A stretch of 64,000 nt of DNA, taken from the NCBI GenBank assembly GCA_963795855.1, contig CAWCIZ010000002.1:320001-384000 (forward strand). Reading direction: 5' to 3'. Both the position numbers and the translations under genes were made by a program. The notes beneath the pieces are model-generated. The model worked only from the letters and a program-made list of their open reading frames with translations, was not told the origin of the DNA and searched no databases. Below are positions 1 through 64,000 of this stretch, piece by piece (position 1 is the stretch's first letter; each line of letters opens with the position of its first letter). Source of the stretch: Vulcanimicrobiota bacterium (lineage in GTDB: Bacteria; Vulcanimicrobiota; Vulcanimicrobiia; Vulcanimicrobiales; Vulcanimicrobiaceae).

Positions 1-1
1 G

Positions 2-1978
2 TGCGCCTCGACCCCGCGCGCTCCCGAGCAAGGCGTCCTCATGGCGCTCGACCTCCTGCTGGCGCGCTTCGAACCGGGGTCCGCGGGCATCGAGTACCTC
101 GCGCACTCGACGACGATTGCGACTAACGCGCTGCTCGGTCAAATGCATCTCGAGCTTCCGCGCATCGCATTCGTTACGACCGCCGGCTTTCGCGACGTCA
201 TCGAAATCGGCCGGCAGAACCGCAGCGAAGTGTACAACTTGTTCGTGACGCGTCCGAGGCCGCTCGTTTCGCGCGAGGACCGCTTGACGGTTCGCGAACG
301 CATGGACTTCCACGGCAGCGTGCTCGTGCCGTTGGAGCAAGCCGAAATCGATCGCGTCGTTTCCGCGCTTCGCGAGCGGCGCTTCGACGCCGTCGCGATC
401 GGTCTGCTGCACGCATATGCGAATGACGAGCACGAACGCCGCCTCGCGCACGCCATTGAAGCAGCGCTGCCCGGCGTCCCGGTGACGCGCTCGTCCGCCG
501 TCGATCCGGAATACCGCGAATACGAACGTTTTTCCACCGCGGTGGTCAACGCTGCGCTGCTGCCGATCATTCGCCGATACGTGGACCGGCTGATCGTTGC
601 GCTGCGCGAGCGCGGCATCGATGCCCCGCTTTTCGTCATGCAGAGCAACGGCGGCATGGCTTCGGCCGAACGTGCCGCGCTTCGCCCTGCGTCGATTATC
701 GAAAGCGGACCTGCGAGCGGCGTCATCGCTGCCGCGGAACTCGCGAGATCGGCGGACGCGCGGCACGTGCTTTCGTTCGACATGGGCGGGACGACCGCAA
801 AAGCCGGCACGATCGTCGACGGCGTGGTGCAGATCGCAATGGAATTCGAAGCGGCCGGATCGACGCACAGCGGACGCTCCGTAAAAGGCAGCGGTTATCC
901 GGTGCGTTTTCCGTTCGTCGATCTCGCTGAGATCAGCGCGGGTGGAGGCACGATCGCACATGTCGACGGCGATTCGCTGCGCGTCGGACCGATTTCGGCG
1001 GGCGCGGATCCCGGGCCGGCCTGCTACGGCGCGAGCGATCGTGCAACCGTCACCGATGCCAACGTCGTGCTCGGCCGGCTCAACCAAAAAGCGCTCGTCG
1101 GCGGAACGTTTCCCATCGACGCGCGGCGCTCGTTTGAAGCGGTGGGCGCCCTTGCGGAACGTATCGGCCTCTCGACCCAGGAAACGGCGGCGGGCATCGT
1201 TCGAATCGTGGACGCGCAAATGGCCAAAGTGCTGCGCATCGTCACCGTCGAGCGCGGCTTGGATCCGCGCGACTTCACGATGGTCGCATTCGGCGGAAAC
1301 GGCCCGTTGCATGCCTGTGCGCTGGCCGACGAACTGGGAATGCGGCGCGTCATCGTGCCGGCGAATCCCGGCGTGTTTTCCGCGCTCGGACTGCTGGTCG
1401 CCGATCTGCGCGCGAGTTTCGTTCGGCCGATTCTGCGCGAAACGTCCGCGATGAACTACGCGCTGCTGCACACGCTGTTCGACGATCTGGAGGCACGCGC
1501 GCGGCAAGCGCTGCGCGAGCAGGGCGCGGCCGGCGAAAGGATCGCGTTCCGCCGCGAGTACGATGCGCGCTACCGCGGCCAGAGCTTCGAACTCGAGGTC
1601 GAGCACGCCGCGAGCATCGAGATCATCGTCGAACGCTTTCACGAAAAACACCGCCGCCGCTACGGTTACGCCGCCGACGAACCGGTCGAACTCGTGAATG
1701 CGCGATTGACGGCAACAGCGCCGGCCGGCGCGCACACGAACGGCGCTTCGTACGCCGCTTCCTCACCGCGGCGAGACGAGCTGCGCGCCGTCGAGGAACG
1801 CAGCGTATGGATCGACGGTGCGAAGGTGCAGACGCCGGTTTACGGTCGAGAAACGCTTCCGGCAGAGGCGACGATAACCGGCCCCGCGCTCGTCGAACAG
1901 TACGATTCGTGCACCTACGTGCCGCCGAAGTGGACGGCGAATACTCGCGGAGCGATGCTCGTGGTGGAACGCGCGTGA
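2..1978 (+). CDS. hyuA: Hydantoinase A / 5-oxoprolinase alpha-type subunit (5' truncated by window edge)
   Basis: Motifs STP..P, HSTTIATNALL, EYREYERFST, ESGPASG, DMGGTT, SAGADPGPACYG, FGGNGPLH. The frame is open from position 2. Confidence 0.9.
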   Translation, partial: CASTPRAPEQGVLMALDLLLARFEPGSAGIEYLAHSTTIATNALLGQMHLELPRIAFVTTAGFRDVIEIGRQNRSEVYNLFVTRPRPLVSREDRLTVRERMDFHGSVLVPLEQAEIDRVVSALRERRFDAVAIGLLHAYANDEHERRLAHAIEAALPGVPVTRSSAVDPEYREYERFSTAVVNAALLPIIRRYVDRLIVALRERGIDAPLFVMQSNGGMASAERAALRPASIIESGPASGVIAAAELARSADARHVLSFDMGGTTAKAGTIVDGVVQIAMEFEAAGSTHSGRSVKGSGYPVRFPFVDLAEISAGGGTIAHVDGDSLRVGPISAGADPGPACYGASDRATVTDANVVLGRLNQKALVGGTFPIDARRSFEAVGALAERIGLSTQETAAGIVRIVDAQMAKVLRIVTVERGLDPRDFTMVAFGGNGPLHACALADELGMRRVIVPANPGVFSALGLLVADLRASFVRPILRETSAMNYALLHTLFDDLEARARQALREQGAAGERIAFRREYDARYRGQSFELEVEHAASIEIIVERFHEKHRRRYGYAADEPVELVNARLTATAPAGAHTNGASYAASSPRRDELRAVEERSVWIDGAKVQTPVYGRETLPAEATITGPALVEQYDSCTYVPPKWTANTRGAMLVVERA

Positions 1979-2367
1979 CGGACGCGCGCGCGGAACTCGT
2001 GGAATGGTCGCAAGGCGTCGTCAACGCGCACGTCGACGCAGCGAGCGAAGCGATCGCGGAGTTTTGCGAAAAGCCGGGCTCCGCGAAGCGGCTTCATCGC
2101 ACCAGAAAGCGTCTGGCACGGTTGCGTGCGGTGCTCGACGATCTCTCCGATGTGGCCGGCATAAGCGGCGTCTTTTCCGATCGCATCGCGCGTCTGCACA
2201 AGTGCGCCGGTAAAGTGCGCGATGCGGACGTACTGCTGCAGCGGGTCGAGCAGTACGGCGAAAAGGCCTTCGGCGCCGAACTCGAACAACTGCAGCGCGT
2301 GCGCAAGCGATTATGTAAACGCGCCAAACGCGCTCGGCGCAAGCTCGAACGCGAGGTCGCGGGATGA
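1975..2367 (+). CDS. Half-CHAD domain protein (N-terminal half-like)
   Basis: GTG overlaps the hyuA stop (GTGA). LHRTRKRLARLR and GKVRDADV are CHAD motifs. Confidence 0.75.
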   Translation: MTDARAELVEWSQGVVNAHVDAASEAIAEFCEKPGSAKRLHRTRKRLARLRAVLDDLSDVAGISGVFSDRIARLHKCAGKVRDADVLLQRVEQYGEKAFGAELEQLQRVRKRLCKRAKRARRKLEREVAG

Positions 2368-2780
2368 CGAGCGCGCTTTCATCAGGCCGGGCCGAGCGCG
2401 GCATCGTGCGCGTTCATTTCGCAAGGGTTTTGAAGCGCGCGAGCGCGCTCGACCGCGGCGACGACGAAGCGCTGCACGCCTTTCGCTTGTGCTGCAAGCG
2501 GCTGCGTTTCGCGCTCGAGCGCCTCGACGATACGACGGGCCTCGAGCGGGCCCGCGCATTGCTCTCCGTTCTCACGGACGAACTGGGGTGGGCGCACGAC
2601 TGCGCGGAACTGGCGGCGTTCGCGGAAGATTGCGATGCGCCGCTCGTCGCCGCGCGCGCGCGGCGCGATGGCGATCGCTACGCTTTGCGCGCCCGGCGTT
2701 TGTGGCGGCACGCGTTTCGATCCGACGGCGAGTTCGCAGCGCTGGCTGCGTACGCCGGTTTTACGTGGAGCCCGTCATGA
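2364..2780 (+). CDS. Half-CHAD domain protein (C-terminal half-like)
   Basis: ATGA overlap. LHAFRLCCKRLRFALE and LTDELGWAHD are CHAD motifs. Confidence 0.8.
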   Translation: MTSALSSGRAERGIVRVHFARVLKRASALDRGDDEALHAFRLCCKRLRFALERLDDTTGLERARALLSVLTDELGWAHDCAELAAFAEDCDAPLVAARARRDGDRYALRARRLWRHAFRSDGEFAALAAYAGFTWSPS

Positions 2781-4378
2781 CGCTCGATCCGATATCCGCG
2801 GAAATCATCAAGGGCTCGCTGATCTACGCGAGCGAAGAGATGGGCATCGCGGTGCGCAACAGCGCGTATTCGCCGAACATCAAGGAACGGCTGGATCATT
2901 CGTGCGCGCTCTTCGATCGCGCCGGGCGGCTCATCGCGCAGGCCGAGCACATACCGGTGCACCTGGGCTCGCTGCCGTGGGGGCTGCGCGCGACGCTCGA
3001 CGTCATCGCGCGCGAGCACGGCGGCGTTCGCGAAGGCGAAATGTGGGTCGTGAACGATCCGTACGTTTCCGGCACGCACCTCAACGACGTCACGGTTATT
3101 CGTCCGATTTTTTTCTGCGGCGATCTCGTCGGGTTTGCCGCGAACAAAGCGCACCACACGGACGTCGGGGGCATGGTCCCGGGCTCGATGTCGGCAGATG
3201 CGCCGGATCTCTTTGCGGAAGGCTTGGTCGTGCCGCCGTCACGGCTGGTGGAAAACGATCGCGTCCTGGAGAGCACCGTCGCGCTGTTTCGAGCGAACTC
3301 GCGCACGCCCGAAGCGCGCAGCGGCGATCTTCGTGCGCAAACTGCCGGAAACCGGACGGGAGAACGGCGTCTGCTCGAAGTGTACGAACGCTTCGGACGA
3401 GATACGGTCGATGCCGCGGTGCAACGCCTGCTCGACGAAAGCGAGAGCAGCATGCGCGCCGCACTGGCAACGCTCGCGGACGGCGTCTACGAACAGCAGG
3501 ACGTGCTCGAAGATCGCGACGGGCGCGCGTCGATTCGTATCCGCTTACGTTTGACGCTTCGAGGCGGAACCGCGCATTTCGACTACGCCGGAACCGGTGC
3601 GCAGCTCTCGTTTCCGATGAACGCGGTGTACGGCGTAACGCTTTCAGGTGTGTACTACGCGCTTCGCGCCGTGACCGATCCGGCGATTCCCATGAACGAA
3701 GGCTGCTTTCGACCGGTGAGCGTCGACGTGCCGCCCGGAACGCTGCTCAATCCCCGGCGTCCGGCGCCCGTTTCCGGCGGTAACGTCGAGACCAGTACGC
3801 GCAACGCCGACGTCGTGCTCGCCGCCCTTGCGCAAGCCGCGCCGGATCGCGTTCCGGCGCAAAGCGGCGGAACGATGAGCAACGTGATGATCGGCGGAAC
3901 GCGCGGCGACGGCAGCACCTGGGCATTCTACGAAACGAACGGATGCGGCATGGGTGCGCGTCCGGGCATGGACGGCATCGACGGCATTCAGTGCCATATG
4001 ACGAACACGCTCAATACGCCGATCGAGGCGATCGAACGCGAGTTCCCGCTGCGTGTTGCGCGCTACGAACTCGCGAGCGGCACGGGCGGCGGCGGCCGGT
4101 ATCGCGGCGGCGACGGATTGATTCGCGCACTCACGCTGACCGAAGGCGACGCTCGCGTCTCACTGCTTGCGGAGCGGCATGCCGTCGCGCCGCGCGGCGC
4201 GCAAGGCGGAGGAGACGCCGCAACGGGGCGTCACGAACTCGTGGACGACACGGGAGCCGTTCAACGCTTACCGGCGAAAACGACGCGAGCGTTTGCCGTT
4301 GGCCAAACGCTCGTAATTCAGACGCCGGGTGGAGGCGGTTACGGAGAGGGAGTGGGCGAGGGCGACGGAGCCGGCTGA
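2777..4378 (+). CDS. hyuB: Hydantoinase B / oxoprolinase beta-type subunit
   Basis: MTLDPISAEII start (ATGA overlap), SPNIKERLDHSCALFD, HIPVHLGS, NDPY..GTHLND, HHTDVGG, TPGGGGYG. Confidence 0.93.
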   Translation: MTLDPISAEIIKGSLIYASEEMGIAVRNSAYSPNIKERLDHSCALFDRAGRLIAQAEHIPVHLGSLPWGLRATLDVIAREHGGVREGEMWVVNDPYVSGTHLNDVTVIRPIFFCGDLVGFAANKAHHTDVGGMVPGSMSADAPDLFAEGLVVPPSRLVENDRVLESTVALFRANSRTPEARSGDLRAQTAGNRTGERRLLEVYERFGRDTVDAAVQRLLDESESSMRAALATLADGVYEQQDVLEDRDGRASIRIRLRLTLRGGTAHFDYAGTGAQLSFPMNAVYGVTLSGVYYALRAVTDPAIPMNEGCFRPVSVDVPPGTLLNPRRPAPVSGGNVETSTRNADVVLAALAQAAPDRVPAQSGGTMSNVMIGGTRGDGSTWAFYETNGCGMGARPGMDGIDGIQCHMTNTLNTPIEAIEREFPLRVARYELASGTGGGGRYRGGDGLIRALTLTEGDARVSLLAERHAVAPRGAQGGGDAATGRHELVDDTGAVQRLPAKTTRAFAVGQTLVIQTPGGGGYGEGVGEGDGAG

Positions 4379-5184
4379 CCCGGTGCGCGGCCGCCGCAAA
4401 GAACGACTGCCTGCACGACGCTCTTGGCTGCGTCCTGTTCGGTGGCTTCGATGTCCGCCTGATACGACGAGATCGAATTCTCGAACACGTTCAAGGGATT
4501 TGCGCCGATCAGGTTGTTGCTGTTCATGTATCGCGGATCCATCGCGCGCGACGGGTCGTTCTTGCTGTTTCCGACGCCTGCGTTCAGAACGTCCGAGGAC
4601 GGCGCGCTGGGAGCCGGATTGGGCGGCGTGGTGGCCGTGGACGTACTGTTGATCGCGGCGTCGTATTCGTGACCGGCGGCCTGCAGTTCGCCGAGCTGCT
4701 GCGTCTGCACGAAACCGCTGATGAGATCGAGCGCGCGTTTTTGCTGTTCGTTTACGGCATACAATTGCGCGCGCATCTGCAAAAGACGTTTGTCGTCGGA
4801 GGAGTGAACCGACCTGGGGAATGCATACGGGTTCGTCAGCAGTTTCTCGACGGCTTCCGTATTGTTCACGAGCGGTCCGATGAGATTCTCCAAATGCTCG
4901 ACCGACATGTCTTCCGCGGCTTTGTTTTGCCCCGTCGCTGAAGCGTGAACGTAATCGTGGAAGAACGGTTTGCTCGTCGCGATGAGATGATCCGTGTCGA
5001 GCACTTTGGCGATCGCCGGCGTAATCGCGCGGCGTAAGCCCGTGCACAGCGGCGAACTGTGAATGTGCGTGATGGTCTTGAGCGGCGTCGGCGCGGGCTT
5101 CGGAGCGGAAACTGCCGTCGCGGGACTCGCGCTCAGCGCAACAAGGGCGCCGATAGCGAGCGCGGCGGTGAGGCGTTGGAACAT
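4339..5184 (-). CDS. Secreted hypothetical protein (signal peptide, helical, Pro-rich termini)
   Basis: MFQRLTAALAIGALVALSASPATA signal peptide. TATACT lies 7 nt upstream of the ATG. Confidence 0.7.
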   Translation of the reverse strand: MFQRLTAALAIGALVALSASPATAVSAPKPAPTPLKTITHIHSSPLCTGLRRAITPAIAKVLDTDHLIATSKPFFHDYVHASATGQNKAAEDMSVEHLENLIGPLVNNTEAVEKLLTNPYAFPRSVHSSDDKRLLQMRAQLYAVNEQQKRALDLISGFVQTQQLGELQAAGHEYDAAINSTSTATTPPNPAPSAPSSDVLNAGVGNSKNDPSRAMDPRYMNSNNLIGANPLNVFENSISSYQADIEATEQDAAKSVVQAVVLCGGRAPGQPAPSPSPTPSP

Positions 5185-5281
5185 CCCTAGTAGTATACGG
5201 GCCCGCCGCCCGGGTGCCTTTCCGACGACAGCGCGAGCGGGACGGAGCCGCCGGTCGGGTTGCCGTGCTGCCCGAGCACCA

Positions 5282-6049
5282 TTAGGGTGCGGCGGCGCCG
5301 TCGAGATTAGCGCGGGCCATCGTGCGCAGCGTCGCGGCGTCGAGCGTGCTACAGTGTCTCTCGCGCCCGCGGCCGTAATCGCAGATTTGGGCGCCGCGAA
5401 AATCCGCGCCGCGCAGATCCGCGCCCGAGAAGTCGCTGCAGCGCAGACGGCCGTAATGCACGGTGCCGCCGTCATCATCCTTCTCGTGCGTGCAGAGCGC
5501 CGCGCCCTCGAATTGCACGCCGCGTAGGTCGGCATTGTGGAAATCGTCGGCGATCAGCTGTGCGTCGCGCAGTTGCACGCCCGATAAATTCGAGTTGCTG
5601 AAGTTACTTCCGACCACTTCCACGCCATTTAGGTTCTTGCCGTGCAGGTCGACGCTCGTAATCGAGCATCCGGCGCAATGTGCCAGCAGCGCTCGTGCCT
5701 GATCGTCGGCCAAGCCCTGCAGATACGATCCGGAAAGGTCGCTGCCTGCTACACGAACGTTCTGCAACTGCGCACCGTCCAAATGCGCTCCGCGCAGCTG
5801 CACGCCGGCAAGCATGGCATTGCTCAGGTTCGCACCGCGCAAATCGGCATCGCGCAGATCTATTCCGGCCAGATGCGCGCCGGACAAATTCGCGTTGCGC
5901 AGGTTTGCGCCGCGCAGATCGCTGCCTGCCCAGGCAACGTTGCGCAGATCCTGCCCGTGAAGATCCATGCCGGCCATGGAGCAGCCTACGCAGTTAGCCG
6001 GTACGCCGTTTGCGGCGGCCAAGAGTATCGTGACCAGCAGTGCGATCAT
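5282..6049 (-). CDS. Secreted pentapeptide-repeat protein
   Basis: Signal-like MIALLVTILLAAA, CxxC caps, A(D/N)LxG repeats, GGAG RBS. Confidence 0.88.
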   Translation of the reverse strand: MIALLVTILLAAANGVPANCVGCSMAGMDLHGQDLRNVAWAGSDLRGANLRNANLSGAHLAGIDLRDADLRGANLSNAMLAGVQLRGAHLDGAQLQNVRVAGSDLSGSYLQGLADDQARALLAHCAGCSITSVDLHGKNLNGVEVVGSNFSNSNLSGVQLRDAQLIADDFHNADLRGVQFEGAALCTHEKDDDGGTVHYGRLRCSDFSGADLRGADFRGAQICDYGRGRERHCSTLDAATLRTMARANLDGAAAP

Positions 6050-6130
6050 CGCTTTTCTCCTTGAATGTGAACGCAGGAAACCGGGCCCGTGCAAACGCGG
6101 ACATTTTCAAATATGCGGAAGGTCCGTAGT

Positions 6131-8186
6131 CTAGTGGTCGGAGCCGCTCATTTTACTGCCGCTAATTCGCGCTTTCGACAGATCGACGTTACGCAAATCG
6201 ACGTTGCTGAAATCACAGCCGCTGATTTCGGTTCCGTCCAAACGCGCGCCGTCCAGCGTCGAAGAACTCAGGTCGACGCCTTCCAGCTTCGCTCCGGAGA
6301 GATCCGCGCCGCGCAAGTTCGCATGATTCAGATCGACGCCGGTAAGCGTGATGTTGCGCAGATCCTGTCCGCTGAGATCGGCGTGATTGAAGTCGCATCC
6401 CATGCGGCAGCCCCGAAGCAGTGCTCCGGCCTGCGAGGGCGTCAACGCGCCTGCGTCGACGTCGCACCCGACCATGAGCACGCCCTCGAAGTTCACGCCG
6501 TCGAGTCTGTGCGTGCGACAGATCGCATCCGGTCAGTTTCGCGTGCGAGAAGTTTGCTCCGCGCAAATCCGCTCGAGAGAAGTCCGCACCCTGCAGTACG
6601 GCGCCCGAGAAATCGGCGTTGCGCAGATTGGCGCCGCTGAAATCGGGTCCGCTCAGCCGTTGCCCGCGGAAGTTGTGTCCCGAAAGATTCTGCCGGCTGT
6701 AATCGCAACCTACGCAGTTGAAGTTGCCGCTGCCCATCGCGCCGAACGCGCCGGCCATCGCCTGCGAAATCGTTTTCGAGATGTTCTTGCCGAAATCCGG
6801 ACCGAGAGGGTAGTAGGCGGTGCGCGGCATCGGCGGAATCGTAACATGCTGTTCGGGCACGTCGACGTTTACCGCCGGAATGTGCACGGTGCGAGCCGGC
6901 ATGTGAATATGCTGCGCCGGGATCAGGATCGTGCGCGGCTTCGGAGCCGGCGACGGACTCCGCGCGGGTGCCGGCGTTGCTTGCGCAACGAGCACCTTCG
7001 GCTTAACCGGCGACACGCTCTCGTGCAACACGACGGTCTTGCGCTGCGCGCTTCGAGTTCCGGTTTGCACCAGCTCTTGCGGAAGCGTGAACGCGAACGA
7101 CGGAGCAATGGTCTGCAAGAGGAAGAACAGCACGATCAATGCAGCGACGACTGCCCCCGTCGGGCCGAACGAAACGCGCGTGCGAATATTTCGGCCCGCG
7201 CGCAGCAAACGTTCCACGCGTACCGAAAGACCGCGGCGCGTAAGGAAGACGCCGGGCGCAGCGAGCGGGCGGTGCGGCCACGCCGTCACTTCCGCCATTT
7301 TGGTCAAGCACGTTGCGTAGGGACGCACCTCTTTGGTTTGGTCGACGACCCAGTCGTCGCATGCGACTTCGCGTTCGAGATCGAGCTGCTGCGCGATGTA
7401 GAGGACCGCGGGATTGAAGAAAAACAGTGCTTGAACGAATCGCTGCAGGCCGTTCGTCCAATCGTCCGCACGGCGCAAATGCGCGAGTTCGTGTAAAATG
7501 ATCTGATCGACTTCGGTTTGCGTCAGCGTGTCGAGCAGATGCTTCGGAATCAGAATCATGGAATCGAACAAACCGACGGCGATCGGCACCTCGATGCTCT
7601 CGCACGTGCACAGGCGCACTTCGCGCTCGCCTTTATCGGCGCTCGACCAGCGTTCCAGACGCTCGCGGTATTCGACGGGCAAGGGGAGAGCGTCGCTCTT
7701 GAGGTGCTCCAGGCGCCACAGATTCACGGCCAAACGCACGAGCAGCAGCAGCGCGGCGACGCACCAGAAAACGAAGATCGCGAACGCGACGTATTCGGGC
7801 AATGCAAAATGCAGCCGTCCCGGCAAACGGAATGACGGCGCGGCGGGCGTCGCCGTTGCGGGGTTCGCCGATTCGCCCAGCACGAACTGCGTCGGGCGGG
7901 TCGCTTTCAGCGCAGGCTTCGAAGCCGCGTGCGCCGCGGTTACCGCCGGCTGCGACGCGGCGTGCTGAACGACGATCTGCGGGAGCGCCGTTCCGAGCGG
8001 AAGCAGCAGCGACGCCGCGAGCGCGACGCACCAAGCTGCATACCGCGTCGTCGCGTTGACGTTCGGCAGCACGCGGAGCACGAGCCCCACGAGCAGCGCT
8101 AAAACCGCCGCCTCCCAAAGACTATTGAAAAGCGTAACGACGACGATGCGCGCCGCTGGTTCCAGCGCGCTCAGCAGACCCGGCAT
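6131..8186 (-). CDS. BlaR1/MecR1-like M56 metallopeptidase with C-terminal pentapeptide-repeat domain (+1 indel near 6507)
   Basis: TM helices, HELAHLRRAD (HExxH), EREVACDD, Pro-rich linker, then pentapeptide repeats that continue in the 6131..6496 frame. Confidence 0.88.
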
Positions 8187-8582
8187 TTAACGTTGCTCCT
8201 CGTACTTCTCGATGAGAGCTTTCAAGCGCTCGAGTTCCTCGTCGCTTGGGCGCTGCTCTTCAACTAGACGTAGCGCGAGCGCGGCGGATTTGTTTCCGAA
8301 AAAGCGTTGAACGAGCTGTCCGACGGCGGACTTGGCTGCGTCGTCGCGTTCGACGAGCGGTTCGTAAACGTACGCTCGGCCCTCTTCCTGATGGCACACG
8401 TAGCCTTTCTGCTCCAGAATGCGCATGGTAGTGAGCACCGTGTTGTACGCGAGCGGAGGCGGCGGGAGCGCCTCTGCAACTTCGCCGACGGTCGCGCGGC
8501 GTTTGCGCCACAGCACCTCCATCAAACGGAGTTCGGCTTCGGTAAGAGTTGAAGACTTTTTGCGGGCCACGAACACCTCCAC
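8187..8582 (-). CDS. BlaI/MecI/CopY family repressor
   Basis: LTEAELRLMEVLW, LAYNTVLTTMRILEQKGYV, GRAYVYEP. Abuts the M56 gene. Confidence 0.93.
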   Translation of the reverse strand: MEVFVARKKSSTLTEAELRLMEVLWRKRRATVGEVAEALPPPPLAYNTVLTTMRILEQKGYVCHQEEGRAYVYEPLVERDDAAKSAVGQLVQRFFGNKSAALALRLVEEQRPSDEELERLKALIEKYEEQR

Positions 8583-8586
8583 GGTT

Positions 8587-8650
8587 GCTCTTAATTCTTT
8601 AGTAGACTATACGTCAAACAGGCAGGCGTGTCAACTAAGGATTTAAGAGC
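8587..8650 (-). promoter_or_regulatory. sigma70 promoter (TTGACA-17-TATAGT) bracketed by two inverted putative BlaI operator boxes
   Basis: Minus strand: TTGACA at 8629-8634 and TATAGT at 8606-8611. 8587-8607 and 8630-8650 are 18/21 inverted repeats. Confidence 0.8.
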
Positions 8651-8659
8651 GTCGCGGAA

Positions 8660-8767
8660 TTAGATTCCAAGCAGCACGAGAACGAGCACGGAAGCAGCCA
8701 AACCGAGCGTGAGTAGGACACGGACGGCGTACTCAATGCGGCGACCCAGCACCCGAAGGGTTCCCAT
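8660..8767 (-). CDS. Small 35-aa single-pass membrane peptide (MGTLRVLGRRIEYAVRVLLTLGLAASVLVLVLLGI)
   Basis: Read by hand, below the ORF-track cutoff. Basic N-terminus plus hydrophobic helix. TATGAT lies 6 nt upstream of the ATG. Confidence 0.55.
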   Translation of the reverse strand: MGTLRVLGRRIEYAVRVLLTLGLAASVLVLVLLGI

Positions 8768-8831
8768 ACGCACATCATACCGAACGGCGCGCGCCGCGCC
8801 ATACCCTTTTGGCCCAAAGGCCGCGGCAAAT

Positions 8832-9332
8832 CTAGTACGCCAAATCCATGGAGTCGAGCTGGACCTTCTCCTCGCCGGTGATCACCATCGTGAGATCCAG
8901 CAAAATGATCAGGCGATCGCCTACTTTACCGACGCCTTGGATGTACTCCGTTCCCACGCCGGCGATCATGTCCGGCGCCGCTTCCACTTGTTCGACCGGA
9001 ATGTTGACCACCTCGGATACGCCGTCGACGATGATTCCGACCTTCTTCGCGCCGATTTCGGTGACGACGATACGCGTGCTCTTCGTGTGTTCGGCGCGCG
9101 CCATGGAAAAGCGCGTGCGCAAGTCAATGATCGGAATCAGCTGGCCGCGCAAATTTATGACGCCTTCCATGAAGCGCGGCGCACGCGGCACGTGCGTGAT
9201 CTCGACCATGCGGATGATCTCCTGCACTTGCGAGATGTCGACGCCGTACTCTTCATTTCCGAGGCGGAACGAAACCACTTGGACTCGTTCGCCGGACAAG
9301 TGTTGATTGTCGAGATGTTCTATTGTTGCCAT
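8832..9332 (-). CDS. cheW: Chemotaxis coupling protein CheW
   Basis: QVVSFRLGNEEYGVDI, EGVINLRGQLIPIIDL, GIIVDGVSEV. Confidence 0.96.
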   Translation of the reverse strand: MATIEHLDNQHLSGERVQVVSFRLGNEEYGVDISQVQEIIRMVEITHVPRAPRFMEGVINLRGQLIPIIDLRTRFSMARAEHTKSTRIVVTEIGAKKVGIIVDGVSEVVNIPVEQVEAAPDMIAGVGTEYIQGVGKVGDRLIILLDLTMVITGEEKVQLDSMDLAY

Positions 9333-9335
9333 GTC

Positions 9336-11171
9336 TTAGACCCCCGAATATTCGGCGCGCGCGACGCGGCCGCTGGCGTACGCCTCGGACACGAGCGAAT
9401 GAACGTCGATGATGAGTGAAATGGAACCGTTGCCCAGAATCGTCGCACCGGAAATGCCCGGGATGCGCCCGACCACGTCGGAAAGCGGCTTGATGACGAT
9501 CTCTTGTTCGCCTTGGAACGAGTCCACGACCAAGCCGACTTGACGGCCCTGGAGGCCGACGATCACCGTCATGACCTTGTCGGGATCGCGGTCCGCGCGA
9601 AGGTCGAAGAAATCGGCGATGCGTACGAGCGGCACCACTTGCCCGCGCAGAGTGATCACTTCGCTGCCGTGCACGGTGCGCACGTCTTCCATCTCGACCC
9701 GCTGCGATTCGATGACGGAGTCGAGCGGAATCGCATACAGTTCCTCACCCACGCGCACGAGCAGCGCTTGAATGATCGCGAGCGTGAGCGGCAATTTTAT
9801 CGTGAACGTCGTGCCGGCTCCCGGCACGGTGTTGACGTCGAAGACGCCTTTGAGGCGCGTGATGTTCTTCTTCACCACGTCCATCCCGACGCCTCGGCCG
9901 CTGACGTCGCTTACCACTTCCGCCGTAGAGAATCCCGGCGTGAAGATCAATTCGATGATCTCGCGATCCGTCAAGCGGTCGTCCGACCCGATCAGTCCTT
10001 GCTTGATGCCGCGCGCACGCACCCGATCCAGATCGATGCCGTTTCCGTCGTCGGAGACTTCGATGATGATCTGATTGCCCTCGTGATAGGCGTCGAGCGA
10101 GATGGTGCCGTGGCGCGGTTTGCCGCGGCGTTCGCGCTCCTCCGGCGTCTCGATGCCGTGGTCGACGCAGTTGCGCAGCAGATGCATGAGCGGATCGCCG
10201 ACTTCGTCGACGATCGTCTTGTCGAGATCCGTTTCGGCTCCGGCGATTGCCAGGTGCACTTCCTTGCCGCGCGCCTTTGCAACATCGCGCACCATGCGCG
10301 GAAACCGATCGAACACTTGTCCGATCGGCACCATGCGCACTTTCATGATCGATTCCTGAATCTCGTTCGTCGTACGCGCCAGCAGCGCCGAACTGTCCGC
10401 CAGTTCCTTGGTGAGCGGCGCGAGTTCTTTGGCATGCAGCGCGCGCTCGAGCGTATTGGCGATATCGGAGATGCGCGTGCGGTTGATGACGAGTTCGCCG
10501 ACCAGGTTGAGCAGCAAATCCAGGCGCTCGATGTCGACGCGAATCGTTTGGTGACTTTTCGTCTTGCCGGCTGCTTCCGTTCGTGCCTGCGGCGTTTGCA
10601 CTTCCGGACGCGGCGTTTGCGGAGCGCGCATCTGTTCCACTTGGCGCCACACTTCGGCTTCGAACGCGGCGATTTCGTCTTCGCTCACCACTTCTTCGGC
10701 AGCGGCCTCTTCGAACGAAACGTCGGAACCCGTCGCGCCTTCGATTACGTTCGACGTCTCGTCGTACACCGCAACGAACGAATCGACGCGCGCAATGTAG
10801 GCGGCAAGTCCGGCCGGCGTTTCGGTGCCTTGCACCGCGGCCTCGATCAGCCCGGTTAGGAAATCGCGGCCCGCGAACAATACGTCGACGCACGTTTCGG
10901 AGAGCGGCATGCGCTCTTTACGCAGCAGGTCGCACAAATTTTCGAGGCGGTGAGCAAGGCTCTGCACGTCCGTGAACTGCAGCATTCCGGAACTGCCCTT
11001 GATCGTGTGGAGGCCGCGGAAAAGCGAATTCACCAATTCGGCGTCAGGGCGGCCGCCGTTCACGAAGTCTTCGAGATGGAGGAGATCGGCGTCGAGCTGC
11101 TGCAGCAGCTCCTCGGCTTCGTCGCGGAAGTACGAGACGAATTCGGATCTATCGAACAGGTCTTCGCTCAT
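9336..11171 (-). CDS. cheA: Chemotaxis histidine kinase CheA
   Basis: Hpt LFRGLHTIKGSSGM, TIRVDIERLD, HLLRNCVDHGIE, GFSTAEVVSDVSGRGVGMDVV, C-terminal CheW domain. Confidence 0.97.
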   Translation of the reverse strand: MSEDLFDRSEFVSYFRDEAEELLQQLDADLLHLEDFVNGGRPDAELVNSLFRGLHTIKGSSGMLQFTDVQSLAHRLENLCDLLRKERMPLSETCVDVLFAGRDFLTGLIEAAVQGTETPAGLAAYIARVDSFVAVYDETSNVIEGATGSDVSFEEAAAEEVVSEDEIAAFEAEVWRQVEQMRAPQTPRPEVQTPQARTEAAGKTKSHQTIRVDIERLDLLLNLVGELVINRTRISDIANTLERALHAKELAPLTKELADSSALLARTTNEIQESIMKVRMVPIGQVFDRFPRMVRDVAKARGKEVHLAIAGAETDLDKTIVDEVGDPLMHLLRNCVDHGIETPEERERRGKPRHGTISLDAYHEGNQIIIEVSDDGNGIDLDRVRARGIKQGLIGSDDRLTDREIIELIFTPGFSTAEVVSDVSGRGVGMDVVKKNITRLKGVFDVNTVPGAGTTFTIKLPLTLAIIQALLVRVGEELYAIPLDSVIESQRVEMEDVRTVHGSEVITLRGQVVPLVRIADFFDLRADRDPDKVMTVIVGLQGRQVGLVVDSFQGEQEIVIKPLSDVVGRIPGISGATILGNGSISLIIDVHSLVSEAYASGRVARAEYSGV

Positions 11172-11191
11172 GGCCGCCGAGCCGAAACGGT

Positions 11192-11803
11192 TTACTCTAC
11201 GCCGAAGACGGCGAGAAGCGGCCCGAGAGAGCCGGTTTCCGGTATCAAGATGAACTGACCCGACACCGCCTTTTCCTTGTCCAGGAACGCGCTTTCGATC
11301 AAGAAGACGTCTTGGTCCGGCAGTATCGACATCAGGGTGCGGAATGCCGCCTGGATCGTCCCGTACGAAAGCGTCGGAACCGACGGAAGCACGTTCTGAC
11401 CGGTGAGATTGTTGATGGCGGATAGATACGAACCGGCGATGATGTTGCCGATCTCTTTGAGCGTGGAGTCGGCGATGGAATCGAAAACTTGAATGTCGCC
11501 GATGACGCGTTTGAGAAACGTCGAGACGAAATCGATCGCCTGTTCGCGGTCGAACAGCACGACGATTTGCCCGGGCGCCTCTCCGCGAATGTACATATGC
11601 AGCGCCGCCACCATCCGGTTCTCGTGACCGACGCGGCTGGCCAAATCGCGAAATTTGATGACGTCGATGCTCGGCTCGCTCAGATTGACCTTGGCGTTGA
11701 GCAGCTGCGAGAGCGCGGTTGCGGCATGGCCCGCGCCGATGTTGCCGACCTCTTTGAGCGCGTCCTTCTGCAAATCGTTGAGCTTGAGGCTTTGTGCGCT
11801 CAC
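11192..11803 (-). CDS. cheC: CheY-P phosphatase CheC
   Basis: Two ExxN motifs: DALKEVGNIGAG and STLKEIGNIIAG. GTG start overlaps the cheY stop. Confidence 0.92.
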   Translation of the reverse strand: MSAQSLKLNDLQKDALKEVGNIGAGHAATALSQLLNAKVNLSEPSIDVIKFRDLASRVGHENRMVAALHMYIRGEAPGQIVVLFDREQAIDFVSTFLKRVIGDIQVFDSIADSTLKEIGNIIAGSYLSAINNLTGQNVLPSVPTLSYGTIQAAFRTLMSILPDQDVFLIESAFLDKEKAVSGQFILIPETGSLGPLLAVFGVE

Positions 11804-12162
11804 GAAAGCACCTTGTTGATCGTCTCGAGAATCTTCGGAGGCTGGAACGGCTTGGTGATAAACGATTTCGCGCCGGCTTGAATCGCCTCGACGACCAGCG
11901 CCTGCTGTCCCATCGAGGTGCACATGATGATCTTCGCGTTGGGATCGTGGTTCATGATTTGCCGCACGGCGGAGATGCCGTCCATTTCCGGCATGACCAT
12001 GTCCATCGTGACGAGATCCGGGGTAAGCGACTTGTACTTGTCGACCGCTTCGGCGCCGTTTTGCGCCTCGCCGACCACGTCGAATCCGTTCTTGCTCAGA
12101 ATCCCCTTAATCATCATCCGCATGACGACGGCGTCGTCGACGATGAGGACCCGCTTGCTCAT
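11800..12162 (-). CDS. cheY: Chemotaxis response regulator CheY
   Basis: VLIVDD, PDLVTMDMVMP, CTSMGQQ, FITKPF. Confidence 0.96.
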   Translation of the reverse strand: MSKRVLIVDDAVVMRMMIKGILSKNGFDVVGEAQNGAEAVDKYKSLTPDLVTMDMVMPEMDGISAVRQIMNHDPNAKIIMCTSMGQQALVVEAIQAGAKSFITKPFQPPKILETINKVLS

Positions 12163-12198
12163 TCCTTGCTCCTAGAGGCCGATATTGGTACCTAATCC

Positions 12199-12226
12199 CC
12201 ATCGGCCGAAATCGGGGTTTTTGTTA
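12199..12226 (-). promoter_or_regulatory. sigma28 (FliA) promoter upstream of cheY
   Basis: Minus strand TAAC-N16-GCCGATGG. Confidence 0.6.
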
Positions 12227-12230
12227 GGCG

Positions 12231-12899
12231 CTACGCCAGGCCGCGGTTGCGCAGCTCCGTCGTCCGGCGATTGATAAAGTCCAGAATGGCGCGATCTTCC
12301 TCGGCCGTGACGCCTTGAAAGCGCAGACCGTGTGAGAATTTGCCGGAAGTCGGTATCTGCTCGACCCGCATTACCTCGGCCAAAACGGTAAGGGGCGCGG
12401 CAACTGCGCTGAGCGTCATCTTGATCTCGAGCGTTTGCCCCACTTTGCATTGCCGATCCATGATGAGCGCGCAACCGCCGCGGCTGATGTCGCGGATGCT
12501 GCCCTTCGCGAATTCGCCGACTCCCTGGCCGCCCGGCGCCATGCGCCAGAAGCCGCCGATGAGCGTGTCCAGTCGAACGCTGGAGCGTTTTTGCGCGCCG
12601 CCCGCTATCGTTTCGATGCGCTCGGGAATCGGAAAGAACGTCATGCCGTCGCGCACCTCCGCGATGGTTGCAGCGAAGCGGAATTTTCCGAGCGAGGTTT
12701 GATAGACGAAGACGGCGCGTTCGCCTTTGCGGCCGACCGTGTCGCCGACGGCAATGCGCTCGGGGCCGGATTCTTCGATGGAAACCGATCGCGCGGCGCG
12801 TCCGGTTATCGTCACGTCGACGAACGAATGCAGCGCCGGCAACTTGCCTTCGTCGACGCGCTTTTTCACGTTCGGGCGGAACAGCGATTTGAACATCAT
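12231..12899 (-). CDS. YcgR/MotI-like PilZ-domain flagellar brake protein
   Basis: QKRSSVR (RxxxR) and DISRGGC (DxSxxG) PilZ motifs. Confidence 0.85.
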   Translation of the reverse strand: MMFKSLFRPNVKKRVDEGKLPALHSFVDVTITGRAARSVSIEESGPERIAVGDTVGRKGERAVFVYQTSLGKFRFAATIAEVRDGMTFFPIPERIETIAGGAQKRSSVRLDTLIGGFWRMAPGGQGVGEFAKGSIRDISRGGCALIMDRQCKVGQTLEIKMTLSAVAAPLTVLAEVMRVEQIPTSGKFSHGLRFQGVTAEEDRAILDFINRRTTELRNRGLA

Positions 12900-15028
12900 G
12901 TTCGCGAACTCTCCATTTCCGCTTCATCGGTGGTCGCGATCTGACCGATGGATTCGACACGCAGACCCGGTGCGATCTCCGAGTACGAAAGCACGACCAG
13001 CTGCGGCGCGGCGCGCTCCGTCAAACGCTTGAGCGCCAGGCGCACCGAGGGCGAGCAGAGCACGATCGGGTGGAGGCCGGCACTTTGCGCCGCCGCCATT
13101 TGTTTGGTGAGCGAGCTGTAAATCTTCGCGACGGTGTTCGGATCCAAAAGCGCGTACGCGTCCTCACCGCGGCGCACCGCTTCGCCGAGCAGCGCTTCTA
13201 AACGCGGATCGACCGTAATGACCGAGAGGAGACCTTCTTCGGCGTATTCCGCGCAGATGTGACGAGCCATCGCAGCGCGCACGCGCTCGGTTAGGAAGTC
13301 GACGTCCTTGCTGACGCGCGCGGCGTCCGCCAAACTCTCGAGGATGAGCAGCAAATTGCGGATCGGGATGCGTTCGCGCAGCAGATTCTGCAGGACGCGT
13401 TGGATTTCGCCGACGGTAAGCAGATTCGGAACCAGTTCTTCGACGACGACCGGGTAGTGCGTCTTGACGTTGTCGAGCAGCGCCGACGTTTCTTGCCGTC
13501 CGAGCAGATCGGGCGAGTGGCCTTTGATGATTTCCGTGAGGTGCGTCGCGATGACGCTGGTCGGATCGATGACGGTGTAGCCCGCCATCTCGGCCTCCGA
13601 ACGCGCCGCATCCGAAATCCACAACGCAGGCAGATTGAATGCCGGTTCGGTCGTTGGAATGCCTTCGATGGGCGAGGTTGCGGTGCCCGGGTTCATCGCG
13701 AGCAAACGGCTCACCATGACCTCCGCGGACGCGACTTCAAGGCCGTAGATCTTCACGACGTACGTGCTCGGTTTGAGTTGCAGATTGTCGCGCACCCGAA
13801 TCGGCGGCACGACGATGCCGAGATCGCGCGCGGCATGGCGGCGAATCAGCGTTATGCGCTCGAGTAAGTCGCCGCCCTGCGTGGTATCGACCAGCGGAAT
13901 CAGGCCAAACCCGATCTCCAGTTCCATCGGATCGTAGGAGAGCAGCGGCACGACCGACTCCGCCGGCTTGACGGCCGGCGTCGCACTTGCGCCGCCGGCG
14001 ACGGCCGCGGCCTGCGCCGGCGTGGGCAGCTGCCCGACGCGCTGGTCGCGCGGGCGGTTGCGCGTGCGCAGGTAATAGATGAAGAGCAGCGCCGAGAGCG
14101 GCAGCATGAACCACCGCACCAAGCCGGCAAACCCGAAGAGCGCGGTCATGATCGCCGCGATCAGGATTGCGGTGGGCTGGCCGCTGAGCTGCTTGGTCAG
14201 ATCCGCCCCGAAATCCGATTCGGACGCGGCGCGCGTGACGATGATGCCGGTTGCGGTCGAGATTAGCAGCGCGGGAACTTGCGTGACGATGCCTTCACCG
14301 ACCGTCAGCAGCGTAAAGTGCTGCAGCGACTGCATCAGCGAGAGATGCTCTTGCGCGACGCCGACGATGAAGCCGCCGACGGTGTTAATCGCGACGATGA
14401 TGAGCGCGGCGATCGCGTCGCCGCGTACGAACTTGCTGGCGCCGTCCATCGCGCCGTAAAAGTCTGCCGAACGCTGAATGTCTTTGCGCCGCTGACGAGC
14501 TTCCGCTTCAGTGATGAGCCCGGCGTTGAGATCCGCGTCGATGGCGAGCTGTTTGCCGGGCATCGCGTCGAGCGTGAAACGCGCGGCGACTTCCGCGACG
14601 CGTCCGGCGCCGTTCGTGATGACCACGAATTGGATAACGATGAGAATCAGGAAGATCACGAAGCCGACGGCATAGTTTCCGCCGACCACGATGTTCCCGA
14701 AGAAATTGATGACCTCGCCGGCGTACCCGTGCAGCAGGATGGACCGCGTCGCGGTGACGTTGAGTGAAAGGCGAAACAGCGTTACGATGAGCAGCAGCGT
14801 CGGAAAGACGCTGAACTGCAGGGCGTTCTCCGCGTAGAGTGCCACGCCGATGATCAGCAGCGCGGCGCCGATGTTGATCGTCAGCAGCAAGTCGAGCAGC
14901 ACGGGAGGAATCGGCACGATCATCAGAATGACGAGCATGACCGATGCGCCGGCGACCCAAATGGGCGCCGTTCCCGCGATGCGGCTCAGGATGCCGCCGT
15001 TTTGCTGGACCTGCGAAACCGCAGCCAT
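12896..15028 (-). CDS. flhA: Flagellar export gate FlhA
   Basis: RVAEVAARFTLDAMPGKQLAIDADL, DFYGAMDGASKFVRGDA. Confidence 0.98.
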   Translation of the reverse strand: MAAVSQVQQNGGILSRIAGTAPIWVAGASVMLVILMIVPIPPVLLDLLLTINIGAALLIIGVALYAENALQFSVFPTLLLIVTLFRLSLNVTATRSILLHGYAGEVINFFGNIVVGGNYAVGFVIFLILIVIQFVVITNGAGRVAEVAARFTLDAMPGKQLAIDADLNAGLITEAEARQRRKDIQRSADFYGAMDGASKFVRGDAIAALIIVAINTVGGFIVGVAQEHLSLMQSLQHFTLLTVGEGIVTQVPALLISTATGIIVTRAASESDFGADLTKQLSGQPTAILIAAIMTALFGFAGLVRWFMLPLSALLFIYYLRTRNRPRDQRVGQLPTPAQAAAVAGGASATPAVKPAESVVPLLSYDPMELEIGFGLIPLVDTTQGGDLLERITLIRRHAARDLGIVVPPIRVRDNLQLKPSTYVVKIYGLEVASAEVMVSRLLAMNPGTATSPIEGIPTTEPAFNLPALWISDAARSEAEMAGYTVIDPTSVIATHLTEIIKGHSPDLLGRQETSALLDNVKTHYPVVVEELVPNLLTVGEIQRVLQNLLRERIPIRNLLLILESLADAARVSKDVDFLTERVRAAMARHICAEYAEEGLLSVITVDPRLEALLGEAVRRGEDAYALLDPNTVAKIYSSLTKQMAAAQSAGLHPIVLCSPSVRLALKRLTERAAPQLVVLSYSEIAPGLRVESIGQIATTDEAEMESSRT

Positions 15029-16092
15029 CAGGCGATCGTCTTTCTTTTAATCTTGTACACGAACGCGATGACTTGCGCCACGGCCGCATACAAGTTCGGC
15101 GGAATCGACTGCTCCAGTTCCACCTTTGCATAGAGCGTACGCGCGAGCGGCGGGTTCTCCATGATCGGAACGCCGTGTTCTTGTGCGATTTCGCGAATGC
15201 GCTTGGCAAGGAGATCCGCGCCTTTGGCCGTGACGACGGGCGCTTCCATCTTCACTTCATCCCACTCGAGCGCGACGGCGAAGTGGGTCGGGTTGGTTAC
15301 GACGACGGTCGCTTTCGGCACGGCCGACATCATGCGCCGGCGCGCAAATTCGCGCTGGCGGCGCTTGACGGCGCCCTTGGCTTCGGGGTTGCCTTCCGAC
15401 TGCCGGAACTCGTCCTTCACCTCTTGCTTGGTCATCTTGAGGTTTTCTTCGTACTGCCATTTCTCGTACGCATAATCGAGCAGCCCGACGATGACCAGCA
15501 GCAAACCGAATTTCCAGCCGATCGAAAAAATCAATTCGCCGACGAACGAGAGCATGTGCTGCGGCGAGAGCTGACCAAGCATCAGCAGCGTGTTGACGTT
15601 TCCGGCGACGCTCGAGTAAATGATGACTAGCACCGCGCCTAGTTTGAGCAGCTGCTTGGCAAGATTGACGAGCACTTGTCTGGAGAACATGCGTTGAAAG
15701 CCGGTCAGCGGATTGATCTTGTTGAAGCTGGGCGCGATCGGCGTAAGCGAAATCAGGAAGCCGGTCTGCAAAACGTTGACGCCGATGCCGGCGATTACCG
15801 CCGCTCCGAAAAGCAAACCCAAGAGCAGGGCGAGGCCGCCGAATCCGCGCGCGAACAGCGTCCATACCGACGTGATCGTGAAGTCCTGATGCTCGTGAAT
15901 ACGCCACAGAATCTCCTGAACGCTCGTCGAAAGCGAGCCCAGAGCAGCCGGGGTACACGCGTGCAGCACGAAAACGCCGGCAAGGAAGACCGATGCGCCG
16001 GCGAGATCGGGGCTCTTCGCAACTTGACCGCGTCCTCGCGCCTCTTCACGGCGCTTCGGTGTGGCCTTTTCAGTCTGCTCGGGTCTTGCCAC
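15028..16092 (-). CDS. flhB: Flagellar export switch FlhB
   Basis: TEKATPKRR, MTKQEVKDE, NPTH autocleavage motif. Confidence 0.97.
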   Translation of the reverse strand: MARPEQTEKATPKRREEARGRGQVAKSPDLAGASVFLAGVFVLHACTPAALGSLSTSVQEILWRIHEHQDFTITSVWTLFARGFGGLALLLGLLFGAAVIAGIGVNVLQTGFLISLTPIAPSFNKINPLTGFQRMFSRQVLVNLAKQLLKLGAVLVIIYSSVAGNVNTLLMLGQLSPQHMLSFVGELIFSIGWKFGLLLVIVGLLDYAYEKWQYEENLKMTKQEVKDEFRQSEGNPEAKGAVKRRQREFARRRMMSAVPKATVVVTNPTHFAVALEWDEVKMEAPVVTAKGADLLAKRIREIAQEHGVPIMENPPLARTLYAKVELEQSIPPNLYAAVAQVIAFVYKIKRKTIA

Positions 16093-16250
16093 CTAGACCT
16101 ATCATCGGCCGCCGCGCTGGTGCTCAACAGTACGCGCGCGCAGGTTTTACCGTGCGGGGACGGCGCCTTAACCGGCGGGACACTGCCCCGGTGCGACGAA
16201 TAGGCGGGGGGTTTAAGCCCCTCCCGGGCAACCTCATCACAGGAGACTAC

Positions 16251-17357
16251 ATGCGTCGTTCTGCGGGCCTGGCGGCCTCGTTGTTTTTCACTGCTCTTGC
16301 GCTGGCAGGATGCGGCCACGGCACGGTCATCGGCAGCAATCCGCTGCCTACGGCGTCCCCCATCGTTCCAAAGGTGACGAACGAATTTGCCGTGCCCACG
16401 GCGGGCGCCAACCCCGGCGGCATTACCGTGGGAAGCGACGGATTCTTGTACTTCACCGAGCAGGGCGACGGGAAAAGTCGGGCAGCTGCACCACGGGCGG
16501 CACGGTAACGGAATTCAGCATCGCCTCAAACGGCGGCACGGCGGGCAACAACCCCATGTTCATCACGCATGGACCTGACGGCAATCTTTGGTTTACCGAG
16601 CAAGGCGCTTCGCCGGGCGTCGCCACGATGGCGATCACGGGCAACAAGGTTACGGAGTTTCACGTCACTGGGAGCGCGCCGCAATACCTTGTATCAGGTC
16701 CGGCGCTCAACACGCTCGTGTTCACCGATCCGGGCAACAATGCGATCGGCGAGATACTCACGACCGGCCAGTTCGCTCCGACCGGCACCGTTACGCCGCC
16801 GGCGAATTGCGTCGTTACCGCGTCCAGCGCCAGCGTCTGCGAATTCTCCATCACAGCGTTAGGCGGCAGCGCGAGCGCCGACCCGCTCGGAATAGCGGTG
16901 AACTCCGGCGACTCCAGTCATGTCTACTTCGCGGAAAACGCCGCTTCGCGTATCGGCGTGCTCAACGTTCAGAACGGCACACTTGCGGAAGTTCCGACCG
17001 TCACGCCCAACGCCGGACCAACTGCAATCGTTCAAGGTCCCGACGGCGCGATGTGGTTCACCGAGAACAACGTCGCTAAGATCGGCCGCCTCACCACGGC
17101 GGGTCAGGCGAGCGAGTATTCCCTGACGCCCGCGACGAGCGCGCTCGGTTTGATTGCGGCCTCCGACAACAATCTTTACTTTGCGGATCCCGCGCAAAAC
17201 AAGATCGGCAGCGTGAGCGCTATCACGCCATCCACCGTAAATGAATACGCGGTCCCAACGGCGAGTGCGTTTCCGAATCAGCTCGTGATCGGACCGGACG
17301 GTCTCATCTACTTCACGGAGACGCACGGCGAACAAGATCGGGCAGATGATTTACTAA
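16251..17357 (+). CDS. Virginiamycin B lyase (Vgb)-like beta-propeller lipoprotein (indels near 16475 and 17330)
   Basis: AGGAG RBS, lipobox LALAGC, repeated G(P/S)DGxxWFTE blades spread across the shifted frames. Confidence 0.8.
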
Positions 17358-17463
17358 GGCGTTGTGGCGTAGGCGCTGTTCCGCGCATGAAAAACTTTTT
17401 CCGATCGATTATTCCGTTGCCGCGCGCCGCGCTTGTCGGCGGTTTTTCGAAGGGCGGTTTTCG

Positions 17464-18246
17464 TTAGGGCGATGCCATGCCGCGCATCACCGTATCCATA
17501 TGACGCGCCGCGTCCGAGAAGATTTGCGGGGATGCGGTAACCAGCAGCGGAACGCTGACGGCGAGCATCAGCAGCCCGACGCCGATCTGCAGCGGGAAGC
17601 CGACGACGAAGACGTTCATCTGCGGTGCAACGCGAGCCATCAGCCCCAGCGCGACGTTGATGATGAAGAGCGAGACGGCGGCAGGCGCGGCAATTTGGAA
17701 GACGATCAGGAACGCCTGCTCCAAAAACGTGACGACGTTGCCGGCTACGCTCGGGTCGAGGTTGACGTACGGCAGCGGCACGAGGTGGAACGACCCGCCG
17801 ATGCCCTGCAGCATCAGCAGATGCGAGTTGCTGACAAGAAAGACGAGCGTCGCAAGCGTCAACTCCAACTCGCCGAGCACCGTCACCTGCTCCTGCGTTT
17901 GCGGACTGATGACGTTCGCGACGGCGAAACCGATTTGGATGTCCAGGATTTCACCGGCGAACTGAATGCCCATGAATACCAGATATGCGACGAAGCCGAC
18001 GATGAGGCCAATCACGACTTGACTGACGACGGCGCCGATGAGCGAGCCGATGTCGGGAAGCGCCGCGGTGAGCGGCTGCGCATGAAAGATGACGAACGAG
18101 ATGATCCCCGCCAAGCCTATCCGCACCATGATCGGAATCTGACGCGCGGAGAACACGGGAAACACGAAGAGCATGGTCGACGTGCGCACGAAGACCAGGA
18201 GCAGCGTCTCGAATTGGGCCTGCGTGAGCCCGAAGACGTCGAGCAC
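17464..18246 (-). CDS. fliR: Flagellar export protein FliR
   Basis: FAGEILDIQIGF, RVAPQMNVFVVGFPL. Confidence 0.96.
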   Translation of the reverse strand: MLDVFGLTQAQFETLLLVFVRTSTMLFVFPVFSARQIPIMVRIGLAGIISFVIFHAQPLTAALPDIGSLIGAVVSQVVIGLIVGFVAYLVFMGIQFAGEILDIQIGFAVANVISPQTQEQVTVLGELELTLATLVFLVSNSHLLMLQGIGGSFHLVPLPYVNLDPSVAGNVVTFLEQAFLIVFQIAAPAAVSLFIINVALGLMARVAPQMNVFVVGFPLQIGVGLLMLAVSVPLLVTASPQIFSDAARHMDTVMRGMASP

Positions 18247-18250
18247 GCCG

Positions 18251-18520
18251 TTACTTTACGAAGCTTTGCACGTGCGTGAAGATGCGCGTGGTGAAGTCCG
18301 TGAGCAGCGCGAGCATGAAGGGCCCGAAAAACAGAATGGTCAGCGCGGATGCGATGATCTTCGGGATGAACGTCAGCGTCGGTTCCTGAATCTGCGTCAC
18401 CGCCTGGAAGATCGAAATGACGAGGCCCACGACCATCGAGATCAGCAACACCGGCGCGGCCACCATGAAGCACACGAAAATCGCGTCGCGGCCCAGCGCT
18501 ATCGCGTCACCGAAGCCCAT
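18251..18520 (-). CDS. fliQ: Flagellar export protein FliQ
   Basis: ISIFQAVTQIQEPTLTFIPK. ATG at 18520. Confidence 0.96.
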   Translation of the reverse strand: MGFGDAIALGRDAIFVCFMVAAPVLLISMVVGLVISIFQAVTQIQEPTLTFIPKIIASALTILFFGPFMLALLTDFTTRIFTHVQSFVK

Positions 18521-18546
18521 ATGCACACCCCACTCGACGGGTCGCG

Positions 18547-18702
18547 CGCCACCCCAACCTTCCGTCCGGAAATCTCTGACTTTTTTGCGCAAACCCGGAT
18601 GGTTTCTTCAAAACTACGTTCTCGCAAAAAAGCGGAGAAGCAGCGATTTTGCCATGGAGGGCACAATCGCTAGCGGTTTTTGGACGGAAGGTTGGGGTGG
18701 CG
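18547..18702. repeat. Structured intergenic element, family A, copy 1 (21-bp perfect inverted repeat around a ~92-bp core)
   Basis: 18547-18567 and 18682-18702 are perfect reverse complements. The core 18571-18662 matches the reverse complement of 49317-49407 (about 79/92 by eye). Confidence 0.9.
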
Positions 18703-18715
18703 AGCGTATACGCCG

Positions 18716-19522
18716 TCATTTGTAACTCTGAAAGATGGCGCTGACCGTGAGGTTCCATCCGTCGACGAGCAGGAAAATCAGGATTTTGAACGGCAGCGAA
18801 ATGATGACGGGCGGAATCATCATCATGCCCATGGACAGCAAGATGCTCGCGACCACCATGTCGATGACGATGAACGGCACATAGATTGCGAAGCCGATTT
18901 CGAACGCCGTCTTCAATTCGGAAATGACGAACGCGGGGATGACGATATAGGTGGGGACGTCCGCCTGCGTTGCGGGCCGCGGCTCATTGGACAGCGAGTA
19001 GAATAACTGCAAATCCTTCTCGCGCGTCTGCTTGAACATGAATTTGCGCAGCGGCTGCACGGCGCGGTCCAGCGCGACGGATTGCGTGATCTGGTTCTTC
19101 ATGAACGGCTGAAGCGCGTTTTGGTTGACGTCCTTGATGACCGGCGCCATGATGAAAAACGTCAAGAACAGCGCCAAGCCTACCAGCACTTGGTTCGGCG
19201 GGACTTGCTGCGTACCGAGGGCCGTGCGAACGAACGAGAGCACGACGATTACGCGCGTGAACGACGTCACCAGAACCAGCAGCGTCGGTGCGAGCGAAAG
19301 CACGGTGAGCAGCAGCAGAATTTGAAGCGCGGTCGCGACGTCTTTGGGATTCTTCGCTTGGCCGACGCCGATGCTCACCTGCGGAATCGGCACGGTCGGG
19401 CTCGACGGCGCGGTAGCGGCCGCGGCGATCGCCGGAATGACCCACAGCGAGAAGACGGCGACGCCGCTCACGATGAAAAAGGCGCGATGACGCGTCCACA
19501 GACGCGTGAAAAATGCAATCAT
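18716..19522 (-). CDS. fliP: Flagellar export protein FliP
   Basis: TSFTRVIVVLS, QQVPPNQVL, SELKTAFEIGF, SLPFKILIFLLVDGW. Confidence 0.97.
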   Translation of the reverse strand: MIAFFTRLWTRHRAFFIVSGVAVFSLWVIPAIAAAATAPSSPTVPIPQVSIGVGQAKNPKDVATALQILLLLTVLSLAPTLLVLVTSFTRVIVVLSFVRTALGTQQVPPNQVLVGLALFLTFFIMAPVIKDVNQNALQPFMKNQITQSVALDRAVQPLRKFMFKQTREKDLQLFYSLSNEPRPATQADVPTYIVIPAFVISELKTAFEIGFAIYVPFIVIDMVVASILLSMGMMMIPPVIISLPFKILIFLLVDGWNLTVSAIFQSYK

Positions 19523-19869
19523 GACTGTGGCTTGCGCAGTTGCTTCAGAAACCCGGCGATGGTCTGCGTTTGCTGCGCGAACAGCGTGCGCTGATCGCGA
19601 ATCCACGGCTCGACTTGCTCGGACGGCACTTCGGCCAGCGTATTGACGCGACCGCTGCCGCCGCCGATCAAGTAGTAGCGCTCGCCGACCTTGACGACGT
19701 GGAGCGTCGTGTTCTGCGCCAGAAACGTCGATTCCACGATCGTGACCAAGCGCCGGTCGGTTGACGTGACCAAACGTCCGCGGCCAAGTGCGCGCACGAC
19801 CGTGTACAGCCCAAAGAGCATCAGCGCTACGACCAGCAGCGCCAGTATATAATGTCCGGCGAACGCCAC
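19519..19869 (-). CDS. fliO: Flagellar biosynthesis protein FliO/FliZ
   Basis: N-terminal TM, LHVVKVGERYYLIG. Located between fliN and fliP. Confidence 0.85.
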   Translation of the reverse strand: MAFAGHYILALLVVALMLFGLYTVVRALGRGRLVTSTDRRLVTIVESTFLAQNTTLHVVKVGERYYLIGGGSGRVNTLAEVPSEQVEPWIRDQRTLFAQQTQTIAGFLKQLRKPQS

Positions 19870-20726
19870 TACTCTACGCTCGGGTTGAGTTCGCTGATCT
19901 TTACGGCGTATTTATCGTCGACGACCACCACTTCGCCGCGCGCGATCAAAATGTTGTTGACATAGAGATCGATCGGGTCGGTCGAGAGTTTGTCGAGTTC
20001 GAAGACGCTTCCCGACTGGAGCGTGACGACGTCGCGAAGCGTCAGAGCGGTCTTGCCGAGCACCGCGCTGATCTGCAGCGGAACGTCGTGCACCAGATCC
20101 AGATTGTTGCCGCCGTGCGAACCGCGAGACGCGGACGGCGCCATCGGCGCGAATGAAACCGGATGTGCAGGCGGCGCTGCCGGCTGCCGGCGTTTGGGCT
20201 CCGCAGCTGCAGGCTCCGCGGTGCCGCCGATCTTCGAGAGGGCGATGCCGTCGAAATCGATTGCAATCTCGGGGGCCGCGTCCGCGCCGACTTGAACGGT
20301 ACCTTCGTACGAGGCGAACGGCGGGGCCGGAAGATTCGTGGCGTCCGTGCAGAGGTCGGCGTGCACGCCGTCCGTGCTCGCTCCCAGGCCTTTTGCGAGT
20401 TGCTCCGCCATCGCGGCTGCGATCTGCGACACCGTTTCAGAAACGATGGAGAGCTGCATCGCGCCCATTTCAGCGCCGTCGTCGGCGCCGCCGAGCATGA
20501 GGTTCACGATGTTCGAAATGTCGGCGGCCGCAAAGCGTACCACGACGTGAATGCCGAGCGATGGAATCTGCGCGACGGTAACGAGCGTTCCGCCGTCGAT
20601 TTTTATTGAGCCTTCGTGATCCTTGCGCGTCACGGCGGACGCGGCAACGGGCTGTTCGACGAGCCGGCCGAGGACCGTTCCGGCCGCCTCCAGCATCGAA
20701 TCGGTGAGCTGTTGAATGTCGGGCAT
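19869..20726 (-). CDS. fliN: Motor switch protein FliN/FliY (degenerate CheC-like N-domain plus SpoA domain)
   Basis: NLDLVHDVPLQISAVLG ... IARGEVVVVDDKYAVKI. Confidence 0.9.
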   Translation of the reverse strand: MPDIQQLTDSMLEAAGTVLGRLVEQPVAASAVTRKDHEGSIKIDGGTLVTVAQIPSLGIHVVVRFAAADISNIVNLMLGGADDGAEMGAMQLSIVSETVSQIAAAMAEQLAKGLGASTDGVHADLCTDATNLPAPPFASYEGTVQVGADAAPEIAIDFDGIALSKIGGTAEPAAAEPKRRQPAAPPAHPVSFAPMAPSASRGSHGGNNLDLVHDVPLQISAVLGKTALTLRDVVTLQSGSVFELDKLSTDPIDLYVNNILIARGEVVVVDDKYAVKISELNPSVE

Positions 20727-20732
20727 TGCGGC

Positions 20733-21725
20733 TTATTCGTCCTCGCTGGTGATGACGTCGGAAACTTGCACGGCGATGCGGTCTTTGTTCACGCCGGGAT
20801 AGACGCGAAACTTCTCGCGTTCGTTGACGCGAGCCACGAGCGCCGAGTCGGTCGGTTTATCGAACAGGACCAGGTCGCCGGGCTGCAGCGCGACCAAATC
20901 GCGCAGCGAGACCGTCGTGCGGCCCAATTCAACCTGAACGTCCACGTCGGCGCGCTCGACGTTGCGCGCCAGTTGCTGGATGTCTTCTTCCGTCATGCCG
21001 CGGCCGGCGATGACCGTCGGCGACCATTGGAAGTCGGTGAGTTGCGTGCCGATCGACTGCAGCACGAGGTACGGCAGGCAGAAGTTCATGACGCCGGCCA
21101 TGTCGCCGACTTTGAGTTCCATCGAGACGTAGGCGACGATTTGATCGAGCGGGATGATGCGCGGGATGAACTGAGGATTGGAATCGAGCGCCTCGATCTT
21201 CAACGAGAGCGTGAGCAGGTAGTTCCACGATTCACGGTAGCTGTTGAGCATGCGCGCCATGAAGCGCTGCATCAGCGTGCGCTCGATGTCGGTCAGGTCG
21301 CGAAGCTTCTGCGGGAACCACCCCGGGCCGCCGAGCAGCCGGTCGATGATTGAGAAGACCAAGTTCAAGTCGACTTGAGTGATGCCGCTGCCCGGCAGCG
21401 GATCCATCGAGAAGATCGAGAGGATCGACGGGATGCCGATGCTCGCGATGAAGTCGCCGTAACTGATCTGCTCGATGGAAACGATGCTCGCTTCCACGCG
21501 CGTGCGAAGATAGACCGAGAGTGAGTTGTTGAGCAGCCGAGTGAAGTTCTCGTGAAGCGTCCGCAGCGTCTGCAGCTGGTTGTTCGAGAACTTGTCGAGG
21601 CGCTTGTTGAAGCGGAAATCGAACGACTTGATCTTCTTGCCTTCGAGCGCCTCTTCGCGAGCGGCGGGCTCCGTGGCAAGCTGATTGATCAGCGCGTCAA
21701 TTTCTTCTTGCGAGAGACTGGACAT
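20733..21725 (-). CDS. fliM: Motor switch protein FliM
   Basis: LSQEEIDALI CheY-binding motif, IIDRLLGG, LTDIER. Confidence 0.97.
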   Translation of the reverse strand: MSSLSQEEIDALINQLATEPAAREEALEGKKIKSFDFRFNKRLDKFSNNQLQTLRTLHENFTRLLNNSLSVYLRTRVEASIVSIEQISYGDFIASIGIPSILSIFSMDPLPGSGITQVDLNLVFSIIDRLLGGPGWFPQKLRDLTDIERTLMQRFMARMLNSYRESWNYLLTLSLKIEALDSNPQFIPRIIPLDQIVAYVSMELKVGDMAGVMNFCLPYLVLQSIGTQLTDFQWSPTVIAGRGMTEEDIQQLARNVERADVDVQVELGRTTVSLRDLVALQPGDLVLFDKPTDSALVARVNEREKFRVYPGVNKDRIAVQVSDVITSEDE

Positions 21726-22499
21726 ATGACGGACTACTGCCCCTTTTCAGCTTTGAGAGGTTGGCATTGAGCAGCACGATGTCGACGCGACGATTTTCCT
21801 GTCGAGTCTCCGCCGTGCGGTTATCCGTCCGTGGATGATACTGTCCATATCCCGCTGCCGATATCCGCGTCGGGTTCAGGTGGTCGTCCTCCACCAAATA
21901 CCTGACCACGTTCACGGCGCGCGCGGTAGAGACTCCCAATTGCTCGGGTATTGAGCCGTCGCAATGGGCACGTCGTCCGTGTTGCCCTCGACCCGTATGA
22001 GGTTGTCGTTCTTCCTTAGAAAGGAATCGACGGCATCCAGAATTTTCTTAGTCTGCGGGCGCAGTTGGGCGCTTCCGCTGTCGTAATAACTCTTATCGGA
22101 AAGTAAAGTAATCACTAAGCCGCGGTGGTCCATGTGCACTTCGACCTGCGATTGCAGGCGATTGCGCTCCACGTACTGCTGGAGTTCCCGCTGAATTGCC
22201 GGGATGTTCGAAGCCGCATCGAAGCGGCGCTGCGCGTCCAGCCCGCCCTGCGGAGGCTCGTTCGCAGACCAAACGTTGTCGAAACCGCCGGACACGTCTT
22301 TGGCGAATCGCTGGAATTTGACTTTGCTGATTGTGGACATGGCGAACAGGATGATGAACAGCGCGAGCAGCAGCGTGATCATGTCCGCATAGGTCAACAG
22401 CCAGCGCATCATGCCGGCTGTCTCGACTTTGGTTTCTTCGGTTTTCTTGCGGAACCGGCTTTCGGCCGCGCGCGCCGCAGTCTTGATCGGCTGGCTCAT
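21697..22499 (-). CDS. motB: Stator protein MotB (indel near 21935; 3' end approximate)
   Basis: WLLTYADMITLLLALF, VEGNTDD, YPSNWE then STARAVNV, ENRRVDI. Confidence 0.93.
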
Positions 22500-23337
22500 C
22501 GAGCTCGGTGGAGTAGCTGGGCTGATCGACGACGGCGCCGCCCTCCTCGATCTCCGTTTCGCGTTCTTGCGGATCCAGAAACGCGTGCAGGCGCTCTTCA
22601 AGAAGCCGCGGGTTATCGCCGGCTTGAATCGAGAGAATGCCCTCGATCATGATTTCGCGCAGCAGCAGCAACTGTCCCGAACGTTCCTTAATTTTGTTCG
22701 CAATCGGAAGCCACAGCAGATTTGCCAGTAAGATGCCGAAAAACGTCGCAACGAACGCCTGCGCCGTTGCGCCGCCGATGTTTCCGGCTACGCTGGACGC
22801 TCCGTTCATAGCGGCGAGGCCCTTGAGCATGCCGATGAGACCGAGCACCGTGCCGATGATTCCGAGCGTGGGCGAGTAGCCGCCCATATTGCTGAATACC
22901 GCTTCCGCTTTCGTTCCGACTTCCTGCACGTGCGAAACTTCCGTCTCGAGGACTTTGCGGATGACGTCGGTATCGCGGCCGTCGATGACGAGTTGAATAC
23001 CTTTGCGCATGAAGTCGTCTTCGAGCGCGGCCGCCTCGTTTTCGAGTGCGAGCAAACCTTCGCGTCGCGCTTTTTCGGCAAACGATACGAGCGTCGCGAT
23101 GACGTCGCGTTCGTGGTACACCGGTTCGGAGAACGCGGTCTTCAAACCGCCGCCGAACCCTTTGATGAACGTGCGCATCGGAAACGAGATCATCGTCGCC
23201 CCGAACGTGCCGCCGAGGATGAGGACGAGCGCATCCCAGCGTCCGAGGAAGACGTGCGGATCCGTTCCACCCGCCCAGCCGGCGACGACGACGGCCCCAA
23301 AGGCAATAATGAGGCCTACCAGCGTAGCAAAGTCCAC
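22496..23337 (-). CDS. motA: Stator protein MotA (stop probably lost to an indel at the motA/motB ATGA junction)
   Basis: ARREGLLALE, PTLGIIGTVLGLI, ATFFGI, EGILSIQAGDNP. The ORF as given reads through to 22093. Confidence 0.95.
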
Positions 23338-23344
23338 CTATCCT

Positions 23345-23371
23345 GTATCGGCACCGCGGTTATCATCCTGA
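23345..23371 (-). promoter_or_regulatory. sigma28 promoter upstream of motA
   Basis: Minus strand TCAG-N15-GCCGATAC, 7 nt before the GTG start. Confidence 0.65.
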
Positions 23372-23391
23372 GCGCGGCGGGGGACCGCAAT

Positions 23392-23583
23392 CTACGGCGG
23401 CGGACCGTAAATCTTTCGTTTGAACTCGATGATTCGGCTTCGGATATCGTCCATCGAATCGCGGACGATCAGTTTGTTGCCGCTCACCAGCGTGATGACC
23501 GTATCCGGCGTCGGCTCGACCGATTCGATCAGATCGGCGTTCACCATGATGGGCTGCCCGTTGAGTCTCGTGAGTTGGATCAC
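23392..23583 (-). CDS. flbD: Flagellar protein FlbD/SwrD
   Basis: IQLTRLNG, NADLIESVE.TPDTVITL. Confidence 0.93.
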   Translation of the reverse strand: MIQLTRLNGQPIMVNADLIESVEPTPDTVITLVSGNKLIVRDSMDDIRSRIIEFKRKIYGPPP

Positions 23584-23595
23584 GACTCTTCCTTA

Positions 23596-23626
23596 TTAAA
23601 GGGACCCGCGGTTTCCCGCGGGTCCC
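23596..23626 (-). terminator. Intrinsic terminator-like hairpin after flgE
   Basis: Perfect 11-bp stem GGGACCCGCGG-GAAA-CCGCGGGTCCC followed by TTTAA on the minus strand. Confidence 0.7.
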
Positions 23627-23678
23627 CCGATGGGACCTCCGTGTCCCCCTAGCGCGTGAGGGCTAAGTCGTGCCTGCG

Positions 23679-25403
23679 CTAGTTCTCGCTGCCGCGGATG
23701 TTCAGGACCGTCATGAGGTTCTGGTCCGCCGTCGAGATGCCGCGCGTATTCGCCTCGAAGGCGCGCTGCGCGACGATCATCTTGGTGAACTCGTCCGCGA
23801 GTGAAACGTTGGACTGCTCGAGCGAACCCGAGATGATTGCGCCGTAGCGTCCGGTGTTCGCCGTTCCGATCTGCGCCAAACCGGAGTCAGCGGTTTGCTG
23901 GAAGCCGTTGCCGCCGGTGCGGTGCAGGCCGCCTTCGTTTTGGAACGTCGCGACCGCGACTTGCGCGATCGTCTTTTGCTGTCCGTTGGTGAACGAACCC
24001 AGCACCGAACCGTCTTGGCCGATCGTGATGTTGGACAGCGTACCTGCGGCGAAGCCGTTTTGGGCGAGCACGTTCGCCGTGGGCGATCCCGCGAGCGCCG
24101 ACATGCTGGAGAAGTCGAGTCCGATCGTTTGCGGCGCAGCGGACGCATCGCCCGCGGGCCACGCCGCGATTTGAACCGCATCGCCCGCGCCGCCGCCGCC
24201 CGCGCCGGACGGCGTCGGTGCGGTGCCCAGCGTGTGCACGTTCGCGCCGTTCACGTCACCCGACGTGTTGATGTACTGACCGTTCGCGTCGAACCAAATG
24301 TACCCGCTGCTCGCTCCGGCCGCCGGACTGGTTCCGTCGGCGAAGGCTACGGTGTACTTCCAGCGCGTTCCGGGCGCGACGGCGGTTCCGTTCGCGTCCT
24401 TCACCGACGCCGGAAGACCGGTCGTCGCACCCGTGACGTTGATCGTCGCGGTCTGCGTTCCCGGCATCGGCGTTTGCATCGTGAACGTGGCGCCGCCCAT
24501 CGTGATCGTTTGTCCCGGCGTCGCGGTCGTGCTGTTGCCCAGCGTGTCCGTGACCGTTGCCGACGTTCCGCCCGCGTTCGTCGTAACGGTGATCGTGTCG
24601 TTCTGACTCGTTGAACCGGCAACCGTTGCGGCAGCCGTGAGAACGCCGCCCGGATCCGCCGTGGCAATGCCTGCAGGCGTCGAGCCGGTCGTGTCCGGCG
24701 ACATCGTGATCGTCGCTTGATGCGCGTTGCCGAGCGAGTCGTAGATTGTCGTCGTCAGGACTTTGCTGGCCGGCGATCCGCCCGCGAGCGCCACGGAAAA
24801 TTGCGTTTGATCGAGCGATCCGCCGAAGCTCATGTCGAACTCTTTGTCGTTCGAGGGTCCGAGCTTCACGGAGTTGGGGCCGCCCGTTGCGGTGGCTTGC
24901 ATTTGCAGACCGAGCGGAACCGTGATCGTGCCGGGCGTTCCCGTTGCCGACACCGTGCCGTTGCCGTTCGCCATGAAGCCTTGAACCGCCAAGCCGGTCG
25001 CCGGATCGTACAGCACGCCGTTCGCGTTCAACGAGAACGCGCCGTCGCGCGTGTAGACCGGTTGTCCGCTTCCGTCCACGTTGCGCAGGACGAAGAACCC
25101 GTCACCATTGAGCGCGAGATCGGTGTTGACGCCGGTGGTTTGCAAGCCGCCTTGGCTGAAGTTCGTGTCGATCGTGTTGACCTTTACGCCGAGCCCGATT
25201 TCCTGCGGGTTCACGCCGCCGCTGTTCTGCGAGGGCGCCGTTGCATATCCGTTCTGCGACTGATAGAACAGATCGGCGAACGTCATGCGCTGGCCTTTGA
25301 AGCCGAACGTGCCGACGTTTGCAATATTGTTGGAGATCATGTCGATCTGGCTTTGATAAGCGTTCAGACCGGAGATGCCTGTAAACAGCGCATCGAATCC
25401 CAT
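23679..25403 (-). CDS. flgE: Flagellar hook protein FlgE
   Basis: GISGL...ISNNIANVGTFGFK, YTRDGAF, LEQSNVSLADEFTKMIVAQRAFEAN. Confidence 0.96.
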   Translation of the reverse strand: MGFDALFTGISGLNAYQSQIDMISNNIANVGTFGFKGQRMTFADLFYQSQNGYATAPSQNSGGVNPQEIGLGVKVNTIDTNFSQGGLQTTGVNTDLALNGDGFFVLRNVDGSGQPVYTRDGAFSLNANGVLYDPATGLAVQGFMANGNGTVSATGTPGTITVPLGLQMQATATGGPNSVKLGPSNDKEFDMSFGGSLDQTQFSVALAGGSPASKVLTTTIYDSLGNAHQATITMSPDTTGSTPAGIATADPGGVLTAAATVAGSTSQNDTITVTTNAGGTSATVTDTLGNSTTATPGQTITMGGATFTMQTPMPGTQTATINVTGATTGLPASVKDANGTAVAPGTRWKYTVAFADGTSPAAGASSGYIWFDANGQYINTSGDVNGANVHTLGTAPTPSGAGGGGAGDAVQIAAWPAGDASAAPQTIGLDFSSMSALAGSPTANVLAQNGFAAGTLSNITIGQDGSVLGSFTNGQQKTIAQVAVATFQNEGGLHRTGGNGFQQTADSGLAQIGTANTGRYGAIISGSLEQSNVSLADEFTKMIVAQRAFEANTRGISTADQNLMTVLNIRGSEN

Positions 25404-25493
25404 GTCTTTTGACCTTTCTTACAGATACGCGGCGCGTCTATCGATCGACGCCGCAGTCCGGAGCTCCGCAAGCGGTCCGCTCCGAGGTGAAAA

Positions 25494-25901
25494 CTAGCCG
25501 ATTATTGCCGCACTGTCGATGTTGGTGAACACGTTCTCCCGCATCGAATCTCCGTCTACCGCGGTGATGACGGTGCGATTTTTGACGCTCACGACCATGG
25601 CGACGTCGCGGAGCATGAAGAGCGATTGTTTCGCGCCCTTTTCCGCTGCTTTGTCGGCCATCGCGTTCATGCGCGCCATGTCTTCGCTGCTCAAGTGGAT
25701 GTTGCGCGACTGCAGACGCTGCATCGCGTGAGCCGAGAATTTGAGAGGCTGCGCCGTTGCCGTGCGCTGCTGCTGTTCGAGTACCGAACGGAAACTCGGG
25801 CCGGAGGTAGGCGGGATCTGTACCGGCGTGCCGGCCGGGCGCGGTGCCGGACCCGGGATTATGCCCGGCGTGCCGATCGCATTGAGATCCTTGGAGTCCA
25901 T
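25494..25901 (-). CDS. Flagellar operon protein (TIGR02530-like)
   Basis: LKFSAHAMQRLQSRNI, KNRTVITA, NVFTNIDSA. Located between flgD and flgE. Confidence 0.9.
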   Translation of the reverse strand: MDSKDLNAIGTPGIIPGPAPRPAGTPVQIPPTSGPSFRSVLEQQQRTATAQPLKFSAHAMQRLQSRNIHLSSEDMARMNAMADKAAEKGAKQSLFMLRDVAMVVSVKNRTVITAVDGDSMRENVFTNIDSAAIIG

Positions 25902-25904
25902 AGT

Positions 25905-26372
25905 TTAGTTGCCGATCCCCACGATTTCGCTCGTGGAAAACATCAACGGTTGCCCGTTGCCGTCTGAGATCGGTTTACCGTTGGCGCCGTTCATCGTGAA
26001 GTACGGCTGCCCGTTTTGCACTTCGATCGTGGAGACCGTGCCGGTTACCGATGACGTGTTGCCCGTGGCGTCCGGCGTGCTGACGGTGACGTTTTTGCCG
26101 ATGAGCGTAGCCGATTGCATCACGCCGAAGTTCGACTGGAAGTTTTGAAACGAGGTGTTCATCTCTTCCGTTGCGGACAACGCCGAGAACTGCGCGAGCT
26201 GCGCGACCGACTGCGTGTCGTCGACCGGCTGCATCGGATCCTGATTCTGCATTTCCGTGGTGAGCAGTTGCAGAAAAGCCGACGAGTTGAGGTTCGCGTT
26301 GAGTCCCGTACTCGACGACGAAGACGGCGTTTGCTGGAGCCCCGCTCCATTGAGTGACGAGATACCTGCCAT
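25905..26372 (-). CDS. flgD: Hook capping protein FlgD
   Basis: FLQLLTTEMQNQDPMQP, AQLAQFS, LIGKNV. Confidence 0.95.
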   Translation of the reverse strand: MAGISSLNGAGLQQTPSSSSSTGLNANLNSSAFLQLLTTEMQNQDPMQPVDDTQSVAQLAQFSALSATEEMNTSFQNFQSNFGVMQSATLIGKNVTVSTPDATGNTSSVTGTVSTIEVQNGQPYFTMNGANGKPISDGNGQPLMFSTSEIVGIGN

Positions 26373-26389
26373 GTTCTACTCCTTGGCGT

Positions 26390-27862
26390 TTACGCCAAAT
26401 AATTGAGCACGAGCGATTTGGCGCCGGTCAAAACCGGCGGACCGAATCGTGAATCCGCCCAAGCGTCTTCTTCAGCGGCGTCGCCTTGCAGCGTGCCCAC
26501 TTTGGCGAGTTGGCGGTGCTGCTGCGCGTGCTGCTGAGAGAAGCCGGGGTTTCCGCCCGAAACGTCGACGGAAAATTTGCCGAGCGAGAGACCCCCTTCG
26601 GCAAGCGCGCGCGCGAGCTGCTGCTGGTTTGAAAGCAGCATGTCGCGAACGTGCGCGTTCTGTGCGACGATGTTCGCGGAAATGGTGTTACCGGTGACGG
26701 TGAGTTTGAGTGAGACGTCGCCCAAATGCTCGGGCTGCAGACGCATGCGCACTTCCGACGTCGTGCCGAAATTGCGCAATGTGATGCCTTTGACGACTTG
26801 CTCGATGATCGACTGCGGGTCGATCGTGTAAGGCGCTGCCGCCGCGGTCGAACTCTGAACCGCCGCAGCGGTCGCAGTGTTGAGCGTGGAGGCAAATGCC
26901 GGAGTCGTCGAGCCGTTGCTGCCGTTCGTTTGCACGTGCGGCGCGTTCGAGACCGCGTTCTTTGCGAACGAGAACTCTTGCGACTGCTTGCCGCCGCCGC
27001 TCGAAGCGTTGTGCGACGAGTTTTGCGCGATCGCTTGCATGAGTTTCGCGAACAGCGCCGACGGAGAAGCGGACGCGTTGGAGACGGTTGCCGAGCGCGT
27101 CGCCGGAACGGCAGGCCGCTGCACGTCCGCATTCGCGGCGCGTGCGAGCATGCGGCCCAGCACGTCCGCGGATTGCGTCGTAATCGGCTGCGCGTCCCCA
27201 GACGTGTTTTGGGCGGGGGGTTGCGTTGCGCCTTGCGGAGCTGCGTTTTGCAGCTGCTGCACGACGCTTTGTAGAATCGAATCGGCAAGCGCGAGAGCAC
27301 CGGCCGGCGTTTGCGTGCCGCTCGGTTCTTTCGTTTGCTGCTGGGCCGGGGTTTCTTTCGCCGATTTGGCGTCCAAGACTGCTCCCGGGAATCGATTCTG
27401 CTGCCCTGCGGTTTCGGTTTGGAGTGCCCTCGTCACGGTGCTCACGAGTGTTGCGAGCCTTTGCTGGAGGGACGCGGCTTTTCTGACGCCGCTTTCACCC
27501 GGCGGACTCGTGCCCGGCGGGGCGAGTGCCGACGCCAACGCACGCTGAAGCGTACTTCGGCGCTGAGTGTTTTCCGCGTTTCCAGTCGCGCTTGCGAGCG
27601 CACCGGAGAGTTTCTGCGAAACGCGGTCGATGATGGTTGCGAGCGGCGTGCCGGTCTGGAGCAGACCCGCGAGCTGCGAAAGCAGATCGCTGCCGTCTAA
27701 TCCGAGCTGATCCAATTTCTGAACGAGGTCTGCGCCGAAGCTGAGATCCTTGAGCAGGCCTTTGGATTTAGCCGTGCCGATGCGGCCAGAAGCCGCATGC
27801 GAGACCGCCGCACCGATGTTTAGGACTGGTAAAGCCAAACGATATGTCACCCCCTTTCTCAT
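26390..27862 (-). CDS. fliK: Hook-length control protein FliK (start uncertain)
   Basis: Low-complexity N-terminal region, C-terminal MRLQPEHLGDVSL domain. Upstream of flgD. Confidence 0.85.
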   Translation of the reverse strand: MRKGVTYRLALPVLNIGAAVSHAASGRIGTAKSKGLLKDLSFGADLVQKLDQLGLDGSDLLSQLAGLLQTGTPLATIIDRVSQKLSGALASATGNAENTQRRSTLQRALASALAPPGTSPPGESGVRKAASLQQRLATLVSTVTRALQTETAGQQNRFPGAVLDAKSAKETPAQQQTKEPSGTQTPAGALALADSILQSVVQQLQNAAPQGATQPPAQNTSGDAQPITTQSADVLGRMLARAANADVQRPAVPATRSATVSNASASPSALFAKLMQAIAQNSSHNASSGGGKQSQEFSFAKNAVSNAPHVQTNGSNGSTTPAFASTLNTATAAAVQSSTAAAAPYTIDPQSIIEQVVKGITLRNFGTTSEVRMRLQPEHLGDVSLKLTVTGNTISANIVAQNAHVRDMLLSNQQQLARALAEGGLSLGKFSVDVSGGNPGFSQQHAQQHRQLAKVGTLQGDAAEEDAWADSRFGPPVLTGAKSLVLNYLA

Positions 27863-27878
27863 GGGATTCCTGATCATC

Positions 27879-27906
27879 TCATCGGCAGGGGGCAAGCGGA
27901 ATGTTA
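27879..27906 (-). promoter_or_regulatory. sigma28 promoter upstream of fliK
   Basis: Minus strand TAAC-N16-GCCGATGA, the same architecture as the cheY promoter. Confidence 0.6.
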
Positions 27907-28500
27907 GGGGCTGGCGGGCGAGCGCTCCGACGTGCGCAGCGCGTTCCGAATGATGCGATCGCCGCACTCGCTGAGTACGGATTCCGGATGAAACTGCACG
28001 CCGTGCACGGGCAGCGTCCGGTGGCTGATCGCCTGAATCAGGCCATCCTCGCTGCGGGCGGTGACGGCAAGGCCCTCCGGAAGCGTGGCCTCGTCAAGGC
28101 ACAACGAGTGATAACGGGTCGCGGTAAGCGGATTGGGGACGCCTTCGAAGATTCCGCTTTGCGCGTGCGAGATGACCGAGGTCTTTCCGTGCATTGGCGC
28201 CGGTGCGTGCACCACGCGCGCACCGAACGCCTCGCCGATGGCCTGCAGGCCGAAACATACGCCGAAGACCGGCACGCGTCTTTGCGCGGCGGCACGAATC
28301 AGCGCAACGACTGCGGGTGTTTGGCCGGGATTACCGGGGCCGGGCCCGACGACGAGCGCGCCGTATGCATCGAGCACGCCGGCGTCGCGCAGCCGCGGGT
28401 CGTCGTTCAAAAACACATCCGGCTCGACGTCTTGCGATGCGAGCAGATGCACCACGTTATACGTGAAGGAGTCGAAATTATCGACGAAGAGAACGCGCAG
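27904..28500 (-). CDS. trpG: Anthranilate synthase component II (glutamine amidotransferase)
   Basis: LRVLFVDNFDSFTYN, GPGPG, GVCFGLQ, RYHSL, GVQFHPES. The apparent start is CTG at 28500. Confidence 0.93.
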   Translation of the reverse strand: MRVLFVDNFDSFTYNVVHLLASQDVEPDVFLNDDPRLRDAGVLDAYGALVVGPGPGNPGQTPAVVALIRAAAQRRVPVFGVCFGLQAIGEAFGARVVHAPAPMHGKTSVISHAQSGIFEGVPNPLTATRYHSLCLDEATLPEGLAVTARSEDGLIQAISHRTLPVHGVQFHPESVLSECGDRIIRNALRTSERSPASP

Positions 28501-28502
28501 AC

Positions 28503-29840
<1,338 letters not shown>

Positions 29841-29853
29841 TTCCGAAGCGAGT

Positions 29854-30468
29854 TTACCGGTGCAGTTCGGGATGTTCCTGCGTCAGCCGAGCCGCATACG
29901 AAGCGGGAAGATTTTCGAGGATCGCGCCCACCGAATCGGGCGACATCAGTGCGAACACGCGGGCGACGTAGTCCTGCGGCAGTTTCTGAACGACCTGCGC
30001 GGCAGCTTCGGCATCCATGGCCGACCAAACGTCCGCGGTACGGCGCATATCCGGACTTGCCTGAGCGCTCAAATCGGCCGTGGCCGCGCTACGGGTCTGC
30101 GCCGGCGCTTGCGGAGCCGGTGCGGCCGGTTTCGCGGAGTGCGCAAGCGCCGCTTGCTCCTGCGCTTGGTTTAACTGCGTCTGCAGCTGCGAAATCTGCT
30201 TGTCGCGATCGCTCACTTGCGAGCGCGCGTCGGCGAGTTGGCTTTGCAGCGATGCGATGGCCGCGTTCTGCGACGAAATGATGCGCGCTTGCCCGATCGA
30301 ATCGAACGGCGCGGCAATCGGCTTCCACGCCGGTGCGAGCGGGCCGTTTGAAATCCACGTGCGTGACGGCGCCCACGAGAGTGCGCCGGCGATCAGCGCA
30401 ACCGCGATCGCGGGAATGAGCACACGTTTCCAGGGAAACGGCTTTCTGCGTTGTCTCGTAACGATCAT
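29854..30468 (-). CDS. MotE/YlxF-like flagellar protein (TM, coiled coil, MgtE_N-like C-terminus)
   Basis: WSAMDAEAAAQV..LMSPDSVGAIL repeats. Directly after fliJ. Confidence 0.75.
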   Translation of the reverse strand: MIVTRQRRKPFPWKRVLIPAIAVALIAGALSWAPSRTWISNGPLAPAWKPIAAPFDSIGQARIISSQNAAIASLQSQLADARSQVSDRDKQISQLQTQLNQAQEQAALAHSAKPAAPAPQAPAQTRSAATADLSAQASPDMRRTADVWSAMDAEAAAQVVQKLPQDYVARVFALMSPDSVGAILENLPASYAARLTQEHPELHR

Positions 30469-30926
30469 GATAGTCCTTGATTGGCGAGCAATAGAGCGTC
30501 GTGGCGCCGGTTGTTCGTATCGTCTAAATCGCGCTGCTCGCGCGCGGCTTCGAGCGCCCTATGTTCTTCGTAACGCCGGTCTTTGAGTTTCTCCATAACC
30601 TTGCGTTCTTTGCTTGCCGCAGCCAGGTCGGCGCGGGAGCGCTCGACGGCGGTGCGCCTCTGCGCGACGATCCCGAGCTGCATCGTCATGCACCGATCCA
30701 GGTATTCCAGATGCGCGTAATGCCAGCGGAGTTCTTCGCTGCTCAGGCTCGCGTGATCTTCGCGAAGCGCGAGCGAGTAACGCTTGAATTCCGCGTTCAA
30801 CCGCGCGAGCTCGTCCTCGGCCGCCTGCAGTTCGCGGCGGCGTTCCGCGAAGATGCGCTGCTTCTCGTCTTCGATGCGTTTGCGGTGGTTCAGCACCGGT
30901 GCGAGCGCGAATTTGAACTTCGGCAT
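30465..30926 (-). CDS. fliJ: Flagellar export protein FliJ
   Basis: FKFALAPVLNHR, KERKVMEKLK, EQRDLDD. Confidence 0.9.
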   Translation of the reverse strand: MPKFKFALAPVLNHRKRIEDEKQRIFAERRRELQAAEDELARLNAEFKRYSLALREDHASLSSEELRWHYAHLEYLDRCMTMQLGIVAQRRTAVERSRADLAAASKERKVMEKLKDRRYEEHRALEAAREQRDLDDTNNRRHDALLLANQGLS

Positions 30927-32248
30927 CAGGCGACGCTCATCAGTTGTGCCATGGTTTCCTGGAAGCCGGCGGTTTCGTAAATTCCTTGCCGGAGAAAGTG
31001 ACGGATCGCTTCGATCTTCGAGAGCGCGAGATCGACGCGCGGATTACTGCCCGGGACGTAGGCGCCGATGTTGACCAGGTCTTCCGCATCGCGGTACGTC
31101 GCGAGGACGTCCCGCAAAGCCGAAGCCGCGGAATAGTGGTTCCGATCGACGACGTCGGGCATGACCCGGCTCACGCTCGAGAGCACGTCGATAGCCGGAT
31201 ATTGATTGGCAGCCGCGAGTTTGCGCGAGAGGACGACGTGGCCGTCGAGAATCGAGCGCACCGCGTCCGCGACCGGTTCGTTCATGTCGTCGCCGTCCAC
31301 GAGCACCGAGTACAGGCCGGTAATCGTTCCCGCGTGCGAAGTGCCGGCGCGCTCCAGCAATTTGGGTAGAAGCGCGAACACGGACGGCGTGTAGCCGCGA
31401 GTGGTCGTCGGCTCGCCGATTGCGAGGCCGACTTCGCGCTGCGCCATTGCGAACCGCGTAACGCTGTCCATCATGAACGTGACGTCCAGGCCTTGGTCGC
31501 GGAAATATTCCGCAATCGTGGTTGCAACGAACGCCGCTTTGATGCGAACGAGCGCGGGCTGATCGCTCGTAGAAACGACCACCACGCTGCGGCGCAGGCC
31601 TTCTTCACCCAAATCGCGCTCGATGAAATCGCGCACTTCTTTCCCACGCTCGCCGATGAGGGCGATGACGTTCACGTCCGCCGCGGTATTGCGCGCGATC
31701 ATTCCGAGAATCGTCGATTTGCCCACGCCGCTTCCGGCGAAGATTCCGACGCGCTGCCCTTTTCCGCACGTGAGCAGACCGTCGATGGCTCGAATGCCGA
31801 GCGAAAGCGGCTGCGTGATGCGCCGGCGCGAGAGCGCGTCCGGAGGCGCCGCGACGATTTTCGCGCGCTTTCCGCCGAAGACGCGGCCTTTGCCGTCAAT
31901 CGGATGACCGAGACCGTCGAGCACGCGTCCGAGCAGATCGTCCGTCACCGCGATTTCCAACGGTTTGCCGAGACTCAGGACGTCGCTGCCCGCGCCGATG
32001 CCCATCAGATCGCCCAGCGGCATGATCAGCACTTTGTTATCGCGGAAACCGACGACTTCAGCGAGCACCGGCTCGGCGGTGCGCTTGTACTGGATGTGAC
32101 ACGTCTCGCCGATGGCCATGTTCGGGCCGATGCTTTCGATGACGACGCCGATCACTTGGCGCACCTTGCCGTTCTGGCGCACCAGATCGACTGAGTCGAG
32201 CAATCCGACGTATTTGTCGGCGGAAAAAACCGGCAGATCGACAGACAT
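30926..32248 (-). CDS. fliI: Flagellar export ATPase FliI
   Basis: GIFAGSGVGKS, MDSVTRFAMAQRE, ILDGHVVLSR. Confidence 0.97.
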   Translation of the reverse strand: MSVDLPVFSADKYVGLLDSVDLVRQNGKVRQVIGVVIESIGPNMAIGETCHIQYKRTAEPVLAEVVGFRDNKVLIMPLGDLMGIGAGSDVLSLGKPLEIAVTDDLLGRVLDGLGHPIDGKGRVFGGKRAKIVAAPPDALSRRRITQPLSLGIRAIDGLLTCGKGQRVGIFAGSGVGKSTILGMIARNTAADVNVIALIGERGKEVRDFIERDLGEEGLRRSVVVVSTSDQPALVRIKAAFVATTIAEYFRDQGLDVTFMMDSVTRFAMAQREVGLAIGEPTTTRGYTPSVFALLPKLLERAGTSHAGTITGLYSVLVDGDDMNEPVADAVRSILDGHVVLSRKLAAANQYPAIDVLSSVSRVMPDVVDRNHYSAASALRDVLATYRDAEDLVNIGAYVPGSNPRVDLALSKIEAIRHFLRQGIYETAGFQETMAQLMSVA

Positions 32249-32257
32249 AACCGGCCC

Positions 32258-33109
32258 TCAGCTGGCTTGCGCGGGTGGGTTGATCAGCGCGGGTCCGCTC
32301 GATTCGCTGACCGAGATCGGATCCTCGACCGCGAGCAAACGGCGCACTTCACGGAGTTGCGTGGAGATCTTCGCATCGATCGTGCCTGCGTCGGTTTCGA
32401 TGAGGACGCCGCCCCGATCCACGCGCTGATCCTCGATCACGCGCAGATTGTCGATGTCGTTCATGGCCATGAGTTTGTCGCGGTGTTGCCGCATGGTTTC
32501 GATGTCCGCCGGATTGACCCGAACGGTCACCGTCTCGCGGTTTACCAAACGCGTGATGGCGGACCGCGTCATTTCCAAAACTGCGCCGCCGTCGAGCGCC
32601 ACGTGCTGATTCAAAACCCGTTCGGCGATTGCGACGGAAAGCCGCACGATTTCCGGCTCCGCGCTCTCGATGATTTTGTAGCGCTCGACGCGCGCCATTT
32701 CAACCAAACCACGCATCGTTTCGAGCATTTCGTCCATCTCGGCGGATGCGGCGGCCCGACCGTCGCCTACGCCCTGGTCGAATCCCAACTGCCGCGCTTC
32801 TGCTTCGATCTGCGCGACCCGCTGCTGCGCGTCCTCAACGAGTTTGAGCGCGCGCTCCCGCGCTTCGCGAACGAGCGTTTCAGCGTCGGAGGCCGCCTCA
32901 TCGATCAGCGCGGCGGCTTCAACGCGTGCGGCGTCGATGACGTCGCTCGCGGGTACGAGGGTCATCGTTTGCTCGGCCGGCGCGTGCGCGTCGGCAAAAA
33001 TTGGGTCGTCGAAGGGGATGGGCGACACCTGCCGCGGAGCCGGTACGATCGGCGGCTTCACTTGATACGTCTGCTGGGTGAACTGCGCACCCTTGACGAC
33101 TTTGCCCAA
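32258..33109 (-). CDS. fliH: Flagellar assembly protein FliH
   Basis: AxxxGxxxG repeats, VRVNPAD, GGVLIETDAGTIDA. Confidence 0.93.
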   Translation of the reverse strand: MGKVVKGAQFTQQTYQVKPPIVPAPRQVSPIPFDDPIFADAHAPAEQTMTLVPASDVIDAARVEAAALIDEAASDAETLVREARERALKLVEDAQQRVAQIEAEARQLGFDQGVGDGRAAASAEMDEMLETMRGLVEMARVERYKIIESAEPEIVRLSVAIAERVLNQHVALDGGAVLEMTRSAITRLVNRETVTVRVNPADIETMRQHRDKLMAMNDIDNLRVIEDQRVDRGGVLIETDAGTIDAKISTQLREVRRLLAVEDPISVSESSGPALINPPAQAS

Positions 33110-33112
33110 AGC

Positions 33113-34192
33113 TTAGACCAGTTTCTCGTCCTTCGCTCCGCGGGCGATGATGATCTGGCCGTTTTCTTCCAGCGTCCGAATGACGTCGACGATCGACTGC
33201 TGAGCTTTGCCGACCTCGCGCATGCGAACGGGCCCGAGAAGATCGATATCTTCGCGCAGCGTCGTGCCGGCGCGCGACGACATGTTTTTGAAGACGCGCG
33301 AGAGCAGATCTTCGTTCGCGGTCTTGAGCGCGAGCGCCAAGTCCTTGCCGTCGACTTCCTTGAGGATGCGTTGAATCGAGCGATCGTCCAGATTGACGAT
33401 GTCTTCGAAGACGAAGAGCAAGTTTTTGACTTCGGTCGCGAGCTCCGGATCGCGCTTGGCGAGCCCCTCGAGAATATTCTTTTCCGTTTCGCGATCGACG
33501 AAGCCCATGACGTTCGCGAGCGATTGGACGCCGCCGGCCTTCGCGAAATCCGTTCCGCTGACCAGCAGACGCCTTCCCAGCAGTTCGTCGAGCTGTTCGA
33601 GCACTTCGGGCGCGGTTTTTTGCAGAATCGCGATGCGCATCGCCACTTCGGCCTGCAACTCGGGCGGAAGCGCGGAAAGCACCGCGCCGGCCTGATCGGC
33701 CGCCATGTAGACGAGGATGAGCGCGATCGTCTGCGGATGTTCGTCTTGAATGAACTGCAGCAGCTGCGCCGGCTCAGTCTTCTTGATGAGTTCGAGCGGA
33801 TTGCCGTGCTTGAGCGCCGCGAACAAGCGGTTCGTCATGTCGTCGGCTTGACCGGCGCCGAACGAACGCTCGAGAATCTCCTTGGCGTACTCGATGCCGC
33901 CTTCGTTGATGTACTTCAGCGCGATGGCGCGCTGATACGCCTCCGTTATGACCGAATCACGCTTCTCGAGCGGTACCGTCGAGATTTTTGCGATTTCGAG
34001 GACGATGCGTTCGACTTCGTCCTGTCGCAAGAATTTGAAAATCGTCGCGGAGAGCTCGAGGCCGAGCGTAATAATCAGAATCGCAGCCTTTTCGGGGCCG
34101 GTAACGTCGAGCGCCGGAAAATCGCCGCCGAGCTGTCCGAGATCGGGCAGATCGTCGGGCACGTCGCTGAGGTTGACGATGGGCGAGTCCAT
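33113..34192 (-). CDS. fliG: Motor switch protein FliG
   Basis: GPEKAAIL, GGIEYA, EHPQTIALIL, FVFED, GPVRMREV. Confidence 0.97.
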   Translation of the reverse strand: MDSPIVNLSDVPDDLPDLGQLGGDFPALDVTGPEKAAILIITLGLELSATIFKFLRQDEVERIVLEIAKISTVPLEKRDSVITEAYQRAIALKYINEGGIEYAKEILERSFGAGQADDMTNRLFAALKHGNPLELIKKTEPAQLLQFIQDEHPQTIALILVYMAADQAGAVLSALPPELQAEVAMRIAILQKTAPEVLEQLDELLGRRLLVSGTDFAKAGGVQSLANVMGFVDRETEKNILEGLAKRDPELATEVKNLLFVFEDIVNLDDRSIQRILKEVDGKDLALALKTANEDLLSRVFKNMSSRAGTTLREDIDLLGPVRMREVGKAQQSIVDVIRTLEENGQIIIARGAKDEKLV

Positions 34193-34193
34193 A

Positions 34194-34350
34194 TTAAAAG
34201 GCACTCCGCTCTGCTGCGCGCCGATTTAAAAGGCGCTGCGGCCTAGCCTGCGCGCCCCTCATCAAAGATGGGGCCCCCACGACCTCATGGCGCCTCGACG
34301 TTCTGCCCGCGTAAGCTTTCCCCGTGGGCGCCGTTAAAGTTGAGCGCCCT
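34194..34350. repeat. Structured intergenic repeat, family B (one partial and one full unit) between fliF and fliG
   Basis: AAAAGGC(A/G)CT..CTGCGCGCC..GGGGCCCCCACGACC..CCCCGTGGGCGCC, homologous to 37421-37657. Confidence 0.85.
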
Positions 34351-34351
34351 A

Positions 34352-35995
34352 TCATTCGGCTAGCCACAGCTTGACGAGTTTTGCAATGCTGTCCGGATTC
34401 TCCTGAGCGACGGTAGTGACGTATTCGATCATCTGTTCGCGAGTAAGGTCGGCGGCCGAACGAATCGGTGCTGCGATGCCGGGAGCGCCGTCCAGCATCG
34501 GATGCTCTTCGAACGGCGGCAGTTCTTCGGCGAGCGTCGAATCGAAGGACGGCAATTCCATCGCGGGCTTGAACGAACTTCCGCGGCGTCTGCGCATCGC
34601 GAACAATCCAAGTCCGCCGACTGCGCCGAGAAGCAATATCGCGATGACGGCGGCGAGCGGGATGCCGAGCACCGTTCCGGGCGTTTGCGTCGCGATTGCG
34701 CCTGGAAGGGCCGCGACGGCCGGATTGAACGGAATCGATTCGACGGAAACTTGATCGCCGGTCGAAAGATTCAGACCGGCTGCGGCAACCACGAGGTTTT
34801 GAATTTGCTGACGCATCGCGGGAGTGATCTGGTACGGCTGACCCGGCGACTTACTCGTGGTTGCAGCGGCAGCGCTGTTCAGGACGACGGCGACGCTGGT
34901 CGAAACGACTTTCCCCGGCGCGTCGATATGTTTGCTGTTCGACTCGGAGATGTCGTAGTTCGTCGTCGTTTCCGACTTGTTGTAGCGGCCGCCGGGGGTT
35001 TGCTGCTGCCCTTGGTACGTCGGCACGTTGGTCGTCGTGCCGGGCACGCCCGCCGCGCGAGCTGCAGCCTGCGCGCCGTTGTACGATTCGCGCTTGGATT
35101 GCGCTGAGAGCACGGTGCCTTGCGGCGCGTACGTCTTCGTTTCCGTCGTGGTGGCGTCGAAATTCATTTTCGTCGACACGCGCGCGACGGCATGACGCGG
35201 GCCGAGCGTCTGATCCAGCATCGATTGCACGCTGGCCTGCACGGTGGCCTCATAGCGCTGTTTCGCGGCGAGTTGTTCTTGCGTAAGGTTGAGCGGATCG
35301 GGCTGACTACTGTCCGAGCCTTGCGGCGGCAGCAGCACCTGCCCGTCCTGATTCACGATGGTGACGTTTTCGGGTTTGAGCCCTTCGACGGCGTGCGAAA
35401 CCAGCATCGTGATGCCCTGCACTTGCTGCGGTGAGAGCTCCATGCCGGGTTTGGTCGTGACGGCAACCGACGCAGTCGTGGGATTCTGCGTGGTGCTGTA
35501 CAGCGTTTGGTCCGGCTCCGCGATCTGCACGCGCGCTCCGTCCACCGGATCCAGACCCGCGATGGTGCGCTCGAGTTCACCTTCGACCGCGCGAGTCTTG
35601 TCGATCTTCTCTTCGAATTCGGTCATGCCGAAGTTCGTCCGGTCGAAGAGTTCGTAACCGGTCGAGCTGCCTTTGATGACGTTCGCGCCGGCGATGGCCA
35701 CGCGTTCGTCGGAAATATTTTGCGCCGGAACCAAGACGGTTTTGCCGTCGGCGGAGAGCTGATACGGGACTTTGTCGTCCTTCAAGTGCTGCGTAACCGA
35801 GGCTGCGTCGCCTGCGGAAAGGTTCGAAAAGAGCGGCTCGTATGCGGGGCGGTTGAACGCATAAAGAGCGCCCAGCGCGAGCACCGCAACCGCGAGAACG
35901 AAAAATACACCGACGGCGACATTGCGGTTGGGGCCTTCCCACAATGTTCGAAACCGGCCGGCGAGATCGTTCCACATCACCGAGACGCGATCCAA
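34352..35995 (-). CDS. fliF: Flagellar MS-ring protein FliF
   Basis: PLFSNLS, GYELFD..FGMTEFE, RAVEGELERTI, two TM segments. Confidence 0.96.
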   Translation of the reverse strand: MDRVSVMWNDLAGRFRTLWEGPNRNVAVGVFFVLAVAVLALGALYAFNRPAYEPLFSNLSAGDAASVTQHLKDDKVPYQLSADGKTVLVPAQNISDERVAIAGANVIKGSSTGYELFDRTNFGMTEFEEKIDKTRAVEGELERTIAGLDPVDGARVQIAEPDQTLYSTTQNPTTASVAVTTKPGMELSPQQVQGITMLVSHAVEGLKPENVTIVNQDGQVLLPPQGSDSSQPDPLNLTQEQLAAKQRYEATVQASVQSMLDQTLGPRHAVARVSTKMNFDATTTETKTYAPQGTVLSAQSKRESYNGAQAAARAAGVPGTTTNVPTYQGQQQTPGGRYNKSETTTNYDISESNSKHIDAPGKVVSTSVAVVLNSAAAATTSKSPGQPYQITPAMRQQIQNLVVAAAGLNLSTGDQVSVESIPFNPAVAALPGAIATQTPGTVLGIPLAAVIAILLLGAVGGLGLFAMRRRRGSSFKPAMELPSFDSTLAEELPPFEEHPMLDGAPGIAAPIRSAADLTREQMIEYVTTVAQENPDSIAKLVKLWLAE

Positions 35996-36111
35996 AACGT
36001 CACCTAACCTCTAGGCGCGGCCGACCGTGGCCAGCTTACCGAACGTCCATGTCCGGCAGCATACGAGTCCCTGCGGTCTGAACCCCAGACCGTACGGACT
36101 ACTCACCTGTA

Positions 36112-36138
36112 GTATCGGACGTTGTCCACACCGCTTTA
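36112..36138 (-). promoter_or_regulatory. sigma28 promoter upstream of fliF
   Basis: Minus strand TAAA-N15-TCCGATAC, followed by a 13/15-bp hairpin (36066-36100) in the leader. Confidence 0.7.
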
Positions 36139-36186
36139 CGACCGGATTCTGTACTGCGGCAAACTTAACAAGGCGATGACTGCAGC

Positions 36187-37432
36187 TCATACTGCGAACT
36201 GCGAGCGCTCCGCTCCGACCGAGACGCACTCGACCGGCACCCCAAGTATCGCTTCGACGCGGCGAACGTACGCGCGCGCCGTTTCGGGGAGATCGGCGAT
36301 CCGCCGCACACGCCGAGATATCTTCGCGCCAGCCTTCCATGTACTCGTGGTCGAGCTCGAGCCCGGATTGCCCGGCCGCGGCGAACGGCACCGGTTTTCC
36401 GCGCAGGCGGTATCCCGTCGCGATGCCGATGCGTTCGAAACCCGTCAGCACGTCGAGTTTGGTGATGACTGCGGAGGTGAGCCCGTTCAGGCGCGCCGCG
36501 TACCGCGCGGCGACCGCGTCGAACCAGCCGCACCGGCGCGGACGTCCGGTCACGACGCCGAACTCGGCACCGGCCCTGCGCAAACGCTCGCCGGTTTCGT
36601 CCTGCAATTCGGACGGAAACGGTCCACCGCCGACGCGCGTGCAATACGCCTTCACCACGCCGATGACTCGCCGAACCGCGGTCGGTCCGATGCCCAAACC
36701 GATGCAAGCGCCGCCCGCGATGGTGTGCGAGCTGGTGACGTACGGATACGTTCCGTAGCCCACGTCGAGCAACGAGCCTTGCGCGCCTTCAACCAGAACG
36801 CGTCGGCCGCTCTCCATCGCGCCGTGCAGATAGTCGATACCGTCGACGATATGCGGCGTAATGCGTGCCGCGGCATCGAGCGTCGGTGCGATCAGTTCTT
36901 CCGCGCCTTTGAGGCGCAGTTTGTCCGCCAGCGTTTCCGGCCGCAGCAGATCGCCGAACGTGATTCCCGACCGCGCGGCCTTGTCGACGTACGCCGGGCC
37001 GATCCCGCGCCCGGTCGTGCCGATCGCTTGCGCTCCGCGCGCCCGTTCGGCGGCTTTGTCGGCGTCCGCATGATACGGAAAGACGACGTGCGCGCGATCC
37101 GAAATGCGAACGCGCGAAACATCCACGCCGAGCGCTTTGAGCGAATCCAGTTCGCGGGTCAGTCCCTGCAGACTGACGACCGTTCCGCCGCCGATGAAGA
37201 GCTCGCAGTGTTCCTGCAACACGCCCGAAGGCACGATGCGCAGCGCGAGTTTGCGCTCGCCGACGTGAATGGAATGTCCTGCGTTGTCACCGCCGCCGAA
37301 CCGCGCCACTACGTCGTAATCGCGCGCGTACTGGTCGACGATCCGGCCCTTGCCTTCGTCGCCCCACTGAATACCCACAATGATGTCAGCTTTGCCGACA
37401 CCATCGTTGGGCCCCGATGTTTGAAAAGGCAC
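36187..37432 (-). CDS. purA: Adenylosuccinate synthetase (indel near 36310; start uncertain)
   Basis: GIQWGDEGKG, IGTTGRGIGPAY, EGAQG, GTYPYVTSS, TGRPRRCGW. The C-terminus LPETARAYV...SVGAER lies in the shifted frame. Confidence 0.96.
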
Positions 37433-37657
37433 TACGGCTTCGGCTCCGCGCCCCCCACGCTAAAGCGTGTGCTCGCGCGAACATACCCCGTGGGCGCCCT
37501 AAACAAGTATGAGTTGCTACTCATTTAAAAGGCGCTCCGCCCTAGGCTGCGCGCCCCCCACGCTAAAGCGTGGGGCCCCCACGACCACACGGCGCCTCAA
37601 TATCGTGCTCGCGTAAAGATGCCCCGTGGGCGCCCTAGAACAAGTATGAGTAGCTGC
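37421..37657. repeat. Structured intergenic repeat, family B, two tandem units (the first internally deleted)
   Basis: Units 37421-37523 and 37524-37657 share CCCCCCACGCTAAAGCGTG, CCCCGTGGGCGCCCTA and AACAAGTATGAGT. Confidence 0.9.
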
Positions 37658-38970
37658 TTATTCATTCATGAACTCGAGATCCGATGTATCGCCCATCGGA
37701 ATCTGCGGCACTCCTTCGAACGACGTCATCACGAATTCGCTGAAAAGCGCGTTCGGCCAGCCGAAGTCGGGGCGCGTGTAGCGCTTCGGATCGTTCGGAT
37801 CGAACGATTCGTGCAGCAGGTGATCGCCCGGATCGCTGGCGAGCAGTTGGTTCAGCACGTCTTGTTTTTCGGTCCGCGGAGGATGCCGTCAGTCCCTCCA
37901 TCACCATCGCGAGCGGCCATACCCAATGCTCCGGCGTGTGCCAGCTGCCGATGCCGCGGGCGACCGTGCCGGTATAATACGACGGATTGTCCTGCGAGAG
38001 TAAAAATGCTCGCGTGTTCAGATAGTAGCGATCGTTGTCCGGCAGGTAGCCGATATACGGCGCGGATAGCAGGCTGGGGACGTTGGCGTCGTCGGTCAGA
38101 ATCGCGTGGCCGAGACCGTCGACTTCGTACGCGTAGATGTAGCCGTACTTCGATACGGGCACCATGCCGTAACGCTGAATGCCCCGCTGCACTTCGTCGC
38201 GCAGCGATTGCGCTTCGTGCGCTTTGATGAGATTGTGATAGACTTCGCGCTCGATTTGCGCCATGTCGCCGAGCGCGACGACCGCGAACATCTCGGACGG
38301 AATGGAATAGTTGTAAAAGCACGCGTCGTCCGACGGACGAAAACCCGTCCAGATCATGCCGGTATATCCGACCGGGCTTCCGCGCCCGTCGTTCGGGAGT
38401 TCTTTGTGCGTATAGCGCGAGTTGCGCGGATGGTCTTGCTCGCGCTCCATCGTGGCGAGGATTGCGTCGAACGCTTTGGATTCATCGGGCGTAAAGACGG
38501 AAGCATCGCCGGTGACGTGCCAATAACTCCACGCCAGCGTTACCGGATACGCCAGCGAGTCGAGTTCGAACTTTTCCTCCCAAACGCGGTAATCGAGCGT
38601 GAAGGCGTTGGCGTACGGATCGATCTGCAGGTACTTCGCTTGGCGCGCGATGATGCCGCGCAGCAGTTCGCGGATGGTCGCGTCTTCGCGCGCGTAATAG
38701 AAATACGGCCGCACTTGCGCGCTCGAGTCGCGCAGCCATTCCGCCGGAATGTCGCCCGTTTTCACATAAGCGGTTCCGTCGGGCGCTGAGGACCGCCAGT
38801 TTGGTCGTATCCAGCAGCGCCGCGCGGAACATTTCCTGCAAGTGCAGGTTCGAACTTTGGTAGTCGGCGGCGGCCTGCTGGATCGACTGCAATTCGAGCG
38901 CTCCGGCAGGCGAGCGGAACGCAAAACAGCAGGGCGAGCAGGCGGCAAACAAGTGCTTGAACGACTTCAT
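37658..38970 (-). CDS. Glycoside hydrolase family 125 (exo-alpha-1,6-mannosidase-like), signal-peptide-like N-terminus; indels near 38790 and 37870
   Basis: TGDIPAEWLRDS, WEEKFELDSL, FRPSDDAC, YAYEVDG, DDANVPSLL, HESFD..YTRPDFGWPNALF. Confidence 0.9.
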
Positions 38971-39480
38971 TGTGGCCAACTTCCGTGGGCGTAGAGTTCA
39001 GGTAATTCACGGTAACGGCCCAGATAATCCAGGCCGTATCCGACGACGAAGACGTCGGGCATTTCAAACCCGCGGTATTTCACGTGCACGTCCGCGATGC
39101 GCCGGTGCGGGCGATCGAGCAGCGTGCAGACTTCCAGCGAGGCCGGCGCGCGCGCGCGCTAACGTTTGCGTTATATATTGAAGCGTCAGTCCGGTATCGA
39201 TCGTGTCCTCTACGAGCACCACATGCCGGCCTTCGATGGATGCGCTGGTGTCCTTGATGAACCGAATGCCGCCGGCGTCGCCGTACCGTGAGAGCGCGAT
39301 GAAATCGAACTCGCAAGGTATCGGTATGGCGCGCGTCAGATCGGCAACGAAGACGGCCGAACTGGTCAGCACGCCTACGATCATCGGATTTTTTCCGGCA
39401 TAGTCGGAGGTGATGGCGGCGCCGATCTCGCGCACGCGCGCCGCAATCGCCGCTTCGTCGAACAGGCGCTGCGCGATCAC
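38967..39480 (-). CDS. hpt: Hypoxanthine phosphoribosyltransferase (indel near 39150)
   Basis: VVLVEDTIDTGLTL, then CTLLDRP...FVVGYGLDY..RYRELP in the shifted frame. Confidence 0.92.
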
Positions 39481-39807
39481 GACGGCGAGCCGGCCTGGTC
39501 GAAAAAATTCGCTGTACGTCGTGCCGCGTGAAGAATTTGATCGCAAGGTCGGGGAACGACTTGACGCAGCAGGCGCACCTTGCGATTTTTGCGCGACTGC
39601 AGGTGCGGGCTGTGCACGGTCATTTCGACAAACAGATCGTACTGAGGAAGATAGAAATCCGGCGTAAACCACTCGACGGCGTTTCCGCACTCGTCACGCG
39701 AAATCGGGAAGGAGCAGGGCTCGTAATGCCAGTCGACTTGATAGAAATCCAAGAGTCGAGCGAATTCCGCTTCGCTGCGATGCGCAAACCGCGGTGTTGC
39801 ATTCCAC
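39477..39807 (-). CDS. Small PD-(D/E)XK-like / TnsA-N-like protein (indels at both ends)
   Basis: FAHRSEAEFARLLDFY...YEP...FTPDFYLP...FVEMT...KNRKVRLL. The stop overlaps the hpt GTG. Confidence 0.7.
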
Positions 39808-39845
39808 GGGCGAACATCTACGACGCGCGCGTTCCCGAATCTGCC

Positions 39846-40960
39846 TTTAGCGCGGCAAGCAGGCCTCGAACCGGGCGCCGCCCAGCGGTGACTCGCGCGC
39901 GCGAATCGGCGCCGCCGGCACGTTCGACGATCATTTTGACGATTGCGAGTCCGATGCCGGTGCCCGGGCCGAACCGCGTTCTGGGGCTGCGCACTCGCAA
40001 GGCGAAGATCGACTCGCGTTCGCCGGCGCGATGCCGGGGCCATCGTCGTCGACGGTGATGATCGCCGTCGGCCTCGCGCACGCCGACGAAGCACCCGACC
40101 GTTCCGCCGGCCGCGCCGTATTTGATCGCATTTTCGAGCAGATTCACGATCAGCTGCAGACAAGCATCGGCATCGATGGCGACGCGAACGTCGGCGTATG
40201 GGAGCGCACGCTGACGGTCACGGACGCCGCGGCGCGCGCGGGCGGCCGAACCACTTCGAAGTGGCCTGCACTGCATCCGCGAAGTCGCAGATCGCACTGC
40301 TGCATTGCAAGCGTATCGACGGAGAGATCGAAGAGCGAAAATTCGAACATGCCGTCGAGCAGGCGTCCCATGCGCAGCGCTTCCCGGCGCGCTGTTTCAA
40401 GGAAGCGCGAGCGGTTCTGTCCGTCGGTCTCTTCGTCGAGCAGCGTTTCGAGATAGCCGCGGATCGACGTCAGCGGCGTGCGCAGCTCGTGGCCGATCGC
40501 GGAAAAGAATTCGTACCGCTCGCGATCGCGCGCCCCGCGTTCGAGCGCGGCGGCGATATCGCCATTCAAATCATTCGTTGCGCGAACGAGCAGCGTCCAG
40601 CCGTTTTCGACGGGCAATTCGGTTTCGCAGCGAAATCGCCGCGCCGATGCGCTCGAGCACCGCGCGAATGTCCATCGGAGACGGCGCCCGCGCTTCGCGC
40701 GACGGCGCGGTCATGACGATTGCGAATGCGTCGCTTCCCACGTCGTGTCCCGTTAGATCGCCGGTGCGCAGCATGCGCGCGGATGACTCCATAAACGCGC
40801 AGTCGTGGCGCGCTCGAGCCGATGCGCGGCGCGCTTTCCATCCCGCCACGCGATTCGCTCGAAATCGGGCAGGCGCAGCGCGAGCAGCGGCACGGGCGCA
40901 CGCTCGACGGCCGCTTCGAGCGGCGCGGCAAGCGCGCGCAGAGCGAGTACGCCGATTACG
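39846..40960 (-). CDS. Cytoplasmic sensor histidine kinase with degenerate GGDEF-like N-terminus (several indels; ends approximate)
   Basis: HELRTPLTSIRGY (H-box), NLLENAIKY (N), DDDGPGI (G1) and GTGIGLAIVK (G2) are spread over frames. Confidence 0.8.
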
Positions 40961-41646
40961 CGCGCGAGAACTTGTAGCCGAAGCCATGAACCGTCTGCAG
41001 CATCGGCGGAAGGCTGCGCTTCTTCTTCGATTTTCAAGCGCACGCGCCGCACATGCACGTCGACCGTTCGTTCGTCACCCTCGAAATCGAATCCCCAGAC
41101 TTTTTCGACGAGCGTGCGCCGTGAAAGCGCGACGCCGGGGTTCGCGGCAAATGCGAGCAGCAGCGCGAATTCGCGCGGTTTGAGTTTGACGTCGTTGCCG
41201 TCGACGCGCGCTTCGCGTGCGGCTTCGTCGATTTCGAGCCGTCCGAAACTGAGCACCTTGGGAGACGGGTCGTTCGGCGTGCCCGCGCGCCGCAGAACGG
41301 CTTTCAAACGCGCGACGACCTCGCGCGGCGAAAACGGTTTGCAGATGTAGTCGTCCGCGCCTAGTTCGAAACCGACGACGCGATCGATTTCGTCGATGCG
41401 TGCCGTCAGCATCAGAATCGGGACGCCGTACTTCTCGCGGCGCAGCGTCCGTGCAACTTCCAATCCGTCGATCGCGGGCAGGCCGATGTCGAGAATGACC
41501 GCGTCGGCGCGTTCGCGGCCGGCGCGCAGTGCGGCGTTCCCGTCAGCAACGGCGATGACGTCGAAGCCGTCGCGCTCCAGATGGTGCGCGAGCAATTCTC
41601 GAATTGCCGGATCGTCTTCCGCGAGCAAAACCGTACTGGCGGGCAT
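40956..41646 (-). CDS. OmpR/PhoB family response regulator (indel near 41012)
   Basis: VLLAEDD, ILDIGLP, GADDYICKPFS, RTVDVHVRRVR, TVHGFGYKF. Confidence 0.93.
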
Positions 41647-41690
41647 GCATCGGACAGTGCCCGAGGTTACGCGCGCGGGGACACGGGTAC

Positions 41691-42577
41691 ATGGGCGGCG
41701 TGGCAGAGCAAAAAGGAAAAAAGACCGGCGCACCGCCGGCGTCTGAGGAGTCCGGCAACATCGTTCAACTCTCGCAAGATGAAGAACAGCGAGGTCCGCA
41801 AGCGCTCTGCGATTCGCGCCGCCGTTGTTTTCGAAACGATTCGGCGCGAGGGCGAGACCGAGGTCACGCGCCCGGCAATTGCGCTGGCGTTTTCCGGACT
41901 CGCGTGCGGGCTATCGATGGGCTTTTCGCTTGTCGGCACCGGACTGCTCGCGCGCGTACACCCCCGACGCCCCTTGGCGTCCCTTGTTCATCAACTTAGG
42001 GTATACGCTCGGCTTTTTGATCGTCGTGCTCGGACGTCAGCAACTCTTTACCGAGAATACGCTTACCGCGATTCTGCCGGTTCTGGACGATCCCGACAAA
42101 GCGAAAAAGACCATTCAGATGCTTCGGCTTTGGGGCATCGTGCTGCTCACCAATCTGATCGGCGCGGGCATCTTCGCTACGGTCGTCGCGCATACCGCAA
42201 CGTTTGCGCCGCCGGTAAAAGCGGCGTTTCTGCAGATCGGGTTGGAGGCGCTGCGACCCTCGTTCGGAGAGATCGTGTGGCGCGGTATTCTCGCGGGATG
42301 GCTGATCGCGCTCATGGTGTGGCTGCTGCCGGCTGCGAATCCGCAGCGCGTGTGGATCGTGCTCATCATTACGTGGCTCGTCGGCGCGGCGGGATTGAGC
42401 CACATCATCGCCGGTTCCGTCGAGGCGCTGTACGCCGTTGCATCGGGCGCGTGGCCGTGGACTCTGTACGTCACGAACTTCTTGGTTCCGGTCTTCATCG
42501 GAAATTGCATCGGCGGCGTGGGGCTGGTAGCGATTTTGAATTACGGGCAAGTCGTGCCCGAACAAGGCGGCGACTGA
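41691..42577 (+). CDS. Formate/nitrite transporter (FNT, YfdC-like); indels near 41790 and 41955
   Basis: IRREGE.E..RP...LAFSGLACGLSMGFS, GRQQLFTENT, AGWLIALMVWL, HIIAGSVE. Confidence 0.85.
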
Positions 42578-42607
42578 GCCGGCAGTCTGCGCGAGCACCG
42601 GCAAACG

Positions 42608-43189
42608 TCATGCCCACTCCGCGTGCCATTGACGGTCTTCGAGCAGACGTAGAATCTCGCGAACGAACCTCGTTTCTCCCTGTAGACGCGCCACTGCATG
42701 GGAATTCGCAAGCTGAGCCGGCCCGGAGCGTGATTGCATGTCGCCAAAGAGGCGTTTGAGGCGGCGCTCGTGCGCGGCGAGTTCTTTGGACCGGCGCACC
42801 AACATGCGTATTGCTTGAGCGCGCGAAAGCTGCCCAAGCAACACGAGCGCGATCTCGAGCGCGGAGGCTCCGACTTCCGTGTCGTTGATGATTGCATTCA
42901 ATAGTTCGTGGAAACGATCTTCGCCTCTGCCCGTCAAGTGATAAACGACTTTGGTTTCTGCCGGACCGCGCTTTGCTTTCGCGCTGCGCTTCCCCAAGTA
43001 GCCCTCAGCAGCGAGTCTGCCTACGAAATCGTAGATGTTGCCGTGCCCCAAATCGCGATACAAGGCCGTATGGCTTCGGACGGCGCGATCGATTGCGTAG
43101 GCGGAGAGTGGTTGACGCCTTACGAGGCCAAGCACGAGCAATTCCCGCGCAAAAACGATGCGTTTTATCCCGTTGCGGCCGCTATCCAC
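42608..43189 (-). CDS. PadR-family transcriptional regulator
   Basis: LLVLGLV...SAYAI, GNIY...LAAEGYL, VYHLTGRG. Confidence 0.8.
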   Translation of the reverse strand: MDSGRNGIKRIVFARELLVLGLVRRQPLSAYAIDRAVRSHTALYRDLGHGNIYDFVGRLAAEGYLGKRSAKAKRGPAETKVVYHLTGRGEDRFHELLNAIINDTEVGASALEIALVLLGQLSRAQAIRMLVRRSKELAAHERRLKRLFGDMQSRSGPAQLANSHAVARLQGETRFVREILRLLEDRQWHAEWA

Positions 43190-46100
43190 GGTTTCCTGGC
43201 CGGCTTCCTACGTCGATAATATGCTAGATAGACGATGGGAACGACGAAAAGCGTGAGTAAAAGCGACGTCGAGAGACCGCCGATCACCACGGTACCCAAT
43301 GCTCGCCGATAGTCCGCGCCGATGGTGTGCCCCAACGCGAGCGGCAACATCCCCGCAATCATGGCAAACGTCGTCATCACAATTGGCCGGAATCGCGTTT
43401 GCACCGCCTGCAGCATCGCGTCGTAGGACGAGTCGCCGCGCCGAACGCCACGTTCGGCATACTCCACGAGTAAAATTCCGTTTTTTGCGACGAGGCCGAC
43501 GAGCATCACGATGCCAAGCATCGAATAGAGGTTGAGCGTTTGAAATTGCAGCACGGAAGCGCTCGGAAAAACGTTCTTGAGCGCATTGAGCACAAAGAGG
43601 ACGCCAAGCGCGCCGACCGACGCGAGGGGGACGGTCAGCATGATGATGAGCGGCAACGTATAGCTGCGATAGAGGACCGCCAGGATCACATACACGCAGA
43701 GGAGCGAAATTGCGAACGCTTCCAGCACGCGACTGACCGTTTCGAGGAACTGTTCGACGTCGCCGCGCGGCTCGATTACCGCGCCGGCCGGAAGAAAACC
43801 GGGCTCGCGTAGTTTGCGGTAAACGGCGGATGTCAGTACGCTAATCGGTACGCCTTCCTGCGGATTCGCGGTCACCGTCACAATGCGGCGCCCGTCCTCG
43901 CGTTCAATTACGACGGGCTGCTTCGACGAACGGATTTGTGCGACGTCCGCCAATGGAACCAATTGGCCGTCGGCGCTGCGGACCATCTGCCGGCGCACCA
44001 GTTCGAGGTCACCACGCTCCGCCGCATCCGCTTGCACGACGACGTTGACGAGTCCCGATGGGAGCCGCGCTTTGGAGGCGATCGCGCCGCCCGTCGTAAG
44101 GCGCGCGGTCTGTGCAGCATCATCCGGCGATACGTTGAGCAGCCTCGCTCTGCCGGCGTCGATCGCAATTTGCACGTATGGAGCCAGCCCGAGCGCGCTC
44201 GTGCGCACATCCGTTGCATTTGGATTGGCGCGCAACACACGGGCAATGCGATCGGCCGCGACGTCGGCAACGCCGGGATCGCCTCCGACGCTGTAGCTTA
44301 TCGGCGCTGCGCCGCCCATGCCTTTTCCCGCTCCGGCGATCGACGCCGAAGGGACGAGGTACTGAAGCCGTTTGGCCTCGTCCGTCGCGCCGCTCGCCGA
44401 AGCGGAAGGATCGGCGAGCACGATGGCCAGCTGCGCGACATTGGCGGCAAACACGTCGGTCGTGCCGTTGAAAGCGCGGCCCGCCGTGGACTCGATGTGC
44501 CGAATGGCCGGGTCATCCAGAAGCCCGCCGGTAAGTTTGCGCGCGGCCGAATCCGTAACCGCAAGCGGTGTACCGGGCGGCATGGTGAGATCGACCGTCG
44601 CCACGCCGCGATTGACGGGCGGCGAAAACTCGGCTGGAACGGCGCCCGCAATCAGCAGAGCAAACGGTACGGCGCAAAGGACAGACGCAAATAGCAGCAG
44701 GGGCACGCGGTTTTTCCAAGCCGCCGGCAGCCACACGCAAGCATAGCGATGGCCAATCAAGATCTCGTAGCGCCCGAAGGCGTTGATTGCAGCATGCCAG
44801 GCCGCAAACGCCGTCACGAGCGGGCGAGTGCGAAACGTCCACGGAAAGGTACGCGCACGCCCTCGCAGTGCAGCAACGGCCTCCGAAAAGCGAAGATCGT
44901 CCAAGCCGAACGTGCGGCGCACCAGCGCCCAACGCGCGGTAAGCAATGGCGTAAGCGTAAACGAGACCAACAGCGAAAATGCCGTTGCGAACACGATCAC
45001 CAAACCGAACTCACGCATGAACTCGCCGATGGTACCGCTCATCAGCGCGATGGGCGCAAACACCGCGACGTCGACCAGCGTAATCGCGAACGCAGCGCCG
45101 CCGATTTCCCGCCGGCCCGCCAAGGCCGCCTCATCCGGCGAGCCGAGGCTCTTCGCAGAACGCGCGATCGCCTCGATAATGACTATCGAGTCGTCAACGA
45201 GAATGCCGATCGTCAACGAGAGCCCCATCAAGGAGAGCACGTTGAGCGTAAATCCGAGCATCCACATCAGTAGAAACGCCGCGCAAAGCGACGTCGGAAT
45301 CGCGATTGCGGCAATGGCGGCGCTGCGCCACGCGTGCAAAAACAGCAGCATCACGAGCACTGTGAGTACTACGCCTTCTCCCAGCGTTTGCAGCACGCCG
45401 GCAATCGCGGCGTTTGTGGCGGGTCCGTCGGTACGCAGTTCTTCAAAGCGAATGGCCGGATACTGCGCGGCGAGGCGCCGAAACGTTTTGCGCACGTTCG
45501 CAATCGTTCGCAGCGCATCGTAACCCGATGCGTTCGACACGTAGACAATAGCAGAGCGATCGCCGTCAACGCGGGAAATGATGCTCGCATCGGCATAGGC
45601 GTCTCGCACATCGGCAACGTCCCCGATCCGAACGGACGGATTGGCGGCAAGGGCAACGGGGACGTTCCGCAAGTCTTCCGGCGATGTCGCGGCTGCGTTG
45701 ATGCCAATCACCGGTTCGCTAACCGAACCGCGTAACACGCCTCCTGGAAACACGTCGTTGCTCGCGGCGGCGGCGCGGAACACGTCTAGCGCCGTCGCAT
45801 GCAGCGCTTGCATCGATCCGCCGCGCGGCCGGATCGTGAACTGACGAGTTCGTGCGCCGCTGATGCGGACCCCGCCGACGCCCGCCGTCTCCCGCAACAA
45901 CGGCTCCAGGCGGTGCGTCAAGATCTCGGAAAGTGCGGCATCGGAAATGAGCGCGGAACCGATCGCCTCTTCCATGACGGGGGCCTGCCCCGGATCGTTT
46001 TTGCTTACAATCGGCGCAACGAGATCCGGCGGCAGATTGACGCGAGCCGCATCGGTGGCTTGCTGCACTTCGGCGCGGTCGACGTCGACGTTGGTGCCGA

Positions 46101-46387
46101 AGCGAAACTGCACGACGATCTCCGCCACGCCGTTTTGAGCGGTCGCGGAGACGCGCGAGATCTTGTAAACCGCTTACCTGATCTTCGATAGGTTCGATGA
46201 CTAGGCGCTCGATCTCGATAGCGCTCGCGCCCGCATAGGGCGCCGCAACCGTCACGACGGGGAGCGAAACGGGTGGCAATGTGCTGCGCCCCATCCGCAT
46301 GAGTGCGAACAAACCGAACAGCACGACAAGTACGAAGAACAAAGTCGTGGGTATAGGGTTTTGCAGACAGTAGCGTGTAAGCCGCAC
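43165..46387 (-). CDS. RND (AcrB/CzcA-like) efflux permease (indel near 46140)
   Basis: IGILVDDSIVIIE, GLVAKNGILLVE, RFRPIVMTT. The N-terminal part is in the 45719..46432 frame. Confidence 0.92.
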
Positions 46388-46510
46388 GCCGGACTCTTTT
46401 CCACGAGGCCCGGATAAGGCTGCGCCCGTCAAGGCGAAATTACTTCACAATGAAGTAATTTTGCCCAAATTCGACTTTTCAGCCGTGCAAGAGCGGCGTA
46501 TCGTCAAGAC

Positions 46511-46915
46511 ATGAAGCACACACTTTGGACTCTTCTTTTCGCGAGCGCCATCGCGCTCGCAAATCCACCGATGGCGGGCGCGCAAATGATGGGACACAAG
46601 CCGCCCGTTCCAATGTCGCCGCAGCAGTTCACGCAGGCGGCAGCCGGGCAGAACGTGCAAATAGCGGTTCGCGTGACCGCTGTAAAAAGAAACACGCTGC
46701 TCGCGCAGTTGCTGCAGCACGAGACCGACGCGCGTTCCAGAGCTACGAACACGCATGTTACGCTGTACTACGCGGACGGCACGCCCGTCGTCATGGGCAC
46801 CGCTCGAGACATCGTCCCGGGCGCGGTTCTCTTTGTGTACGGCATCGTGACGAAGCCGGGGCACGTCGACGTCAAGCAAGCCGTCGTCGACACGCGGTTC
46901 GTAAAGGTTCAGTAG
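46511..46915 (+). CDS. Secreted hypothetical protein
   Basis: Signal peptide and beta-rich mature part. TATCGT lies 6 nt before the ATG. Confidence 0.65.
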   Translation: MKHTLWTLLFASAIALANPPMAGAQMMGHKPPVPMSPQQFTQAAAGQNVQIAVRVTAVKRNTLLAQLLQHETDARSRATNTHVTLYYADGTPVVMGTARDIVPGAVLFVYGIVTKPGHVDVKQAVVDTRFVKVQ

Positions 46916-46916
46916 T

Positions 46917-47297
46917 CTGGATCCAAACGATCTCGCCGCGTGGACTGCACTGGCGCTCATTCCCGTCAGTGCAGCCGCCGGCTGGTATCTGCGGCGGCGC
47001 GGCAACGGTGCTTTTGCAATCCGTCTCCGGCCGCATTACGTAATAGGGTATGCGGCGCTCGGATGCGCCGTCTTGCACATGATGCTTGCAATGCCGGCGA
47101 CGTCGGGCGCAAACGGCAACGGCATTTGGTCCGCGGCGTTCGCTACGACCGGCTTAGCGCTGCAATCATTCATCGGCACGAATTTGCAATCGCCCGGATC
47201 GTATCGAGTGCTGCTGCGGCGCTGGCATACTGCGCTGTTTTGGGGTATTGCACTCTTTTCGGTCGTGCATGTCGCGCTCGATGGCGTAACGTTTTAG
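46917..47297 (+). CDS. Small four-TM membrane protein with His residues (cytochrome b-like helices)
   Basis: The frame is open from CTG 46917. RPHYVIGY..LHM and RRWHTALF..VHV place His pairs in TM helices. Confidence 0.55.
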   Translation: MDPNDLAAWTALALIPVSAAAGWYLRRRGNGAFAIRLRPHYVIGYAALGCAVLHMMLAMPATSGANGNGIWSAAFATTGLALQSFIGTNLQSPGSYRVLLRRWHTALFWGIALFSVVHVALDGVTF

Positions 47298-47331
47298 TCG
47301 ACAATGCGCTGAACGACTTCGACGCAGGGGA

Positions 47332-47694
47332 CTACGGTTTCGGATGCTGACGCAGGCCGATCGGCGTTCCGTCGGGATCCTTGACGATCGCGATCAGCAA
47401 TCCGCGCGCTACGTCGGTGACATCCTGCACTTTTTCCGCTCCGTTCGCAGTGAGGCTCGTGAGCGCGGCGTTGATGTCGTCGACATCGACGTACGCCAGG
47501 GCTCCCGATAGGCCACGCTGCGCCGCGCTCGGGTCGAGCCCGATTTCCACGTCGCCGGCTTTGAAGCCGACGTAATACGGGCTGTCGGCGTAAGGCTCGA
47601 TGCCGAGCAAGTCCGTGAAGAACTTCTTTGTCTTCGACACGTCCGAGGCGGGGTAAACGATGAGTGCGACGTTCTTTGCCAACAGGTCAGGCAT
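47332..47694 (-). CDS. VOC/glyoxalase family protein
   Basis: IVYPASDV.KTKKFFTDLLG, EIGLDP, YVDVDDI, KDPDGTPIGL. Confidence 0.88.
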   Translation of the reverse strand: MPDLLAKNVALIVYPASDVSKTKKFFTDLLGIEPYADSPYYVGFKAGDVEIGLDPSAAQRGLSGALAYVDVDDINAALTSLTANGAEKVQDVTDVARGLLIAIVKDPDGTPIGLRQHPKP

Positions 47695-47749
47695 GTTGTG
47701 TATCCTCTTTCGATGTTCGCGTCGTGCTTTTTTGGGGTCGCCCAGGTGT

Positions 47750-47775
47750 GACGAAACGCAGCGTTCGAATGTGAC
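47750..47775 (-). promoter_or_regulatory. ECF41-type promoter for the VOC gene
   Basis: Minus strand GTCACA-N16-CGTC matches the ECF41 consensus TGTCACA-n16-CGTC. Confidence 0.75.
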
Positions 47776-47813
47776 GTAAGGGGTCCGCGGCAAGCGCCCC
47801 TACAGTGCCGCGC

Positions 47814-48714
47814 TTAGAGGCCGAGGATTTGCCGAACGCGTTCGGGCCGCGAGATCACGTAGATCTCCCGAATTTGCTCGCCCGAGATAACGAACCCCAT
47901 CACGGATAGCGGTTCGCCGTTCGGAAGGTACGAAACGATTCCGGGCGTTCCGTTGACGACGACCTGCTCCAGATTTTGGACGACTTTAGAGAACGTGACG
48001 GCTTGCGATGCGACCGCCTGCGCGCCGCGAATGCCTCGCAAGGCCGGCTCCCGATCGGCACGCAGCAGCACGTTGGGATCGAGTACCGCGACGAGGGCGT
48101 CAAAGTCGCCTTCGCGTACCGCCGCGAGGAACGCGTCCACAACCGCGCGCCGCTGCGCGAAACCGATCGCCGGCGGCGTTGCGCCCTGCACGCGGCGGCG
48201 TGCTCGGCTCGCCAGCTCGACGTACGGCCGTGGGCGATCGGCCGACGATCGATGCGATCTCTTCGAACGGCACCACGAACATGTCGTGAAGGACGAACGC
48301 AAGCCTTTCCGCCGGTGTAAGGCTGTCGAGCACGACGAGAAGAGCCAAACCAACCGAATCGGCTGCGAGCACTTGGTCTTCGGGGCCTTCGGCGCGGCTC
48401 ACGATGAAGTCGGGAATCTCCGGCGCAAGCGGCTCCTCGGCTTTGGCACGCCGAGCGCGAAGCATGTCGACACAGATGCGCGAAACGACCGTCGTGAGCC
48501 ACGCATCGATTTTCTCGATGCCCTCATCGCCCCGGCGACTGAGGCGCAGCCACGCTTCTTGCACGGCGTCGTCGGCATCGTCGAGCGATCCGAGCATTCG
48601 GTATGCCACGCCGCGCAAGCGGGAACGGTTTTCTTCAAACCGTTCCGCCAACCACTCCGTCATCTGGTTGTTCGCTTCTTCCACGCTGCGTTCGCTTCCC
48701 ACTAGGTCGTTCAC
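47814..48714 (-). CDS. ECF41/SigJ-like sigma factor with SnoaL-like C-terminal extension (indel near 48225)
   Basis: VAYRMLGS.DDADDAVQEAWLRL, LTPAERLAFVLHDMF, then ASRARRRV, GDFDALVAVLDP, VNGTPG. Confidence 0.9.
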
Positions 48715-48773
48715 GACATCGGCACAGCGGTCGAAAAGGTCAAAGCGTTCTATCGAGATATTCTCGAGCGTGT

Positions 48774-49310
48774 TTAGCCGCTCGACAAAACGTCGCCGAA
48801 CGGACCGAACTGCGCTGCATGCTCGCGCAGCTTGCGATAAATGAGCGCAGACGGAAAGCCGAGGCGCTCGAGCGCCCGTGCCGCCGACGGATAACTCAGT
48901 TCGGGCTTTGTCCGAAACAGTTTGGCGAGCGCGTCGTCGATCCGTTCGGTTTCATCAACCGATCCGCCGCAGACGGCGGCCGCCGCCGCGTCGCGTTCGA
49001 TGCCCTTGCGCACGAGTTCACCGACGAGCCGCACGTTGCCGACCGATTTCCGCTTCTGCTCTACATACAGTTGTGCGAAAAGCCGGTCGTCGATGTAGCC
49101 GTCGCGTTTGCAGCGCTCGACCGCATCGCGTATCGCTTCATCGGCATAGCCTTTGCGTTCGAGTCTCTGCCACAACTGCGCCTCGGTCAGGCGCTTCTGC
49201 GCGAGCGCCCGCAGTGCGGTTACGTAGGGCGATGTCGCGGGGTGGGCTTTGTTTGGTGACTCGATCGCTGCGGCTGGTGAGGTGCAGCACGTGTTCCCCG
49301 AACCGTTCAC
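48774..49310 (-). CDS. recX: Regulatory protein RecX
   Basis: [44 protein letters not shown]. Downstream of recA; GTG with GGAGGG RBS. Confidence 0.9.
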
Positions 49311-49486
49311 AAATTCGCCCTCCATGGCGAATTTGCTACTTCTGTGCGTTTTTGCGAAAACAAGTTTTGAAAAAACCATCCGGGTTTGCGCAAAAACGTC
49401 ACAGATTCGAGGAACACGTACCGCACCTCACCAGCTGGAACCGATCGCACAGATTTCCCAAACAAGCCCGAGCCCTCGGCGTCGCG
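49228..49486. repeat. Structured intergenic element, family A, copy 2 (long imperfect inverted repeat around the shared core)
   Basis: Arms ~49228-49303 and ~49405-49486 are reverse-complementary (e.g. GCTGGTGAGGTGC / GCACCTCACCAGC). The core 49317-49407 matches 18571-18662. Confidence 0.88.
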
Positions 49487-49513
49487 TGAGAGACCGTCAC
49501 AGATTCGTGGAAG

Positions 49514-50557
<1,044 letters not shown>

Positions 50558-50627
50558 GCTTTTCTCCTAAAAAACTGCGTACGTTGTGAGTCTCACGCTA
50601 ACCGGGCGCGATGCCAAGGGGGTGGCA

Positions 50628-51545
50628 TTAAAATCCGCTGTCCTCGAACAGCGCTTCTATGAATTCCGATGGAACGAAGGGCGCCAGCGCGTCGGCACTC
50701 TCCCCCAAGCCGACGAACTTGATGGGAATTTCCAGCGTGTCGACAATTGCTACGAGCACGCCGCCCTTCGCGGTGGAATCGAGTTTGGTGACCACGACGC
50801 CCGTGAGCGCGGTCGCTTCGTTGAAGAGTTTCGCCTGCGAGATTGCGTTTTGTCCGGTGGTACCGTCGAGCACGAGGAGCGTTTCCGCGGGTGCGGCTCC
50901 GGTCTCCCGCTCGATGATGCGGCGCATCTTCTTGAGTTCTTCCATGAGGTTGGTTTTGGTTTGCAGCCGTCCTGCGGTGTCCACGAGCACCACGTCGGCC
51001 CCGCGCGACTTGCCGGCCTGCATGCCGTCGAACACCACCGACGCCGGATCTGCACCGTCCTTGCCGCGCACGTAATCGGCGCCGCTGCGTTCAGCCCAGA
51101 TGTGCAATTGCTCCGCGGCTGCTGCACGGAACGTATCGGCCGCGACGACGAGAACGCGTTTGCCCTGCGAACGCAGCCGCCCCGCGAGCTTGCCGATCGT
51201 CGTCGTTTTGCCGCTGCCGTTCACGCCAACCACCAGCACGATCGCCGGCTTTGCCGCTACTGCGAGTTCGGCATCGGGAAGCGTAAGAAAACGCTCCACG
51301 TCTTTGCGGAAACGCGCGACGATTTGATCGCTGGTCGTCCAGAGTTCTTGCTTCGCCACCGTTTTCAGACCGCCGACGATTTTTTCGGTCGTCGGCACGC
51401 CGAAATCGGCGAGCAGCAGCAGGTCCTCGAGCTCTTCCCAGAGTTCCGGCGTGATGGGCCGGCGGGCACGGCCGAGGGCCGCTACACCCGAGAGCGTCTC
51501 ACGCGCCTTACCGAACGAGGCCCGGAATTTGGCAATCCAGCTCAC
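50628..51545 (-). CDS. ftsY: SRP receptor FtsY (NG domain only)
   Basis: GVNGSGKTTTIGKL, DTFRAAA, DTAGRL, TKLDSTAKGG. Confidence 0.96.
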   Translation of the reverse strand: MSWIAKFRASFGKARETLSGVAALGRARRPITPELWEELEDLLLLADFGVPTTEKIVGGLKTVAKQELWTTSDQIVARFRKDVERFLTLPDAELAVAAKPAIVLVVGVNGSGKTTTIGKLAGRLRSQGKRVLVVAADTFRAAAAEQLHIWAERSGADYVRGKDGADPASVVFDGMQAGKSRGADVVLVDTAGRLQTKTNLMEELKKMRRIIERETGAAPAETLLVLDGTTGQNAISQAKLFNEATALTGVVVTKLDSTAKGGVLVAIVDTLEIPIKFVGLGESADALAPFVPSEFIEALFEDSGF

Positions 51546-51615
51546 GGGTATAGCCTCTTCTGCGCTCGGAATCGAACTCCTGTTCGATTCGCGGGGGAAT
51601 TCAAGCGGGCGGCGG

Positions 51616-52597
<982 letters not shown>

Positions 52598-52652
52598 ACC
52601 GCGGACTTCAGCGCGGCTTTTCTTCCTCCGCTAGCTTACGCTATGACGGAAC

Positions 52653-52964
52653 TTAGCGGGCGTGGCTGCGCTTGGCGGCTTCGGAGTCGACGCGGAAGAC
52701 ATACGCCAGTACTTCCGCCACGACTGCGTACAGTTCGCGCGGAATCGTTTCGGTGAGTTCGAGCCGCGAGAGCGCTTCGACGAGTTCGCCGTCTTCATGC
52801 AGCGGGATGTCGTGCTCTTTCGCGACGCGGACGATCTCTTCGGCGATGAGGCCGCGGCCTGCCGCGACAACCTCGGGCGCTTCTTGTCCGACCGGATCGT
52901 ATTTGAGCGCGGCGGCCGCCGGACGCGGCGCTACTTTCTTACGAAAATCGTAGAACCGGTTCAT
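52653..52964 (-). CDS. FlhB cytoplasmic-domain-like protein (FlhX/YlqH type)
   Basis: AAALKYDP..APEVVAAGRG..AEEI, IPRELYAVVAEVLAYV. Confidence 0.9.
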   Translation of the reverse strand: MNRFYDFRKKVAPRPAAAALKYDPVGQEAPEVVAAGRGLIAEEIVRVAKEHDIPLHEDGELVEALSRLELTETIPRELYAVVAEVLAYVFRVDSEAAKRSHAR

Positions 52965-54553
52965 GCCTGCAAATCCAATCCGCTCTTTCGCGCATCCGGC
53001 GCGGCAACGCTTTCCGCGGCGACGGGACCCTTACGCGCCACGATGCTCGCAGCCGCGGACGCGACGCGGTACCGCAGATCTTCCAAGCGATTACGCAACG
53101 AGGCGAGCGTGTCCGAAAACTGCGCGGCGGCAGGCGCGGTTTCGGTTTTGACGGCAACCTTTACGGCGCGTCCGCTCGTTTGCAAATCGATCGCCACCAT
53201 GCCGAGATTCGCGGTGTCGAGCACGAACGCGACGTGAAAATTTTCCGCGTCGATCTTGCCGCCGCGTGAATCGGCATCATGCGAGATGCGTATTTGTGCG
53301 GGCTTTCCTCCCTCACGATAAAAGACTGGGAGCGAAAAAGCGAAAGTTCCGGGATTTTGCTGATTCGCCGTGAGCGCGTTGACCTGCGTGCCGGTCAGCG
53401 TGATCAGGGTTTCGCTCAACGCCTGCGTCAGCGCGGGGGTGCGTTCCGCCGGCGGATCGCGCAGCAAAGACAAGACGACCGATTTGAGATCGTGCGAGAC
53501 CGCCGCAGCGCGTTCGGCGATGCGTGCCTGCACGGCCACGGGCGCCGGAGTCGTCGCCGCGTCATTCGAGCGCGGCTGCGATTGCGTTTGCAGACGCGGA
53601 GCCGATTGCGTTGCCGTTTCCGTTTTTTCGGGTTGAGCGTGCGTTTGCGTTTGGGATTGCCCATGCGGCGCCGGCGCGGCCTGTGCGTGCGCCTGCAGCA
53701 GCTGCGCAAGCTTCGCTTCGACGCCCTCTACGACGTTGGAGACGTACGACGAAATCTGCGCGCGCAGCGTTTCCGGATTCGCCGGGTTTAAGCGCGCGGT
53801 GAAACCGACGAGCGTGCGAAGCGTCGGGATACGCGGATCCTGCGCGGTGCGCGGCAACGCCGCTTCCAAACGCTGCAGCACCGGCGACACGCGTTCGGGC
53901 GCGTGCGGTGCAATAGTCGCCGCGATGCGCGTGAACGGCGTATCCGGAAGACGCGCAGCACGTAAAAATTCGCTCACCGTTTGCACCGCGCGCTGCACGA
54001 GCGGCGTAACGTTCTTGGGGGTAACGCTCGGCGGCGGTGCTTTCGCCGTTTGCGCGGCAGCGATGCGCGCTTCGATGCTTTGCGGCGACGCCGGCTGAAC
54101 CGACGCGGCGACGAACACTGCGGAAGGCGGCGAGAGCGGCGTTTGCCCTTGCGGCACACGAACAGTCGTAAGTACTGCGCTTTGCCGCAGCGTTTCGCTT
54201 TGCGCGCCCGGCAGCACGGCGTCGTTCACCGCAACGGGATTGGCGGGATCGGGAGCGCCGAGATTGCGTACGAAGATTTGCGTCCCGGAAAAACCGGTGA
54301 CCTGAAGCAACAGCGTTTCGCCGGGATAGACTGCGGGCGGCAGTTGCGCCGCGACACGCAGCCCCAGCAGTTGGACGTAGTCCTGGCCATTCTGCGGCGG
54401 CAGAACCTGCGCGGGGAGAACGTCGCCGAGCGAAATCTGCGTTTCAAGAACATCGGCTGAAACGCCGAGATTGATAGCGGCGTCGAGCATCGCCGCCTCG
54501 GCGGCGGCGACGACGCGGGCACTTATCGCAGCGAGCGGATCGGTGCCTGACAT
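52961..54553 (-). CDS. Second FliK-like protein (YlqG-like, C-terminal hook-length-control domain)
   Basis: A/P/Q-rich. C-terminal FVLDTANLGMVAIDL ... LRNRLEDLRY. Coupled to the FlhB-like gene. Confidence 0.7.
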   Translation of the reverse strand: MSGTDPLAAISARVVAAAEAAMLDAAINLGVSADVLETQISLGDVLPAQVLPPQNGQDYVQLLGLRVAAQLPPAVYPGETLLLQVTGFSGTQIFVRNLGAPDPANPVAVNDAVLPGAQSETLRQSAVLTTVRVPQGQTPLSPPSAVFVAASVQPASPQSIEARIAAAQTAKAPPPSVTPKNVTPLVQRAVQTVSEFLRAARLPDTPFTRIAATIAPHAPERVSPVLQRLEAALPRTAQDPRIPTLRTLVGFTARLNPANPETLRAQISSYVSNVVEGVEAKLAQLLQAHAQAAPAPHGQSQTQTHAQPEKTETATQSAPRLQTQSQPRSNDAATTPAPVAVQARIAERAAAVSHDLKSVVLSLLRDPPAERTPALTQALSETLITLTGTQVNALTANQQNPGTFAFSLPVFYREGGKPAQIRISHDADSRGGKIDAENFHVAFVLDTANLGMVAIDLQTSGRAVKVAVKTETAPAAAQFSDTLASLRNRLEDLRYRVASAAASIVARKGPVAAESVAAPDARKSGLDLQA

Positions 54554-54559
54554 CGCGCG

Positions 54560-54898
54560 CTACGCGGTTACGTCGATGAAGTGTTCGCCGTCGCCGCTCA
54601 GGCCGAGCGGGCCGGCCGCGCCGGCCTCCGCGGAATTTTCGTCGCTGCCGGGCTTGTGCCGGCGCCGCGCGGGCGGATCCTGGTGCTCGCGCTCGCCGTC
54701 GCCGCGCGAGCGCACCTTCGAACCTTCGACCTTGACGGGTTCGTCGACGCTCTCTTCACGGCGCACGACCTCGGCGGCGAACGCGGATTGCGCCGCCTGC
54801 TGCGCGGTTTGCGGGCCTTCTTGAGCAGTACTGAGCACGGCCGCGCTCGCGGGAGCAGCCATGTAAGCGAGTTGGAGATCGACCGGACGAATGGCCAT
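54560..54898 (-). CDS. Conserved-type hypothetical protein downstream of fliA
   Basis: MAIRPVDLQ N-terminus and GEHFIDVTA C-terminus, in operon with fliA. Confidence 0.7.
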   Translation of the reverse strand: MAIRPVDLQLAYMAAPASAAVLSTAQEGPQTAQQAAQSAFAAEVVRREESVDEPVKVEGSKVRSRGDGEREHQDPPARRRHKPGSDENSAEAGAAGPLGLSGDGEHFIDVTA

Positions 54899-54948
54899 GG
54901 TACGAGCAACTTCGGGCCGGCGGGTCCATCCCCTCGGGCGCCGCGGGA

Positions 54949-55788
54949 TTAGCCGGCTCTGCTTACGTTATCGGCCGTGGGCGGATTTTTGCGCAGGTAC
55001 TTCTGCTTGACGTTGGGGTCGCCGTCGCGATAGCCGAGGTCGCTGCGCAGCTCCCGCAGTTTTTGGCGCAGATGGATCACGGCTTGCGCGTGAATCTGCG
55101 ATACGCGCGATTCCGAAACGTTCAGCGCGCCTTTGATTTCCTTGAGCGTGAGGCCGTCGAAGTAATACAGCGAGATGACGGTTCGCTCTTGCGGGGGCAG
55201 TTCTTCAACCGCTCTGACGAGCGCCGAACGAATTTCGCGGTGCTCGACGGCAGTGGTGACGTCGTTGTCGGAGTCCTTGAGCGTGTCGACGAGCGGAATT
55301 TCGTAGCCCTTCTCGTTGGGCAGAAACTCTTCGAGCGAGAGCACGGCAGTGCCGCGCACGCGCTGCATCACGGTGTCGAGTTCTTTGCGCGAGATGCCGA
55401 GCTTTTCGGCGAGCTCGTCTTCGGTGGGGACGCGGCCGAACTGAGCTTCGAGTTCCTGATACGCGCGTTCCAATTCGCGTGCGCGCTGGCGTACGGCGCG
55501 CGGAACCCAGTCGAGCGAACGAAGCGCGTCGAGGATGGCGCCGTTGATGCGCGTGATGGCATACGTTTCGAACTTCACGCCGCGAGCATCGTCGTATTTC
55601 TCGATGGCGTCGATGAGCCCGAGAATACCGTCGTTGATCAGATCGTTGAGTTCGACGTTCGGAGGGAGGTTCACGGAGATGCGTCCGGCCACGTACTTGA
55701 CCAAGTGCAAGTACTTGTGAACGATCTCTTCTCGTGATAGTTCAACGCCGCCGATAACGTAGCGGTGCGAACTCCGGTTCAGCCTCAT
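54949..55788 (-). CDS. fliA: Flagellar sigma factor FliA/SigD (sigma28)
   Basis: GLIDAIEKYD, KFETYA, ILDALRSLDWVPR, VSESRVSQIH. Confidence 0.96.
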   Translation of the reverse strand: MRLNRSSHRYVIGGVELSREEIVHKYLHLVKYVAGRISVNLPPNVELNDLINDGILGLIDAIEKYDDARGVKFETYAITRINGAILDALRSLDWVPRAVRQRARELERAYQELEAQFGRVPTEDELAEKLGISRKELDTVMQRVRGTAVLSLEEFLPNEKGYEIPLVDTLKDSDNDVTTAVEHREIRSALVRAVEELPPQERTVISLYYFDGLTLKEIKGALNVSESRVSQIHAQAVIHLRQKLRELRSDLGYRDGDPNVKQKYLRKNPPTADNVSRAG

Positions 55789-55885
55789 TCACGCTCCGAG
55801 TTATGATGTAGCCCGTTAGGGGGCTTAATTGCTTCGCCGAAAGCGGTGCTCCTACCACCGGGCTGAACGCTGGGCGCGAATTCGG

Positions 55886-56958
55886 TTAAGAGCGTGCGAA
55901 GGAAGTGTTCGTCAGCTCGCAGAGCGCGTCGGCGATGTCGTCGAGCGCGACGACGCGATCGACCAGGCCGGCTTGAGCTGCGGCCCGCGGCATACCGTAC
56001 ACGACGCACGTGGCCGCGTCTTGTCCGATCACGAATCCGCCGCGCTCCTTTACCTTTCGTAAACCAATCACGCCGTCTTGGCCCATGCCGGTGAGAATCG
56101 CCGCCAGCGCCGACTCGCCGTACGTCTCCGCCACCGAAGCCGTCATGACGTCGACGCTGGGCACGTGCAGCGAGCGTCCTTCTTCGGAGCGTAATTGCAC
56201 CTCGACGTCGTCGCCGCCGTACGTGCGGCGCAGCGTGAGTGCCTGCCCGCCGGCGCGACGATGGCCGAGCCTTTGCGCAGCAGCATGCCGTCGACGCCTT
56301 CCACGACGCGAATTTTGCTGGCTTGATTCAGGCGCTCTGCGAGCGGGCGCGTAAAACCCGGCGGCATGTGCTGCACGATGACGATCGGCGCCGGAAAGGA
56401 CTCCGGCAAAAACGGAATGATGCGCGAGAGCGCAACCGGTCCGCCGGTCGACGTGCCGATGGCCACGCAGTCGAAGAGTCTGCGGTGCGCAATTGGCGGC
56501 GTGAGCGCCTCGGTAATCGGCGGGAGAATGACTTTTGGACGCGGCGGAACGCGGCCGGTCGCGCCGCGGCGCGCGAAGACGCGCACCTTCGCAACGAGAT
56601 CGCGCGCGACGTCGCTGATATTGACGTAGGCGGAGTCGGGCTTCGCGATAAAATCGACGGCGCCGAGATCGAGCGCGCGGAACGTCGTTTCGGCGCCTTC
56701 CTGCGTGAGCGCACTGATCATGATGATCGGTATCGAGGAGCGGCGCATGATTTCGCGCACGGCGTCCAGGCCGCTCATGCCCGGCATCTCCACGTCCATC
56801 GTGATGACGTCGGGGCGCAGCTGTTTGGCTTTGGTCACCGCCTCCTCGCCGTTGCGCGCCGTGCCGCAGACGACGATCTCGGGCTCGCCTTCGAGCATTT
56901 TCGAGATTGCCCGGCGCATGAACGCGGAGTCGTCGACGACCAAAACGTTAACGGCCAT
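55886..56958 (-). CDS. cheB: Chemotaxis methylesterase CheB (indel near 56240)
   Basis: Receiver domain, GTSTGGP, VQHMPPGFT, PSVD, ILTGMGQDG, CVVYGMP. Confidence 0.96.
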
Positions 56959-57778
56959 CGCTTCTCAACCGGTAATAGATCGCTTTGGGCGTGACGACCG
57001 GCTCGTAGGCGTCGGTGAGCCGCATGATCGATTCCGCGTGACCCAAAAACAAATACCCCCGCGGGCGTAACGCTCGCGCGAAGGCTTCGACGACGCGCTT
57101 TTGGGTGGGTTTATCGAAATAGATCAAAACGTTCCGGCAAAAGATGGCGTCCATCGGCCCCTGACCGGCGACGGCAGGTTCGTCCAACAGGTTGATTCTA
57201 AAGAATTCAACCAACCGTTTCACCTCGTCGCCGATGAGAAACCCGCCCTCGAAAGGCCGAAAGTACTTTTGAATAAGTTCGGGCGGCGTGGCGCGAAAGC
57301 TGAGGTCCCGGTAAAACCCCACGTTGCAGCGTTCCAGTGCCCGGGGTGAAAGATCGCCGGCCTTGATGTGAATTCTGCCGGGCGCGAGTTTACGCGTTTC
57401 GAGCAGGGTCATCGCGACGGAAAAAGGCTCCTCGCCCGTGGAGCATGCCGATGACCACACGCGCAGCGGCGAGCCGGCGCGAACCGCCTCGGCGACGACT
57501 TCGGTCGCCAGGACTTCGAGCTGCGCGCGCTCGCGGAAGAAATAGGTTTCGTTGTTGGAGAGGATCGACGCCAATTCGTCCCATTCCGACTGGCGCTCCG
57601 GATTCGTCGTCAGGAAGCGGTAGTACGCGCCGAAGTCCGGGACGCTGCGTTTGACGAGCCGCGTTTGAAGACGGCTCTGCAGCAAAAATTGCTTCGAATC
57701 GTCGTAATAGATGCCGAAACGGCCGCGAATGAGATCGCGCAACTGCCGAAACTCGGCATCGCTGATTGTGACGAGCAA
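56948..57778 (-). CDS. cheR: Chemotaxis methyltransferase CheR
   Basis: NETYFFRE, RVWSSACSTGEEP, IFCRNVLIYFD, LFLGHAES. Confidence 0.96.
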   Translation of the reverse strand: MLVTISDAEFRQLRDLIRGRFGIYYDDSKQFLLQSRLQTRLVKRSVPDFGAYYRFLTTNPERQSEWDELASILSNNETYFFRERAQLEVLATEVVAEAVRAGSPLRVWSSACSTGEEPFSVAMTLLETRKLAPGRIHIKAGDLSPRALERCNVGFYRDLSFRATPPELIQKYFRPFEGGFLIGDEVKRLVEFFRINLLDEPAVAGQGPMDAIFCRNVLIYFDKPTQKRVVEAFARALRPRGYLFLGHAESIMRLTDAYEPVVTPKAIYYRLRSDGR

Positions 57779-57781
57779 GTA

Positions 57782-58981
57782 TTACTCGTCGCGAAAATGC
57801 GCGCGCGCCGCCAAACGCAGCGCCTGTCCGTACAAATACAACCGATCCGTCACCGTTCGTTCGTGGTCTTCCCGCTGGAGAATATCGGCAAAGCGCGGCG
57901 AGGCCGCGAGTTGTTCGAAAAGCAGCGCGTAGCGCGACGGCCGCGTTTCGAGATAGCGCATAAGATGCGCGCGATGACGCAGACGCCCGTAGAAACGGCG
58001 CTTGACCGCGCGTTCGTAGTGCAGGTGCGCCGGGACGGACGCGCGGCGCGCGCAAACGACGGCCGCGGCGGCCATGCGTCCGCTCATTGCCGCTTCGTAA
58101 ATGCCCTCGCCGTTGGTGGCGTCGACCAAACCCGCCGCGGTGCCGCCGACCATTGCGCCGGGCGCCGCAATCGCGGGACGCGGCTCGCTGCCGTACAGTA
58201 AGTGCCCTTCCATTTTTATCGTGTGCGGAATGCCGGGATACAAGCGATCGCGAACGCGAGCGGTGAAGCGATCGAGTTCTGCGCGCAGCTGCGCGCCGGG
58301 CATTTTGCCCATGACGCCTAGGCCGATCGCGAGGTGATCGCGTTTGGGAAACATCCACGCGACGGTCATGCGGCCGTCTTGGGTCGGAAAATAATGCATC
58401 TCGAGCGTGCGGTACGCGATCGCGGCTGCGGGGCGTTCCAAATAGACGCGGTATTGCAGCGTCGTCACCAGGCCGTCTTGCCACTGCGCGTATGCGAATT
58501 CGCCGCTTTCCAGTTTCGCGGTGGAACCTTGGGCGAGAAAGACGTGACGCGCCGATATCGTACGCTGCTCGCCGGCGCGCAGATCCGCATAGTCGACGAG
58601 AATGCGTTCGCCCTGGCGGCGCAGAGATTTGAAAAGCGCAGACGTGCGTACCTGCGCGCCTTCTTTTGCCGCCAGGGCCGCGATCGTACCGTCGAGTTCC
58701 TCGCGCGTCGTCGTGTGGCCGGGGCCGAAAAACACTTCGTATTCGCGCAACCGCGTATCGAACAGCGCGAGGCGCGGCGTATCGCAGTGCACGAGTGTGC
58801 GGGGCAGATCGAAGGTCTCGCAGAAACCCGGACGCAGTCCGGCGGCGCAGACCCGCTTCGCGCCGACGACGCTGTCTTTGTCGAGCACGATCGTCTCGAC
58901 GCCGGCGCGGGCGGCTTCGCGAGCCGCCGTTCCGCCCGCGGGCCCGCATCCAACGACGAGAAAATCGACCGTTTCGACCAT
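57782..58981 (-). CDS. Geranylgeranyl reductase-family FAD oxidoreductase
   Basis: VVGCGPAGG, WMFPK, GTAAGLVDATNGEGIYEAAMSG. Confidence 0.85.
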   Translation of the reverse strand: MVETVDFLVVGCGPAGGTAAREAARAGVETIVLDKDSVVGAKRVCAAGLRPGFCETFDLPRTLVHCDTPRLALFDTRLREYEVFFGPGHTTTREELDGTIAALAAKEGAQVRTSALFKSLRRQGERILVDYADLRAGEQRTISARHVFLAQGSTAKLESGEFAYAQWQDGLVTTLQYRVYLERPAAAIAYRTLEMHYFPTQDGRMTVAWMFPKRDHLAIGLGVMGKMPGAQLRAELDRFTARVRDRLYPGIPHTIKMEGHLLYGSEPRPAIAAPGAMVGGTAAGLVDATNGEGIYEAAMSGRMAAAAVVCARRASVPAHLHYERAVKRRFYGRLRHRAHLMRYLETRPSRYALLFEQLAASPRFADILQREDHERTVTDRLYLYGQALRLAARAHFRDE

Positions 58982-59030
58982 GGCCGCGGGCTTCTATGAC
59001 GCGCCGCGCGGTTCCGGCGTTTTACGAAGT

Positions 59031-59453
59031 TTACGGTTCGGAAATGTCCCCGACCATCCGTCCGACTTTCTGCGGATCCGTCGAGCGCGCGACGTCGGCT
59101 TGGCTGACGATGCCGATGACGGTGCGCCCCTGGACGACGGGCAGACGGCGAATCTGATGCTCGGACATAAGTTGCGTGGCGCGCTCGACGCTGTCCTCGG
59201 ACGTCACGGAAACCGTTTCACCGCTTCGCACTTCACCGACGGTCGTCTTTGAGGGATCTTTGCCGACCGCCACCGCTCCGACGACGATGTCGCGATCGGT
59301 GATCATTCCGACAAGTTCGTTATTCTGCGCGGTTACGGGCAGCACGCCCACGTCTTGCTGTGCCATCAGTTTTGCCGCGTTGGCGATCGTATCGTCTTCG
59401 CGAGTGGTCACGACGTCTTTCGTCATGATGTCGGCGATTTGTTGATTTGCCAT
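59031..59453 (-). CDS. CBS-domain pair protein
   Basis: DIMTKDV, VGVLPV, GMITDRDI, QIRRLPVV, GIVSQAD. Confidence 0.92.
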   Translation of the reverse strand: MANQQIADIMTKDVVTTREDDTIANAAKLMAQQDVGVLPVTAQNNELVGMITDRDIVVGAVAVGKDPSKTTVGEVRSGETVSVTSEDSVERATQLMSEHQIRRLPVVQGRTVIGIVSQADVARSTDPQKVGRMVGDISEP

Positions 59454-59466
59454 AGGGCGTACTCCT

Positions 59467-59754
59467 GTTCACACGTGTCTGTAGCACGTTCCCCTGGACC
59501 ACCTCCGCAACACGCGCCAAACGACCGGTTCCCAGACCGAATCGCCGCGAGCTTGCGCTATTTTTTGTGCGCGCTCCACATATGAGGAGTGTGATGGCAG
59601 CGCCGATGATGACGCCGTAGAGTGCGTCGATGACGTTGACCGCCGGTCCGGAAAGCCGGGTTCTCCAAATCGCCTCGACGCATGTCATTACCGAAACGAG
59701 GAGCGCCAATGAAATAATATAGAACGAAGTATTACGCGTCCTGAACTTTGCCAT
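59467..59754 (-). CDS. Small two-TM hypothetical protein (3' end uncertain, probable indel)
   Basis: MAKFRTRNTSFYIISLALLVSV...LYGVIIGAAITLL. The frame as given runs into the CBS gene. Confidence 0.4.
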
Positions 59755-59900
59755 GCTGGACTTTTCCGCAGGTCGCCTTCGGGGTCCTAGCCGCGCTCGA
59801 GCGGCGCTAAGCGCGCTGCATCGCCGCAACAAAGATGCGTGGGGTCGACCCAATCCGTCGGGTTTCTCCCGAAAACGCCAAATGGTGTGTGAGGCGCCCG

Positions 59901-61046
59901 CTATTCGTCCCCGTTTTCGAAGGTGACGGTGAAAATCGCAATGTCGTCGGGAGCCGGGGGCTCCACGACTTCGCGCAATAGATAAGACGCGGGGTTTGCG
60001 ACATGCAAATTCGTCGAGGCCTCGATCGCAGCGCGCAACCGCGCTTCCCCCTCGGCCGAATCATGTGAGGCTTCGATGAGACCGTCGGTGTAACAGACCA
60101 GTGACGTCGCATCGTGTAAGGACACGCTTGTAGACGTCCGTTTCATAGTTGCAGGCACGCCGAGCAGTGTGTCGCCATTGCAAGAGCTTCTTCAATCGAA
60201 CCGTCCGAGCGCTGGAGCAATGCCGGCGGATGTCCCGCGTTCGAAAATTCCAGCGTACGCCGCTGGGGATCGAGCACGCAAAAAAACACGCTGGCTATAA
60301 AGTCTGGGTTTTCCATCAGCATCATGTCCTCGACGGACGAAATGATGGAACCGGGATCGCGATTTTGAAATTGCGCGGCTCGCATCGCGACCGCTCTGAA
60401 CGACTGGCGCAGTTTGCTCATCAACACGGCCGCTTCGAGGCCGTGCCCGTTCACGTCGCCAACCGATACTGCGAGCGTGCCGTTGGAGAGCGGGAACGCA
60501 TCGTACCAATCGCCGCCGACGAGCAAGTCCTTCGAACTGGGTTGGTACACGGCGTCGAAGGTGAGGTCTTTGAAGACCGGGCAGTCTTCGCGGTAGCGCG
60601 GCCTGCTGAAACGTTTCTGCGACGCGACGCTGCTGACGGTAGAGCGTTTCGAGCGCCTCTTTCGCTTGGCGAGCGGCGTGCGTCTCCATTGCCGTGCCGA
60701 CCCACTGTACGATCGTACCGCTTGCATCGCGCAGCGCGTGCGCATGCGCCGAGAACCAGCGCCACTCACCGGACGCCGCGTGGCGAATACGATACTCGAT
60801 TTCAACGTCTTGACCGCTCTCCATCGCCGCGTACCACGCTGCCCCCACAGACGGCACGTCGTCGGGATGAATGTAGTTGCGCCAGTCTTCGCCGGGATCG
60901 CGTTGGAAACGCGGCTGACCGGTGTATTCGTGCCACGCGCGATTGAAAAAATTCACGACGCCGTTCGGATCCGACATCATGACGAGAATCGGCAAAGCAT
61001 CCGCCATAACGCGCTGCGTTTCGGTGATTGTGTCGATCAATCGCAT
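59901..61046 (-). CDS. PAS + SpoIIE/PP2C (RsbU-like) phosphatase (indels near 60590 and 60180)
   Basis: IHPDD..EYRIR..WRW (PAS), VGGDWYD, GDVNGHG, NAGHPP, YTDGLIE, DDIA. Confidence 0.88.
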
Positions 61047-61168
61047 GGCGGCATACTTGCTTAACAAGAACCAAAATCATTCACGGCGTCCTAAAGGACG
61101 GCCGGGCAAGGCAAGCGGCGCTCACGTGCGCAGGCAAGCGCGCTTGCAGCGGTCAATTAAGCGCGGCT

Positions 61169-61726
61169 ATGCCGATCGCCACGCCGAAGAACTACCTGCA
61201 TCTGCCGCTGGGCGAGAATGCTCCGGAAGAGATCAACGTCGTCGTCGAGATTCCCGAACGTTCGCGCAACAAATACGAATACGACAAGACGCTCGACATC
61301 TTCCGGCTCGACCGCGCATTGCACTCGCCGATTCACTATCCCGGCGACTATGGCTTCGCGCCGCAGACGCTGGCCCTCGACGGCGATCCGCTCGACGTGC
61401 TGATCCTGACCATCGAGCCGACCTTCGCGGGGTGCCTGGTGGTTGCACGGCCGATCGGCTTGCTCAAGATGATCGACGAGGGCAAGGAAGACGACAAGAT
61501 CCTTGCCGTGCCGGTCGGGGAACCGTCATTCGACGGCATCCACAACTACACGCAGATCTTTCCGCACCTTGTACGAAAAATCTCGCACTTCTTCGAGACG
61601 TATAAACTGCTGGAGGGCAAGAAAACTGCGACGCAAGGCTGGCAAGACGCGGCCGCGGCACGGCAGATCGTGAAAGAGTCCTACGAGCGCTTCACGGAGC
61701 AAGAAGCCGCACTGAAACGCTCGTAG
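61169..61726 (+). CDS. ppa: Inorganic pyrophosphatase (family I)
   Basis: VEIP..SRNKYEYD, YPGDYGF, DGDPLDVL, DDKILAVP, HFFETYK. Confidence 0.96.
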   Translation: MPIATPKNYLHLPLGENAPEEINVVVEIPERSRNKYEYDKTLDIFRLDRALHSPIHYPGDYGFAPQTLALDGDPLDVLILTIEPTFAGCLVVARPIGLLKMIDEGKEDDKILAVPVGEPSFDGIHNYTQIFPHLVRKISHFFETYKLLEGKKTATQGWQDAAAARQIVKESYERFTEQEAALKRS

Positions 61727-61734
61727 CGAACTTT

Positions 61735-62730
61735 TCACGGGCCAATGGCAGTTTGCGCGGGCCCATAGCCCGCCCCGTTGTTGAATGTTCCGGCATCCAT
61801 CGCAAAAGCCGGTGAACCGGACGGTTGCAGCGACGTAAACACGTCGATGCCGAAGTTGCCGGTGCCCTGCGTTTGACCGTACGGAACGTAGAGGTGTCCG
61901 TGTGAATCGAATATCGGAGCGAACGGTTGACCGTCAGCGTTCATGGTCGTCCACTTACTCGACGTCGTTAACGGCAGCGTCGAATAAAACAGGCTGGAAC
62001 AATTGCAAGGGAATGGGAAGTACGCCGTTACGACGATTTCGTTGCCGTAGATTGCGACTCCGTTCAATTGCCATCCGAAGGTCGTGGCAAACGGTTTGCC
62101 GGTATAAGGCGGCGCATAGCGCAGCAGCGCCGATTGCGGAGGCATCGACCCAGTGCCGTAGATTTGGATTTGCGTGACGTACACGTTTCTAGAGACGTCT
62201 GCCGCGACGTCGCCCGGATTGGATACGGGAATCGTTACGCTCGCGGTGGACGACGCGGAAAGAGGCGATTGAAATTTCTGGACCTCCTTAGCGGTCGGCA
62301 CCCACAGGCCGCCTTGCCGATCGAACGCTAGGAATTGCGGATTTGCGGCCGCCGTTATTGCAAAGTGAGATCCCGTCGTGCCGGTGACGACCTGTTTGTA
62401 GATGCTCACCCTATCTGTCGCCCGGCTATCCACGGCGAGATACGTGCCGTTCGATGCGACGCCGAGCGGCGAAGTGTACGAACGAACTATCAGTGGTTTC
62501 GAACTGCTGCTATACGGCGGCCCATATTGCTTCCACGTGCCGCGGTCCGTTACAAAGAGGCAGTTGTTCGCGCAACTTGCCGTCCCGGCCGCGAGGGAAT
62601 TGTCTGCCGGCAATCGATCTTGGCTTTGAATCGGCGGCGGATTGATTCCGTGACCGCCGCAAGCACTCAGCAGTAAAGCGAGAGTTGCGCAACTAAAAGA
62701 AAAAGAACAGGAACGCAAACGAAGTGCCAA
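61735..62730 (-). CDS. Secreted beta-propeller lipoprotein
   Basis: Lipobox LLSAC, repeated PxxVA.D..G.L(W/Y)V blades. Confidence 0.7.
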   Translation of the reverse strand: MALRLRSCSFSFSCATLALLLSACGGHGINPPPIQSQDRLPADNSLAAGTASCANNCLFVTDRGTWKQYGPPYSSSSKPLIVRSYTSPLGVASNGTYLAVDSRATDRVSIYKQVVTGTTGSHFAITAAANPQFLAFDRQGGLWVPTAKEVQKFQSPLSASSTASVTIPVSNPGDVAADVSRNVYVTQIQIYGTGSMPPQSALLRYAPPYTGKPFATTFGWQLNGVAIYGNEIVVTAYFPFPCNCSSLFYSTLPLTTSSKWTTMNADGQPFAPIFDSHGHLYVPYGQTQGTGNFGIDVFTSLQPSGSPAFAMDAGTFNNGAGYGPAQTAIGP

Positions 62731-63026
62731 ACCCGCACCTCCTCGTGCAAATGCGCCAACGACTTATTATAACGGTCACGTGCACCTTGTCGTAGGGCCT
62801 TGCGACCGCGCTTTTAGGTACACTCTACCGTAAGCCGGTAAGCGACGGCCAAGTCTTCGATGCGGGTTTCCAACCGCTCGAAGCGCAGCGGGTACCTGTG
62901 CCATACGAGGGATTCAAGCATAGGCGCGGTGGCGGGAATTTGCTTTGAACGCGGTTTAGTATGCTTTGGCCGCATGACGAACGCCATGTTGCGACCAAGC
63001 CGATGACGTTGCCCGAAAAGGCTCGG

Positions 63027-63260
63027 CTATGGTGTCCGAGGTTGTTGCTGCACGTTTTGGGTTTGACTGCACACCATTTCGTGCAGTTCGCGAGCAAAAT
63101 AGGTCCGTGCTTCCTGCGGTATGCTCTGCGCTTGTTCGTCGGCGATGACGTTCTCGACGATCGCATACGCGTTGTGAGGGGTGATTGCCTCAGGCTCGTG
63201 TGCCGCAACGTTCTTGAGACGTTTCCATACGCGTTCGGCATCCGTCAAATACAAAAACAT
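63027..63260 (-). CDS. Small hypothetical protein
   Basis: 77-aa ATG ORF with plausible composition. No recognisable motif. Confidence 0.35.
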   Translation of the reverse strand: MFLYLTDAERVWKRLKNVAAHEPEAITPHNAYAIVENVIADEQAQSIPQEARTYFARELHEMVCSQTQNVQQQPRTP

Positions 63261-63444
63261 GGCTGGTCCGAATTTAGCACAGCGTTACATTGCCTGCCGT
63301 TCGATATCAAACGTAACGAAAGTCAACCAAAAAAAAACGCACCTAGGCCTTGCTAGTCTGCATGGCATGCCGCCATCCGCACGCCGCGAGCTTGCTAAAT
63401 AGCAGTTACGAGTACACAATAAACCGGCGCGCAGAATTGCAACG

Positions 63445-64000
63445 ATGCAGCAGAGCAAATTACTGGCTTTACTCCCCCAAGACGAAAGAGATCGACTTTC
63501 GCCTTTCCTTCACGAAGTGTCTTTGCGACAGAATGACGAGCTGGTCGAGGCAGGGTACCCGATCGAGCACGTATGGTTTCCTCACGATTGCGTGACCTCG
63601 ACGGTCGTGGATTCTGCTGAAGGCGCGACGATCGAAGTGGGACTCATGGGCTACGAAGGCATGGTTGGCCTTTCCCTGTTACTAGGGAAGAGAATTAGCA
63701 ACACGACCGTTATCGTTCAGGTCGCGGGCAGAGCCACGAAGATGGCCGCAGCGGATTTCATTCGGCACGTCGTTCAGCGGCGCGGCAATCTATTTGACCG
63801 CCTGTTGCAATATACGGATGCCTTCATGGCGATGGTCGCCCAAACGGCGGCGTGCAACAGCCTGCATAGCATCGATGAACGGTTAGCGCGATGGATTCTC
63901 ATGGTGCACGATCGCGTTGAACGCAACGAGATTTTGCTCACGCAAGAATTTCTAGCGTATATGCTAGGCGTGCGGCGACCTTCGGTATCGCTCGCCGCAA
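63445..64000 (+). CDS. Crp/Fnr family transcriptional regulator (3' truncated)
   Basis: Read by hand: LLALLP..IEHVWFP..TIEVGLMGYEGMVG..QTAACN..RLARWIL..TQEFLAYMLGVRRPSVS. Confidence 0.92.
   Translation, partial: MQQSKLLALLPQDERDRLSPFLHEVSLRQNDELVEAGYPIEHVWFPHDCVTSTVVDSAEGATIEVGLMGYEGMVGLSLLLGKRISNTTVIVQVAGRATKMAAADFIRHVVQRRGNLFDRLLQYTDAFMAMVAQTAACNSLHSIDERLARWILMVHDRVERNEILLTQEFLAYMLGVRRPSVSLAA

Follow-up and report, generated by a model that had tools for sequence, protein, structure and literature searches.

What does a BlaI/BlaR1-type regulatory pair respond to, and which genes does it control, when pentapeptide repeats stand where the sensor would carry its penicillin-binding domain? The question is raised by three genes in the window, a 64,000-nucleotide stretch of DNA from a mostly uncultured bacterial family (Vulcanimicrobiota/Eremiobacterota) that hosts the putative switch described here.

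The gene cassette and its conservation

The minus strand carries all three genes (Table 1): blaI, a gene whose product joins an M56 protease to a pentapeptide-repeat (PRP) tip, and the gene of a secreted PRP paralog. An earlier note on this DNA had read them as co-oriented, which is confirmed, each having a Pfam match. BlaI scores 110 bits against a gathering score of 22.6 (PF03965), adjoins the M56 gene, and matches MecI/BlaI structures at E-values of 6e-9 to 2e-5; its scores lie below all NCBIfam equivalog cut-offs. In the M56 gene (8186-6131, minus strand), the Pfam search that had been proposed as a check identified Peptidase_M56 (E 2e-36; PF05569, 126 bits against a gathering score of 31) and Pentapeptide (E 5e-22) together.

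The sensor tip matches 120 of the 160 genomes of the family. At 20 loci from further genomes, blaI and the fused M56-PRP gene occur together in every case and the secreted PRP is the next gene in 16, in line with the proposed three-gene synteny; judged from these loci, the association exceeds chance. In a whole-genome Pfam search, the M56 tip and the secreted PRP were the only Pentapeptide matches. In paralogous cassettes, sensor tip and secreted partner alike are of a helical-repeat type, and an outer-membrane-type barrel (see below) is retained. In both kinds of cassette the tip is of the same repeat type as the product of the next gene. A gene of 281 residues (4339-5184) follows the cassette in about ten loci; it was rejected as a regulon member because it lacks an operator and is preceded by a -10-like box of its own.

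Table 1. Features of the cassette and its promoter region (positions in the window)
Feature	Position	Strand	Basis
Predicted BlaI operator 1, a YTAA-N4-TTAR pseudo-palindrome that overlaps the -35 box	8633-8648	.	20.8 bits
Sigma70-type promoter, TTGACA-17-TATAGT	8606-8634	-	11/12 consensus matches
Predicted BlaI operator 2, just past the -10 box	8589-8604	.	24.0 bits
blaI, BlaI/MecI/CopY-family repressor, 127 aa	8187-8570	-	PF03965 (Penicillinase_R), E 1e-31
Membrane and zinc-protease region of M56 with four hydrophobic segments	7101-8186	-	Pfam, hydropathy, alignment
HELAH motif of M56	7479-7493	-	Sequence
Third-ligand motif EREVACD of M56	7356-7376	-	Sequence, alignment
Candidate autocleavage loop PGVF of M56	7245-7256	-	Sequence
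Pro/His-rich stalk, poorly conserved, predicted periplasmic	6720-7100	-	Hydropathy, ortholog comparison
Pentapeptide beta-helix tip, two Cys-pair-capped blocks with a short helix between	6131-6719	-	Pfam, ortholog model
Secreted PRP of 255 aa with eight Cys, paralogous to the tip	5282-6049	-	PF00805, E 6e-41

The M56 sensor and its pentapeptide tip

The catalytic HExxH...E and D residues of the M56 protein align with H201/E202/H205, E242 and D246 of Staphylococcus aureus BlaR1, and the H, E, H, E and D are unchanged in 85 of 85 orthologs; together with the Pfam matches, this bears out the BlaI-BlaR1-type layout suggested earlier. Hydropathy, charge bias and the structural model agree on four predicted membrane segments with the C-terminus outside: an Arg-rich stretch precedes the fourth hydrophobic segment (7101-7166), and paired Cys residues and the Pro-rich stalk come after it. 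An invariant Phe, nine residues ahead of an invariant Arg, resembles the autocleavage Phe of BlaR1 as judged by spacing only, since the S. aureus BlaR1 alignment stops short of it. In BlaI, Arg-Leu aligns with the staphylococcal scissile bond Asn-Phe, the P1' residue still being hydrophobic. By analogy with BlaR1, we infer the topology, BlaI binding, autocleavage and BlaI cleavage.

No transpeptidase (penicillin-binding) domain was identified in the M56 protein by Pfam, and NCBIfam blaR1_generic scores 76 bits against a cut-off of 400. In its place are the Pro-rich stalk and two Cys-capped pentapeptide blocks, as had been claimed, with caps at 6702-6719 (NCVGCD) and, when the shifted frame is read, near 6395-6409. 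Among orthologs, the stalk is 90–187 residues long (median 132) and far less conserved than the protease core (30% and 81% identity, respectively); in an ortholog it is modelled with low pLDDT. The tip of an ortholog is modelled with pLDDT mostly above 90 across residues 481–660, and its PRP fold, a quadrilateral beta-helix of at least eight tandem pentapeptides, is indicated by the PF00805 match and by Foldseek matches of the model to MfpA, HetL and QnrB1. The outward-facing orientation that the earlier note had assumed is likewise supported: a periplasmic tip is predicted from the hydropathy and charge bias of the protein, its resemblance to BlaR1 and its paired Cys residues. Its net charge has a median of -6; acidic charge is common among pentapeptide repeats, and is thus a weak argument for a cationic ligand. 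Face-by-face conservation (0.56–0.78) revealed no clear binding face. The sensor replacement itself stands, but the novelty ascribed to the lack of a penicillin-binding domain was overstated: by the figure in a preprint, just ~6% of M56 proteins have this domain (bioRxiv 10.64898/2026.04.08.717257), and most published BlaR-like proteins lack it.

In the assembly, the tip is split by one extra base at ~6505–6507 relative to three same-genus orthologs (tblastn break at genome position 326507), where an indel at 6507 had already been suspected. As the fusion lies in a single frame at all 20 of the relatives' loci, in agreement with the claim that the repeat domain is fused to M56, the extra base is probably an assembly error. 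Alternatively, the frameshift could be real and the strain would make a truncated sensor with an aberrant tail, the cassette being damaged here and intact in relatives. The position of the base outside any long homopolymer run would fit this, but we consider it quite improbable: in the six-contig assembly, comparison with one or more relatives reveals frame changes in up to 15 of 145 loci (a few of these belong to the relative instead), the same gene is broken elsewhere along its length in other few-contig assemblies, and a 60–75% match to orthologs persists past the break.

The secreted pentapeptide protein

Both caps are present in the secreted PRP. In an ortholog pair it shares 34% identity with the tip across 205 residues, the helix and second cap included, which upholds the proposal that the two are paralogs. 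Six of its Cys residues are invariant in 16 of 16 sequences. Its short signal peptide has no basic n-region; export is predicted from hydropathy, charge bias, BlaR1 likeness and the paired Cys residues. The novelty that the earlier note saw in an extracytoplasmic location was overstated, as exported, disulfide-capped PRPs have already been described (PMC8145042). These lumenal or periplasmic proteins include Rfr32, with a signal peptide, Rfr23, with a Cys39-Cys42 bracket, and At2g44920 (PDB 2F3L, 2O6W and 3N90), which likewise combine an exported quadrilateral beta-helix with disulfide caps, a CxxC bracket among them; unlike the cassette proteins they stand alone, without a protease-sensor or regulon role in the part of that article considered here.

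Predicted operators and regulon

Two copies of a site of the type ACTAA-N4-TTAGT flank the sigma70 promoter, of which 0.7 sites would be expected in shuffled sequence. The operator matrix was built from 17 ortholog regions (4 of 21 were excluded as paralogs or for having another gene upstream), and in all 17 blaI is preceded by two sites. We predict these conserved palindromes to be operators bound by BlaI. Operator 2 ranks second-best in the genome, its site having belonged to the training set. At 11 bits or more, the genome has 22 matrix sites against 31–39 in block shuffles; only strong sites (17 bits: 10 against 1 in shuffles) and paired sites go beyond chance. The operator-plus-35 pattern occurs 217 times, spread over 98 of the 161 genomes of the family; its reversed control gives 11 matches. 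Weak single sites below ~15 bits were rejected as regulon members, as were C1:612956 (a tRNA) and C3:274889, which resembles what we take to be a GntR direct/inverted repeat.

In this genome, the same site precedes three of the five CBM9/DUF5916 barrel paralogs (expectation 0.0024 per gene), an S9 peptidase gene and the gene for an unannotated FxGWGP peptide of 39 residues. The S9 operator is not conserved: of 20 S9 loci, only that of this genome and one PRP-S9 operon have the site. The first genes behind 40 further sites comprise ten blaI, nine barrels, seven small signal-peptide ORFs, four secreted PRPs, four FxGWG peptides, two DUF4097 proteins (a domain also carried by LiaX, see below), and one each of a helical-repeat protein, an aspartyl protease-PDZ, a DUF5700 peptidase and an unclear gene. 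This predicted regulon of exported proteins and outer-membrane barrels agrees with the envelope-directed output postulated earlier; that note had overlooked the small peptides and the CBM9/DUF5916 barrel, as well as the operator and the dispersed nature of the regulon.

The genome encodes one other BlaI, from a clade whose recognition helix differs and whose site is ACCTAA-N4-TTAGGT; the barrel, S9 and peptide sites are not of this type but of that of the window BlaI. Further BlaI clades in relatives have the same operator as the window BlaI, and some of the regulon may thus be governed by other sensors.

The CBM9/DUF5916 barrel

The barrel gene comes after the cassette in 14 of 20 relatives and, by this comparison, is its usual fourth gene. 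Among 41 barrel genes for which similarity was the sole criterion of choice, 8 follow a cassette gene and 11 are preceded by a site of their own; the other 22 show neither link at the threshold used. PF06452 (CBM9) and PF19313 (DUF5916) are just above cut-off in the C5 paralog, as is CBM9 in an ortholog (G002) whose DUF5916 score is 21.3 against a cut-off of 22.6; one barrel paralog has no match. Atlas clusters of the barrel carry both families, at 19–50%. The predicted structure is of outer-membrane type with ~24 strands, TonB-dependent transporters (TBDTs) having 22 and a plug; MtrB, TBDTs and FimD tie as its structural matches at Z 14–16 (rmsd 3.8–6.8); no TonB-dependent transporter or usher (PapC/FimD) match was identified by Pfam. 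Its N-terminal domain resembles CBM9 structures at Z 19–20 (rmsd 2.8–2.9); a sequence search against solved structures gave nothing meaningful, and no match to a solved CBM9. This domain may possibly bind carbohydrate, as far as a fold match can suggest, a shared fold showing no function. Complex prediction of the barrel with the secreted PRP scored 0.00 in two uncontrolled runs, and the result is evidence neither way.

The FxGWGP peptides

Across three related bacterial families, 162 of the 181 genomes encode members of the peptide family. The 39-residue member has no Pfam match, and the best score of an Atlas search, 0.76, is a lead at most. At the C1:541k-type locus, msrA was rejected as the target, the peptide being the first gene there; msrA lies behind the peptide in just three loci among those seen. 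Several copies are not followed by any gene on the same strand, which led us to reject a role as attenuator leader.

A model for the cassette and its alternatives

The DNA contains the genes, intact catalytic motifs, a promoter and a conserved palindrome before blaI and a few other genes, and relatives contain the fusion. On balance, we lean slightly towards a self-repressed BlaI/M56 envelope-stress switch that works by regulated proteolysis, controls exported proteins, and has a sensor and a secreted paralog sharing one ligand. At rest, BlaI would repress its own operon through the operators around the promoter. An envelope signal reaching the periplasmic repeat tip would lead M56 to cleave BlaI and so release the regulon, and the secreted PRP would bind and titrate the same ligand as feedback; the role of effector or decoy proposed for it in the earlier note may apply. 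Comparative genomics suggests the secreted repeat protein and the barrel as core output, with exported peptidases, DUF4097 proteins and small peptides as variable members. The trigger is likely envelope damage; the ligand, the least certain part, is most likely an exposed periplasmic polypeptide, either a damaged or unassembled envelope protein or cationic peptides. In favour of this reading are the invariant catalytic residues, the predicted four-segment layout, the excess of operator matches over the control, the sites before three of five barrels, their agreement with the type of the window BlaI, and the repeat type shared by tip and next gene. Counting against it are the Arg-Leu pair in BlaI, the operator shared with other BlaI clades, the 22 barrel genes with neither link, the unconserved S9 site, the few loci with msrA, and the weak matrix sites, which do not exceed shuffles.

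Rather unlikely, in our estimate, is trans-envelope signalling in the style of TonB-like or cell-surface signalling systems, in which the stalked tip would read the state of the barrel, the secreted PRP would be partner or cargo, and the signal would be the barrel substrate, possibly a glycan bound by the CBM9-fold domain. The length of the stalk, the 2–3 nt between PRP stop and barrel start in six loci, the barrel next in both cassette kinds (the helical-repeat clade having its own operator type ahead of its own barrel), the likeness to CBM9 structures, and TonB_C as second commonest M56 architecture in the preprint cited above (bioRxiv 10.64898/2026.04.08.717257) all fit this, but in the window's own genome the barrel is outside the operon, 16 of 80 loci in other phyla (mostly Acidobacteriota) have an M56-helical-repeat cassette without a profile-detected barrel, sugar uptake leaves the regulon peptidases and tiny proteins unexplained, and the fold says nothing of function. 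An extended version, in which sensor and secreted partner of the same interchangeable repeat (beta-helix or helical) serve a ~24-stranded CBM9/DUF5916 channel, with class-wide FxGWGP peptides as shared signal or effector of several envelope regulons, is unlikely; if true, it would provide the first functions for exported pentapeptide proteins and DUF5916.

We strongly doubt that exported FxGWGP peptides are signals, or their precursors, sensed by the tip in a positive feedback damped by the secreted PRP and the S9 peptidase. At least 12 genomes have a peptide as the first or sole ORF after a pair of operators, and in one it lies between operator and blaI; its N-terminus is variable and its C-terminal motif fixed, and another copy heads a GntR and ABC exporter operon; it has, however, no signal peptide, and copies before GntR-ABC and DUF4097-like genes, and in genomes without a tip match, are better explained by a general stress effector. 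A drug-resistance module, with BlaR1-like beta-lactam sensing or Qnr-like gyrase protection, is hardly credible: the BlaI and M56 family names and weak NCBIfam Qnr and MfpA matches suggest it, but none of these matches comes near its cut-off (the best scores 53 bits where 240 are required), the PRP begins with a hydrophobic segment and contains four pairs of Cys, no transpeptidase domain was identified, and no beta-lactamase occurs among the first genes behind the 40 sites.

The signals of most BlaR-like sensors are not known, nor is the biochemical role of exported pentapeptide proteins; both become testable, as the predicted operator provides a reporter and a defined regulon. The envelope-stress switch would join the DUF5916 barrel family and an unannotated peptide family in one circuit, in a lineage with a cultured diderm member (PMC9758169).

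Relation to known systems

A search of literature that included few subscription papers found nothing relevant that pairs a pentapeptide repeat with M56 or concerns Eremiobacterota BlaI, and no paper on DUF5916, on CBM9, barrel and DOMON combined, or containing the GWGP motif. The S. aureus BlaI-BlaR1-BlaZ and MecI-MecR1-MecA systems, as far as covered in PMC9834060 (PDB 8EXP, 1SD6), have in common with the cassette the repressor family and the M56 HExxH...E site; predicted parallels are the layout in four segments, operators on either side of the promoter, and the induction of an exported protein that has the fold class of the sensor. They differ in that the cassette has a PRP tip on a long stalk instead of a penicillin-binding domain, an Arg-Leu BlaI cut site, another palindrome, a diderm host, and a dispersed, barrel-containing regulon in which no beta-lactamase was found. 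Control of exported envelope proteins by a transpeptidase-less pair is also described for CenIR of Clostridioides difficile and further non-canonical BlaIR pairs, but the CenR tail is short and disordered where the cassette has a PRP tip, and no matched secreted paralog or barrel is mentioned in the part of that work considered here; 'pentapeptide' is absent from the main text of the CenIR preprint, whose list of 254 architectures may include the fusion (bioRxiv 10.64898/2026.04.08.717257).

Cell-surface signalling by transporter, anti-sigma and ECF factors, as outlined in PMC7593790, also ties regulated proteolysis to a self-controlled outer-membrane barrel; here there are a repressor and an M56 protease instead of an ECF/anti-sigma pair, contact with the barrel is putative, and the barrel, of the CBM9/DUF5916 kind, is modelled with ~24 strands and has no Pfam match to TonB-dependent transporters. 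For the secreted PRP, an analogy is offered by LiaX of Enterococcus faecalis, which, in the account consulted (PMC6936494), is induced and exported, is a binding protein for envelope-active peptides and adjusts the response of its own sensing system, but is under two-component control, unrelated in sequence and not a sensor paralog.

The cassette and its regulation

An earlier note had proposed three co-oriented genes, namely blaI, a gene for an M56 protease with a pentapeptide-repeat (PRP) tip and one for a secreted PRP paralog, and Pfam bears out their positions, all on the minus strand (see table). The fusion of M56 and repeats also holds, since both lie in a single frame at 20 of 20 relatives' loci; these were chosen for spread across genera from 130 genomes matching the sensor tip (including the unpublished G227). 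PF05569 and PF00805 occur together on 92 of the best 120 database matches to the tip (hand count). No Pentapeptide match other than the M56 tip and the secreted PRP occurs in the 3.06-Mb assembly (86% complete). Where homologs of the cassette proteins are named, they belong to Vulcanimicrobiota/Eremiobacterota, a phylum with a cultured member for which part of PMC9758169 describes an outer membrane. The cassette is real and conserved, and there is more to it than the note had seen.

A sigma70 promoter upstream of blaI has one palindrome on each side. Two palindromes precede blaI in all 17 orthologs forming the site matrix (four of 21 upstream regions were set aside, three as paralogs and one with a different gene upstream), and the predicted site was found at 18 of 20 new loci. 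A strict pattern of site plus -35 box matched 217 times, in 98 of the 161 family genomes (including the unpublished G311, G260 and G294), as against 11 times for its reversed control. The matrix, at 17 bits or more, found 10 sites (two of them from its training set) against one in shuffles; weak matches in the window's genome showed no excess over shuffles. Kin genomes are not independent, so that these tallies describe spread and are not statistics, and no claim rests solely on unpublished genomes.

Protein anatomy

Aligned with BlaR1, the M56 protease retains the HExxH motif together with the third-ligand Glu and the subsequent Asp, all of them invariant in 85 of 85 orthologs. Its membrane part has four hydrophobic segments, an Arg-rich stretch ahead of the last and paired cysteines behind it, features which, by analogy with BlaR1, would place the tail outside the cytoplasm. 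A Pro-rich, poorly conserved stalk of 90-187 residues leads to the tip, a two-block beta-helix with 63% mean identity among orthologs. The model of an intact ortholog is confident at the tip (mean pLDDT 79.8, helix mostly >90), and the fold matches of this ortholog are MfpA, HetL, QnrB1 and BlaR1. Tip and secreted PRP share a block-helix-CxxC-block plan at 34% identity, and both are acidic (median net charge -6 and -7, respectively); six of the eight Cys of the secreted PRP are invariant across 16 sequences. The position aligned with the BlaI cut site reads Arg-Leu, as against Asn-Phe.

Predicted regulon

In the window's genome a strong site or a pair of sites lies ahead of three of the five CBM9_1/DUF5916 paralogs (700 residues), an S9 peptidase and a 39-codon ORF, where 0.0024 sites per 350 nt would be expected by chance. 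All of these match the window's operator type, suggesting that the window's BlaI regulates them; other BlaI clades of relatives also have this type, so that cross-regulation is possible. The S9 peptidase is a weak candidate member, with a site at 2 of 20 S9 loci (one contig begins too near to judge). Forty further sites were drawn from the strict-pattern set after removal of those assigned to the promoter of the PRP cassette itself. Their first genes are 10 blaI (one a start alone at a contig end), 9 CBM9/DUF5916 barrels, 7 small signal-peptide ORFs, 4 secreted PRPs, 4 FxGWG peptides, 2 DUF4097 genes, and one each of a helical-repeat protein, an aspartyl protease-PDZ, a DUF5700 peptidase and an unclear gene.

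Operator-controlled ORFs of about 50-65 residues at seven relatives' loci (L274, L277, L279, L280, L287, L290, L291) have a signal-peptide-like start and a P-(L/K)-K/T-I-I-A-x-V motif. At L049 and L285 a DUF4097 gene lies between operator and blaI, first in the operon.

Features of the cassette and of the window's genome (C1, C2, C3 and C5 are its contigs)
Feature	Position	Strand	Basis or remark
blaI	8187-8570	minus	Pfam
M56 gene (protease + PRP tip)	8186-6131	minus	Pfam
Secreted pentapeptide protein	5282-6049	minus	Pfam
Site-bearing CBM9_1/DUF5916 paralogs	C3:914k, C5:68k, C2:210k		strong or paired site
S9 peptidase	C2:584k		strong or paired site upstream
39-codon ORF	C1:541k		strong or paired site upstream
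FxGWGP ORFs, unannotated, 38-45 residues	C1:541.0k (L057:3998-4117, minus), C3:274.8k, C3:283.2k		end F-x-G-W-G-P-(R/K)

Cassettes with helical repeats

Paralogous cassettes carry a helical repeat in place of the PRP tip. Four of these have, directly behind the sensor gene, a gene for a secreted protein built from that repeat (32-41% identity), and a barrel usually lies behind or flanks the pair. Their main BlaI clade has a distinct recognition helix and an ACCTAA-N4-TTAGGT site, which recurs ahead of that clade's own barrels.

The one further blaI-M56 pair of the window's genome (C1:142.6-145.0k, L058) has a helical 'DHGV' repeat tip and another operator type, and no secreted partner gene adjoins it in this assembly. 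M56 sensors of a neighbouring family (L089-L093) have HEAT-like repeat tips and the operator type of the PRP cassette, without an adjoining secreted paralog. At L077 and L087, PRP-tip and helical-tip blaI-M56 operons diverge from common operators.

Proposed mechanism and alternatives

We propose that regulated proteolysis by BlaI/M56 governs an envelope-maintenance regulon, and that the sensor tip and the secreted paralog would bind one common ligand. Sequence comparison shows the genes with their motifs, the fusion, the synteny, the promoter and the palindrome along with the genes next to it. The cassette would work like BlaI-BlaR1, from which we infer its topology, repression and cleavage; it is not a canonical BlaR1 member, because its M56 sensor lacks the penicillin-binding domain. 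Control of such a regulon by regulated proteolysis is very probable. We lean cautiously towards the fuller reading, in which tip and paralog also share their ligand and this is, as the likeliest class, an exposed periplasmic polypeptide, since almost every target is an exported or tiny protein and several are peptidases. Its rivals are signalling coupled to the barrel, peptide signalling, drug resistance and, for the window's strain, a true pseudogene.

A barrel gene follows the cassette at 14 of 20 loci and diverges from it at one more; all four genes are consecutive at 12 of 20, and in six the barrel starts 2-3 nt past the PRP stop. The barrel model (pLDDT 88) combines a domain of CBM9 fold (Z 19-20) with a barrel of about 24 strands, for which MtrB, TonB-dependent transporters and ushers tie at Z 14-16. 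When 41 barrel genes were collected purely by similarity, 8 sat downstream of a cassette gene, 11 carried a site themselves and 22 showed neither feature. Other phyla, chiefly Acidobacteriota and Gemmatimonadota, contributed 80 loci (read by eye), of which 16 have blaI and an M56 gene with a helical repeat, often followed by ABC-permease-like genes; a profile search found no barrel at these 16, so the matched sensor and partner design reaches further than the barrel association. In one genome a PqqD-like gene immediately follows the barrel (L031:12858-13256).

A ribosome-binding site precedes the 39-residue ORF, which varies at wobble positions; at least 12 genomes have a homolog downstream of paired operators, and in one genome it lies between operator and blaI. 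The C-terminal FxGWGP-[RK etc.]-hydrophobic pattern near the stop (last codon admitting TGG too) occurs in 141/160, 3/3 and 18/18 genomes of three families (including the unpublished G247, G036, G260, G227, G251 and G258) and in 1/69 outside them, with one control match. The three copies in the window's genome are operator-controlled, at the head of a GntR-ABC operon, and stand-alone. A true pseudogene in the window's strain is the rival to an assembly error, the likeliest source of the M56 frameshift on sequence grounds: the indel flagged at 6507 in the earlier note is one surplus base at about 6505-6507, which breaks the frame relative to three same-genus orthologs, and in the window's assembly as many as 15 of 145 loci change frame relative to at least one relative.

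Across the three related families, FxGWGP peptides lie ahead of blaI, GntR-ABC or DUF4097-like genes, or alone. In the window's genome (C5:56.5-58.6k) an ECF sigma factor gene diverges from a DUF4097 and DUF6249 pair, and relatives have an FxGWGP peptide ahead of similar genes.

Non-canonical pairs are the majority of BlaI/BlaR pairs according to part of the CenIR preprint (bioRxiv 10.64898/2026.04.08.717257), and exported PRPs with disulfide caps are already described in part of PMC8145042; therefore neither a sensor without a penicillin-binding domain nor an exported capped PRP is novel alone. No publication was found on an M56-pentapeptide fusion, DUF5916 or the FxGWGP peptide.

Window neighbourhood

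The flanks of the cassette (1-4378 and 8832-16092) are conserved in close relatives, and no operator was found at their genes. One flank has hydantoinase/oxoprolinase-like subunits with CHAD genes, the other a chemotaxis/flagellar export-like block (cheW, cheA, flhA, flhB); of these, CHAD and CheW were Pfam-tested. After the cassette, at 4339-5184 (minus), lies a secreted protein with an LK(T)IxxV motif and no match in a Pfam search. The motif recurs in proteins of the window's genome at C3:75.0k, C2:597.3k, C3:791.3k and C3:1018.8k, which resemble TonB-dependent receptors, the motif lying where a TonB box would be.
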